Shown here: positions 1-39,305 of the stretch, one piece after another | How the letters are laid out: each line of letters starts with the position of its first letter | How positions within the stretch are numbered: the first letter of the stretch is position 1 | Virus record (IMG/VR): IMGVR_UViG_3300045988_122505 | Coordinates: 1-39,305 of that record | Strand: one strand, 5' to 3' | DNA length: 39,305 bases | Source of the DNA: a virus | The notes under the pieces: generated by a model | What the model was told of the DNA's origin: nothing | Seen by the model: the letters and a program-made list of their open reading frames with translations, nothing else | Databases searched by the model: none | Made by a program: the position numbers and the translations under genes

Positions 1-55
1 ACGGTTCGAAGCATGTGTTCGGCGGCACCTTGTACTCGCCTTTCCCATTGAGTCC
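1..55. repeat. Terminal direct repeat, copy 1 (identical to 39251..39305); assembly overlap of a circular or circularly permuted genome
   Basis: The first 55 nt (acggttcgaagcatgtgttcggcggcaccttgtactcgcctttcccattgagtcc) are repeated exactly as the last 55 nt of the window. Confidence 0.95.
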
Positions 56-193
56 AGGCAGCACGTCGGTCCGCACCACACTCCACCCCTCGGAAAGCAG
101 GCTTTCGAGCGTTCCGGCGTTGTTCAGCGTAAGCGTCCATGCGTCCCTGTCGGTCGTGTATGTGAGCGGCACTACCTTAAATTTCCAACTCAC
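1..193 (-). CDS. Hypothetical protein, 5' part of a junction-spanning ORF (continues at 39250..39204; 79 aa once the overlap is collapsed)
   Basis: GTG at 193 overlaps the upstream stop (GTGA) and AAGGAG lies 8 nt upstream. The frame is open to base 1 and continues in frame from 39250 to a TGA at 39206-39204 (193+47=240 nt). Confidence 0.45.
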   Translation of the reverse strand, partial: MSWKFKVVPLTYTTDRDAWTLTLNNAGTLESLLSEGWSVVRTDVLPGLNGKGEYKVPPNTCFEP

Positions 194-639
194 TGCTCCG
201 TCTCCTTCTGCTCGTCCAGCCACCTTTCGAACAGCCGGTACATGTCCAACGAAATGGCCCTCACCGGCTGGAACTTCATCCGCCACATGCAGTCGGCACA
301 CACCTCCGAAGCGGTCTTCGCCTGATCCATATAGGCAAGATGCAGGGCATAGACCGGACTGGACACCCGCCTGCCACACAGATCGCAGGTGTGCATATCC
401 TGCGTGACCAGCTCGTCGCGCTGGGGCAGGAACGGATTCTCCGCACCCCTTTCATCCACGGCGGCGGCGAGCGCCTTCCTGATCTCGTCCCTGGCGTAGA
501 GGAAGGCGTTGTGTCGGGTCTGGGCGTAGCCGCCGAAAGGGGTATTGCCGTCCCTTGTCGCGGCGCGGACGGCTTCGAGTTCCTGGTCGATGAGTTTGTT
601 GAGCACGCCGATGGCGATGTCTGCTTCACTGTCTTTCAT
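190..639 (-). CDS. Hypothetical protein with CxxC...CxxC zinc-ribbon-like motif (149 aa)
   Basis: ATG at 639 is preceded by AAGGAAAAGGA and has a 4-nt ATGA overlap with the upstream ORF. The longer 183-aa track ORF has an Arg-rich N-terminus that does not look coding. Confidence 0.6.
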   Translation of the reverse strand: MKDSEADIAIGVLNKLIDQELEAVRAATRDGNTPFGGYAQTRHNAFLYARDEIRKALAAAVDERGAENPFLPQRDELVTQDMHTCDLCGRRVSSPVYALHLAYMDQAKTASEVCADCMWRMKFQPVRAISLDMYRLFERWLDEQKETEQ

Positions 640-770
640 TGTTGTTCCTTTTCCTTGTCGTGTTCCGCCGACCATCTGAGCAGGGCGTTGACGGCGATTT
701 CGCACGCCTGCCGTTCCTCGTCGTCCTCTGGTGCGATACATACGGCGCCGTCCTGGGGGGTGATTTTCAT
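636..770 (-). CDS. Small hypothetical protein (44 aa)
   Basis: ATG at 770 follows GAGGA. The ORF overlaps both neighbours by 4 nt. Confidence 0.4.
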   Translation of the reverse strand: MKITPQDGAVCIAPEDDEERQACEIAVNALLRWSAEHDKEKEQQ

Positions 771-1042
771 CGTGGTTCCTCGTCCGCTCCGCTGACGTGA
801 TTCCAGTCGCATGACAGGCCGGCCTTCTTGTAGTCCGAGTAGACGACGCAGTCCACTTTCCTCGTGTCGGTCAGGGTGATGACGCATTCCGTGAATACGT
901 CGGCCTCGGCGGAGCACTGCGAGTCGATGGACCGGACCGCATGCGCTGGCGTGGAAGGCTCCGACGCGCTTCCGCATCCTGCGAGCGCGGTGCAGAGGGT
1001 GAGGGTGATGGCGGTAAGTGTGGCGCAGATGGTGTTTCTCAT
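767..1042 (-). CDS. Putative lipoprotein (91 aa)
   Basis: The N-terminus MRNTICATLTAITLTLCTALAGCGS is a signal peptide with an LAGC lipobox. AAGGA lies upstream of the ATG at 1042. Confidence 0.6.
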   Translation of the reverse strand: MRNTICATLTAITLTLCTALAGCGSASEPSTPAHAVRSIDSQCSAEADVFTECVITLTDTRKVDCVVYSDYKKAGLSCDWNHVSGADEEPR

Positions 1043-1302
1043 TGTTCGTTCCTTTGATGGTGGCTGGCGTGGTGGTTCCAGAGGCGGATGGCTTTGTTGA
1101 GGCTTCTGCCGTCGACGTGGAGGATGCATTTGTGCCGGCAGTTGGGGCAGATGCAGCCGTAGATGGTGTTGACCGGTTTGCGTGTGCGGAGTTTGTAGAT
1201 GGCGCCGAGGGTCAGGATGAGCGGCTGTGACTGTCGGCATGCCGGGCAGGGTGCGGGTCTGCGCCATTTGCGTGGGTTGGTGGCGATTCTGACGGTGTGC
1301 AT
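1039..1302 (-). CDS. Zinc-ribbon protein, Lar-family restriction-alleviation-like (87 aa)
   Basis: CPAC...CPNC pairs are followed by a C-terminal NKAIRLWNHH motif resembling the Lar-family A-x-x-x-WN signature. ATG at 1302 has an AAAGGAA RBS. Confidence 0.45.
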   Translation of the reverse strand: MHTVRIATNPRKWRRPAPCPACRQSQPLILTLGAIYKLRTRKPVNTIYGCICPNCRHKCILHVDGRSLNKAIRLWNHHASHHQRNEQ

Positions 1303-1303
1303 T

Positions 1304-1555
1304 TCATTCCTTTCCGTAGATGGCGAGGCTTCTTATGCCGTCGCTCATGCCGTTGGAACATGTGTTCGGATCATGGTCGATGATGTCGTTTCCGATGCCT
1401 TGGAAGCGGAGGGTGGCGGTGCCGTCCGGCCGGCGGATGAGTTCGAGCCGGCCGTCGATGATGACGTCCTGGTCGGTGCGGGCGATGCAGCGGCGGCCGA
1501 TCAGGATGGCCGGGTCGGCCGACCGCCACTTGTGCAATGGGACGATGATGCTCAT
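1304..1555 (-). CDS. Hypothetical protein (83 aa)
   Basis: ORF with ATG at 1555, tightly packed in the operon. Confidence 0.55.
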   Translation of the reverse strand: MSIIVPLHKWRSADPAILIGRRCIARTDQDVIIDGRLELIRRPDGTATLRFQGIGNDIIDHDPNTCSNGMSDGIRSLAIYGKE

Positions 1556-1620
1556 TCCCGGCCACCCATCCAGCCGATCAGGAAGGCGAGCGCCAGGAGG
1601 ATTATTGCGGTGTGGCTCAT
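1552..1620 (-). CDS. Possible 22-aa hydrophobic mini-protein (MSHTAIILLALAFLIGWMGGRE)
   Basis: ATG at 1620 and TGA at 1552 both form ATGA overlaps with the flanking ORFs. There is a single hydrophobic helix. Confidence 0.3.
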   Translation of the reverse strand: MSHTAIILLALAFLIGWMGGRE

Positions 1621-1829
1621 GCCGTTCCTCCGATCTCCGGGCTGGCCAGCATCTCGGTGATCGCGTCCTTGGCTATCAGGCGCCATGGTTCGCGGCCGTC
1701 GTCGTCGAGGTTTTCCCACGTGAGGTGTTTGCGGTGGCCGTTGGCGTGGAATCGGTTGTAGATGGCGTGCGCGACGGCGTATTGCGTGTCGAGGCTGATG
1801 ACGAGCTGGTCTTGCTGGTCTTCGGTCAT
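1617..1829 (-). CDS. Hypothetical protein (70 aa)
   Basis: ATG at 1829 follows GGAGAC. The N-terminal extension in the track is Arg/His-rich junk. Confidence 0.5.
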   Translation of the reverse strand: MTEDQQDQLVISLDTQYAVAHAIYNRFHANGHRKHLTWENLDDDGREPWRLIAKDAITEMLASPEIGGTA

Positions 1830-2077
1830 TGGTAGGTCTCCGGTCTTGGCGGTGCGAGCAGTGCGGCGATCGCGTAGCTGGCGAGGCTGGTGGCGAGCGC
1901 CGCGATGGTCAGTGCGGTGTGGATGGCGAGCCACGTGATTGGTGTCCACTGGTGGAGTGCCTGTCCGATGATCGCCCTGATGACGGCGTGCGGGATGAGC
2001 AGCAGCGCGAGGAGGGTGAACAGCGTGGCCATGGCGTCTCCGAGCCGGTCGGCGAGGTGGCTGATGGTCTTTCTCAC
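1826..2077 (-). CDS. Small membrane protein (about 83 aa; alternative ATG at 2032)
   Basis: Two hydrophobic helices (LFTLLALLLIPHAVI, LAIHTALTIAALATSLASYAIAALL). GTG at 2077 forms a GTGA overlap with the exonuclease stop. Confidence 0.5.
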   Translation of the reverse strand: MRKTISHLADRLGDAMATLFTLLALLLIPHAVIRAIIGQALHQWTPITWLAIHTALTIAALATSLASYAIAALLAPPRPETYQ

Positions 2078-2649
2078 TTGTGGTCTCCCGTCTTGACGGC
2101 GAGTGTCTCGAGCATGGCCTTGTAGTCTTTGATGTCGCGTGCGATGCAGGATTTCACCCGGTGCGGGCCGCTGTCGCCCTGGTATGGATCCGGGGCGCCG
2201 AGCACGGTGACGAGTCGGCGGATGGTGGCCATGTCGTATTTGCGGTAGGTGAGCCACGCGTCAGGGTTGAGGTTGAGTCGGCGGAGGAAGTCAAGGTCGA
2301 AGTCCACGTTGGTCCCCGCGGGGACGAGGGAGAAGCGCTGGGAGAGCGAGTCAAGGAATTCCTCCACGGCGTTGGCCACGACGACCATGCTGTCATTGCG
2401 CACGGAGCCTCCCATGAGTTCGAACAGCAGGCCGTTGTCGGTGTGCATGGAGAAGGCGACGGGGCTCATGGACAGGAGGTCGAGTCTGTCCGGGCGGATG
2501 ATGCGGGACAATGATCCGAACTTTTGTTCGCCCAGCATGTCGGTACATTCCATACCGATCTCCAATGGCAGGCTTTTGCGCCTGTCCACGCCTGTGGTCT
2601 CAAAGTCGATCCACAGCAGCGCCTCCGGTTTGCCGTTATTCTCGTGCAT
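2074..2649 (-). CDS. DEDDh 3'-5' exonuclease (oligoribonuclease/DnaQ-like), 191 aa
   Basis: The Exo I motif is WIDFETTG. The C-terminus has an H-x4-D motif (HRVKSCIARD). GGAAGGA RBS. Confidence 0.7.
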   Translation of the reverse strand: MHENNGKPEALLWIDFETTGVDRRKSLPLEIGMECTDMLGEQKFGSLSRIIRPDRLDLLSMSPVAFSMHTDNGLLFELMGGSVRNDSMVVVANAVEEFLDSLSQRFSLVPAGTNVDFDLDFLRRLNLNPDAWLTYRKYDMATIRRLVTVLGAPDPYQGDSGPHRVKSCIARDIKDYKAMLETLAVKTGDHK

Positions 2650-3040
2650 TTGTCATTCCTTCCGTTTGAATTGTCAATGTTTCGCGCATGGTCAATGGCG
2701 TGGCCGTGCCGTCCTGGTTGAGCCAGAGCCATCTCCCCTGCCAGTCGCGCACTGGGGTGGAGAGAGGATCTATGCCGAGCGGGACGATCAGTCCAAGCCG
2801 TTCGGCCTCGGCCACATGCTGGTGGACCCACCCATGGCAGCCGGTCGTGCCCGAACCGCACAGCTCGACGATGTTGGCCGGACTGTGCCTCACATCCGGA
2901 TCCGCCGCCCGACGCAGTTGACGGTGATGGCCGGAACGTCCAGGCCAGCATGACGGATCATGGATGTTCGTCCCGCAACGCAGGCAATGCCAACCCTGCC
3001 GCTCCAAAGCGGCACGCTTCGAATCAGCAAACTCACTCAC
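2636..3040 (-). CDS. HNH endonuclease (134 aa)
   Basis: CLRCG...GHHRQLRR...NIVELC...GCHGWVH matches the HNH beta-beta-alpha-metal layout. GTG start at 3040. Confidence 0.7.
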   Translation of the reverse strand: MSEFADSKRAALERQGWHCLRCGTNIHDPSCWPGRSGHHRQLRRAADPDVRHSPANIVELCGSGTTGCHGWVHQHVAEAERLGLIVPLGIDPLSTPVRDWQGRWLWLNQDGTATPLTMRETLTIQTEGMTNARE

Positions 3041-3233
3041 AACGCACCACCTCCTGCATCAGACCGTCAACCAACACCAAACACGAAGTGCAATTGGCCC
3101 TCAACCCGGCCGCCATCGCCACGATGCCGTCATCCGCCCTGCCGCCGGCGAGCGCTCGCAGTTCGATTGTGCTGGCGGTCTGGGCGGTGTCGGTGAGGAG
3201 TTGGGCGAGTTTGTCGAGTTGTTCCCTGGTCAT
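3033..3233 (-). CDS. Hypothetical protein (66 aa)
   Basis: ATG at 3233 forms an ATGA overlap with the ParB-like stop and follows GAGGAGAA. The rest of the 328-aa track ORF is an alternate frame of the ParB-like gene. Confidence 0.5.
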   Translation of the reverse strand: MTREQLDKLAQLLTDTAQTASTIELRALAGGRADDGIVAMAAGLRANCTSCLVLVDGLMQEVVRCE

Positions 3234-4627
3234 TGGTTGTTCTCCTCGTCTTCTTCGTTTTCGTCGGCTTCGCTGATGGCGGCGGCGAGCTGGTCGAGGT
3301 GGCTGGTTTCGTCGTCGGCGGGCGTGTAGCCGAGGTCTTGGAGGATTTGGTAGTAGCCGGGGATGCGTCTGCTGGTGTCGTTGACGGTGGTCCAGTCGGT
3401 CGGGTCGATGAACCATTCGATGCGTGCGGCGAGGATGGTCACGGCTTCCAGTGGCCAGTCGTCGGTCTGCAGGCTGATGCGCGCGGCCGTGGGGGCGTCT
3501 TCGGCTGTGATGCCGCTGATCTTCTCGTATTCCTTGCGGCTGCCGCTGTGTTCGTTCCAGCTGGTGAGGGCGTCGGTGAAGCCGTTTGGGAAGGGGTCGA
3601 TGATCTGCAGGAGTCCGAGCCGGGCCGTGGTTTCGATGAGCTTGTCGCGTTTGATGCCGTAGAGGTTGGCGTGGAGCCATGCCATGCGCTTGTCCGCGGA
3701 TGCGGCGGCGTATTCCTCGAGCGCGTGCCGGCGGGCGTCGCGTTCGGCCTGTTCGGCGGCTCGTCGGGCTTCCTTTTCGGCGTCGGCGGTCTTGTCGCGG
3801 CGGGACCAGAGGTAGACCTGCTGCGAGACCGTGTGGATGGATACGGCTGCGTGGTTTTGTTCGCGGATCTTCTCGATGGCTTCTTCGGGGGTGCCGGTGG
3901 ATGGGAACATGCAGCCGGCGTATCGCCATTCCGGGTCGCTGTAGGGCTTTTCGGGGTCGGGGATGAGGTTGATGCCGTTGTCGGGCTCCCCGAGGAGCGC
4001 GGCGACCGATTCGACCCATTGCCGGTCGCTGTCGTCGCGTTCGATGTTGCGGAGGATGTAGTCGAAGTTCGAGGTGCCGGCCGCCTGCGCGAGCTTCTTC
4101 TGCCTGTCCGGCTGGCCGTCGTATCGCGCGATGGCCACGAGCTGACCGATGGAGATCTGGCCGAAATCGTCGCGGGATGCTCTGACCTCGGTCTTGATGC
4201 TGGCGGCCTTGGCGCGGTCACGCACGTAGTCGGCGCTTCGGCCGAGCCGGTGGGCGACGCTGGCGGTGGTGGCTCCGAGGTCGAGCATGCCCTGGATGGC
4301 GTCGGCCTCCTCGAGGACGGTGAGCTGTTCGCGCTGGCAGTTTTCGGTGACCATGGCCTCCAACTGCTGCAACGGGTCTAAGTCAAGCACGAAACACGGC
4401 ACGGCTCCGGTGCCAGCCTGCTTGCATGCGGCGAGACGACGATGGCCGGCGATGACACGATAGCGCTCGCCGTTGGGTACGACGGAGAGCGGCGAGAGCA
4501 GGCCGTTGGCTTTGATGCTGGCCGCGAGGTCGGTCACGTCGCCGATCTGCTTTCGTGGATTGTCCGGGTGGGGGTCGATGAGGCTGGTGTTGATGAGCTT
4601 GATTTCGTTGCTTTGGTAGTTGCTCAT
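3230..4627 (-). CDS. ParB/Srx-domain (ParB-like nuclease domain) protein, 465 aa
   Basis: The N-terminus LIDPHPDNPRKQ...ASIKANGLLSPLSV...YRVIAGHRRLAACKQAG matches ParB-box motifs. ATG at 4627 overlaps the upstream stop (ATGA). Confidence 0.75.
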   Translation of the reverse strand: MSNYQSNEIKLINTSLIDPHPDNPRKQIGDVTDLAASIKANGLLSPLSVVPNGERYRVIAGHRRLAACKQAGTGAVPCFVLDLDPLQQLEAMVTENCQREQLTVLEEADAIQGMLDLGATTASVAHRLGRSADYVRDRAKAASIKTEVRASRDDFGQISIGQLVAIARYDGQPDRQKKLAQAAGTSNFDYILRNIERDDSDRQWVESVAALLGEPDNGINLIPDPEKPYSDPEWRYAGCMFPSTGTPEEAIEKIREQNHAAVSIHTVSQQVYLWSRRDKTADAEKEARRAAEQAERDARRHALEEYAAASADKRMAWLHANLYGIKRDKLIETTARLGLLQIIDPFPNGFTDALTSWNEHSGSRKEYEKISGITAEDAPTAARISLQTDDWPLEAVTILAARIEWFIDPTDWTTVNDTSRRIPGYYQILQDLGYTPADDETSHLDQLAAAISEADENEEDEENNQ

Positions 4628-5619
4628 TGCTTCTCCTTGCTGGTTTCTTGTCGGTTGTTGAGTTCGTCTGCGCATGCCTGGCATGCCTGCCACCATTCGC
4701 TTGGGTGTCCTTCGCGGAGGCTGCCGGTGTGGTCGTATTCGTCTTCGTGGGGGTCCATGAGCTGGTGGACGTGGTTGCAGTTCCAGGTGTGGTTGTGGCG
4801 TGGCTGGCTTGTGGCTGGTTCTGGAGCCCAGGTCTGCCATTGGTCGCGGAGCCATGTGGCGAGTCGCGGGACCTGCCGTTGTGGCACTTGGCCGTCGTTG
4901 ACGGCGCGCTTGTAGCGGCGGAGCGCGGTCTGGAGTCGGGTCAGTTCGACGGGGTTTCCGGCGATGGCCGCATACAGGGCTCTGGCTTCGGCTTCGGTCT
5001 TGCGGCCTTTCGCGCCGATGGATCCGGGATAGGCTTCGGCGAAATGGTCGAAGCCGGATTCCGGCGTGGCGGGTTGCTTCGGTTTGCCGGCGGGAGGGGT
5101 CGGAGAGGGATTATCGGTATCGGTATCGGTTTTATGCCATGTTTTTGCTTGGCTGTCCTCTAGCAACTTGCTAGACGGTTTGCTACCTGTCTCGCTACTG
5201 TTTTGCTCTCCGTTTGCTTGGCTGTTTTCCGGCAAGTCGCCAGACGTCTGCTTGGCTTTCTGGTTGGCCGCCTTGCGGCGTCCTCCCTTGCTTCCGGCCT
5301 TTCTGCGCGCCTCGCGCTGCTCTTCGGTCAACACTCGCGGCTCCCTGCAGATGCCTTCGGCGTAGACGGGACGCCATCCGCCGTCGTGCTCCTCCATAAG
5401 GCCGGAGTCGATGAGCTGCTGGAGCTGTTTCATGGTGCCTCCGGCGTCCTTGAGGTCGAGCTCGTCGAAGTGGCCGGGGTATGCCGCCGGGTCCTTGGCC
5501 TGCATCGAGACGCCTTTGGAGTGGATGACGCACAGCTTGATCCACAGTCCCACGGTGGCGAGCGGCAGGCGTTTTATGCGCCTGTCGTCAGCCATCTGGT
5601 CGTCGACAATAAACCACAT
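4624..5619 (-). CDS. Hypothetical protein, possibly replisome-organizer-like (331 aa)
   Basis: ATG at 5619 follows GGAAGGAGAAG. The N-terminus (MWFIVDDQMADDRRIKRLPLATVGLWIKL) resembles phage replication organizer N-domains, followed by a basic low-complexity linker and a Cys/His-rich C-terminus. Confidence 0.4.
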   Translation of the reverse strand: MWFIVDDQMADDRRIKRLPLATVGLWIKLCVIHSKGVSMQAKDPAAYPGHFDELDLKDAGGTMKQLQQLIDSGLMEEHDGGWRPVYAEGICREPRVLTEEQREARRKAGSKGGRRKAANQKAKQTSGDLPENSQANGEQNSSETGSKPSSKLLEDSQAKTWHKTDTDTDNPSPTPPAGKPKQPATPESGFDHFAEAYPGSIGAKGRKTEAEARALYAAIAGNPVELTRLQTALRRYKRAVNDGQVPQRQVPRLATWLRDQWQTWAPEPATSQPRHNHTWNCNHVHQLMDPHEDEYDHTGSLREGHPSEWWQACQACADELNNRQETSKEKQ

Positions 5620-5641
5620 CTCTTCTTCTCCTTCCTGTGGT

Positions 5642-6019
5642 TCAGTCGATCTCGCCGGTGTCCGGATCGACGGTCGCCTCCACGTCGCCATCGTCCATGT
5701 CGAGACTGCGGCGCAGGTCGTCGATGAGGATCATCTGCCGTGACGAGGCGGGTTTCGCGCACATGCTCTCCATGGCCAGACCGGCGTCCAGGATGCGCTG
5801 GGCGAGGTCGGCGCAGTCGTACACGACCTCGGTGATGGCGTGCATGCCGCCCCACTTGTCGATGTGCTCCTTTTTGGTCTTGGTGTCCATGCATGCGCGG
5901 CATGCCTTGAGCACGACGGCCGCGGCCTTGGTGACCTGCTGCGTCTTGCCGATGAGGTCGATGAGCAGGTCCGGTGTGGCTTCCTGCGGGATGAGCGCCT
6001 GCTGTTCTGTGGCTTTCAT
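5642..6019 (-). CDS. Hypothetical protein (125 aa)
   Basis: Clean ORF in the operon; no motif recognised. Confidence 0.55.
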   Translation of the reverse strand: MKATEQQALIPQEATPDLLIDLIGKTQQVTKAAAVVLKACRACMDTKTKKEHIDKWGGMHAITEVVYDCADLAQRILDAGLAMESMCAKPASSRQMILIDDLRRSLDMDDGDVEATVDPDTGEID

Positions 6020-6151
6020 TGATGCTCCTTGTCCTTAAAAGTCCGGCTCGCCGTCGGCCTTGCCGAATTCTCCGAATGATGACTGGCCGTCTGTCGGCGC
6101 GCTCCACGGATCATCCGCAGGCGGAGCCGGTTGCGCGGGCTGTTGCGTCTG

Positions 6152-6607
6152 CTACGGCTGTTGGCTCCAGCCGCCGGCGCCGGTGTTGACGGTCGTCGGC
6201 CGTGGAGAGGCGGGGTTGCCGTAGACGGGGCCGTCCTGGCGGCTGATGCGGTGGACCTGCGCCGTCGCGTACCGGAGCGATGGGCCGAGCTCGTCGACCT
6301 GCAGCTCCACGACGGTGCGGTTCGAGCCGTCCTGCGCCTGATACGAGCGCTGCTGGAGTCTGCCCTGGGCGATGACGCGCATGCCCTTGGCTAAGGAGCG
6401 GGCGCAATGCTGCCCGAATTCGTTCCAGGCGGAGCATCGCATGAAGAGTGTCGAACCGTCCTCGTATTGGCCGGTCTGCTTGTTGAAGTTGCGCGGCGTG
6501 TTGGCGATGGTGAAGCTGGCGACCTGCGCGCCCTGGCTGGTGGTCCTGATCTCCGGATCCGAGGTGAGGTTGCCGATGATGGTGATGACGGTCTCTCCGA
6601 TGGCCAT
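6152..6607 (-). CDS. ssb: Single-stranded DNA-binding protein (OB fold), 151 aa as terminated; an in-frame extension to 6035 encodes the missing acidic tip
   Basis: MAIGETVITIIGNLTSDPEIRTTSQGAQVASFTIA... is a canonical SSB N-terminus. The ORF stops at TAG 6154-6152. The next 38 in-frame codons end in ...ADGEPDF then TAA (6037-6035). Confidence 0.85.
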   Translation of the reverse strand: MAIGETVITIIGNLTSDPEIRTTSQGAQVASFTIANTPRNFNKQTGQYEDGSTLFMRCSAWNEFGQHCARSLAKGMRVIAQGRLQQRSYQAQDGSNRTVVELQVDELGPSLRYATAQVHRISRQDGPVYGNPASPRPTTVNTGAGGWSQQP

Positions 6608-6608
6608 G

Positions 6609-6893
6609 TCAGGCTCCCTTCACGTATCCGGCTGGCTCCGGGCCGAGCTGGCTGGGATCCTTGGCCTTCCATGCGCATTTCGCGCGGAGGCATCCGGCCT
6701 CGCGGTCGATGATGATGTCTCCGAAGCGCGCCGGAGCGACCAGCGTGAGATTCCAGCTGCGGTCGCGGTTGAGCGCGGATACGGTCTCGTACAATTCGCT
6801 GATGAGCTCTGCCGCCGTCATGCCGATGCTGGTCGGCATGAGTGGCCATTCGAACCACCGCTCGCCTTCCGGCCTGGCTGCATTGCTTGGCAT
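6609..6893 (-). CDS. Hypothetical protein (94 aa)
   Basis: ATG at 6893 is preceded by AAAGGAGG. Confidence 0.55.
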   Translation of the reverse strand: MPSNAARPEGERWFEWPLMPTSIGMTAAELISELYETVSALNRDRSWNLTLVAPARFGDIIIDREAGCLRAKCAWKAKDPSQLGPEPAGYVKGA

Positions 6894-6926
6894 CGTGTGC
6901 CTCCTTTGGGATTGGATTGGATGTCG

Positions 6927-7016
6927 TGCCGGAGCGCGGAATCGAACCGCGCATCCATCCGCCGGCGCTGTCGGAGCGCCGATCCATGGCACCCGCATCC
7001 TGTCGCGGGCTCCGGC
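6927..7016 (-). tRNA. tRNA-like element, best fold is class II tRNA-Ser(GGA), 90 nt
   Basis: Read on the minus strand, there is a perfect 7-bp acceptor stem (GCCGGAG/CTCCGGC) and a 5-bp T stem with a TTCGATT loop. There is also a 3-bp D stem with AGG in its loop, and a 5-bp anticodon stem with loop AT-GGA-TC (anticodon at 6985-6983). The variable region is about 24 nt. Atypical features are C8/C9 and a pyrimidine at position 37. Confidence 0.5.
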
Positions 7017-7156
7017 GGGACGGACGGGAGGAGAAGAAGAAGATGACCCGTCCGGACGGTTTTAGCGTCTTTCCCTTGACGGTTGGGTGGCTCCCGCATG
7101 GACGCGCATGACGAGACACGTCCATGCCGCAATGTGAGCGGAGCCATCCAAGTCCT

Positions 7157-7366
7157 TCACTTCTGCTGCTCCAGCCATCGCATGACGCGGGGATCCGAGA
7201 AGATGCGGCACGTGACGACGGCCGCGGGGATGAGCACCGCGATCGGCGCGGCGATGAGGTGTTCGATGGGATGCGTGCACGCCGGTGTGCAGTACAGCAC
7301 CCAGATGGCGGCGATCCAGATGGCGGCGACGAGCTGGCAGAGGATGGCGTGTGCGAGCTTGGTCAT
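7157..7366 (-). CDS. Small membrane protein (69 aa)
   Basis: ATG at 7366 follows GAGGAGGA. Two hydrophobic helices. Confidence 0.55.
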   Translation of the reverse strand: MTKLAHAILCQLVAAIWIAAIWVLYCTPACTHPIEHLIAAPIAVLIPAAVVTCRIFSDPRVMRWLEQQK

Positions 7367-7569
7367 GATTCCTCCTCGTCCATCTCGCGCAGCAGACGGC
7401 CGATGCTGATCTGCAGCGATTCGAGCGCTGCGCGGCTGATGGTCACTCCGGCGAGGTGGCCTTCGTCGGTGATGATGCTGATTCGCGCGGCCTTGACGTC
7501 GGCTCCGCACTTGTGGTCGCGGATGACCATGACGGCGGAGTGGTCTTTCGGCTTGGATTCCTTGCGCAT
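7363..7569 (-). CDS. Hypothetical protein (68 aa)
   Basis: ATG at 7569 follows TAAGGAGG. Confidence 0.55.
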   Translation of the reverse strand: MRKESKPKDHSAVMVIRDHKCGADVKAARISIITDEGHLAGVTISRAALESLQISIGRLLREMDEEES

Positions 7570-7579
7570 GTTTGCCTCC

Positions 7580-7861
7580 TTAGCGCCGGCGCGTCCCGGC
7601 GTTGGCATCGAATTCTTCAATGGATGCGACGGACACCATGACCTTGCCGTGGTATCCGCTTGGCTGGCGCATCTTGATCCGTACCGCTCTCGCCCATTTG
7701 CGGAGGGTCTTCTTGTCGACGCCGCCGAGCATCGCGCTGGCCTGTTTGAGACTGACCCAGCGTGGCGCGTATGCCGTCTGCCGGACGGCTTCCTTCGCGA
7801 TTTCATGGGCGAGCGCGACGGGGTCGAGGAGTGGCTGGTCGATGGTGGTTGATTCCTGCAT
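7580..7861 (-). CDS. HTH DNA-binding protein, excisionase/MerR-type fold (93 aa)
   Basis: WVSLKQASAMLGGVDKKTLRKWARAV is a helix-turn-helix signature. ATG at 7861. Confidence 0.5.
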   Translation of the reverse strand: MQESTTIDQPLLDPVALAHEIAKEAVRQTAYAPRWVSLKQASAMLGGVDKKTLRKWARAVRIKMRQPSGYHGKVMVSVASIEEFDANAGTRRR

Positions 7862-7874
7862 GGCGCGTCCCTTC

Positions 7875-8129
7875 TCAGGCGACGTCGGCGAGCGCCGGCA
7901 TCTTGATTTCGAATCGGTCGGCGAGGAAGTCGATTGGTTTGTAGCCGGTGTTGGCGGCGAAGGCGTCGATTTCGCCGAGTTTGAGTTCGACGGTGCCGTT
8001 GATGCGGCGGCTGGCCATGTCGACTGATTGGTGCCAGACTTCAGCCACTTTGGCGACCGGGATGTTCTGAGCGGCCATGACCGCACGAATCCTCGCCGAT
8101 GCCATGTCGTTGATGTTTCCGTATGTCAT
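7875..8129 (-). CDS. Cro-like XRE-family HTH regulator (84 aa), first gene of the leftward early operon
   Basis: ATG at 8129 follows AAGGAGGAAAC. HTH-like segment IPVAKVAEVWHQSVDMASRRINGT. It diverges from the plus-strand repressor. Confidence 0.6.
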   Translation of the reverse strand: MTYGNINDMASARIRAVMAAQNIPVAKVAEVWHQSVDMASRRINGTVELKLGEIDAFAANTGYKPIDFLADRFEIKMPALADVA

Positions 8130-8156
8130 GTTTCCTCCTTGACAGACCACATTATG

Positions 8157-8233
8157 CGCGAAATTGCGCGCACTGTCAAATCAAAACACGCGCATTTCGT
8201 TTCACCCGCTCGCGCGGCCGCGAAATTGCGCGC
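8157..8233. promoter_or_regulatory. Genetic-switch region with repeated operator-like sites
   Basis: An exact 15-bp direct repeat CGCGAAATTGCGCGC occurs at 8157-8171 and 8219-8233. A degenerate inverted copy (CGCGCATTTCG) lies at 8189-8199. TTGACA is at 8139-8144 and TATAAT at 8234-8239. Confidence 0.6.
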
Positions 8234-8237
8234 TATA

Positions 8238-8486
8238 ATGAAAGATGTGGGTAGCAAAAAACTAGAAGTAAGCCCATTCGGTCTGCAGGTGAGCAAGGCC
8301 ATAAGATCCGAAATGGGAATCCACAGAATGTCGGGTAGGGAACTTGCGAAAACAATAGGAAGAGGTGAGACATATGTGAGGCAGCGAGTCGCAGATGAAA
8401 AGGAATGGGCGCTCAGCGACATTTCGAAGATCTGCGAAGCGTGGGATATGAGCCCGGAAGAGCTCATATCGAAAGCCGCGCAGTAA
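8238..8486 (+). CDS. CI-like XRE-family HTH repressor (82 aa)
   Basis: FGLQVSKAIRSEMGIHRMSGRELAKTIGRGETYVRQRV is an XRE HTH. The gene is divergent from the Cro-like gene. There is no SD, and TATAAT overlaps the ATG, so the transcript may be leaderless and the start is uncertain (GTG at 8247 is an alternative). Confidence 0.6.
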   Translation: MKDVGSKKLEVSPFGLQVSKAIRSEMGIHRMSGRELAKTIGRGETYVRQRVADEKEWALSDISKICEAWDMSPEELISKAAQ

Positions 8487-8494
8487 ATGACACG

Positions 8495-8531
8495 CCCCTG
8501 CCGCGTCATTGCGGCAGGGGTTCTTCTTTCC
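8495..8531 (+). terminator. Rho-independent terminator after the repressor gene
   Basis: 10-bp GC stem CCCCTGCCGC/GCGGCAGGGG (8495-8504 / 8511-8520) followed by TTCTTCTTTCC. Confidence 0.75.
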
Positions 8532-8574
8532 TTGACGCTTCAGTGAGTGCGCGCCGGAGGAGGCGTAGACTTTC

Positions 8575-9213
8575 ATGAAAAAGAAGGAGAAGAAGATGAG
8601 AATCACTCGAAAAGCAATCGTCGCCACACTCGCCGTCATGCTGCCGGTCGCGTTGATGGGAGGATGCGGCAATCAAGACGCGTCCAGCCAATCGGCGAGC
8701 GCTGACAGTCAGACGGAATCACAGGATACGGAAACCGATTCGCAGGATTCCGATAGTGGTGACGACGGTACTCCGCTTGCGGATGGATTGTCTGGATCGT
8801 GCGAAGGTGACGATCCGCGATTGCCGAACGTGAAGCTCGACACTAACGCCGGGTATCTCGGTGTGGAGATACCGGGAAACGACCAGATCAAGCCGGATGG
8901 ATTTTATTCATATGATCTGATGCTCACCAATGAAAACGGCGACTCCTGGATGGTGCAGCTATCCGATTACGTGTCGTCCGGTGAAACGAACCGCAGCGTC
9001 TTCAACATGCAGACGAACAAGAATCTGAATTATCCAGGCTGGAGCAATTCGGATGATGAGTCTACATTCTCCACGTCCATCCCAGACACGGCGATGCGCG
9101 GAACGTCGATGGACTGGCAGATGACGCTCAATATTGACGGCAACGACGTGGCCATAAGAAATATCGCTGATTCTCTGAAAACCGTTCTGTTTATTGGCTT
9201 TTTATATGCCTGA
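8575..9213 (+). CDS. Secreted lipoprotein, moron / candidate superinfection-exclusion factor (212 aa; more likely start at ATG 8596)
   Basis: MRITRKAIVATLAVMLPVALMGGCGNQ is a signal peptide plus lipobox. AAGGAG lies 6 nt before the ATG at 8596. The mature N-terminus is Ser/Asp/Gln-rich. The GC content is visibly lower than in the flanks. Confidence 0.7.
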   Translation: MKKKEKKMRITRKAIVATLAVMLPVALMGGCGNQDASSQSASADSQTESQDTETDSQDSDSGDDGTPLADGLSGSCEGDDPRLPNVKLDTNAGYLGVEIPGNDQIKPDGFYSYDLMLTNENGDSWMVQLSDYVSSGETNRSVFNMQTNKNLNYPGWSNSDDESTFSTSIPDTAMRGTSMDWQMTLNIDGNDVAIRNIADSLKTVLFIGFLYA

Positions 9214-9405
9214 GTGATGATTTACCACTCAGGCTACCACCTCTACACTGTCTCAAATATATGAAAATCGGCTATTTTTGACGTCGTGAAGCAGCTAGAG
9301 CGGTGAAGGCAGGTCCGTAATCGACTCCATCTCTGTCCATTTCCAACCCTACATGGTGTCGAGCCTATCAATCCGCTGTTTTTCTTATGTTTTTCGTGTT
9401 TCGGC

Positions 9406-9434
9406 TTGCATTACTTTATTTACTGCGCTAATAT
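9406..9434 (+). promoter_or_regulatory. Near-consensus sigma70-type promoter
   Basis: TTGCAT (9406-9411), a 17-nt spacer, then TAATAT (9429-9434). It sits in an AT-rich tract 28 nt upstream of the ATG at 9462. Confidence 0.55.
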
Positions 9435-9461
9435 AGTTTATATCAAGGAAAGGAGGTGAAC

Positions 9462-9581
9462 ATGACACCATCGGAGATAATCACCAGCATCTCGCTTCTC
9501 GTCGCGAGCCTCGCGGCCCTCATCAAAGCAGTGACCGGACTCGTCAAGGAGATGAGACGGAAACCGAAGAAAAGGAAGTGA
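9462..9581 (+). CDS. 39-aa hydrophobic/basic mini-protein, type I toxin- or holin-like (MTPSEIITSISLLVASLAALIKAVTGLVKEMRRKPKKRK)
   Basis: Strong RBS AAGGAAAGGAGG lies 6 nt upstream. One predicted TM helix is followed by a Lys/Arg tail. The ORF has its own promoter and is followed by a hairpin. Confidence 0.55.
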   Translation: MTPSEIITSISLLVASLAALIKAVTGLVKEMRRKPKKRK

Positions 9582-9585
9582 GCAA

Positions 9586-9616
9586 GGGTTCCGGCCAGAC
9601 CTAGGGGCCGGAACCC
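9586..9616 (+). terminator. Perfect 11-bp stem hairpin downstream of the mini-protein
   Basis: GGGTTCCGGCC (9586-9596) pairs with GGCCGGAACCC (9606-9616). There is no clear U-tract, so it may be a terminator or a processing/antisense element. Confidence 0.4.
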
Positions 9617-9629
9617 CATATCTCCGATT

Positions 9630-9785
9630 ATGCCATGGGACATCATGAGAACGGAATCGATAGTCAGCGCGGTGTTCGCGCTCGGAACCGCCGCCAGCGC
9701 ATGGTTCGGCTGGCCGTTCGCGCTCACCGCCGGATGCGCCGTCGTCAGCGCCGTCTTCGCGCTCATCGCCGGAAGGAAGGACTGA
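9630..9785 (+). CDS. Small membrane protein (51 aa; alternative start 9645)
   Basis: Two hydrophobic segments (IVSAVFALGTAASAWFGWPFAL, CAVVSAVFALIAG). The stop lies 1 nt before the next ATG. The RBS is weak. Confidence 0.4.
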   Translation: MPWDIMRTESIVSAVFALGTAASAWFGWPFALTAGCAVVSAVFALIAGRKD

Positions 9786-9786
9786 C

Positions 9787-9993
9787 ATGACCATCAAATA
9801 CCTGAGCGTCACCGACGTGTCCAAGCGCCTCGGCATCAGCACCGCCGCCGTCAGCGCCTACAAGCTCCCCCAACCGGACGCCACCATCGGACGCACGCGC
9901 GGCTGGCTGCCAGAGACCATCGACCGGTGGAACACTCAGCGTCCCGGCCGAGGCGTCGGCGGCGGACGCCCACGCAAAAACAAGACTGAATAA
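9787..9993 (+). CDS. Excisionase-like / AlpA-MerR-type HTH DNA-binding protein (68 aa)
   Basis: YLSVTDVSKRLGISTAAVSAY...WLPETIDRWN is typical of small phage Xis-type HTH proteins. GGAAGGAAGGA RBS. Confidence 0.55.
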   Translation: MTIKYLSVTDVSKRLGISTAAVSAYKLPQPDATIGRTRGWLPETIDRWNTQRPGRGVGGGRPRKNKTE

Positions 9994-10035
9994 CAGGAAA
10001 AGCCCCTCCCCCAGCAGTACTGAGAGAGGGGCAAC

Positions 10036-10087
10036 TTCGCACCGGACTTAACAGCTGTTAAGCTGCCGTTAAGTCCGGTGCGAAGCT
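10036..10087. repeat. 18-bp perfect inverted repeat in the convergent intergenic region
   Basis: CTTCGCACCGGACTTAAC (10036-10053) pairs with GTTAAGTCCGGTGCGAAG (10070-10087). It is flanked by a GCCCCTC/GAGGGGC hairpin (about 10002-10032) and a TTAAGTGTTG/CAACACTTAA hairpin (about 10091-10126). GTTAAG recurs four times. Confidence 0.7.
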
Positions 10088-10121
10088 TCGTTAAGTGTTG
10101 CCGCCGATTCCGCGACAACAC

Positions 10122-10373
10122 TTAATCTTTGCCGGAATCATCGTCCGGCTTGGTGGCCGTAAGCTGGCTCACGCCGATCAGGGCGCCGACGAACACGCCG
10201 ACGGCGTTGATCGTGGTCACGAGCTCGCCGCAGTGCGGCAACCCCCACTGTTGGCCGACCACGCCGACCAGCCACGCGACGGCCGGCAGGGCGATCAGCG
10301 CGACCCACTTGAGGATCTCGTATGCCTTGTCCGGCAGAAGATAGTCGAGCTCGGTCTTGGTGTCCTTGTCCAT
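10122..10373 (-). CDS. Holin-like protein (83 aa, 2 TM)
   Basis: ATG at 10373 follows TTAAGGAGGTGTG. Two TM helices (ILKWVALIALPAVAWLVGVV and AVGVFVGALIGV). It lies immediately downstream of the endolysin. Confidence 0.65.
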   Translation of the reverse strand: MDKDTKTELDYLLPDKAYEILKWVALIALPAVAWLVGVVGQQWGLPHCGELVTTINAVGVFVGALIGVSQLTATKPDDDSGKD

Positions 10374-10441
10374 TACACACCTCCTTAAGTGTTGCATAAG
10401 ACCGGCTCCACAACTTTTAGAATCGTGGAGCCGGGATCCGG

Positions 10442-11698
10442 TCAGCGGAGCCGCTGGCCGGGATAGATTGTGTACGGCGGGCGCAAGCCGTTGCGCTGCG
10501 CCGCCGCATACCAGCCGGAACCGTAGATCTTCCACAGGCTCTCGCCCGCGGCGACCACGTGCGAGGTGGTTACGACATGGGCACCGACGCTGGAAGCGGT
10601 CGAACCGCCGTAGCAGACTTGCTGCCCAGGCCAGATGCGGTTGATGTCGCCGCTAGGCACGCTCCACGCGCTGGCCGGCGTACGGCCGGTACGGCTGGCG
10701 ATCGCGCCCATGGTGTCGCCGCTGGACACAACGACGCAATACGAGCCGGTATTGCCAGATGGCGTCGTGACGCCACTGCCGGACAGTCGCCGGTTGACTA
10801 TGGCCATGACCGCCGCATAGTTGGATCCGAGCGCCTGGCGGCGTGCGGGATCGTTGCCGAAGTCGCCGCGGATGGTGCGCGTGGCCAAAGCGTCAAGGTC
10901 GACCGTCGGAGCTGTCGTTGGCTGTGGCGTCGGCCTGACGTTCGGCAGGCTCGCCGTGCCCTTGTCGTCGGGGTTCGCGTACTTGCGCCAAGCCGCGCGG
11001 TCGCCGCGGAACCTGTTCAGGTCGAGGCGCCCGGACCAGCCGCTGAGGCTGCCGTTGCTCGTGTACTGGCGCATGACCTCGCCGCGCGCGCCGAGGTTCC
11101 ACGGTGCGGTCTGGTATCCGGTGACGAGGTTCGTGGCGTACTGTGCGATCCAGATGCCGCAGTTCAGCTCGGTCTCCATGCCGGCGACCTGCCAGTACCC
11201 GGAGTCCATCGTGTAGATGATCGGGTTCACGCCGGTCAGTCGCTTGACCTCGCGCGCCCAGCGGCGTGGCCACTGCTTGTCGCCCCAGGCGGCGTTGTCC
11301 TGCGCCTCCCAGTCGAGGATCAGGACGCTTTTGTGCACGTATCCACGCACGTTGTCGACGAAGAACCGGGCTTCGGTCTCGGGGTTGCCGCCGCGCGCGT
11401 AATGGTAGACGCCGGTCTCCTTGCCGCTGTTGATGGCGCCGGCGAGCTGACGGTTAGCGTCGGTGTTGACGCCGTTGGACAGGCATCCGCCGTACACGCC
11501 GCCGGACCCCCACGTGGTGCCGACGATGACGAAATCGGCAGGCACGCTCGCGGTGTTGATGCCGCACTGCCAGTTCGAAATGTCGTACCCGTCCATGTCG
11601 GCCATCGCGGCTGGCGCCACGGCCATGGTGATGGCCATGACCACGCCGGTGACCGCCAGACGGAAGCGTTTGAGCCACGGAAGCTTGTGCTTGCGCAT
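10442..11698 (-). CDS. Endolysin: GH25 muramidase with N-terminal signal peptide and two C-terminal LysM-like repeats (418 aa)
   Basis: DGYDISNWQ is the GH25 motif. The N-terminus MRKHKLPWLKRFRLAVTGVVMAITMAVAPAAMA is signal-peptide-like. The C-terminus has YCVVVSSGDTMGAIA...IWPGQQV and HVVAAGESLWKI...IYPGQRL. Confidence 0.8.
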   Translation of the reverse strand: MRKHKLPWLKRFRLAVTGVVMAITMAVAPAAMADMDGYDISNWQCGINTASVPADFVIVGTTWGSGGVYGGCLSNGVNTDANRQLAGAINSGKETGVYHYARGGNPETEARFFVDNVRGYVHKSVLILDWEAQDNAAWGDKQWPRRWAREVKRLTGVNPIIYTMDSGYWQVAGMETELNCGIWIAQYATNLVTGYQTAPWNLGARGEVMRQYTSNGSLSGWSGRLDLNRFRGDRAAWRKYANPDDKGTASLPNVRPTPQPTTAPTVDLDALATRTIRGDFGNDPARRQALGSNYAAVMAIVNRRLSGSGVTTPSGNTGSYCVVVSSGDTMGAIASRTGRTPASAWSVPSGDINRIWPGQQVCYGGSTASSVGAHVVTTSHVVAAGESLWKIYGSGWYAAAQRNGLRPPYTIYPGQRLR

Positions 11699-11765
11699 TC
11701 ATTTCCTTTCTCTAGAAACGGGAAACCCCACGTTTTCACGTGAGGTTTCATGGGTTATGGCGGCG

Positions 11766-11837
11766 TCACATGTGGGCGCCACGGTTGAAAAGCAGGACGA
11801 GCGCGGCGGGACCGATCCAGGCGATGACGAAGGTCAT
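11766..11837 (-). CDS. Possible 23-aa hydrophobic mini-protein (MTFVIAWIGPAALVLLFNRGAHM)
   Basis: ATGA overlap with the upstream stop, and GGAGGG RBS. Confidence 0.3.
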   Translation of the reverse strand: MTFVIAWIGPAALVLLFNRGAHM

Positions 11838-12232
11838 TCGCCCTCCACGGTCTCCGGAGCCACGTCGGCGCGCAGCTCGTCCGGCAGGTGCGGCTTCGGA
11901 TGCCTCTGAAGGAAGTCGGGCTCGACGATCTCGCAAAACTGTTGGAGCCAATGGAAAAGCGATCGGGTGTAGGCCGTGAGCGCGAAATATTTCCGCTGCT
12001 GGACCTCCAAATGCTGGATCTGCTCCTCCTGCGACTCGACCTGCTCACGCAAGGGCTTGATGACGGAATCCGTGAGGATGTCGCATGCTTTCGCGGCGAT
12101 GTCCGCCGTGTCCTTGCGACGGCTGGAGATCGCGCCGATAATGGCGCCCACTCCCCCGCCTCCCACAAGCGCGACGAGCAGCGAAGTCCAGAATTCCGTG
12201 CTCGAAAAGAGATCAAGCGACGTCATCCGCAC
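11834..12232 (-). CDS. Membrane-anchored coiled-coil protein of the lysis region (about 130 aa; GTG 12232 or ATG 12226)
   Basis: One N-terminal TM helix (FWTSLLVALVGGGGVGAIIGAI) followed by a predicted coiled coil. Confidence 0.5.
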   Translation of the reverse strand: MRMTSLDLFSSTEFWTSLLVALVGGGGVGAIIGAISSRRKDTADIAAKACDILTDSVIKPLREQVESQEEQIQHLEVQQRKYFALTAYTRSLFHWLQQFCEIVEPDFLQRHPKPHLPDELRADVAPETVEGE

Positions 12233-12356
12233 TCCATGGGTCGAGGCGCTTCTGGACTTCGTCTCTCAGCGACTTGGGGACGGAGTCGATGGTGCGCGCG
12301 CCGGAGCGGACGAGGTTGACGTAGATGGCGACCATGGCCTGCTGCAATGCTGTCAT
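12213..12356 (-). CDS. XkdX-like small protein (47 aa)
   Basis: ATG at 12356 follows GGAAAGGAG. AIYVNLVRSGARTIDSVPKSLRDEV resembles small proteins found between tail-fibre and lysis genes. Confidence 0.45.
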   Translation of the reverse strand: MTALQQAMVAIYVNLVRSGARTIDSVPKSLRDEVQKRLDPWSADDVA

Positions 12357-12359
12357 CGC

Positions 12360-12719
12360 TCACTCCTTTCCTTCGGTGCCGGCGGAAACCGCGGTGGCCT
12401 GCGCCTCGTAGAGGGCGGCGATGGCGGTGGCGTTGTCGACGGTCTGCTGCTCGAGCTGGGCGATGCGCTCCTTGTCATCCATCGACTCGATCTCGGCCGA
12501 GCGGATGAGGCCGTCGAACTGCTCGACAGCCTCCTGTTCGGTCAGGTCACGGCACAGGTAGGTCTCCTGCGCCGTGTATTCGGTGGACTCGGTGCCGTCG
12601 GCGCCGAGGCGCTGGACCTGCCTGATGTCCTCGCGGAGCCAGATGTCGGCAAGGCCGTCGCCCCGCCGGAAGTATTCGACCTTTTCTAGCGGAGTGGCGC
12701 TGGTGACGAGTTTGCTCAT
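12360..12719 (-). CDS. Acidic hypothetical protein (119 aa), translationally coupled to the reverse transcriptase
   Basis: ATG 12719-12717 overlaps the RT stop TGA 12718-12716 (ATGA). AAGGAAGGA RBS. The sequence is Glu/Asp-rich and not Avd-like by eye. Confidence 0.6.
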   Translation of the reverse strand: MSKLVTSATPLEKVEYFRRGDGLADIWLREDIRQVQRLGADGTESTEYTAQETYLCRDLTEQEAVEQFDGLIRSAEIESMDDKERIAQLEQQTVDNATAIAALYEAQATAVSAGTEGKE

Positions 12720-13819
12720 CTTTTTTCCTTCCTTGGTTGTTGGTTGGCGCGGGCCAGCGTCCGCTTGGCCATGCGCATTGTCTCGTCCACCTGCCGGCGG
12801 CGGCGCACGAGGACGCTGTCGGAGTGGATGAAGTATCCGTAGTAGCTGGCGCATCTGCGCGCCAATGTCAGGTTCCTTGGATGTCGGCGGAATCTGGCGA
12901 AGGTCCTTCCGGCACGGAGGAATATTCCCGTCCGGATGTTCGTCCGTCCGGGACGGAACACATATCCGACCATGTCTATCGGCTCGACGCCGACGTGCTT
13001 GATGTTCCATTCCGGGTGCATTTCGAGCTTGAGCCGGTCATGGGCGAAGGCGGTGATGCGTCTGGCCGCGATCGACAGGTCACGCTTCGACCGGCCGAGC
13101 AGCAGGATGTCGTCCATGTAGAGGAGGACGTGCGTGACGAGGCGTCTCGTCGTGATGGTGCCGTCCCTGTGCCGTCGGGTCTTGGTGAGTCCATGCTCGC
13201 AGAAGTGCCAGATGGCCGACAGGTAGTAGTTCGCCAGATACTGGCTGAGGTAGCTTCCGATGTTCAGGCCGTTGGCTCCGGCGTAGGAGTCGATGAGGTG
13301 GAAGACGAGGCGCAGGAGCGTCGCGTCCCCGACGTCGCGTGAGAGCATCGCCTTGAGCGTCAGACGGTCGATCGATGGATAGCATTTGCGCACGTCGAGT
13401 TTGACGAAGACCCTGCTCGACGGTTCGCGGATCCATTTGCGTATGGCGCGCCTCGCGTCGTTGGTGCCACGGTTCGGGATGCTGGCGGTCTGCCATCGCC
13501 CTATCTTCGCTTCGAAGAGTGGCATGAGGGCGAGCACTGCGACGTGGTCGAGGATCTGCTGCTCGATGGCCTCTCGTCCGATGACGCGGTGTTTCCCGCT
13601 GATGGGTTCGACGCGGTTGAAGTAGCGGATGCGTGGGTGGTCGAATCTGCCGGTCTCGATCTGGCCGGCGAGCTTGTCGGCGATGGCGTCGAGGTCCGGA
13701 TGCCGCTCCAGGAATCTCGCGACGTCGCGTCTTGATGTTTTGCCTTGCAGGTAATGGTCCGTGGCCTTCCTGACGAAGGCCGGTGTGCCGCAGTGCGTGT
13801 GGCGGCAGTATGTCTTCAA
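12716..13819 (-). CDS. DGR-type reverse transcriptase (367 aa)
   Basis: The catalytic motif is LLYMDDILLLG. The DGR-typical motif is NIGSYLSQYLANYYL. SGKHRVIG and DVRKCYPSI resemble RT motifs 1-3. The gene sits 175 nt downstream of the TR on the same strand. TTG start at 13819 is uncertain. Confidence 0.9.
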   Translation of the reverse strand: MKTYCRHTHCGTPAFVRKATDHYLQGKTSRRDVARFLERHPDLDAIADKLAGQIETGRFDHPRIRYFNRVEPISGKHRVIGREAIEQQILDHVAVLALMPLFEAKIGRWQTASIPNRGTNDARRAIRKWIREPSSRVFVKLDVRKCYPSIDRLTLKAMLSRDVGDATLLRLVFHLIDSYAGANGLNIGSYLSQYLANYYLSAIWHFCEHGLTKTRRHRDGTITTRRLVTHVLLYMDDILLLGRSKRDLSIAARRITAFAHDRLKLEMHPEWNIKHVGVEPIDMVGYVFRPGRTNIRTGIFLRAGRTFARFRRHPRNLTLARRCASYYGYFIHSDSVLVRRRRQVDETMRMAKRTLARANQQPRKEKR

Positions 13820-13994
13820 TTTGAGCTGTTCCTATCTGGACTTTGCGCGGCTGTCGATGTGGCTGGAGGGGTTCCTCTACCGGCCGCGTGCTCGTGTTTC
13901 ATTTTCGGATCTGGCCGTGGCGTGCCGTCTGGCCCAGATCGTGGCCGACGGTAATCGGAGTGTTCTGATGTTTTCGACAGGATTGTCCAGGTGT

Positions 13995-14096
13995 GCGGCC
14001 GCCGATGTTCCACCTGCGGTTCGTCAGGTCCCTGTTCAGGTTCGCGTGGAACGCGCCGCAGTTCGAGCCATCCCTGAGATTGCCGAACCGGTGCAC
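13995..14096 (-). repeat. DGR template repeat (TR), 102 bp
   Basis: 90/102 identical to 14239-14340. All 12 differences are at plus-strand T (adenine on the transcribed minus strand). Read in the VR frame it carries AAC/AAT/AGG codons (VHRFGNLRDGSNCGAFHANLNRDLTNRRWNIGGR). Confidence 0.92.
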
Positions 14097-14160
14097 GACG
14101 CGAAGGACGGTAGGCGCGCCACTCCGAGTCCCATGTGTTGTTTTGTCTGCGGTGGGTTAT

Positions 14161-14180
14161 GAGGGGGCTTGCGCCCCCTC
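14161..14180 (-). promoter_or_regulatory. GC-rich 8-bp hairpin with 4-nt loop downstream of VR (candidate DGR target-recognition hairpin and/or terminator)
   Basis: GAGGGGGC (14161-14168) pairs with GCCCCCTC (14173-14180). The loop reads GCAA on the minus strand (GNRA-type). It lies 29 nt after the target gene stop. Confidence 0.6.
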
Positions 14181-14208
14181 GCTACGCTCACCCCTCACCG
14201 CTCTTGGC

Positions 14209-15789
14209 TCACGCCTTCGAGCGGCCGAGCGCGGATAGGCGGCCGCCGATGTTCCACCAGCGGCCCGTCAGGTCCCAGTGCAGGTCCGCGCGGAACGCGC
14301 CGCAGTGCGAGCCATCCCAGAGAGAGCCGAACCGGCGCACCTGCCGGAGTCCCTGCGTCTGGACTGGGTTGGCGCAGACGGCGTCGGTGAGGCCGGTGCT
14401 GGAGGTGGCGCCGAGGCCGGTGGGCAGGAACACGCGTCCGTCGACGACGTTGAAGTCCTCGGCGAAGCGGGAGCTCGCATCGTTGGTCTTGTCGCGGGTC
14501 GGGAACTCGCCGACGAGCGCGTAATTGTCGGTGCTGGTCTTGGATGCCTTGACGATGTCGTGCACGAGGTAGAGGGCCGTATGGCCGATACCGTCGGCGA
14601 CATAGGCTTTGACGATGGCGTCCGCGTCGATCTCGTAGATGCCGTTGCCGCGTTCGATGCCCTGCAGGCGGACGGGCTGCCATCCGGCGTGGTCGGTCTG
14701 CGGGCGTCCGTCTCCCCTGCCGCGGATGGAGTCGGTGGCTCCGGTCTTCCATGGCATGGTGGACACGAAGGTGGCCGTGGTGGTGGTGATGGCGGCGCCG
14801 TCGATGTTGAGGGCGACGGTCGTCGCATCGATGGTGGTCTTGGATGTGACGGTGCGGGCTTCAGCCACGGAGTGGTTGGCCGCGTTGTTGCGTTCCTTGT
14901 CGGTGCCGATGTTGATGGTGGATCCGATGAGGATGCCGTCGGCGGTGTCCTTGGAGACGATGACGCGTTTGGCGTTGGATTCAGCCTTGGTGACGGCGCC
15001 CTGTGCGGTGTAGTTCTCGAAGCATCCGCCGAGCGCGGTCTCCATGTCCTTGGTGGCGAATTTCAGCATGAGCATGAGCTGGAAGTAGAAGATGTCTGGC
15101 TGGCATTGGCCGGCGTATCCCTTGCCTTTCTTCTGGGCGAGGGTGATCTGGTCGTTCTGGCAGGCGAAGCCGGCATCTATCTTCTGTCCGCTCCAGGAGC
15201 GCGGAATGCCGCCGGACAGGCTCGCACCGTATTTCGCGTAGAGCAGGCAGGGACGTTCGGTGCCGTCTGGCAGGAGCAGGCCTGGCATCGGTTCGAAGCC
15301 GTCGTACTGCTCGTCGCTGTAAAGCAATTCGATGTGGTTGTCGTCGCCGTCGACGCGGAAGTATCCGGGCGCGACCATGACGAAAACATCGCCGTTGGAT
15401 CCATCGCGGCGGAATCGGCTGTCGCCCTCGATGGCGGTGATGTGCGGCACGCCGGACTCGTCCACGGTGGCGTTCACATCACGCCACTGGAAGGCGTTGA
15501 GGTATGCGTAGTCGTCGCGTCCCGCGTTCGCTGCGGTGGACACCGTCACGGACAAGTTGGCGTTGTCGTGGGTCTTCACGCCGGTGGGGACGCGTGAGAA
15601 GGAGTAGCGCGGGAACTGCACGCCGTAGATGCGGCCGGAGCGGTGCTGCGTGTAGTATTCTCGCACGTTCGCGTATTCGTGCTTCGCGTCGTCGTAATGG
15701 AAGGTGGTGCCGTCCACGTCGGTCTCGCGCAGGGCGCGCATGACCTTCGCGAAATCGCGCAGGCGGATGAACTTGTCCGGATTTGCCAT
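14209..15789 (-). CDS. DGR target protein (526 aa) with C-terminal variable, C-type-lectin-fold-like region; probable receptor-binding/tail-fibre protein
   Basis: ATG at 15789 follows AAAGGA. The gene lies in the tail-fibre region. The VR covers residues 483-516, and the G-x-x-W-x-G-S-x-C-G-x-F-R...N-I-G-G-R pattern is typical of DGR variable proteins. Confidence 0.85.
   Translation of the reverse strand: MANPDKFIRLRDFAKVMRALRETDVDGTTFHYDDAKHEYANVREYYTQHRSGRIYGVQFPRYSFSRVPTGVKTHDNANLSVTVSTAANAGRDDYAYLNAFQWRDVNATVDESGVPHITAIEGDSRFRRDGSNGDVFVMVAPGYFRVDGDDNHIELLYSDEQYDGFEPMPGLLLPDGTERPCLLYAKYGASLSGGIPRSWSGQKIDAGFACQNDQITLAQKKGKGYAGQCQPDIFYFQLMLMLKFATKDMETALGGCFENYTAQGAVTKAESNAKRVIVSKDTADGILIGSTINIGTDKERNNAANHSVAEARTVTSKTTIDATTVALNIDGAAITTTTATFVSTMPWKTGATDSIRGRGDGRPQTDHAGWQPVRLQGIERGNGIYEIDADAIVKAYVADGIGHTALYLVHDIVKASKTSTDNYALVGEFPTRDKTNDASSRFAEDFNVVDGRVFLPTGLGATSSTGLTDAVCANPVQTQGLRQVRRFGSLWDGSHCGAFRADLHWDLTGRWWNIGGRLSALGRSKA
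14239..14340 (-). repeat. DGR variable repeat (VR), 102 bp, inside the last 44 codons of the target gene
   Basis: It encodes VRRFGSLWDGSHCGAFRADLHWDLTGRWWNIGGR. Substitutions relative to TR occur only at TR adenines. Confidence 0.92.
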
Positions 15790-15802
15790 TTTCTGTCCTT
15801 TC

Positions 15803-16204
15803 TCAGTTACGGATGGCGGCCAACGCCCAATCCACGTCGGACTGGTCGATGTCAGCCAACGGATTGCCGGTGGTGGTTGGTGTGAGGGTTGTTGGGTCGA
15901 CGGTGACGAGGTCGGCGAAGCTGACTGGATTGGCGCTGTCTGGCACGTCGAAGGTGACCCTGAAGTTGTGTGGCGATTTATCGTTGCCGACGGTAAGTTG
16001 GTATGCCCAGTCGGTGCCTGTTGGTGGTAGGTTCAGCGTGATGGCTCCATGCTGGTCGAGCGTGGTCTTGAGCGGTTCGTTGACAATGATTTTCTTGGTG
16101 CTGGTGGTGAATCGTTTGGTTGGTGTGATGATGATCGGATCGTTGGCCAGGTCGACGATGCCGTTGGCGTCGAGTTTGCCGATGTCGATTTTGACTTGTG
16201 TCAT
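15803..16204 (-). CDS. Hypothetical tail-region protein (133 aa)
   Basis: Clean ORF immediately upstream of the DGR target. Thr/Pro-rich and beta-rich in appearance. Confidence 0.55.
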   Translation of the reverse strand: MTQVKIDIGKLDANGIVDLANDPIIITPTKRFTTSTKKIIVNEPLKTTLDQHGAITLNLPPTGTDWAYQLTVGNDKSPHNFRVTFDVPDSANPVSFADLVTVDPTTLTPTTTGNPLADIDQSDVDWALAAIRN

Positions 16205-16307
16205 CTTGTCCTCCTGTCGCTAGTGTTGTGTATTGGAAAAACCCACATCGGCGAGCGCTGTGTTGGTGTTGTCGTGTTTGTGGGTTTTTCGTTGTTGGAA
16301 GGTGTTT

Positions 16308-17183
16308 GTGTTGTTGTTTGGTGTGTTTGTTGATGAGGTTTGGTGGCCATCTTGTGCTGGGTTGCGTGAGTGTACGAGGGTTGGTTATGAGAGTGCTTTG
16401 AGGTGTCATGTTTTGCCTCGGTGGGGTGGTGTTGATTTGGATTCGGTTACGGTGGCGGACATCGAATCATGGTTGGACTCCTTCGCTAAAGCCGGAGCGG
16501 CACGTAAGGCGTGGGCAGTGTTCCGCTCGATACTCCGACTCGCCTACCGGCGCGGCGTCACAGACAATGACGTGACCAGACGTGAAATCCGACTCCCCCA
16601 CTTGCGCCATTACGAGCCGCAGGTACTGACTGCGCCGGAAGTACGACGCCTGTTGAAAGGCTTCTACGGGCACCCATTGGAAGCATGGCTATTGGTGTCC
16701 GTATGCGCGGGACTGCGCCGCTGCGAGTCGGTCGGCTTGGAATGGGCCGACCTGGACTTGAAGCGAGGCACAGTCACCGTCAAACGTTCCGTACAATGGG
16801 TGGCGGGCCATGAGACCGTCACCGAACCGAAGACCGATCTGAGCCGACGAACCGTCGCATTGCCACGGTTCGCGGTCAAACGCTTGGCGGAACTACGCCA
16901 CGGCACGAAGACCGGCCGACTGGTCGGCGGTCTGAACGCGAACCAAGTGGCAAACCACTACCGCAGTTGGTGCAAGCGCATGAAACTGCCATGCGTGCCT
17001 CCACGCAACCTACGCCACACGTTCGGCACGTTGGCAATCAAGGCCGGAACCGACATCAGCGTGGTCGCGCGACAGCTCGGACACTCCGACATCCAAACCA
17101 CCGCCAGATATTATTTGAAGCCTGATCTGAGCGTCCTCAAGGACATGCAGAAAGCATGGCAGAAACTCATATTGACCTGCTGA
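16308..17183 (+). CDS. rin: Tyrosine recombinase, shufflon invertase (Rin-like), about 291 aa; start uncertain (GTG 16302/16308, TTG 16311)
   Basis: GLRRCES (Arg), LRHTFGT (H-x-x-R box) and LGHSDIQTTARYY (catalytic Tyr) are present. GGAAGG is at 16297-16302. The stop lies 5 nt before the first recombination site. It is the only plus-strand gene in the tail module. Confidence 0.8.
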   Translation: MLLFGVFVDEVWWPSCAGLRECTRVGYESALRCHVLPRWGGVDLDSVTVADIESWLDSFAKAGAARKAWAVFRSILRLAYRRGVTDNDVTRREIRLPHLRHYEPQVLTAPEVRRLLKGFYGHPLEAWLLVSVCAGLRRCESVGLEWADLDLKRGTVTVKRSVQWVAGHETVTEPKTDLSRRTVALPRFAVKRLAELRHGTKTGRLVGGLNANQVANHYRSWCKRMKLPCVPPRNLRHTFGTLAIKAGTDISVVARQLGHSDIQTTARYYLKPDLSVLKDMQKAWQKLILTC

Positions 17184-17188
17184 TAGCA

Positions 17189-17199
17189 TTCCGTAACCC
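17189..17199 (+). repeat. Shufflon recombination site a (TTCCGTAACCC)
   Basis: Exact 11-bp core preceded by TAGCA. Confidence 0.8.
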
Positions 17200-17483
17200 A
17201 GCAATGGAAGCCGCCGTATACGAACGACAACCTCACTCTGTGTCGCGTCGGTCGCATCGTCACGGTCAACGGCAACGTCAAGTTCACCGGCAGTGGACAG
17301 CAGAACTACTCGACGGCGAATGAGACCATCCCAGAAGCGTTCCGTCCGCTCGCCGACATGAGCATCATCGCGTTTCCATCCTGCGGTTTCAGCCTGCTTG
17401 TCGAGCGTGACGGGAAGGTGCAGATGCTTGGCGACCCGAAATCCGCCTACTCCACGGCGCACGGCTGTTGGATGGCGAAATAG
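17190..17483 (+). other. Silent RBP C-terminal cassette 1 (97 codons + TAG), promoterless
   Basis: It is open from the TCC-GTA-ACC (S-V-T) codons of site a: SVTQQWKPPYTNDNLTLCRVGRIVTVNGNVKFTGSGQQ...HGCWMAK. Confidence 0.75.
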
Positions 17484-17485
17484 TT

Positions 17486-17496
17486 TTCCGTAACCC
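17486..17496 (+). repeat. Shufflon recombination site b (TTCCGTAACCC)
   Basis: Exact core 2 nt after the cassette 1 stop (TAGTT). Confidence 0.8.
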
Positions 17497-17750
17497 TCCC
17501 ATTTGGCAACGGCAACGGCAACAGTAATGGCGGAATATACCCAATCGGTAAGGTATCTAGCCCAAATGCGATCAAGTCCTTGAATGGCAGAGCCACACTG
17601 TCGTCCGGAACGACAGTGGCGATTCCATTCATCCACCCGTCATACCTGCAACGTTCGGTCCAAGTATCGATTGCACCTGATGGGACAGTCAATCTGCTCG
17701 TTGGTCCTGAAATTACTGTCACAGGTGGAATCGTGGAAATCCATTTTTAA
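17487..17750 (+). other. Silent RBP C-terminal cassette 2 (87 codons + TAA)
   Basis: SVTLPFGNGNGNSNGGIYPIGKV...GGIVEIHF, in the S-V-T frame of site b. Confidence 0.75.
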
Positions 17751-17755
17751 TAGCA

Positions 17756-17766
17756 TTCCGTAACCC
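17756..17766 (+). repeat. Shufflon recombination site c (TTCCGTAACCC)
   Basis: Exact core preceded by TAATAGCA. Confidence 0.8.
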
Positions 17767-18083
17767 AGATGGATGACTGGGTTGTAATCGCGCGCCCTAG
17801 AGGCTATGACGCCTACTGCGTCGCGTCCATGATCTTCAAGCCGAACACGAACACGTCAATAGACATCAAACTGCCGATCGAAGCGGCAAACTGGGATTCA
17901 TACTCCGTCGAATTACAGTTGATGAACAACGATAAAAACAAAGTGCCGTCGTTCAACAACATCTCGATGATTACGAACAGTCATTCGGCAAAAGGATTTC
18001 AGCTTGTCGCATGGAACGCCAGCGGCACGTCGCTGAGCTATCGCATCGCCGTGACTGTCCACGTCTTCGACGCGAAGCAGTAG
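17757..18083 (+). other. Silent RBP C-terminal cassette 3 (108 codons + TAG)
   Basis: SVTQ followed by the 104-aa track ORF 17769..18083 (MDDWVVIARPRGYDAY...), in the S-V-T frame of site c. Confidence 0.75.
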
Positions 18084-18085
18084 TT

Positions 18086-18095
18086 TTCCGTACCC
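18086..18095 (+). repeat. Degenerate shufflon site d (TTCCGTA-CCC, one A missing)
   Basis: It has the same TAGTT prefix as site b but a 1-nt deletion in the core. Only a 24-codon open stretch follows. Confidence 0.55.
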
Positions 18096-18168
18096 ACAGA
18101 CGCTTATCACCTCGCGGCGGTAGCCAGAACGGCGGCTTTTTCGCCACAACGATGACCTATATCGTTGT

Positions 18169-18507
18169 CTAGACGGTCGCAACTGGAAACGATACGCTGC
18201 CAACATGCCATGTGTTTTCAGGAATGGTCGCATCATACGATGTGCGGAAGGAAACTGTGTTTCCCACTGCGTACAGAAAACGATTCTGCATCCGGTCCTC
18301 ATAGGAATTGTCTACGAACATGTTGAAGGCCTCGCAGGTGGCCTGCACGTCCATGCTTGCCAAAGCCACTCCAGTCCACGCCTTATTGCGGAAAGTCCCT
18401 TTGTTGACCCACCGGCAGTAGACGGTCGCCAAGCCATTGACGACGCATCCACTGATTGTGAATTCCGGGTCGGAGGTCAGTTTCGTGAAACGAATCGGGG
18501 TTACGGA
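18169..18507 (-). other. Silent RBP C-terminal cassette 4 (112 codons + TAG), same orientation as the expressed gene
   Basis: SVTPIRFTKLTSDPEFTISGCVVNGLATVYCRWVNKG...SFPVATV, in the S-V-T frame of site e. Confidence 0.7.
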
Positions 18508-18508
18508 A
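18498..18508 (-). repeat. Shufflon recombination site e (TTCCGTAACCC on the minus strand)
   Basis: Exact core 2 nt after the TAG of the expressed RBP gene, in direct orientation relative to site f. Confidence 0.8.
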
Positions 18509-18510
18509 AG

Positions 18511-19293
18511 CTAGCGGATTGGGTATGTGACGGTTCCGGCGCACTGTTGGCTACTGCCTGTCGAACCGAAGTTAGCAATTCGGATGACACCGTTCGCTTG
18601 AACAATCAACATTCGCGCGGTCTGACCGTTGGACACGCAGCACATGCCGTTGGCTTCAACCGGAGGCCAATACTCTCGCGGCAGAACGTACTTGCACTGT
18701 TTCGAATCCCAACTGCCAGCACCAATCGTGCCGCTGAACTTCACGAATATCAACGTTCCGGTTTTAATGACGGTGAACCCTTCGCCGTCGTACAGGGTTA
18801 CGGAATCCCACAAAGCCCCCCTCGGCGTGAACAGGCGCACCGGCGTACCGACCGTGATGCCGTCGAGCGGGATGCGCCACAACGGCATGTATGCGTCAAC
18901 CGCGCCGGACAATATCTTCCCGGACGGAACCTTCGGGTCGGCGGCGGCGGTCGCATTCGGCGAACCCTTCAACACGGTCAATTCCACATTCTCATTACCG
19001 GTCTTGGAATCTCGATGGTAATGCGCGCAGATGATGTCATTGCGTTTCATGCCCTGCGACCCGTTGGAGATCGTCACCGATTCCGCCGCCGTGATATGCC
19101 AGTCCAAGCCTTGTATCGACGCGCAGCCGGTGCCGATCGTCGCCCTGTTGGACGAACTCATAGAGCATTTGAACGCGTCGCCCCAGTCGTACACCACGTC
19201 GGACTTCGAGAACTTGGCCTGATGGATGATCGCCTTGTCCTCGCTTGAGATGTGTGCGACTCCGGCCTTGCCGTCAACCAGTTCGATGGTCAC
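18511..19293 (-). CDS. Receptor-binding/tail-fibre protein with shufflon-exchangeable C-terminus (260 aa: 163-aa constant part + 97-aa cassette)
   Basis: It lies downstream of Tal. Site f marks the junction ...RLFTPRGALWD|SVT|LYDGEGFTVIKTG... Confidence 0.8.
   Translation of the reverse strand: MTIELVDGKAGVAHISSEDKAIIHQAKFSKSDVVYDWGDAFKCSMSSSNRATIGTGCASIQGLDWHITAAESVTISNGSQGMKRNDIICAHYHRDSKTGNENVELTVLKGSPNATAAADPKVPSGKILSGAVDAYMPLWRIPLDGITVGTPVRLFTPRGALWDSVTLYDGEGFTVIKTGTLIFVKFSGTIGAGSWDSKQCKYVLPREYWPPVEANGMCCVSNGQTARMLIVQANGVIRIANFGSTGSSQQCAGTVTYPIR
18795..18805 (-). repeat. Shufflon recombination site f inside the expressed RBP gene (codons D-S-V-T)
   Basis: Exact core. The Ser codon (18804-18802) is codon 164 of the 260-aa ORF. 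Confidence 0.8.
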
Positions 19294-19541
19294 TGTTCAA
19301 CCTCCTTCAACCATGCTTCAAACGATTCGTCATCCTTCTGTATGAACGTCATGAAAGACGTATTGCATTTGGAACAAAGTTCGTAGATGTCGGGCGTCAC
19401 ATCATCCGCGATGCGGGTTGCCTTGCCAGCCGAATAGCGGCGCACGGTGAACCATTCCCGCGCCTCAGTGTCACCAGCTGCGACATAGGCGGTCTTGCCG
19501 CACTTGTCGCACACGTACTTCGAGTAACCGTCAGATTTCAC
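19290..19541 (-). CDS. Zinc-ribbon hypothetical protein (83 aa)
   Basis: CDKCG...CSKCN pairs, with 4-nt and 1-nt overlaps with neighbours. Confidence 0.55.
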   Translation of the reverse strand: MKSDGYSKYVCDKCGKTAYVAAGDTEAREWFTVRRYSAGKATRIADDVTPDIYELCSKCNTSFMTFIQKDDESFEAWLKEVEQ

Positions 19542-21100
19542 TAGCCTATCCTTTCAAACGTAAAACAGCCAAGCGAAGGCAACTGCCTCCAGGTCCCGCC
19601 GAAATCAACGGAGGGGTCAACGCCCGTCGTGTTCATCACTACATAGCCGACCGGGAACACGGCCTTCCCGGAACCGCCGTCGCCGACATGCGCGCTGATG
19701 ACACCATCCACACTCACGATCGAGGAACCGTCCACCCTCACGCCACCCAACACGTCCGTGGACGCCTCCGGCAGAGTGTAGGCGTTCGCGCCCCGTTCGA
19801 CCGAAGCGAGCTTCGACCGCTCGCCATCGGTCATCATGCCCGACTTGGTACTATCGGCCACGGTCTTGGCCGCATCGGCGACGTTCCTCGCATCCTCGGC
19901 GGTCTGATTCGCCTTGCCGATCTGCGCCGCGAAACCGGAAGCCGTCTTGTCCGCCGACTCGGCGACCTGCCTGACGGCATCCAAATCCTCGGAAGCGACC
20001 TCCGCGTTGATCGTGCCGCCTGAAATCGACAGGCCACGGCCAGCCGTCAAAGACACGCCGCCAGCCGAACCCGAAGACGAAGAGGAAGGCGAAGAACCGG
20101 AATAGTTCGCGTTCGCCGACTGCACCGGCAGTCCGACCTCGAACGTCGAAGTCAAAATCCCGGAATCGATTTTCACGATTCGCTTCGTCACCACGGCGGT
20201 GACGTTGACGCCGGAAGTCTGATCCGTCGCAACAATCTTGTCATCCACGCGCAGACCGTCGCCGACCTCATCGGACAACGTCACCTCGACCGACCCACCG
20301 GTCTGCAATTCCTGCAGATGCTTCTTCGTCTCGGATTGCAGCGTGGACAAATCCGCGTTGGAATAGTCGTATGTGGCGCATACTTCATCGGCGCCAACGA
20401 GCGTCTGCGTCTGACTCACCACGCCGGTCGCGTCGGCGAAATAATTGACCACCAGACGGTTCTTGAGCTCCTGCGAGCCAAGGCCGATGAGATGATTCGG
20501 CGCGCGACGGTTGGTTTCGGCCTTGAAATCCACCAAGTCGGAATCGATCGTGTTGTCGATGATGCCGACCGGCGTGATGCCAAGCAGGATGTGATTATCC
20601 TTGGCTTGGAAGTCGAGGCGTCTGCCGCAGGATGCGAGCAGATTGCGGAAGCCTGTGTAGGCGTCCACGTAGCGTGGATTCTGGAACATCCAATTCGACA
20701 AAGTGGAGGCATCGGAGGAATCGACGGTGAACACCGAATCCAAACCGATGCGCTTCAAGAGGTTTTTGAGGATGTCAGGCAGCTTGCCGGAGACGGTCAG
20801 GTAATCCTGATTCGCGTCCGGCTGCAATATCTTCGCCGCCAACATGCCAGTCCACGATTGGCCGATCCACGTGGCCGTGGACACGCCACCGGAAACAGTT
20901 ACACGACGGTCGATGATCCGGCCGCCCACGTCACTGCCGTCAAGCCAGAAATACCAGCCACGTTCGATTTCTGGCGCATCCGGATCGTCGATGGTCAGTT
21001 CGAAGTCGTTTTCGTCGGTGCCGCAAGCCCAATCCAACGTCACCTGCGATACGCTCGCATGTGGCGTCAGCTTGCTGTCTGCGATGATAACGTCCGCCAT
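19541..21100 (-). CDS. Tail-associated (Tal-like) minor structural protein with fibre-like C-terminus (519 aa)
   Basis: Its position after Dit is typical of Tal. It has a Ser/Gly linker and a coiled region, and ends FPVGYVVMNTTGVDPSVDFGGTWRQL, which is typical of tail-fibre tips. Confidence 0.65.
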   Translation of the reverse strand: MADVIIADSKLTPHASVSQVTLDWACGTDENDFELTIDDPDAPEIERGWYFWLDGSDVGGRIIDRRVTVSGGVSTATWIGQSWTGMLAAKILQPDANQDYLTVSGKLPDILKNLLKRIGLDSVFTVDSSDASTLSNWMFQNPRYVDAYTGFRNLLASCGRRLDFQAKDNHILLGITPVGIIDNTIDSDLVDFKAETNRRAPNHLIGLGSQELKNRLVVNYFADATGVVSQTQTLVGADEVCATYDYSNADLSTLQSETKKHLQELQTGGSVEVTLSDEVGDGLRVDDKIVATDQTSGVNVTAVVTKRIVKIDSGILTSTFEVGLPVQSANANYSGSSPSSSSSGSAGGVSLTAGRGLSISGGTINAEVASEDLDAVRQVAESADKTASGFAAQIGKANQTAEDARNVADAAKTVADSTKSGMMTDGERSKLASVERGANAYTLPEASTDVLGGVRVDGSSIVSVDGVISAHVGDGGSGKAVFPVGYVVMNTTGVDPSVDFGGTWRQLPSLGCFTFERIG

Positions 21101-21921
21101 GGCACACCTCCAGAAACGTCATACAGGGTCAAATCGATGCCATAATTGCCGGAAACCGTCAGCAGTGAATCTCCTGCCGGTATCGGCTCGAAAACATACG
21201 AGCCGCTGCCACTGCCGTTGCCACGAACGCCCTTGTCGAAAACATCCGAAACGTCGCCGTTTTCGGCTGTCAACGTTATCGTCTTCCGCAATCCAGTGGC
21301 CGACAGCGACATATGACCGCCTTCCGGCACTGTCACGTCAACCGCGTAGGTGTTGCCGCCAATCTGAAAAGACGGGTTGACGCAAGGGCCGAAAATGACC
21401 GCAGTGAACTCAGCGGCCTTGCCTGTCGGATTATGCATCGTCAAAGCGATTTTCGACGGAGCCAAATCGGTCGGCAGGTTCAGTGGAAGGTCAATCTGCG
21501 AACCGGTGCCTGCCGTCATCGGAAAGAAATGCTGCACCGGCAGCGCGCGACGCCAAACGCCATCGCAAAGGACAATCGTGTAATCGACTTGCGCGTATTC
21601 CGGCCATGGCACGAGACCGAGCAAAGAACCGACGACATAAGCTTGTTGCGCCCATTCGCCATCGACCGTCAACGTGCCAGGCCGGGCTGCCTGCACGTCA
21701 GCATCGAAGGCTGTCTGAGCGGCATCCAATATGGCTGGCGTTTTGGTGCGGACGGTCATTTTCGCCGTCGAAGCGTTCCGGCTCACCGATTTGATGCCGC
21801 GGGTGGCCAGCGTGTACGTCCATGCGTACCCGCGCATTCCCTGCAGGTCAGCCACCCACAGATCATCGGCGTTGAGGTCGATGACCGTGCCATCATGCGA
21901 CGTGTATTCAAGCTCGCGCAT
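21067..21921 (-). CDS. Distal tail protein (Dit, siphovirus tail component), 284 aa
   Basis: It lies immediately after the tape measure gene, and size and position are typical of Dit. Confidence 0.65.
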   Translation of the reverse strand: MRELEYTSHDGTVIDLNADDLWVADLQGMRGYAWTYTLATRGIKSVSRNASTAKMTVRTKTPAILDAAQTAFDADVQAARPGTLTVDGEWAQQAYVVGSLLGLVPWPEYAQVDYTIVLCDGVWRRALPVQHFFPMTAGTGSQIDLPLNLPTDLAPSKIALTMHNPTGKAAEFTAVIFGPCVNPSFQIGGNTYAVDVTVPEGGHMSLSATGLRKTITLTAENGDVSDVFDKGVRGNGSGSGSYVFEPIPAGDSLLTVSGNYGIDLTLYDVSGGVPWRTLSSQTAS

Positions 21922-24900
21922 ATTTGCGGATCAACCTCCCCAAGTCACGGTCGCCGACCGTCGAATCATCGGACGCGGCGCTGATAATCGCGCCAAGATC
22001 GTTGTGCAGACTTGTGATCGCAGCAACGACGGCACGCGTATCCACCTGCACGGAAACGTCCGGCATGCTGTGACTTGTCATGAACGCCTCGCGAGGCACG
22101 CGCATCTCGTTGATGGCGCGCATGGTCTCAAGCCCGTAATAGTCGACAGCGGCAGCCCTGTGCGTGTACTCGCCCGCGGCGAGACGAGCGTTGAGCAGGC
22201 AGACGCTGTCGCTCAAACCATTGCCGGGAGCCCACGCGGGGTCCACATAACCTGAGAACATGCCACCTCCGGCGAAATGCTGGAACGTGCCGTCGGTGAA
22301 CATGCCGCCCGTGTATCCGCCGTCCTTCTTCGTGTGTTCCGTCACGGTGAATGACTTGTCGGCGATTTTGAAGTTGTTGATGGACTGGAGCGCCGGCGTG
22401 GCCTGATCGTTGACCGAGGCTGTGGCCTTCTTGTCCTTGAGCTTCTTCGCGTTGACGGCATCTACCTTCGGTCCGGCCTTGTCGGTCGAATCGAGGGTGT
22501 TCTTCTTGTTGTTGAGCCTCTTCGCGTTCGCGGCGTTCGTCTTCGGCGTTGCCCTGTCGGTGGAGTCCAAGGTGTTGCGCTTGTTTGACAGTTTCTTCGC
22601 GTTGGCCTTGTCTACCTTCGGCGAGGCGTTGTCTTTCGCGTCGAGTCTGGCTGTGGCTTTCTTGCCGTTGAGCTTTCCGATGTTCTTGGAGGCGGTGTTC
22701 GCCTTCTTGGATGCCTTGTCGGTCGCATCCAGTGTGGCCTTGACGTGGGTCTTGTTGAAGGCCTGCATCATCTTCTGCGCCTTCTTGGCGCTGGCCGTGG
22801 CCTTCTTCGCGTCGGCGTCGAGCTTGGCCTTCGCTATCTTCTTGCCGAATTTGTCGAGGTTGGTCTCGGAATCCTTGGTCTTCTTCTTGGCCTTGGAATC
22901 GTCAACATCAAGCTTCGCCTTGTTGTTGTCGGCGGTCTTCTTGATGTTGTCGATGGAAGCCTTGATTCTGTCCGAACTCAGACCCCAACGGTCTGCCAAG
23001 GCGTTAGCGGCCTGTTCGCTCATGCCCGAGGCTTCGGCCTGCCGGATGATCGCGTCACGAGCATCCTGCAGCACGCCGTTCGCACGCTCGATCTCACCGC
23101 TACTGAAACCGGTGCTCTCGCCCTGCTTGAGAATCTTCTCCGCAGCGTTCTGGGCGCTGCTGGCGATGTCCTCCAAAGCCTGCTTAGTCTTGGTGCCCTT
23201 CTCGGAAAACCTGTCAAGCAGATTCCCGCTCTGGTCGAACACCACACCATTATCCTTGCAGGTGTCGGACAGTTCACCGATCTTCTGATTCAGCTGGTCG
23301 ACAGCCTGATCTGCAGTCAGGTTGCCGGACTCCAGGCCGAACAGAGACTTCACGAGGTCGTCGATTTCATCCGACGCGTCCGAAGCGGAAGAGCCAAGCT
23401 CCTTGTTCGCATTGGCAGCTTCCTTCGCTGCCGATGCGGACTTGCCATCCGCATCCACGGCGTTCTTGGTTGCGGCGGTCTTCTGCTTGGTCTGCTCCTT
23501 GGCTTCCTGATATGCCTTGGCCTCGTCCTTGATGCTGTCGCGCATCTTCTGGGCCACGGCCATCTGCGAATGGCCCTGTTTGCCGTATTCCTTCAGCGCG
23601 GCGTTGACCTTATCGGTCGCGGCCTTGTTGCCCATGGCGGCGCTGGTCATGTCGGTCAGGCTGATTTTCGCCTCGCCCATCCAGTGCGTCATGTCCGCGC
23701 CGGCGAAATTCATCTTCTGATAGGCGGAGGCGATTGTTTCGCTGATGTTGCTGCCGGATTCCAGAGCCGACTGCAATTGCTCGGCGGCTTCCTTGGCCTT
23801 CTGCTGGTGGCTGATGAACGCCGATAACGCCGCTCCGGCCACCGTCAGCGCGATACCCCACGGGCCGCCAAGCAGGCTCATGACACTGCTGCCGATCGCC
23901 TTGAAACCAGCGGTCTTCAACTCGGCCTTGCCGGCGGAGGTCCCGAAAGCATCAATCTGTTCGGAAGCGCTTATCGAAGATGCCTTGAACATCTGGAATG
24001 CGGTCTGCGCGGATGCGAGCGCCGTCTTGACGCGTTGAATCGGATCAATCGCCAGACCGATGTTGTTGGCCATGGTGCTGGTGCTGCCGTTGAGATTGCC
24101 CGCGGCCTTATGCACCGCGCCGAACACACCGGCCAATGATGCCATGACCACGAGCGTCCGTTGCACGCCTGACGGCAAACCGGCGAACGCGTCAACCAGC
24201 GTATCCAACCCCTGCACCATCTTGCGCAAAGGCCCCTGAGCGCCCTCGCCAACGGAAATCATCAGAGACTCCATCGAACCGCCAAGATTCTCCAGATCAC
24301 CCTTGAGATTGTTGTTCTTCGCAGCCGCCTGCTCGGCGGCGTAGCCGCTTTCGGACACGGCCTTCGTCCACTTGTTGACACCGGACTCGCCCGCCTCGTA
24401 AAGATAATTCGCGGCCTTGATTGCATAGCTGCCGAAAATGGTCGCGTTCGCCTGGTTGCGCTGCTCGTCCGTCAGGCCCTTTTCGGCCTTCTGCAATTGC
24501 CCGGCGAACTTCGCCATGCCGACGAAATGATGTTGAGCGTCGTAGGCGCTGATGCCGAGTTCCTTCATCGTATTGGCGGCTTCGGTAGACGGCGCGGCCA
24601 GCTTCATCAGCATGCTGTTCAACTGGGTGCCGGCCTCAGCGCCGATGGTACCGTTCTGCGCGAACAGCGCAAGAACGCCGGTGGTCTCCTGCACGTTCAT
24701 GCCGAAACTATTCGCCTGCGCTCCGCAATTGTTCAACGCCTCGCCGAAATCGGAGACATTGCCGACTGCCTTGCCGGCGCCAGCGGCGAGCGTATTGGCC
24801 ACCTGCGAGGCCTGAGACCCCTTCAGGTGGAACATGCTCAACGCGTTGGCCATGTATTCGGCGGCATCCCCCACGGCCATTCCATCGGATGCGGCCAGAT

Positions 24901-25321
24901 TCAAAGCGCCAGACAAACCACCGGTGAGAATATCCGTGACGCTCATGCCGGCCTTGCCGAGATCATTGATCGCGTCGGCGGAGTCCGAAGCGGAATAAAC
25001 GGTCGATGCGCCTGCCTCGATGGCAGCGGCACGCAGTTGGTCCATTTGGGCGCTGGTCGCGCCGGTGTTCGCCTGGACGGTGCTCATCTGCCGGTCGAAG
25101 TCTGCGGCCATCTTCACCGCGGCCACGCCGAAAGCGGCCACGGCCAAACCTGCTGCGGTCATACCGCTGGCGATAAGCGCGGACTTGCGCCCGGTATTCT
25201 CCATGCCAGAAGCGACCGTTCTCGCGGTGCTTCCGGCACGGGTCATCGTCGCCTCATATGAGGCGGTGTCCGCCATCAACCGGATGACGATGTTCTTGTT
25301 CTCAGCCAAAGCATCCTCCAA
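21908..25321 (-). CDS. Tape measure protein (1137 aa)
   Basis: It is the longest ORF. It is Ala/Gly/Lys-rich with TM-like segments and follows the G/G-T chaperone pair. Confidence 0.9.
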   Translation of the reverse strand: MEDALAENKNIVIRLMADTASYEATMTRAGSTARTVASGMENTGRKSALIASGMTAAGLAVAAFGVAAVKMAADFDRQMSTVQANTGATSAQMDQLRAAAIEAGASTVYSASDSADAINDLGKAGMSVTDILTGGLSGALNLAASDGMAVGDAAEYMANALSMFHLKGSQASQVANTLAAGAGKAVGNVSDFGEALNNCGAQANSFGMNVQETTGVLALFAQNGTIGAEAGTQLNSMLMKLAAPSTEAANTMKELGISAYDAQHHFVGMAKFAGQLQKAEKGLTDEQRNQANATIFGSYAIKAANYLYEAGESGVNKWTKAVSESGYAAEQAAAKNNNLKGDLENLGGSMESLMISVGEGAQGPLRKMVQGLDTLVDAFAGLPSGVQRTLVVMASLAGVFGAVHKAAGNLNGSTSTMANNIGLAIDPIQRVKTALASAQTAFQMFKASSISASEQIDAFGTSAGKAELKTAGFKAIGSSVMSLLGGPWGIALTVAGAALSAFISHQQKAKEAAEQLQSALESGSNISETIASAYQKMNFAGADMTHWMGEAKISLTDMTSAAMGNKAATDKVNAALKEYGKQGHSQMAVAQKMRDSIKDEAKAYQEAKEQTKQKTAATKNAVDADGKSASAAKEAANANKELGSSASDASDEIDDLVKSLFGLESGNLTADQAVDQLNQKIGELSDTCKDNGVVFDQSGNLLDRFSEKGTKTKQALEDIASSAQNAAEKILKQGESTGFSSGEIERANGVLQDARDAIIRQAEASGMSEQAANALADRWGLSSDRIKASIDNIKKTADNNKAKLDVDDSKAKKKTKDSETNLDKFGKKIAKAKLDADAKKATASAKKAQKMMQAFNKTHVKATLDATDKASKKANTASKNIGKLNGKKATARLDAKDNASPKVDKANAKKLSNKRNTLDSTDRATPKTNAANAKRLNNKKNTLDSTDKAGPKVDAVNAKKLKDKKATASVNDQATPALQSINNFKIADKSFTVTEHTKKDGGYTGGMFTDGTFQHFAGGGMFSGYVDPAWAPGNGLSDSVCLLNARLAAGEYTHRAAAVDYYGLETMRAINEMRVPREAFMTSHSMPDVSVQVDTRAVVAAITSLHNDLGAIISAASDDSTVGDRDLGRLIRKYARA
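22400..22760 (-). repeat. Diverged ~75-bp (25-aa) tandem repeats inside the tape measure gene
   Basis: Repeating protein units ...KKATARLDAKDNASPKVDKANAKKLSN / KRNTLDSTDRATPKTNAANAKRLNN / KKNTLDSTDKAGPKVDAVNAKKLKD... Boundaries are approximate. Confidence 0.6.
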
Positions 25322-25327
25322 AAAACG

Positions 25328-26163
25328 TCAATAGGTCAGGTGCGCGGTCAGCGCGTTCGCAGCCGGATTGTCCCTGCCGTTGTTGTCAGTCCACCGTTTC
25401 ATGGCCTGCTGCATGTGCGCAGTGGCCCAGCAAACACTGGTTTCAGCATGCATGGTGAGCTCGGATTTCGGATCCTGACAGATGTCGCGCGGCAAACCGC
25501 ACATCGGACACAACGACCGTTCGTATTCAGCCAGCGACCGCATCCAATTACGCTCCGTCTCATCCCACTCGACCTCATCGCCCTCACTCGGGCGCCAGCC
25601 CAGGAAACGTTTGTAGCTGATGCCGAGCTGGCGGCAGATCTTAAGATCCTCGACTAGTTGCGGAGAACCTGCGAGGCGAGGTCGAATGCCGCTTTTGGGT
25701 CCGCTGCGGTGCCGTTCAGTTCGGCGATGGCCTGCCAGAGCGGCGTGAACTGCCCATCGGTCAATTCGTCGAACAGATTACGGAACGCCTGCTCGCTCCT
25801 GTCCTCGTCGGCCACCGGCTTGCCGCCGATGGTCGCGGAATCAAGCATGAGCGGCAATGCCGCCGCGGCGGTGCCGAACATGTCGTTGGTGCCGTTCTCA
25901 TTGCGGTGCGCGGCCAATACCTGCGCCCACTTGCTCACCGGCAGTGCTCGCAGCGTGAGCTTCAATGTCTCCGCATCGGCCTGTTCGCGCAGCTCTTCGA
26001 TGCGCCGCGCGGTGGCCTTCGCCTGCCGGTTCGTACCGGCCTCCGTGACTTGCTCGCGCGTGGTCTCCTCGGCCAGCGCATCACCCAATCTGGCGATGTC
26101 CTCGGCGGTCTGCTGGTTGAGGATGATGTCGACCTCGCGCGTGCGTCTAGTGACTTTAAGCAT
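25328..26163 (-). CDS. Tail assembly chaperone G-T fusion made by -1 programmed frameshift (about 279 aa)
   Basis: C-CCA-AAA is in the zero frame at codons 156-157 (25699-25693). The -1 frame is open from there to 25328 and is the frame of track ORF 25328..25543. Confidence 0.7.
25654..26163 (-). CDS. Tail assembly chaperone (gpG-like), 169 aa
   Basis: It sits between the major tail and tape measure genes and contains the slippery heptamer near its 3' end. Confidence 0.75.
   Translation of the reverse strand: MLKVTRRTREVDIILNQQTAEDIARLGDALAEETTREQVTEAGTNRQAKATARRIEELREQADAETLKLTLRALPVSKWAQVLAAHRNENGTNDMFGTAAAALPLMLDSATIGGKPVADEDRSEQAFRNLFDELTDGQFTPLWQAIAELNGTAADPKAAFDLASQVLRN
25693..25699 (-). 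promoter_or_regulatory. -1 ribosomal frameshift slippery heptamer CCCAAAA
   Basis: X-XXY-YYZ pattern in the correct phase ((26163-25698)/3 = 155). Confidence 0.7.
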
Positions 26164-26199
26164 TGTTGTTCCTTCGCTCTAAGATTCGTGCTCCTTTAC

Positions 26200-26255
26200 C
26201 GGAAAAAAGAAAAGAGGGTCCCGCACCGGCGAAAGGGACGAAAGTCCGGTGCGGG
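26200..26255 (-). terminator. Rho-independent terminator after the major tail gene
   Basis: A 10-bp stem, CCCGCACCGG (26220-26229) with CCGGTGCGGG (26246-26255), is followed on the minus strand by CTCTTTTCTTTTTTCC. Confidence 0.65.
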
Positions 26256-26264
26256 AAGAATCAA

Positions 26265-26783
26265 TCAGGCGACCTTCACGTTCTCCGCCCAGCCGGGAGC
26301 TTGGACGAAGAAATGGATCTTGCTGCGCAGCACGCTGTTCGCGGCGATCGCCGTCTTTGCGCTCATGCCGATACGGACCGCATACACGTTCACCGTATCG
26401 CCAGCAGCAAAAGTGGAATCGGTCGGCTTGCCGTAACGTCGCACGAAATAGCCTTCCGCGCCCTCGGTCAACGTCTCCATGGCCGCGTTCTGCTGGGAAT
26501 GCGAAGTGTTGGTATTGTCGATGACCTCGACGCTCGGGCCGCTGATCTTCTTGTGTCCGGGATTCTCGTAATCCTGCGCGCTGTTCTCACGCTGGTCGGA
26601 GATGGAATCCTGCGACGGCGAGCACGACCAACCGCCCAAAGTGACGTAGTTGCTCAGGTCTGTGCCGGCGCCGATCTCGTCCGCGGTCGGCTTCTGGATG
26701 TTTTCGATGGTCGGCACCCAGATCGTGTTGACCAGACCATCGGCTGGCGTGGAAGGAACTTCGGTTCCCAGAGTCAAAACCAT
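26265..26783 (-). CDS. Major tail protein (172 aa)
   Basis: Position and size fit, and it is followed by a terminator. Confidence 0.75.
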   Translation of the reverse strand: MVLTLGTEVPSTPADGLVNTIWVPTIENIQKPTADEIGAGTDLSNYVTLGGWSCSPSQDSISDQRENSAQDYENPGHKKISGPSVEVIDNTNTSHSQQNAAMETLTEGAEGYFVRRYGKPTDSTFAAGDTVNVYAVRIGMSAKTAIAANSVLRSKIHFFVQAPGWAENVKVA

Positions 26784-26809
26784 GACTCCTCCTTAATATT
26801 TTTTGGTGG

Positions 26810-27226
26810 TCACATGCGTGACCAGTTGAATTTGAAAGTCAGAAGACGGCACTGGTAAAGCAGCGCCGTATCCTCTGCGGTGAGTCCGGCCGCATAAGCG
26901 CCGGAATCGGAGAACAACGTCAGACATCCGGTGTCGAAGCCCTGCGCGACGAACCGTTTGCCGGCCAAGGCTGGAATCATGAGGTCATCGGCCAGCACGT
27001 TGACGGAATCGGTGGTGGTGCTCACAATGCGCACCAGCAGAGTGCCGATGCCGCAATGCACGTGTTGCGTCTCCCCGACTATGTGGCCGTTCGTGGTGAC
27101 GGTCTCGATAATCCACGGTGGCTTGTCGGTCGGTTTCGGCGCGGTCTGCCGGTACACCTTCCAACCTTCAGCCGGTTTCGGCACATGGTCGAGAATCGTG
27201 TTCGACAAGGTCATTATCGACTGCAC
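26810..27226 (-). CDS. Tail terminator / tail-completion protein (138 aa)
   Basis: Call rests on synteny between the HK97 gp10-like and major tail genes. Confidence 0.55.
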   Translation of the reverse strand: MQSIMTLSNTILDHVPKPAEGWKVYRQTAPKPTDKPPWIIETVTTNGHIVGETQHVHCGIGTLLVRIVSTTTDSVNVLADDLMIPALAGKRFVAQGFDTGCLTLFSDSGAYAAGLTAEDTALLYQCRLLTFKFNWSRM

Positions 27227-27639
27227 TAGAATCCCTCCACTGCGGCACGCGCCACGTATTCCGCGAGCTTCGGAAGCTCTTCCTCGCCATGCTCGTAGAA
27301 CCGGTGCGTTCCACCGCCCCTCGCCGTTCCACCGCCCCTCGCCGTTCCACCGCCCCTCGCCGTTCCGAAGAACGCGATGTTGGCAAGCGAACCCGCTCCG
27401 CCTTTGGTGGGGCCTATCTCGGCGGTGATGCGTCCAGCGGATTCCTGCAGCGTGTAGCTGATCGGGATACGGCGAAAAGCCCTGTTGCCGGAGCCCTTCA
27501 GATCATCTCGAATCGAGTTCTTGACGTTCTGCGCGCCCTTCTTCACCGAAGCGGAGATCAAAGCGCGGCGAGCTACGCCCTTGGCGAGCAACGCGTCTCC
27601 GAAGGCCATCAGCTCGGATGCGTCGAACAGTCCACTCAT
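27226..27639 (-). CDS. HK97 gp10-family head-tail connector protein (137 aa)
   Basis: The N-terminus is gp10-like (FGDALLAKGVARRALISASVKKGAQNVKNSIRDDL), and synteny agrees. Confidence 0.6.
   Translation of the reverse strand: MSGLFDASELMAFGDALLAKGVARRALISASVKKGAQNVKNSIRDDLKGSGNRAFRRIPISYTLQESAGRITAEIGPTKGGAGSLANIAFFGTARGGGTARGGGTARGGGTHRFYEHGEEELPKLAEYVARAAVEGF
27308..27366 (-). repeat. In-frame 18-bp tandem repeat, 3 full copies plus 5 nt (encodes GTARGG x3)
   Basis: GTTCCACCGCCCCTCGCC is repeated exactly three times on the plus strand. Confidence 0.9.
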
Positions 27640-28049
27640 GAGTCCTCCTTCGCGTTCCAGCGGCAGGCTGTGGCGTGCGTCTTCTCGCTTTGAGGTGAGA
27701 CGAGACGGAGCCGTCTGCCTTTGAGCAGCGGGTTAGCGGATTCGGTGATCTCCGCGACGTCACCGGCGCGAAGGCCATCGGTATCGAACGGGAAATGCAT
27801 GTACAGCGACCAGACGAGGCTGACGGCGCCCATGTTCTGGGCGGCGCTTCCCTCGGTCTGTTCGCTGGCGAGACCGCCGGACGTCTGCACTTTGCATCGG
27901 CCTTCGTACACTTTCTCCGTGCCGGTGTCCGGCAGTCCCGTGTCCGGATCCGTCACGGATACGCCTGGGCGCGTGACGATGCACCGGTCGGTCATCAGGC
28001 ATTCCGCGTTGGCTCTGGCCTTTGCGAGAAAGGATGCGCTGATTCTCAT
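27636..28049 (-). CDS. Head-tail adaptor / head-closure protein (137 aa)
   Basis: Synteny, plus a DRCIVTRPG...YEGRCKVQ pattern typical of head-tail joining proteins. Confidence 0.6.
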   Translation of the reverse strand: MRISASFLAKARANAECLMTDRCIVTRPGVSVTDPDTGLPDTGTEKVYEGRCKVQTSGGLASEQTEGSAAQNMGAVSLVWSLYMHFPFDTDGLRAGDVAEITESANPLLKGRRLRLVSPQSEKTHATACRWNAKEDS

Positions 28050-28627
28050 CGGAACACTCCAATCGAACTGACGTTCGCACCGAAGCGATTGCGCAGGCTG
28101 CGTCTGGTCGCTTCCGGCAATTCGGTCGCGTCGATCTGGGTGCCATCATGCGTATATCCGACCTGCGCGTCATCAAGCCTCTCGTAGGCAATGCCGGAGT
28201 GGGCGCCGGGGCCACCATCCGCGAGCTGATGCAATCCGGCAGCGACATACGAGCAGACCAGTCTGACGATGTCCTCCGGCACGGGATCCCAGCCACCTCG
28301 GAAGGTGACCGTCACAGTCGACGGGATGCCGCCAAAGGGGCTCCACGGCTCCGCCCGGTAAAGCGATGAGCCGAAGAGCCTCCAGTCTTCAATCGGCCGA
28401 CCATCGACCAGTACTTTGGACACGGCTTGCACCGCCCTGCATGGCAGGTCAAGTTTCCTCGACTGTTCGCCGGGCAGGTCGACGGTCCATTCGCCCACGG
28501 TGATCGGACAGCCGGCAGCGTCGCGCACGGCGGCGGATACGGAGTCGAGCAGGCTGAGCGCGACGGTGTTGTCCGGCACGTCGATGCCGTACTTCCGCAG
28601 GTCCTGCAGTGTGGCCAAGGCGATCAT
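28046..28627 (-). CDS. Head-tail connector (gp6-like) protein (193 aa)
   Basis: The N-terminus is MIALATLQDLRKYGIDVP...LLDSVSAAVRD. It lies immediately after the capsid gene. Confidence 0.6.
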   Translation of the reverse strand: MIALATLQDLRKYGIDVPDNTVALSLLDSVSAAVRDAAGCPITVGEWTVDLPGEQSRKLDLPCRAVQAVSKVLVDGRPIEDWRLFGSSLYRAEPWSPFGGIPSTVTVTFRGGWDPVPEDIVRLVCSYVAAGLHQLADGGPGAHSGIAYERLDDAQVGYTHDGTQIDATELPEATRRSLRNRFGANVSSIGVFR

Positions 28628-28647
28628 GTCAGCCTCCGATCAGACGG

Positions 28648-29592
28648 TCACTTGCCCTTCTTGCCGGTGTCTGCCTTATCGGCATCATCACCAGCGGTGT
28701 CGGACGTTTCGTCCACGACGGCCTGAGTGGCATCCTGCATGGAACGACCGGTGGAGGTGGAGAGGTTCAGCGTGATCTTGGTCAGGCACTCGGGGCGGAT
28801 GACCTTGGCGCCGTACAGGTCGAGGCCGCGCACCATGTCGGCGAAGTCGGTCTGCATGCGCATAGCCTCGACGTTGCTGACCTGCTGTGCGAAGGTGACG
28901 GCAGCGTTGGTGCCGGCGAGAATGGACTGCGTGTCCGGGCTGGCGGACTTGTGCGGCACATTGTTGGACTTCACTACGGTGAAGCCGCGCACCTGGCCGA
29001 CCACGCCGTTGAGCAGCGTATTATGGCCCGCTTCTGTGCCTTCGATGAAGCGGGAGTCCTGCAGCAGCAAGGCGTAGAAGTCTGGGCTGACGACAAGCCA
29101 GCGGCCCTCGTCGGGCACGTTCTGCACGTCGAGCTTGCGTCCGGCTTCCACGACGGCGAGATATGCGTCTGCAGGGGTGCCGACGGACACGGTCTTCGCC
29201 GGGGTGTCGACGGCCGTGTCCATGAGATTGGAGATGTAGTTCTCCACGTTCTTCATCATGTTGTAGGCGGCGGAATTGGTGAACTTTCCAGTCATGTCCG
29301 CCTTGGCCTGAGCCTTGTCGAGGTCGTTGACCTTGAAGGCGAAATAGTCGGACTGATTGATTTCAAGAACGGCTGCTTCCTTGTCATTGACATCGTCGAC
29401 GGTGATCGCCTGGCCGCGGACGTACTTGTGCACAGTCACGTCGTCGTATCCGGTGATGTGTACGGTGTCGCCGGCCTCACGGATGTCGCCCTCATAATCG
29501 CGGTTGCACAGGCTCGGGAAGACGAGCTTCGCGCGCAGGGCTTCGAGGATGGCGGCGGACCATACCTCGGGAATGAAATTGGTGATTGCCAT
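28648..29592 (-). CDS. Major capsid protein (314 aa)
   Basis: MAITNFIPEVWSAAILEALRAKLVF... is a typical capsid N-terminus, and the gene follows the scaffold gene. Confidence 0.85.
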   Translation of the reverse strand: MAITNFIPEVWSAAILEALRAKLVFPSLCNRDYEGDIREAGDTVHITGYDDVTVHKYVRGQAITVDDVNDKEAAVLEINQSDYFAFKVNDLDKAQAKADMTGKFTNSAAYNMMKNVENYISNLMDTAVDTPAKTVSVGTPADAYLAVVEAGRKLDVQNVPDEGRWLVVSPDFYALLLQDSRFIEGTEAGHNTLLNGVVGQVRGFTVVKSNNVPHKSASPDTQSILAGTNAAVTFAQQVSNVEAMRMQTDFADMVRGLDLYGAKVIRPECLTKITLNLSTSTGRSMQDATQAVVDETSDTAGDDADKADTGKKGK

Positions 29593-29606
29593 TGCTGGTG
29601 GCCTCC

Positions 29607-30197
29607 TTACTTGCTGCGGCCTGCGAGCAGGTCATCCAGACGGCCCTTGCGGCGCGCCTCCTCGATCTGCTTCGGGGTCATGTTCTTCAGATCGTCCCTG
29701 GTAAGCTGTCCCGCCTGATGATCGCCATCACGGGCGCCTGACGGTGGGATGATTCCCGCCAGACCAGCCTTGTTCCCGCCTTGCGCGAGATACGGGTGTG
29801 CCGTGACCAGATCGTCGATTTTCTTGGAAATCACGTTCTGGTCGTATCCTCCCTGATCGTCAGCGGTCAGGTCGGAGAAATCGATAAGCTTCAACGCGTC
29901 GCCCGGATTGATAAGCTTGCCGGTCGCTGCTGCGGTGACATTCGCCTGGAGCACCTGCTTCTGCAGTCCGGCTATCGTGGCCTGCGCGGATTCGAATTCC
30001 TTGCCACGCTGCTCCCAGTCGGCGACCTGCTTCTCCAAGTCGTCCACGCGGTCGGCCTTCTCATAGGCAGCCTTGAGCTTCGCCTCTAGGTCGGTGTTGA
30101 CCTTCTTCTGGCCGAGGAACTTGTCGTGCCAGTCGACGTGCGGCTCCTGCGCGCCCGGATCGCCGGTGTTCGGATCCTGCTGCTGTCCATCGGACAT
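29607..30197 (-). CDS. Scaffolding protein (196 aa)
   Basis: Charged coiled-coil sequence located between the MuF-like and capsid genes. Confidence 0.75.
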   Translation of the reverse strand: MSDGQQQDPNTGDPGAQEPHVDWHDKFLGQKKVNTDLEAKLKAAYEKADRVDDLEKQVADWEQRGKEFESAQATIAGLQKQVLQANVTAAATGKLINPGDALKLIDFSDLTADDQGGYDQNVISKKIDDLVTAHPYLAQGGNKAGLAGIIPPSGARDGDHQAGQLTRDDLKNMTPKQIEEARRKGRLDDLLAGRSK

Positions 30198-30215
30198 GAT
30201 GATGTTTCCTTCCTT

Positions 30216-31439
30216 TTACTGGATGTATTTTTCGCCGTTGCTGGAAAGCCAGCGACGATACGAGTTCTCGGCCTTCGCCAGCACATCCGGCGTGACCGGA
30301 CTGCCTGGCTGATAGGGATTGTGGCCGTCCAAAGCGGCCTCGTAGCGGAGCCGCGCATTGAGCAGACGCTTCTGCGCCTCGGTCAGGTCCTCATGCCGTC
30401 CCTGACGGTATCCGTTGTCGTGCAGCCATTGGCTGCGGCGAAGCTCCGGCACCTGCTCGCGCCATTTGTCGGGCAGGATGTAGCCCTCGCGCTTCAGAAG
30501 TTCGATGGTCTGCTCGCGAGGGAGGTTGAAGCTGTAGATGCCTTCCGGCGTGAGCCTGCGCCTCTGGCGTTGGCCGTATTCGTATTTGCGGATCATGCGG
30601 CTCCACCCGTAGCGGCTGGTGCCTTCGGACGTTGTCATACTGATGTTGCCGCGTCCGACCGGCCGCATGCCTCGATGCGCGTTGACGACCTGGTAGATGT
30701 CGGCGCCGTCCCTGATGGCCTGCGCGTCGGCATGTCCGAAGACCTTGTCCTGCTCCGCCTCGCTCATGCCGTTGAAGCGGTCCATCGGCGATGTGATCCA
30801 GCCTTGTTTCTCGGCCTTGTCCTTGCCTTTGCAGGGGATGGTGCGACCGTGGCATTTCGGATGACGAAGGAAGTCGTTGTTGTGCCGGAAGTATTTTCCG
30901 GCGAGGATGGCGCATCGTGGGCAACAGTCGGGTGATTCGACGCGCACGTAGCCGACGCCGGAACGCTGGGTGATGCTGACGCCCATCGCGCTGATTGACG
31001 TGTCCTCGATGGCCTGCATGGCCATCTGGCGAAGCGTAGCACGACCTGCCATCATGGCATCGGATTCACCCATGCCTGACTTGATGGCCGACAAAGTGCG
31101 CGTCACCGGGATATCGAAATATGATTCGAGGTCGATGCCGCTCGGTGCGAAACCCGTCCCGAAGGCAAGGGGATTCGCAATACCGTCAGGGCGCACGTAG
31201 TCGCCCTGTTCGGCGAGCATCAACGTGGACGAGTCCATCGCGTCGCTCGCGGCGCGGGTCTGCAGTGTGGCGAAGAGCGTTAGGAAATCGGCGTTTGTCC
31301 GATTCCAGCTGTCACGCACCCGTCGCGGATCCACGCCCTTCCATGTTTTGTCCGCCGCCTTCACTGCCAGCAGGCAGAGTCGGGCCAGTGTGTTGCGGCT
31401 GTCCGACAGGCTCTCCAGAGTCACCGTCATCAGATGCAC
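30216..31439 (-). CDS. Head morphogenesis / MuF-like minor capsid protein (407 aa; start uncertain)
   Basis: CCPRCAILAGKYF...HPKCHGRTIPC is a MuF-type motif, and the gene follows the portal. The ATG at 31439 overlaps the portal ORF by 128 nt. Confidence 0.75.
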   Translation of the reverse strand: MHLMTVTLESLSDSRNTLARLCLLAVKAADKTWKGVDPRRVRDSWNRTNADFLTLFATLQTRAASDAMDSSTLMLAEQGDYVRPDGIANPLAFGTGFAPSGIDLESYFDIPVTRTLSAIKSGMGESDAMMAGRATLRQMAMQAIEDTSISAMGVSITQRSGVGYVRVESPDCCPRCAILAGKYFRHNNDFLRHPKCHGRTIPCKGKDKAEKQGWITSPMDRFNGMSEAEQDKVFGHADAQAIRDGADIYQVVNAHRGMRPVGRGNISMTTSEGTSRYGWSRMIRKYEYGQRQRRRLTPEGIYSFNLPREQTIELLKREGYILPDKWREQVPELRRSQWLHDNGYRQGRHEDLTEAQKRLLNARLRYEAALDGHNPYQPGSPVTPDVLAKAENSYRRWLSSNGEKYIQ

Positions 31440-32832
31440 CTCCGACCTGCAGGCTTCGTGCTATCTCAGCCATCTCCGGATCGTGATTCTCGTCGTCCAC
31501 CATGCGCATGATGCGTTTGATGTCCTCCGGACTCTGGCCCATCTGCTCTGCTATCCACTGCAGGGGGTAGCCGAGCTTCTTGTATTTGAGCATCGCGTCG
31601 GCCATCAAGGCCTCGGACCGGTATTGCGGTGTGGCGAACACGACTTTTGAATCCTCGAGGATGCGGGCGGATTCATCGTCGTCCTCGAGCGTCATGGCCA
31701 TCTCGCACAATTCGCGCACCGGCTGGCGCATGAAGCTGATACGCTCCAAGGTCTTCGACACGAGTCCGGCTTCCGCGACCTCGTAGCCGGTGGCCGGCAC
31801 CTCGGCGTTCGTCAGCAGATAATGGCCAGGAGTGCGGGTCTCTGCCGCGATGTGCTCGACGGCTTTTTGGATGATCGGCAGGAACGCCTGCAGGTTGCTG
31901 GCGGTCCATTCGCCGATCGACACGTTGTCGCCGGTGATCTGCATTATGCGCTCCATGACCTGCTTGTCGAGGTTCACGGGGCGTTCGCCGACCTGCTCGC
32001 CGGTTGCCTTGTCGAAGACCGGCTCGGACAGCGAATCGCCGCCGAGAATGACCCTGGCGGGCATGGACGCGAAATCCAAAGCATTCAAGGTGTATGCCCA
32101 GCAGACGTTGACGGCGTCCTGCATCGATTCGACCTGCTCCACATCGCTGATAGGCAGGTCATCCAGGAGCATCTGATTGCGGAATTCGACCAATGGCACG
32201 CGTCCGAGCGGGTTCGCGCGCGCCGAATCCGGAACGAACCGCCAACCCTCAACGCCCGGTGGAAGACGATTCCTCTCATCGTCGCCGCCTGCACGCACAC
32301 GAACCACGTCGAACACCATGTCCGGCAGCAGCAAAGTGCCGAATTCATGCTCCTCGTCGTATCTGACCAGGAGTCCTGCGTCGACCTCACCAGTGAGCGG
32401 ATCGTAGTGCACGGCCGCGCTGTCCGGGTGTTCGAAGCTGATGCGCGCTCTGCCGTCCGGCATCGACGTGACCAAGCCGAAAGCGCGTCCGGTCGTGGTC
32501 ATCATCAGCGCGCTCTCCTGCAGCTTGCGGTCGCAGTCGTTCCGTTCCCACACGCGCATCACATGCGAGTCCAATTCGTGATCGTCATATGGGATGAAGC
32601 CCTTGAAGTGGATGCGTTCGACAGGCGCCTGCGCCACAGGCAGACACCAGTTGTCGGCGAAGCCGGAAAACCTATCCGCCATGTAGCGTTTGAATTCGTC
32701 GGATGCGAATTTCAGGGTGCCGCGCTTGCCGCGCACGTAATCCGTGTGCTTCCTGATGTCCGGCCGACGGTTCTCGATCTTCAGGGCGAGCAGGTTCGCC
32801 ATGCGATTCACGTCATCGGCGGTACGAATCAT
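31312..32832 (-). CDS. Portal protein (506 aa)
   Basis: Size and position after TerL fit. The start overlaps the TerL nuclease ORF stop. The C-terminal tail is acidic and Gly-rich. Confidence 0.85.
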   Translation of the reverse strand: MIRTADDVNRMANLLALKIENRRPDIRKHTDYVRGKRGTLKFASDEFKRYMADRFSGFADNWCLPVAQAPVERIHFKGFIPYDDHELDSHVMRVWERNDCDRKLQESALMMTTTGRAFGLVTSMPDGRARISFEHPDSAAVHYDPLTGEVDAGLLVRYDEEHEFGTLLLPDMVFDVVRVRAGGDDERNRLPPGVEGWRFVPDSARANPLGRVPLVEFRNQMLLDDLPISDVEQVESMQDAVNVCWAYTLNALDFASMPARVILGGDSLSEPVFDKATGEQVGERPVNLDKQVMERIMQITGDNVSIGEWTASNLQAFLPIIQKAVEHIAAETRTPGHYLLTNAEVPATGYEVAEAGLVSKTLERISFMRQPVRELCEMAMTLEDDDESARILEDSKVVFATPQYRSEALMADAMLKYKKLGYPLQWIAEQMGQSPEDIKRIMRMVDDENHDPEMAEIARSLQVGGASDDGDSGEPVGQPQHTGPTLPAGSEGGGQNMEGRGSATGA

Positions 32833-33485
32833 TAGAACCCCCTAGTAGTAGAACCAGTCAGCAGGTACGCCTTGCGTTTCCTGCCCCAACCGGCGGCGCG
32901 TGCATCACATGCCGCCTCATGCGCCAGCACGCACGTCACCGCCGCATCGATTTTCCGCGTCTGCTTCGGCTTGCCCAACCCGTAGCGTTCGCCGGATTTG
33001 GCGAAGCGTCTTGCGTTGCGCATGTGCGTGATGGTGATCGGACAGCCATCCTGGGTGATGGCGTGGTGCTCGAGGTCGGATTCGAAGCGTTTCAATGCCT
33101 CCCAGACGGCGGTGATGCGGCTGGAGCCGCTCATCGACCAGGGAATGTACTTCTTCGGCCCGTATTGGGAGTCCCATGCCTCGATCTGCGACTCCCACGA
33201 CACCTCGTCGCGGAATCCGGGGTCGCAGTAGGCGCGCACGATCTTGTACCGGTCGTTGAGCTCGTCCATGGCGGCGTTGACCTCGCTGCGCGGGATTCGA
33301 CCGCCCCATGTCTTCGGGTTCCAGATGGTGGGACGCCGGTCCTCGCCGTAGCGCGGAGTGAAGATGAAGCCCTCGCGTGTTTCGGCCTTGATGCATGTCC
33401 AGTCGTCGTTCTCGGAGCCGTCGAAGCCGAGGCACACCTCGGTGCCCTTCGACGGGTTCTCAAGCCAAAGCTCATGCTCGGACAC
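32832..33485 (-). CDS. terL: Terminase large subunit, nuclease (RNase H-like) domain as a separate ORF (217 aa)
   Basis: VCLGFDGSENDDWT, AYCDPGF and RKIDAAVTCVLAHEAA carry the conserved acidic nuclease residues. Confidence 0.8.
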   Translation of the reverse strand: MSEHELWLENPSKGTEVCLGFDGSENDDWTCIKAETREGFIFTPRYGEDRRPTIWNPKTWGGRIPRSEVNAAMDELNDRYKIVRAYCDPGFRDEVSWESQIEAWDSQYGPKKYIPWSMSGSSRITAVWEALKRFESDLEHHAITQDGCPITITHMRNARRFAKSGERYGLGKPKQTRKIDAAVTCVLAHEAACDARAAGWGRKRKAYLLTGSTTRGF

Positions 33486-33486
33486 G

Positions 33487-33942
33487 CTAATATCCCATGT
33501 TCCTCAAGACCGATTTTGACAAACTCTTCTGCGAGCGCTGGTAGTTCTGGTTTGTGATCTCCCTTGTCGTCGCTTCGCCGAAGGAATTGACGAATGCGTG
33601 GCTTGTGCCGCTTGATTTTGGTTGGCGTCGGATCTGTTCGTCGGAGATTCTGTCGCGCTGTGCCCTGGCGGTGCGGAATGCCTTGGAGGCTGCCCGGTAT
33701 TTGTCGTAGTTCGCCTTGGTTGCCTCTGGAAAGACGCTTTCCGGCATGCGCTGGTTGTATTGCGTGGCTCCGTGCGCGGTTCTCTGCATGATTTCCGATG
33801 CGGTGTCCATGCGGTTTCCCGCGTCGCGCATCATCTTGGTGAGATCCGTGTCGCTTACGGATGAAAGGTCAGAGGAAGAGCCTCCACCTCCGCCGCCATG
33901 TCCGCCACGTCCTGCGCCTGAGCTTGATCCTCTTCCGCCCAT
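33487..33942 (-). CDS. Hypothetical protein with Gly/Ser-rich N-terminus (151 aa)
   Basis: MGGRGSSSGAGRGGHGGGGGG..., with GGAAAGGA RBS 7 nt upstream. It lies within the insertion that splits terL. Confidence 0.55.
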   Translation of the reverse strand: MGGRGSSSGAGRGGHGGGGGGSSSDLSSVSDTDLTKMMRDAGNRMDTASEIMQRTAHGATQYNQRMPESVFPEATKANYDKYRAASKAFRTARAQRDRISDEQIRRQPKSSGTSHAFVNSFGEATTREITNQNYQRSQKSLSKSVLRNMGY

Positions 33943-34598
33943 TTTTTCATCCTTTCCGCATTGCTGTTTTTGTATGTGACCACTTCAATGCCACTGAAGT
34001 CGAAAAACGGAATGGCATCTCCGTAGAGGAGAATCTTTTCCGGTGCGAGCCTGTCGATCGCGTATCGCATGCCGAGCCGCCAATAGAGTTCTGCCGTCGG
34101 ATTGTCGTTCGTTCCGACCGTGCTTACCGCGACGGTGGAGTTGTTTGGAATGCCTGAAAAGCAGTACGGGAATGACTCTGGGCCCGCCCATTGAAGTGTT
34201 GGGATGACTTTCAGTCCGCAGGCCTGCCAGTATGCTCCGATCAGACGGCTTCGGAAGACGTTATAGATCTTCATCGCTTCCGGCATGTCCATGTATGTGC
34301 TGAAATCAGGTGTCAGCACGCACTGGAAGCGTTTGAGCGGTGCGATGTATCTGTCCGGCTGGTTCCAGACTCTCTGGAACTGGTAGTCATCGATGAAGAA
34401 ATGGATTCCGCAATGCTTGACTGTCTTTTTGCCGGTCGCGTAATTGAAGCCTATCAACATGTCAGGGGGGGTGACGTCCTGTTTTGCAAGCATTGGCATG
34501 TCGTATCGGCCAACTGTCCGCACCTTTTGCAGCAGCGGAAGATTGTATTGCCTCATCGTCCGCATCCTTGATTTGTTGAGTGGTCTATTGTCCCGCAT
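33855..34598 (-). CDS. DUF4417-like protein (about 247 aa; start 34598, or a downstream ATG)
   Basis: GIHFFIDDYQFQRVWNQPDRY...LTPDFSTYMDMP...NVFRSRLIGAYWQACGLKVIPTLQW resembles my recollection of the DUF4417 family. The GC content is lower than in the flanks. The upstream part of the 394-aa track ORF is an alternate frame of terL. Confidence 0.55.
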   Translation of the reverse strand: MRDNRPLNKSRMRTMRQYNLPLLQKVRTVGRYDMPMLAKQDVTPPDMLIGFNYATGKKTVKHCGIHFFIDDYQFQRVWNQPDRYIAPLKRFQCVLTPDFSTYMDMPEAMKIYNVFRSRLIGAYWQACGLKVIPTLQWAGPESFPYCFSGIPNNSTVAVSTVGTNDNPTAELYWRLGMRYAIDRLAPEKILLYGDAIPFFDFSGIEVVTYKNSNAERMKKWAEEDQAQAQDVADMAAEVEALPLTFHP

Positions 34599-35703
34599 AG
34601 CAGCTCTCCCATAGTCCGTCCTCGAGCCATGCTCCACCACCCTGCACCATGCGGTTGCCAAAGAAGCGTTCCGCCTGCGCGGGATCCTTCTCCATGAGGG
34701 CCTCGGCCTCCGCCTCGACGGAATCCAAAGGCACCCACGGGCTTCCGGCGTACACCCATTCGAGGATCTTGCGGCGTTCGCGCCGGTTGTTGAAGCTGTA
34801 TGGCGTACCGTCCTTGTGGCGCAGGTCCGGGTTGAGGTCGGGGTTGCGGTAGAAGATCCACACATCCGATGCCGATGTCTCGAATTGCTGTTGGGCATAG
34901 GAATTTTCGCCGGGGTCGTAGGCATTGGTCCAGAAGTGCGTCCTGCCGCCCATGCCGGCGGCGCCACGGCGTTGGGTGTCGGCCACGTCGAGCATGCCGT
35001 TCGACTTGGTGTACAGGCCGGCCTCGTCCTGTTCGGCATCGCTGATCGGGTTGCCCAGACGGCTGGTGGCCGATGCGGTCACCACATCGATGCGGTCAAG
35101 GTCGAGATCGTCATCGTCCAAGTTGATTCCGGGGCGCAGGATGCGGATGAAGCCCTCGCGCACCTTGAGCAGCTGCTTCAACGGGCCGAGCCGGATCATC
35201 GCGACGAGTGGACGGTAGGCGTTGCGCACCTGGTCCTCGGAGTTCGCGGTCAGCTGGATGAGTGGCGAAGGGTGACGCATGCCTTTCGGTTCGCCCGGAT
35301 TGTAGTGGTAGACCCATCCGCAGGGGCAGCCGTTGTCGGAGCATCGGTACACGTCGCCGGGCTTCGCCCAACCGGCGAACACGACGGGCCCGCAGGCCTC
35401 GAGTATCGCGCATGAGGCCTCGGTCGGCCCCTTGCCTGTCTTCTGCGGGCCAATGCAGCCGGTCAGACGATATTGGAAGGCCTGGTTGAGGACGAGCGGA
35501 TTGTCTACCGTGACCTCCTCGGGAGGCACGAATTCCGCGTCCTCGCGCACCCGCCAGCGGTGCGCGGCGTACCAGAATTGCCAATCGGACCAGCAGAATG
35601 GCTTGCCGCGGAGGATGCCGTCTGGCTGGCGCACATGCCGCTGCACCCACGCGTCCTGCAGGTCGGCCAATGTCGGGAAGTCGATGATCCAATCGTCGGC
35701 CAT
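34585..35703 (-). CDS. terL: Terminase large subunit, ATPase domain as a separate ORF (372 aa)
   Basis: Walker A-like GPQKTGKGPT and Walker B-like ISDAEQDEAG. The ORF ends at TAG 34587-34585. Confidence 0.8.
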   Translation of the reverse strand: MADDWIIDFPTLADLQDAWVQRHVRQPDGILRGKPFCWSDWQFWYAAHRWRVREDAEFVPPEEVTVDNPLVLNQAFQYRLTGCIGPQKTGKGPTEASCAILEACGPVVFAGWAKPGDVYRCSDNGCPCGWVYHYNPGEPKGMRHPSPLIQLTANSEDQVRNAYRPLVAMIRLGPLKQLLKVREGFIRILRPGINLDDDDLDLDRIDVVTASATSRLGNPISDAEQDEAGLYTKSNGMLDVADTQRRGAAGMGGRTHFWTNAYDPGENSYAQQQFETSASDVWIFYRNPDLNPDLRHKDGTPYSFNNRRERRKILEWVYAGSPWVPLDSVEAEAEALMEKDPAQAERFFGNRMVQGGGAWLEDGLWESCYAGQ

Positions 35704-35704
35704 G

Positions 35705-36256
35705 TCACGCCCTCAGGCGTCGTGGGAACTGGACGATCTTGGTGTCCATTCCGCTGGCGGCGGCCTCCACGTCCGTGGCGGACACCTCGTGGGCGGCCAT
35801 GTCGACGTTGTCCTCGGAGATCTTCCAGCCGAGCGCCTGCAATCCGGCCTCGGACAGTCCGATGCGGTCCTCGAGCCTGATCTTCACGGCCACGTCCGCG
35901 GCCTTCGCCAATGAGCTCTCGCAGATCACGCATTCACGCACGTACGAGGCAATCTGGTAGTGCAGGTACTTCAGCTGCGGCTGTTTCCACGCGCGCGCCT
36001 GCGGCAGACGCCACAACTGCCTCCACAGTTCGGCCTCCCGATTGTTCCAGGATTCCGAACCGGCGGTGTCCTCGACCCATTCCTGCGACTCCTTGTCGAA
36101 ATCGCGAAGCACATAAGGCGGCAGCGGAAACTTCGGCGGCCGGCCCTTGTATTCCGTGTTCGGCAGACTGCGCAAAGTGTATCCCCTGCGTTCGCTCGCA
36201 CCACTCGACGGATCGGGCATCGGACCGGATCTGACGCGTTTTCCTCCTCTTGGCAT
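35705..36256 (-). CDS. terS: Terminase small subunit (P27-family-like), 183 aa
   Basis: ATG at 36256 follows GGAGGAG. The N-terminus is basic (MPRGGKRVRSGP...GRPPKFP) and the gene lies directly upstream of terL. Confidence 0.6.
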   Translation of the reverse strand: MPRGGKRVRSGPMPDPSSGASERRGYTLRSLPNTEYKGRPPKFPLPPYVLRDFDKESQEWVEDTAGSESWNNREAELWRQLWRLPQARAWKQPQLKYLHYQIASYVRECVICESSLAKAADVAVKIRLEDRIGLSEAGLQALGWKISEDNVDMAAHEVSATDVEAAASGMDTKIVQFPRRLRA

Positions 36257-36392
36257 GTCTCCTCCATCGTCGGACGGCCTCGCGCCGTTCCTTCGCTGTC
36301 GGCAGCCGGGCCTTTCGCCCGACCCCTCTGAAACTTTTGAACCCTCCGCACCTCGGAGACAGCTCTCCGGCGGTTCCGGCGCCAATCCGTTA

Positions 36393-36404
36393 GGGGGTAC
36401 CCCC
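36393..36404. repeat. Perfect 12-bp palindrome GGGGGTACCCCC in the HNH-terS intergenic region (candidate cos-region element)
   Basis: Seen directly in the sequence. It lies in a non-coding gap of about 345 bp (36257-36602). Confidence 0.4.
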
Positions 36405-36602
36405 GTGGGTGTTTCGCCGGTTTGTTTTCGCTGATTTTCCAACGTTTTCCAATACCGCGCGTTCGTCTTCGCGGCGGGCCGCGAACCGAATTGAAAAAGA
36501 CTTGATCACTTTTCGTTTTCCGCTTCGCCTCACGCTTGCGGCGCGCGCCGGACGTCGTCGGCTTGGCTCGACGTACCGCATGCGCGCAGCAGATGAGATG
36601 AA

Positions 36603-37007
36603 TCAGCGAAGGCTTCGACCGTTGAAGCCTGAAGGTTTCGTCCTTGCCGTCTTGCTGTCGTGGCAACGCTTGCACAGGCCGCGCATGCGCGCCGGATCGT
36701 TGGGGTCCAGTCCGGCTTCGACGAGTTCGACGCGTTCGAGCGGCCAATGGTCGGCGATGGTGCTGTGGGCGCCGCACAGGCCATGGTGCCTGCCGCATCC
36801 GTCGGGTCCGTCACCAGGGCAGACGCATCGCGGGTCCCTCGCCAGCACACGGGCTCGTGCGAGACGATGCGCCTTCGAGGTGTATGGATTGCGGCCGCGC
36901 GAGCGGCGCTTGTCCTTGGCTTTCCTGCACTCGTCACACAGGGAGCCGGAGGATACCAGGTGCGGGCAGCCGGAGGTGGAGCATACCTTGTACATCAAAT
37001 CCCCCAT
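36603..37007 (-). CDS. HNH endonuclease associated with the packaging module (130-134 aa; ATG 37007 or 36995)
   Basis: CSTSGCPHLV...CDEC...ADHWPLERVELVEAGLDPNDPARMRGLCKRCHDSKT is an HNH motif. The track start at 37211 falls inside a terminator hairpin. Confidence 0.75.
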   Translation of the reverse strand: MGDLMYKVCSTSGCPHLVSSGSLCDECRKAKDKRRSRGRNPYTSKAHRLARARVLARDPRCVCPGDGPDGCGRHHGLCGAHSTIADHWPLERVELVEAGLDPNDPARMRGLCKRCHDSKTARTKPSGFNGRSLR

Positions 37008-37180
37008 CGGAGGCCCGGCATGTCTGGGGTACGTCTCCCGCGAAGGTCCCCCAGCTGGCCACCCCCGATTCATGGGCCACCGACACAACGGGTGTCGCCG
37101 CCATGGTCGACGTCCTTCGATGCGCCGGCTCCAAGGGTTACTAGTGGCTCCATGCCGAGCAGCGACGATTATAAGCATTG

Positions 37181-37216
37181 GTAAAAGAAAAGCACCAGAC
37201 CCTTCGGGCATGGTGC
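37181..37216 (-). terminator. Rho-independent terminator between the 253-aa regulator-like gene and the packaging operon
   Basis: Minus strand reads GCACCATGCCCGAAGGGTCTGGTGC followed by TTTTCTTTTACC. Confidence 0.55.
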
Positions 37217-37231
37217 AAGTTCTCTTACAGA

Positions 37232-37993
37232 TTACGCGGACTCACCCTCTTGTGCAAGCCGCGTGTCGACCAGCTCGGCCTGATTGAATTCCCACACGCC
37301 ACGGCCGATCCTGCGCGCCTTCGACAGTCTGCCGCGAGCCAGCCAGTTAGACACCTGCTTGCGAGTGGTGCGCAAGCCCGCACGGTCGGTCAGCCAGTCG
37401 GCGGCCTCCGCAGGCGAGCACGTCATGACGGCACGTCCGGCGGCATCGACACGGCCGGAGACCAGCATGTCCAGATCAAGGCGCTCGCCGCATTCGGGGC
37501 ACCAGCCATCACGCATCCCCTGAGGCACGGCCAATGACGCCGAACAGTCGGGGCATTGCACAATGGTCACCCTGCCGTCCGAAGGCGTGGAAAGCCGGTC
37601 AATGCGCCTGAGCATCCTGTCCAGCCGATCGGCCAGATCACCGGCCGACGGCGAACACACCACACGCGACCACGACCTGCACAACGCCCGATACGCCGAA
37701 CGCCACCCCTCGACCGGCAGCAGCATCCACTTCAAATCCACGCAACCAGCCAACCGGAGCATCAAACGGGCAGCCTCCTCATACACCTCCAGCCAATGCA
37801 CACTCACCGGCAGACCAGGCTCACCACCACGAACGCCACCACCGCGCTCGCCGATGTGTGCTTTGCGTTCGGCGAGCGCGCGGAGTTCCGGGATGGTTTT
37901 GGCGAGGCTGGTGATTTGTCGTCGCATGTGTTTGGCGCAGTTTTTGCAGAGGGGTGTTTGTGCTTCGGTGCCGCATTGCTGGCATTTGTTCAT
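37232..37993 (-). CDS. Zinc-ribbon plus C-terminal HTH protein, putative late-gene regulator (253 aa)
   Basis: CQQCG...CKNC and CPDC...CPECG are zinc-ribbon pairs. The C-terminus RKQVSNWLARGRLSKARRIGRGVWEF is HTH-like. Confidence 0.45.
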   Translation of the reverse strand: MNKCQQCGTEAQTPLCKNCAKHMRRQITSLAKTIPELRALAERKAHIGERGGGVRGGEPGLPVSVHWLEVYEEAARLMLRLAGCVDLKWMLLPVEGWRSAYRALCRSWSRVVCSPSAGDLADRLDRMLRRIDRLSTPSDGRVTIVQCPDCSASLAVPQGMRDGWCPECGERLDLDMLVSGRVDAAGRAVMTCSPAEAADWLTDRAGLRTTRKQVSNWLARGRLSKARRIGRGVWEFNQAELVDTRLAQEGESA

Positions 37994-38064
37994 GATGGTC
38001 CCGCTTTCGGCTAGAATTGTGGTTGGTTTCTTGGAGGTTCTGCCGGCTGGTGGGGCCTCTCTTT

Positions 38065-38367
38065 TTATTCTCCTTGTTGGGCTATCTTGTGCATGAGCAT
38101 GCGGCTGATTTTGTTTTCCTCGTCGCGTTGGTCGGCTTGGTCGAGCATGTCGGCCGTGTCCTGCATCAGGTGGGCTTGTTTGAGTGCTTTGGATGCTTGG
38201 ATGGTGGCCATGGTGAGCGCGTGGCTGATCTGGATGTCCTCGCTGCCGCTGAGGGTTTGGAGGTCGGCGAGCGCTTCGCTGATGTGTTTCTGCAGTGCGA
38301 TGGCCTGGCGGCGGATGGTTTCGGCTGCGTTGAGACGGTTTACGCTTTTGTCGATGTCGTTGCTCAT
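38065..38367 (-). CDS. Hypothetical coiled-coil protein (100 aa)
   Basis: Clean ORF; no motif recognised. Confidence 0.5.
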   Translation of the reverse strand: MSNDIDKSVNRLNAAETIRRQAIALQKHISEALADLQTLSGSEDIQISHALTMATIQASKALKQAHLMQDTADMLDQADQRDEENKISRMLMHKIAQQGE

Positions 38368-38458
38368 TGCTTGTTCTCCTTTGTTGGTTCGTTTGTGGGG
38401 TCGGCTGACAGGCCTGTGACGTATTGGATGACGGCGCGGATACGGTCGGACGTGTCGC

Positions 38459-38932
38459 TCATCGGGCGTCCCTGACGGCCGTGTCGATGCGCTGGCAGCC
38501 GAGGCTGATGTGCTCGATGTTGGCGCGCCTGCGGAGGATGAGAGCGTATTCGTCCATGACGTCGAGCTGCCTGCTCAACAGGCTGATCGGGCAGGTGGGC
38601 TCGAAGTCGAGCGTGCCGTCCGCATACCGCTGCAGCATGTCCCTGAGCCTGCCGGCACGAGCGGTCAGCTCGCGGTATTCGACGCGCATCCGCTCCTTAT
38701 AATCGGATCCGTCGGCGCTCGCGGGTTCCGCTTGGTCGGCGGCGGCGAGCACTTCGATGGCTTGGCGCAGGTATCCGTCGCGGATCCATTCGGATGCGGT
38801 CCGCCATTCCTCATGGATGATTTCGGTGGAGTCCTTGCGGAGCGCCCATTTGAGCCCGAACAGACGTTCGGCTACGGCTTCGGTGCGCGCGTCGATCGGC
38901 GGCAGTGGCGGGTCTAGTGTTTCCTCACTCAT
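38459..38932 (-). CDS. Hypothetical protein (157 aa)
   Basis: ATG at 38932 forms an ATGA overlap with the upstream stop and follows GAGGAAGGAAAC. Confidence 0.5.
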   Translation of the reverse strand: MSEETLDPPLPPIDARTEAVAERLFGLKWALRKDSTEIIHEEWRTASEWIRDGYLRQAIEVLAAADQAEPASADGSDYKERMRVEYRELTARAGRLRDMLQRYADGTLDFEPTCPISLLSRQLDVMDEYALILRRRANIEHISLGCQRIDTAVRDAR

Positions 38933-39207
38933 TTCGTTTCCTTCCTCTTTTGATTGTGCATGGTCTTCCAGGTCTTGTGTCGCAGCAGCCACACCACCCA
39001 TTCGGGCAGTTCGGTCCAGATGGTCAGATGTGAGGACGCGGCGTATAGCTTCCACCACCTGCCGCAGATGACGCAATGCTCTATCCTGCGCAGGCTGTCC
39101 TCGTATTGCGCCGGACCTATGCCGTTGCTCGCGCAGATGAATATCCCGACCGCGCTACGGCATGCATGCGGCGAGCGCCGTTTGTTACGACTGATGCCGT
39201 GCATCAT
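38929..39207 (-). CDS. Hypothetical Cys/His-containing protein (92 aa)
   Basis: ATGATG at 39207 follows TAAGGAGGCGGA. Confidence 0.55.
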   Translation of the reverse strand: MMHGISRNKRRSPHACRSAVGIFICASNGIGPAQYEDSLRRIEHCVICGRWWKLYAASSHLTIWTELPEWVVWLLRHKTWKTMHNQKRKETK

Positions 39208-39305
39208 TCCGCCTCCTTACCGAGGATGTAGACGAGCGTCGGCGGCAGTGACGGTTCGAAGCATGTGTTCGGCGGCACCTTGTACTCGCCTTTCCCATTG
39301 AGTCC
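39204..39305 (-). CDS. 3' part of the junction-spanning ORF (see 1..193)
   Basis: It is in frame across the 55-bp overlap and ends ...LVYILGKEAE then TGA (39206-39204). Confidence 0.45.
   Translation of the reverse strand, partial: GLNGKGEYKVPPNTCFEPSLPPTLVYILGKEAE
39251..39305. repeat. Terminal direct repeat, copy 2 (identical to 1..55)
   Basis: Exact 55/55 match. Confidence 0.95.

Follow-up and report, generated by a model that had tools for sequence, protein, structure and literature searches.

Within the window, as we call the whole 39,305-nucleotide stretch of viral DNA analysed here, two similar direct repeats lie beside a reverse transcriptase (RT) gene, and one of them forms part of a gene for a tail-fibre-like protein. 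The locus raises the question of whether these elements together constitute a diversity-generating retroelement (DGR), and whether the tail protein is in fact hypervariable. We conclude that the cassette is almost certainly the DGR of a Bifidobacterium phage whose genome of ~39.25 kb is complete and circularly assembled. Its core features are the following:

12716..13819, minus strand: DGR reverse transcriptase, 367 aa, TTG start, pI 10.8
13995..14096, minus strand: template repeat (TR), 21 adenines, non-coding
14239..14340, minus strand: variable repeat (VR), codons 484–517 of the 526-codon target gene
14209..15789, minus strand: DGR target gene (variable protein), tail-fibre-like, 526 aa, from the ORF listing

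A repeat search of the window returned one 102-nt direct repeat pair, corresponding to 13995–14096 and 14239–14340, with the starts 244 nt apart. Base-by-base comparison showed that the TR and VR are identical at 90/102 positions and that 12/12 mismatches (14015, 14020, 14021, 14033, 14036, 14042, 14047, 14063, 14075, 14080, 14081, and 14092) fall on a plus-strand T of the TR, that is, a minus-strand A, with 0/81 of the other TR positions changed. The probability of all 12 landing on the 21 T among 102 positions is p = 2.2e-10. Twelve of the 21 minus-strand TR adenines (57%) are altered in the VR, which is close to the ~50% adenine-change density reported per retrohoming event. The homology between the repeats ends abruptly at both flanks, and a TR pattern in which every A is replaced by N has two sites in the window, the TR and VR only, with none expected from shuffles.

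The adenines of the TR are also arranged in a distinctive manner with respect to the reading frame of the VR. They are carried by 15 TR codons (five AAC, one AAT, two CAC, three AGG, and one each of GAT, GAC, ACG, and ATC); 11 adenines occupy codon position 1, the other 10 occupy position 2, and position 3 is free of them. Because they are confined to positions 1 and 2, no stop codon can be reached in the VR, and the template has a capacity of 4.4e12 DNA variants or 1.26e12 protein variants. The earlier note on this DNA had described the same 102-bp pair from the sequence; each of its 12 mismatch positions and its counts of altered adenines and unaltered other positions were reproduced here, and the YMDD RT that it placed 175 nt downstream of the TR on the same strand fits the ORF at 12716–13819 on the minus strand. 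Two of its details required adjustment. The 34 VR codons do lie at the C-terminal end of the 526-aa ORF but are not its last, as nine codons (LSALGRSKA) come after them, and the template codons that it listed (AAC, AAT, AGG, and CAC) are all present but share the adenines with GAT, GAC, ACG, and ATC.

Across relatives of this phage, the TR is constant and the VR alters almost only at positions of TR adenines, and does so at a far higher rate than the remainder of the gene. The TR is identical over 102/102 positions in four related IMG/VR contigs (L001–L004); in L003, nucleotide identity falls to ~89–90% in the RT and target genes, yet the TR is unchanged. Because the L004 contig ends before the VR, this repeat was compared in three of the four, where it differs from the TR at 17, 13, and 12 positions (12 in the window's own VR). 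These three VRs are all distinct from each other and from that of the window, with a single non-A change. Genomes with RT genes 97.6–99.5% identical at the nucleotide level likewise have unlike VRs. In 70 distinct TR/VR pairs obtained from relatives, 896/943 mismatches (95%) are at TR adenines, against a baseline in which A represents 17.8% of the TR bases.

At the protein level, we analysed target-protein clusters of 1355–2400 member sequences and found that the hypervariable columns (residues 485–514) are exactly the A-bearing codons of the TR. Among 45 sampled cluster members, 17 pairs have all 492 non-VR residues the same and differ at 3–13 VR residues. Approximately 1.5% of the VR cells in cluster members hold residues that the template does not allow, mostly at residues 485 and 491. 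Public data contain thousands of distinct target sequences per 90%-identity cluster, representing population-scale hypervariation of one tail protein for which up to about 1e12 variants are possible. An A-biased TR/VR pair is found directly upstream of the RT in seven of nine genome loci (L005, L006, L008, and L010–L013), at RT identities of 26–92%; the exceptions are L007, whose contig ends only 340 nt from the start of the RT, and L009, for which the scan found no TR/VR pair. The tail-protein hypervariation predicted in the earlier note is upheld at the population level, with an invariant TR and a hypervariable VR in contigs and protein clusters alike.

The RT gene lies downstream of the TR in the same orientation, its start 175 nt away, and its product matches Pfam RVT_1 and phrog_1423 (249 bits). 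The protein contains the YMDD motif as well as IGSYLSQ, which fits the (I/V/L)GxxxSQ pattern of RT domain 4 defined as the DGR RT motif (PMC3521204), and its C-terminus is basic, as described for DGR RTs. The top PDB match was 8ub7 (E 1.5e-21), a 328-aa RT that aligns through the very residues that BPP-1 Brt shows in its BLASTP alignment, and LtrA was matched at 8e-8. The nearest annotated phage RTs in GenBank are those of known DGR phages. The scores were 63.5 bits with the group II intron model TIGR04416 (cut-off 300), 27.7 bits with the defence model Drt3a (cut-off 200), and at most 64 bits with the PADLOC RT models. Rfam at gathering thresholds identified no family anywhere in the window, intron RNA included.

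These results allow the alternatives to be weighed. An ordinary duplication or gene-conversion tract accompanied by an RT of the group II intron, retron, or defence type would account for the weak matches of the RT to group II intron maturase and DRT models, but these scores are far under the cut-offs and no intron RNA is found by Rfam. The mismatch pattern (p about 2e-10) argues against ordinary duplication, and neutral divergence cannot account for the comparative data. We rejected duplication beside an unrelated RT on the basis of the A-only mismatches, the constant TR, and the 896/943 mismatches at A sites, and regard it as extremely improbable. The element could also be a relic, in which mutagenic retrohoming took place in the past of the lineage and the copy in this genome is now dead. 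This genome is represented by one assembled sequence, and published Bacteroides DGRs span the range from highly active to nearly silent. However, the RT ORF is intact with all its motifs kept, the TR is the same as in relatives, there is zero non-A decay between TR and VR, and close genomes (RT 97.6–99.5%) have unlike VRs, as do protein pairs that differ only inside the VR. We consider a dead element unlikely.

The reverse transcriptase of this DGR is predicted to rewrite 15 codons at the tip of the tail protein, and it may do so in this genome at present. Minus-strand transcription would pass through the target gene, TR, spacer, and RT. By analogy with the family, the RT would copy the TR RNA into cDNA with random nucleotides opposite the 21 template adenines, and the VR, at the 3′ end of the tail-protein gene, would be replaced by this cDNA. 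What singles out the VR as the recipient is probably the G+C-rich end of the repeat together with a GC hairpin downstream of it. We delineated the following elements around the repeats:

14239..14248, minus strand: G+C-only 3′ end of the repeat, 10 nt, CGGCGGCCGC, read from the sequence
14162..14181, minus strand: GC-rich hairpin/cruciform downstream of the VR, GAGGGGGC-GCAA-GCCCCCTC, 8-bp stem and 4-nt loop, from sequence and fold
13820..13994, minus strand: TR-RT spacer, 175 nt between TR and RT
13925–13951, minus strand: spacer hairpin 1, from covariation
13877–13891, minus strand: spacer conserved block GCACGCGGCCGGTAG
13866–13877, minus strand: spacer hairpin 2, from covariation

The flanks of the TR and VR diverge right after the 10-nt G+C-only run, and the CGGCGGCCGC end of the VR is the putative start of an IMH, as judged from the (GC)14 portion of the IMH in BPP-1. 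The stem of the hairpin at 14162–14181 is the same in all Bifidobacterium-type loci; in L006, whose RT is 64% identical, the flanks are no longer alike and the loop reads GAAA. In the window, the hairpin is located 57 nt past the repeat and its loop is GCAA, both unlike BPP-1, compared with published distances of 4–34 nt and a GRNA consensus. A GC-rich inverted repeat downstream of the VR occurs in only 34% of DGRs. The hairpin was also considered as an intrinsic terminator and rejected, as no T-run comes after it and a terminator scan made no call.

In the DGR RNA, the spacer between TR and RT probably makes up a structured 3′ region. Its conservation of 96.5–100% is above that of the flanking genes, as is that of the TR. 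In an 11-sequence alignment, 95.8% of cells are paired, whereas slid controls reach 47.6% at most. Compensatory changes were found at six pairs, and the covariation score was reached by 0/500 shuffles. The spacer matched no Rfam family.

The target gene is positioned between the tail genes and the lysis genes. Its product matches phrog_17147 and phrog_5302 (“tail protein”), and some source records of its homologues say “tail collar fiber protein.” Homologues are present in B. breve, B. pseudocatenulatum, B. imperatoris, and B. reuteri, that of B. pseudocatenulatum being a close one, and the C-terminal module (~270 aa) forms the C-terminus of proteins in 3034 representative clusters. No Pfam domain was identified in the target, its C-terminal fragments gave nothing meaningful, and in a word-indexed search the C-terminus by itself recovered nothing but fragments of close relatives. 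The AlphaFold2 model of the full target (44 sequences) had a pLDDT of 39.9, and the AlphaFold model of the C-terminal 180 aa (64 sequences) a pLDDT of 41.0, both values being too low to support a structural comparison.

A profile of close target homologues (A1) had no PDB match. The C-terminal family profile had a single, marginal match (E 0.0073, 18 bits) to TaqVP (PDB 5VF4), a protein of the Thermus aquaticus DGR with a C-type-lectin fold. Both landmark motifs of the family profile, G-I-x-D-L-x-G-N-V-W-E and the C-terminal VR motif RGGxWxxGxxAGL...W.(I/V)GxR, are colinear with TaqVP in this match. Alignment to Mtd by hhalign gave no real alignment with profile A4, and placed VR on VR with the deeper profile A6 (E 0.014, probability 3%). 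A C-type-lectin fold for the variable domain is only weakly suggested by these profile matches.

The earlier note had also assigned the locus the mutagenic-retrohoming signature of Bordetella phage BPP-1. The assignment holds for the A-specific repeat pair, the invariant TR, and the RT, which is nearest to bRT, but not for the BPP-1 layout, as avd is missing. As in BPP-1 (mtd-avd-TR-brt), a tail protein carries a C-terminal VR, and the TR lies just upstream of the RT on the same strand. Both systems share adenine-specific mutagenesis of AAC-type codons from which a stop codon is impossible, and in both an 8-bp GC hairpin with a 4-nt loop comes after a repeat whose 3′ end is GC-rich. The RT shares 29% identity with Brt (E 2e-26) but is larger by 39 aa and has a basic stretch inserted between motifs 4 and 5. 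In contrast to BPP-1, the gap between VR and TR is only 142 bp and contains no avd, no similarity between the target and Mtd could be detected beyond the VR, and the host is a Gram-positive actinobacterium (Bifidobacterium).

As read from the sequence, the cassette has an Avd-less architecture in the order target-VR-TR-RT. There is no ORF between VR and TR that could be avd, and Pfam and NCBIfam searches of the neighbouring small ORFs identified no Avd, HRDC, or MSL genes near the cassette. Ten further small ORFs were negative for Avd, and bAvd, used as a phmmer query on all six frames of the window, gave nothing below E 6. The avd gene is present in about 74% of DGRs and is not universal. Since the Avd-less Architecture A is known and represents 29% of DGRs (Wu et al, 2018; PMC5758913), the missing avd does not exclude the cassette from the DGRs. 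The gene order is shared with Architecture A1 (target-TR-RT) and “Lineage 3” of the same study, likewise with no recognised accessory gene. Faecalibacterium phage FP_Epona and Lactobacillus phage LBR48, which count among these Avd-less DGRs and whose RTs are 27–29% identical to the RT described here, also have a target, TR, RT, and small overlapping ORF, followed by lysis genes. With no Avd, the priming and targeting steps are not simply transferable from BPP-1, and the gene that overlaps the end of the RT gene is of interest in this respect:

12360..12719, minus strand: orfX, small acidic protein, 119 aa, pI 4.3, ATG overlapping the RT stop (ATGA), upstream AAGGAAGGA

We regard orfX as a candidate for one of two roles, either a DGR accessory gene or a tail-module gene. 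It matches no Pfam family, and its PHROG match is phrog_37768 (function not annotated). Its identification as XkdW was dropped for want of Pfam support, and BPP-1 Bbp4 was rejected as a homologue with an orfX HMM score of −0.4. According to the first possibility, which we put forward as tentative, orfX would encode an accessory protein of Avd-less DGRs, an RT partner that replaces or complements Avd. Its ATG shares the ATGA with the RT stop, and in 80/80 and 25/25 informative viral loci a homologue either overlaps the RT stop or comes immediately behind it; the sole match to orfX in 50,697 phage records sits directly behind a DGR RT. A small acidic ORF (87–238 aa, pI 4.0–4.8) starting −58 to +13 nt from the RT stop is present in every RT lineage examined, in a survey that reached an RT identity of 26%. 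The distant lineages with an ORF in this position include L006, L007, L009, L010, L011, L094, and L123–L127, of which L094 and L123–L126 are faecal phage records and L127 is FP_Epona. Hosts in the L007–L013 records are Actinobacteria, Firmicutes, and Verrucomicrobia. Most of these acidic ORFs are detectably homologous; the L007 form, used as a query for related loci, gave no matches. A possible parallel is CH1, a small acidic protein of pI 4.7 found exclusively in DGRs without avd (Wu et al, 2018; PMC5758913).

The tail-module reading draws on the same adjacency. The same records show the target protein co-inherited with the RT over nearly its full length, and the linkage of orfX and RT may thus mirror one shared tail module. 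In FP_Epona, the ORF immediately precedes XkdX, holin, and lysin, as is typical of the transition from tail to lysis genes. A weak match to phrog_1766 (“tail fiber protein”) was seen for the L011 form, and the L009 and L010 forms match DUF4376. In BPP-1, too, a small acidic ORF (Bbp4, pI 4.1) overlaps the stop codon of brt, and avd-TR-brt alone is enough for homing in that phage, which counts against an accessory role of orfX. The RT-coupled acidic ORF and the covarying spacer hairpins are nonetheless concrete candidates for the replacement of Avd. With some doubt, we suggest that the orfX product, which the shared ATGA would couple translationally to the RT, could be the missing accessory subunit of the large Avd-less branch of phage DGRs, act with the spacer hairpins in priming or targeting, and perhaps be related to the sparsely described CH1 class. 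If true, mutagenic retrohoming would have a second mode that is independent of Avd.

DGRs of Bifidobacterium prophages were published earlier (PMC8705816, 2021), and tail-targeting DGRs have been described in 26/286 B. longum prophages (bioRxiv 10.64898/2026.02.18.706556, 2026), so that the kind of system found here is already known. The accessible portions of both reports contain no dissection of the TR/VR, spacer RNA, hairpin, or downstream ORF. A megablast search with positions 12300–16300 against 50,697 phage records returned no match. The cassette provides a clean DGR example from a phage of Bifidobacterium, a key infant-gut genus.

Beside the DGR, the phage carries what its sequence identifies as a Rin shufflon. 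Two unrelated diversification systems would accordingly serve adjacent tail proteins of one phage, which is relevant to the prediction of host range and to phage-based manipulation of bifidobacteria. In the Rin shufflon as published (Mavrich et al, 2018), short asymmetric rix repeats with the core TTCCCTAACCC delimit alternative C-terminal cassettes, with one repeat inside the gene, one at its 3′ end, and others inverted, and the constant N-terminus comprises 168 residues. The corresponding elements in the window are as follows:

16233–17183, plus strand: tyrosine recombinase of the Rin shufflon, beside the receptor-binding-protein gene
17184, 17481, 17751, and 18081, plus strand: rix core TTCCGTAACCC or a one-mismatch variant, from a sequence search
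18496–18513 and 18793–18810, minus strand: rix core TTCCGTAACCC or a one-mismatch variant, inverted, from a sequence search

The arrangement of these repeats agrees with the published description, and inversion itself is predicted from it.

A repeat search of the window returned one 102-nt direct repeat, at 13995–14096 (template repeat, TR) and 14239–14340 (variable repeat, VR), with a spacing of 244 nt. Base-by-base comparison found the two copies identical at 90 of 102 positions, and the 12 mismatch coordinates listed in the earlier note agreed exactly with ours: each corresponds to a plus-strand T of the first copy, that is, to an adenine of the minus strand. The first copy contains 21 such positions, whereas none of its 81 other positions is mismatched, and the probability of all 12 mismatches landing on those 21 positions by chance is 2.2e-10. 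Homology breaks off abruptly at both ends, and the TR pattern with each A replaced by N matches nowhere in the window except these two sites. The same note had placed the VR in the last 34 codons of a 526-aa ORF; the variable codons are indeed near the 3′ end of this ORF but correspond to codons 484–517, with nine more codons following. Because the TR adenines are confined to codon positions 1 and 2, a stop codon cannot arise, and the template has a capacity of 4.4e12 DNA variants and 1.26e12 protein variants. The window's VR carries changes at 12 of the 21 adenines, near the mutational density of ~50% reported per retrohoming event. The repeats are part of the following minus-strand cassette.

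Organisation of the diversity-generating retroelement (DGR) cassette
15789–14209, minus strand: target gene (tail-fibre-like protein), first in minus-strand order
14340–14239, minus strand: VR, inside the target gene
142 nt, minus strand: VR–TR gap, containing a GC hairpin at 14181–14162
14096–13995, minus strand: TR
175 nt, minus strand: spacer between TR and reverse transcriptase (RT)
13819–12716, minus strand: RT
12719–12360, minus strand: orfX (119 aa), its ATG overlapping the RT stop codon as ATGA

The RT hits Pfam RVT_1 as well as PHROG 1423, and among solved structures its nearest relative is 8ub7 (E 1.5e-21), against just 8e-8 for the group II protein LtrA. 8ub7 is a 328-aa RT whose aligned residues are the same as those of BPP-1 Brt; Brt itself is 29% identical to the window RT (E 2e-26). 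The protein features the motifs IGSYLSQ and YMDD plus a basic C-terminus, and IGSYLSQ conforms to (I/V/L)GxxxSQ, the defining motif of DGR RTs (PMC3521204). Models of group II intron and defence RTs scored far under their cut-offs. Relatives of this RT among annotated phage records belong to known DGR phages (BPP-1, FP_Epona, LBR48, crAssphage LMMB and ANMV-1). A TR/VR pair with A-specific mismatches was located directly upstream of the RT in seven of nine genome loci with RTs of 26–92% identity, from Bifidobacterium, Akkermansia, Clostridiales, Agathobacter, Clostridium and Blautia; of the remaining two, the contig of L007 ends a short way upstream of the RT, and L009 yielded no pair by the same scan.

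We also observed a basic insertion of ~15–25 aa, HFCEHGLTKTRRHRDGTITTRRLVTH, between RT motifs 4 and 5 (window 13080–13250, RT residues about 190–225). The RT alignment showed it to be common to the RTs of the window, L005–L010 and L094, a faecal phage record with an orfX-type ORF, but shorter in L011–L013 and missing in BPP-1 Brt; it might contribute nucleic-acid binding where the accessory protein Avd is missing. In L005 (3162–4541), the frame is open from the TR via the spacer into the RT, giving a 459-aa ORF, and likewise in ~ten related viral loci; the window has a stop at 13899 that interrupts this frame. The open frame has probably arisen by chance through high G+C content.

Four related IMG/VR contigs (L001–L004) carry a TR identical to the window's at 102 of 102 positions, including L003, although its RT and target genes are just 89–90% identical at the nucleotide level. 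L004 ends before its VR; the VRs of L001, L002 and L003 differ from the TR at 17, 13 and 12 sites, respectively, against 12 in the window, and these four VRs are all different, with one change in total at a non-A position. Related viral contigs yielded 70 distinct TR/VR pairs with 943 mismatches, of which 896 (95%) fall at TR adenines; adenine accounts for 17.8% of the TR bases. The target protein belongs to 90%-identity clusters of 1355 and 2400 member sequences. Among 45 sampled members, at least four residue types occur at VR columns 485, 489, 491, 492, 495, 500, 502, 504, 508, 509, 511, 513 and 514, which are 13 of the 15 codons with an adenine in the TR; outside the VR, this was the case at residues 34, 35 and 474 only. 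Residue sets permitted by A-to-N changes account for 98.5% of VR cells. In 17 member pairs, all 492 non-VR residues are identical and 3–13 VR residues differ. These sequence comparisons indicate that diversification took place, and recently.

DGRs are well characterised systems. They have been reported before from Bifidobacterium prophages: a 2021 paper interpreted an RT adjoining tail genes as a likely DGR (PMC8705816), and in a 2026 preprint, 26 of the 286 B. longum prophages carried DGRs targeting the tail (bioRxiv 10.64898/2026.02.18.706556). DGRs have been shown to be active in Eggerthella lenta, a related actinobacterium. The window locus is therefore not a new kind of system.

The VR–TR gap contains no ORF, the neighbouring small ORFs have no Pfam or NCBIfam match, and BPP-1 Avd (bAvd) found no match in six frames of the window. 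Judged by this gene content, the cassette is without Avd and fits Architecture A of Wu et al, which comprises 29% of DGRs; “Lineage 3” of the same authors is entirely without avd (PMC5758913). The interpretation of the element as a DGR in the earlier note is thus supported, but its architecture is Avd-less and departs from the BPP-1 layout. Both AlphaFold models of the target protein were too low in confidence to show a lectin fold. Its C-terminal module represents a family of 3034 representative clusters, always C-terminal in the protein, and the sole match of the family profile was TaqVP (5VF4), a solved lectin-fold DGR variable protein from Thermus aquaticus, with a marginal E-value of 0.0073 and both landmark motifs colinear. 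Using hhalign, the window VR aligned weakly on the VR of Mtd, a BPP-1 protein.

At the end of the repeat is CGGCGGCCGC, a run of G and C only, beyond which TR and VR diverge completely. Located 57 nt further on, past the target stop codon, is the hairpin GAGGGGGC-GCAA-GCCCCCTC, which is not followed by a T-run and whose stem is identical across all Bifidobacterium-type loci; L006, with an RT of 64% identity, has a GAAA loop and diverged flanks. This hairpin resembles the BPP-1 target-site hairpin, described as a GC stem of 7–10 bp with a 4-nt GRNA loop at 4–34 nt from the VR, but differs from that description in its GCAA loop and 57-nt distance. The TR–RT spacer is more conserved than the neighbouring genes. 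An 11-sequence alignment revealed two hairpins in it (window 13951–13925 and 13877–13866), 95.8% paired against a maximum of 47.6% in slid controls, with compensatory changes in six pairs and a covariation score that no shuffle attained. The spacer has no Rfam match, and by analogy with that of BPP-1 we infer that it would supply the DGR RNA with its structured 3′ part.

The RT is followed by orfX, which encodes a protein of pI 4.3 without a Pfam family and is preceded by a Shine-Dalgarno-like AAGGAAGGA. A small acidic ORF (87–238 aa, pI 4.0–4.8) begins –58 to +13 nt from the RT stop in every RT lineage examined (L006, L007, L008, L009/L010, L011–L013, MT836575, four more gut phage records, FP_Epona and LBR48), and this position is kept down to 26% RT identity, including in the Faecalibacterium phage FP_Epona. 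Homology is detectable among most of these ORFs. The overlap of the orfX start with the RT stop, together with an RT directly upstream in 80 of 80 viral loci retrieved with orfX and in 25 of 25 informative ones retrieved with the L011 form, would suit an accessory factor of the DGR, and the sole orfX match among 50,697 phage records is right behind a DGR RT. By description, orfX also recalls CH1 of Wu et al, a small, acidic protein class restricted to avd-less DGRs (PMC5758913). However, the target protein is inherited together with it, almost at full length, in the same records, the site is a typical tail-to-lysis position, and some orfX forms match PHROGs annotated as tail fibre protein or bear DUF4376. 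Furthermore, BPP-1 has a small acidic ORF at the same site, Bbp4 (L014:28–276; 82 aa, pI 4.1), which overlaps the brt 3′ end by 20 nt and shows no detectable homology to orfX. We consider an accessory role possible, though less likely than not; orfX could instead be a tail-module protein.

Among the viral loci containing orfX, the RT match is partial (126–192 aa) in L055, L056 and L026, and no TR/VR pair was seen in L053, L055, L056 and L075. Such loci may be decayed DGR cassettes still keeping orfX, which, if so, would bear on the dependence of orfX on the DGR.

A Rin shufflon of the type described by Mavrich et al, 2018 (PMC6109161) adjoins the DGR on its upstream side (window 16233–19293).

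Organisation of the Rin shufflon
16233–17183, plus strand: tyrosine recombinase
17184, 17481, 17751 and 18081 (plus strand), 18496–18513 and 18793–18810 (minus strand): six rix sites, core TTCCGTAACCC or one-mismatch variant
18511–19293, minus strand: receptor-binding-protein gene, with one rix inside near residue 162 and one at the stop codon

The N-terminal part of the receptor-binding protein is constant, and alternative cassettes for its C-terminus lie between rix sites. The phage joins two unrelated diversification systems on adjacent tail proteins. The shufflon is also present in L003, L005 and L006: in L003 (2453–4059), a rin gene with five rix sites is located upstream of the DGR, and the L005 and L006 contigs stop precisely on a rix site (positions 1–11), as would be expected for an assembly interrupted by a segment that actively inverts. 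L001 has the DGR and no rin within 4.8 kb upstream.

The recombinase and receptor-binding-protein genes upstream of the cassette are accompanied by those for minor tail proteins and the tape measure protein, and downstream are a membrane protein, a GH25/CW_7/LysM endolysin and a holin. The window's termini share a 55-bp direct repeat (1–55 and 39251–39305), which marks the sequence as a complete, circularly assembled phage genome, about 39.25 kb (about 39,250 bp) long. Homology identifies the host as Bifidobacterium: the closest RT (92%) was found in a Bifidobacterium MAG, and homologues of the target protein occur in B. pseudocatenulatum, B. breve, B. imperatoris and B. reuteri. Shufflon recombinase aside, no integrase was found among the ORFs scanned, which cover 1–9800 in part. 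The large terminase (region 32832–35703) is encoded in two minus-strand ORFs, for the N-terminal (34585–35703) and C-terminal (32832–33485) halves; the split is not confined to this phage, since the two halves have separate PHROGs families. The ~1.1 kb between them holds two same-strand ORFs, one for a DUF4417 protein (E 4e-64, roughly 33855–34560) and one of 151 aa with a Gly-rich N-terminus (33487–33942). Further minus-strand features are a 541-aa ParB-like protein (3230–4855), an SSB (6152–6607) and a tRNA-Ser(GGA) (6926–7016).
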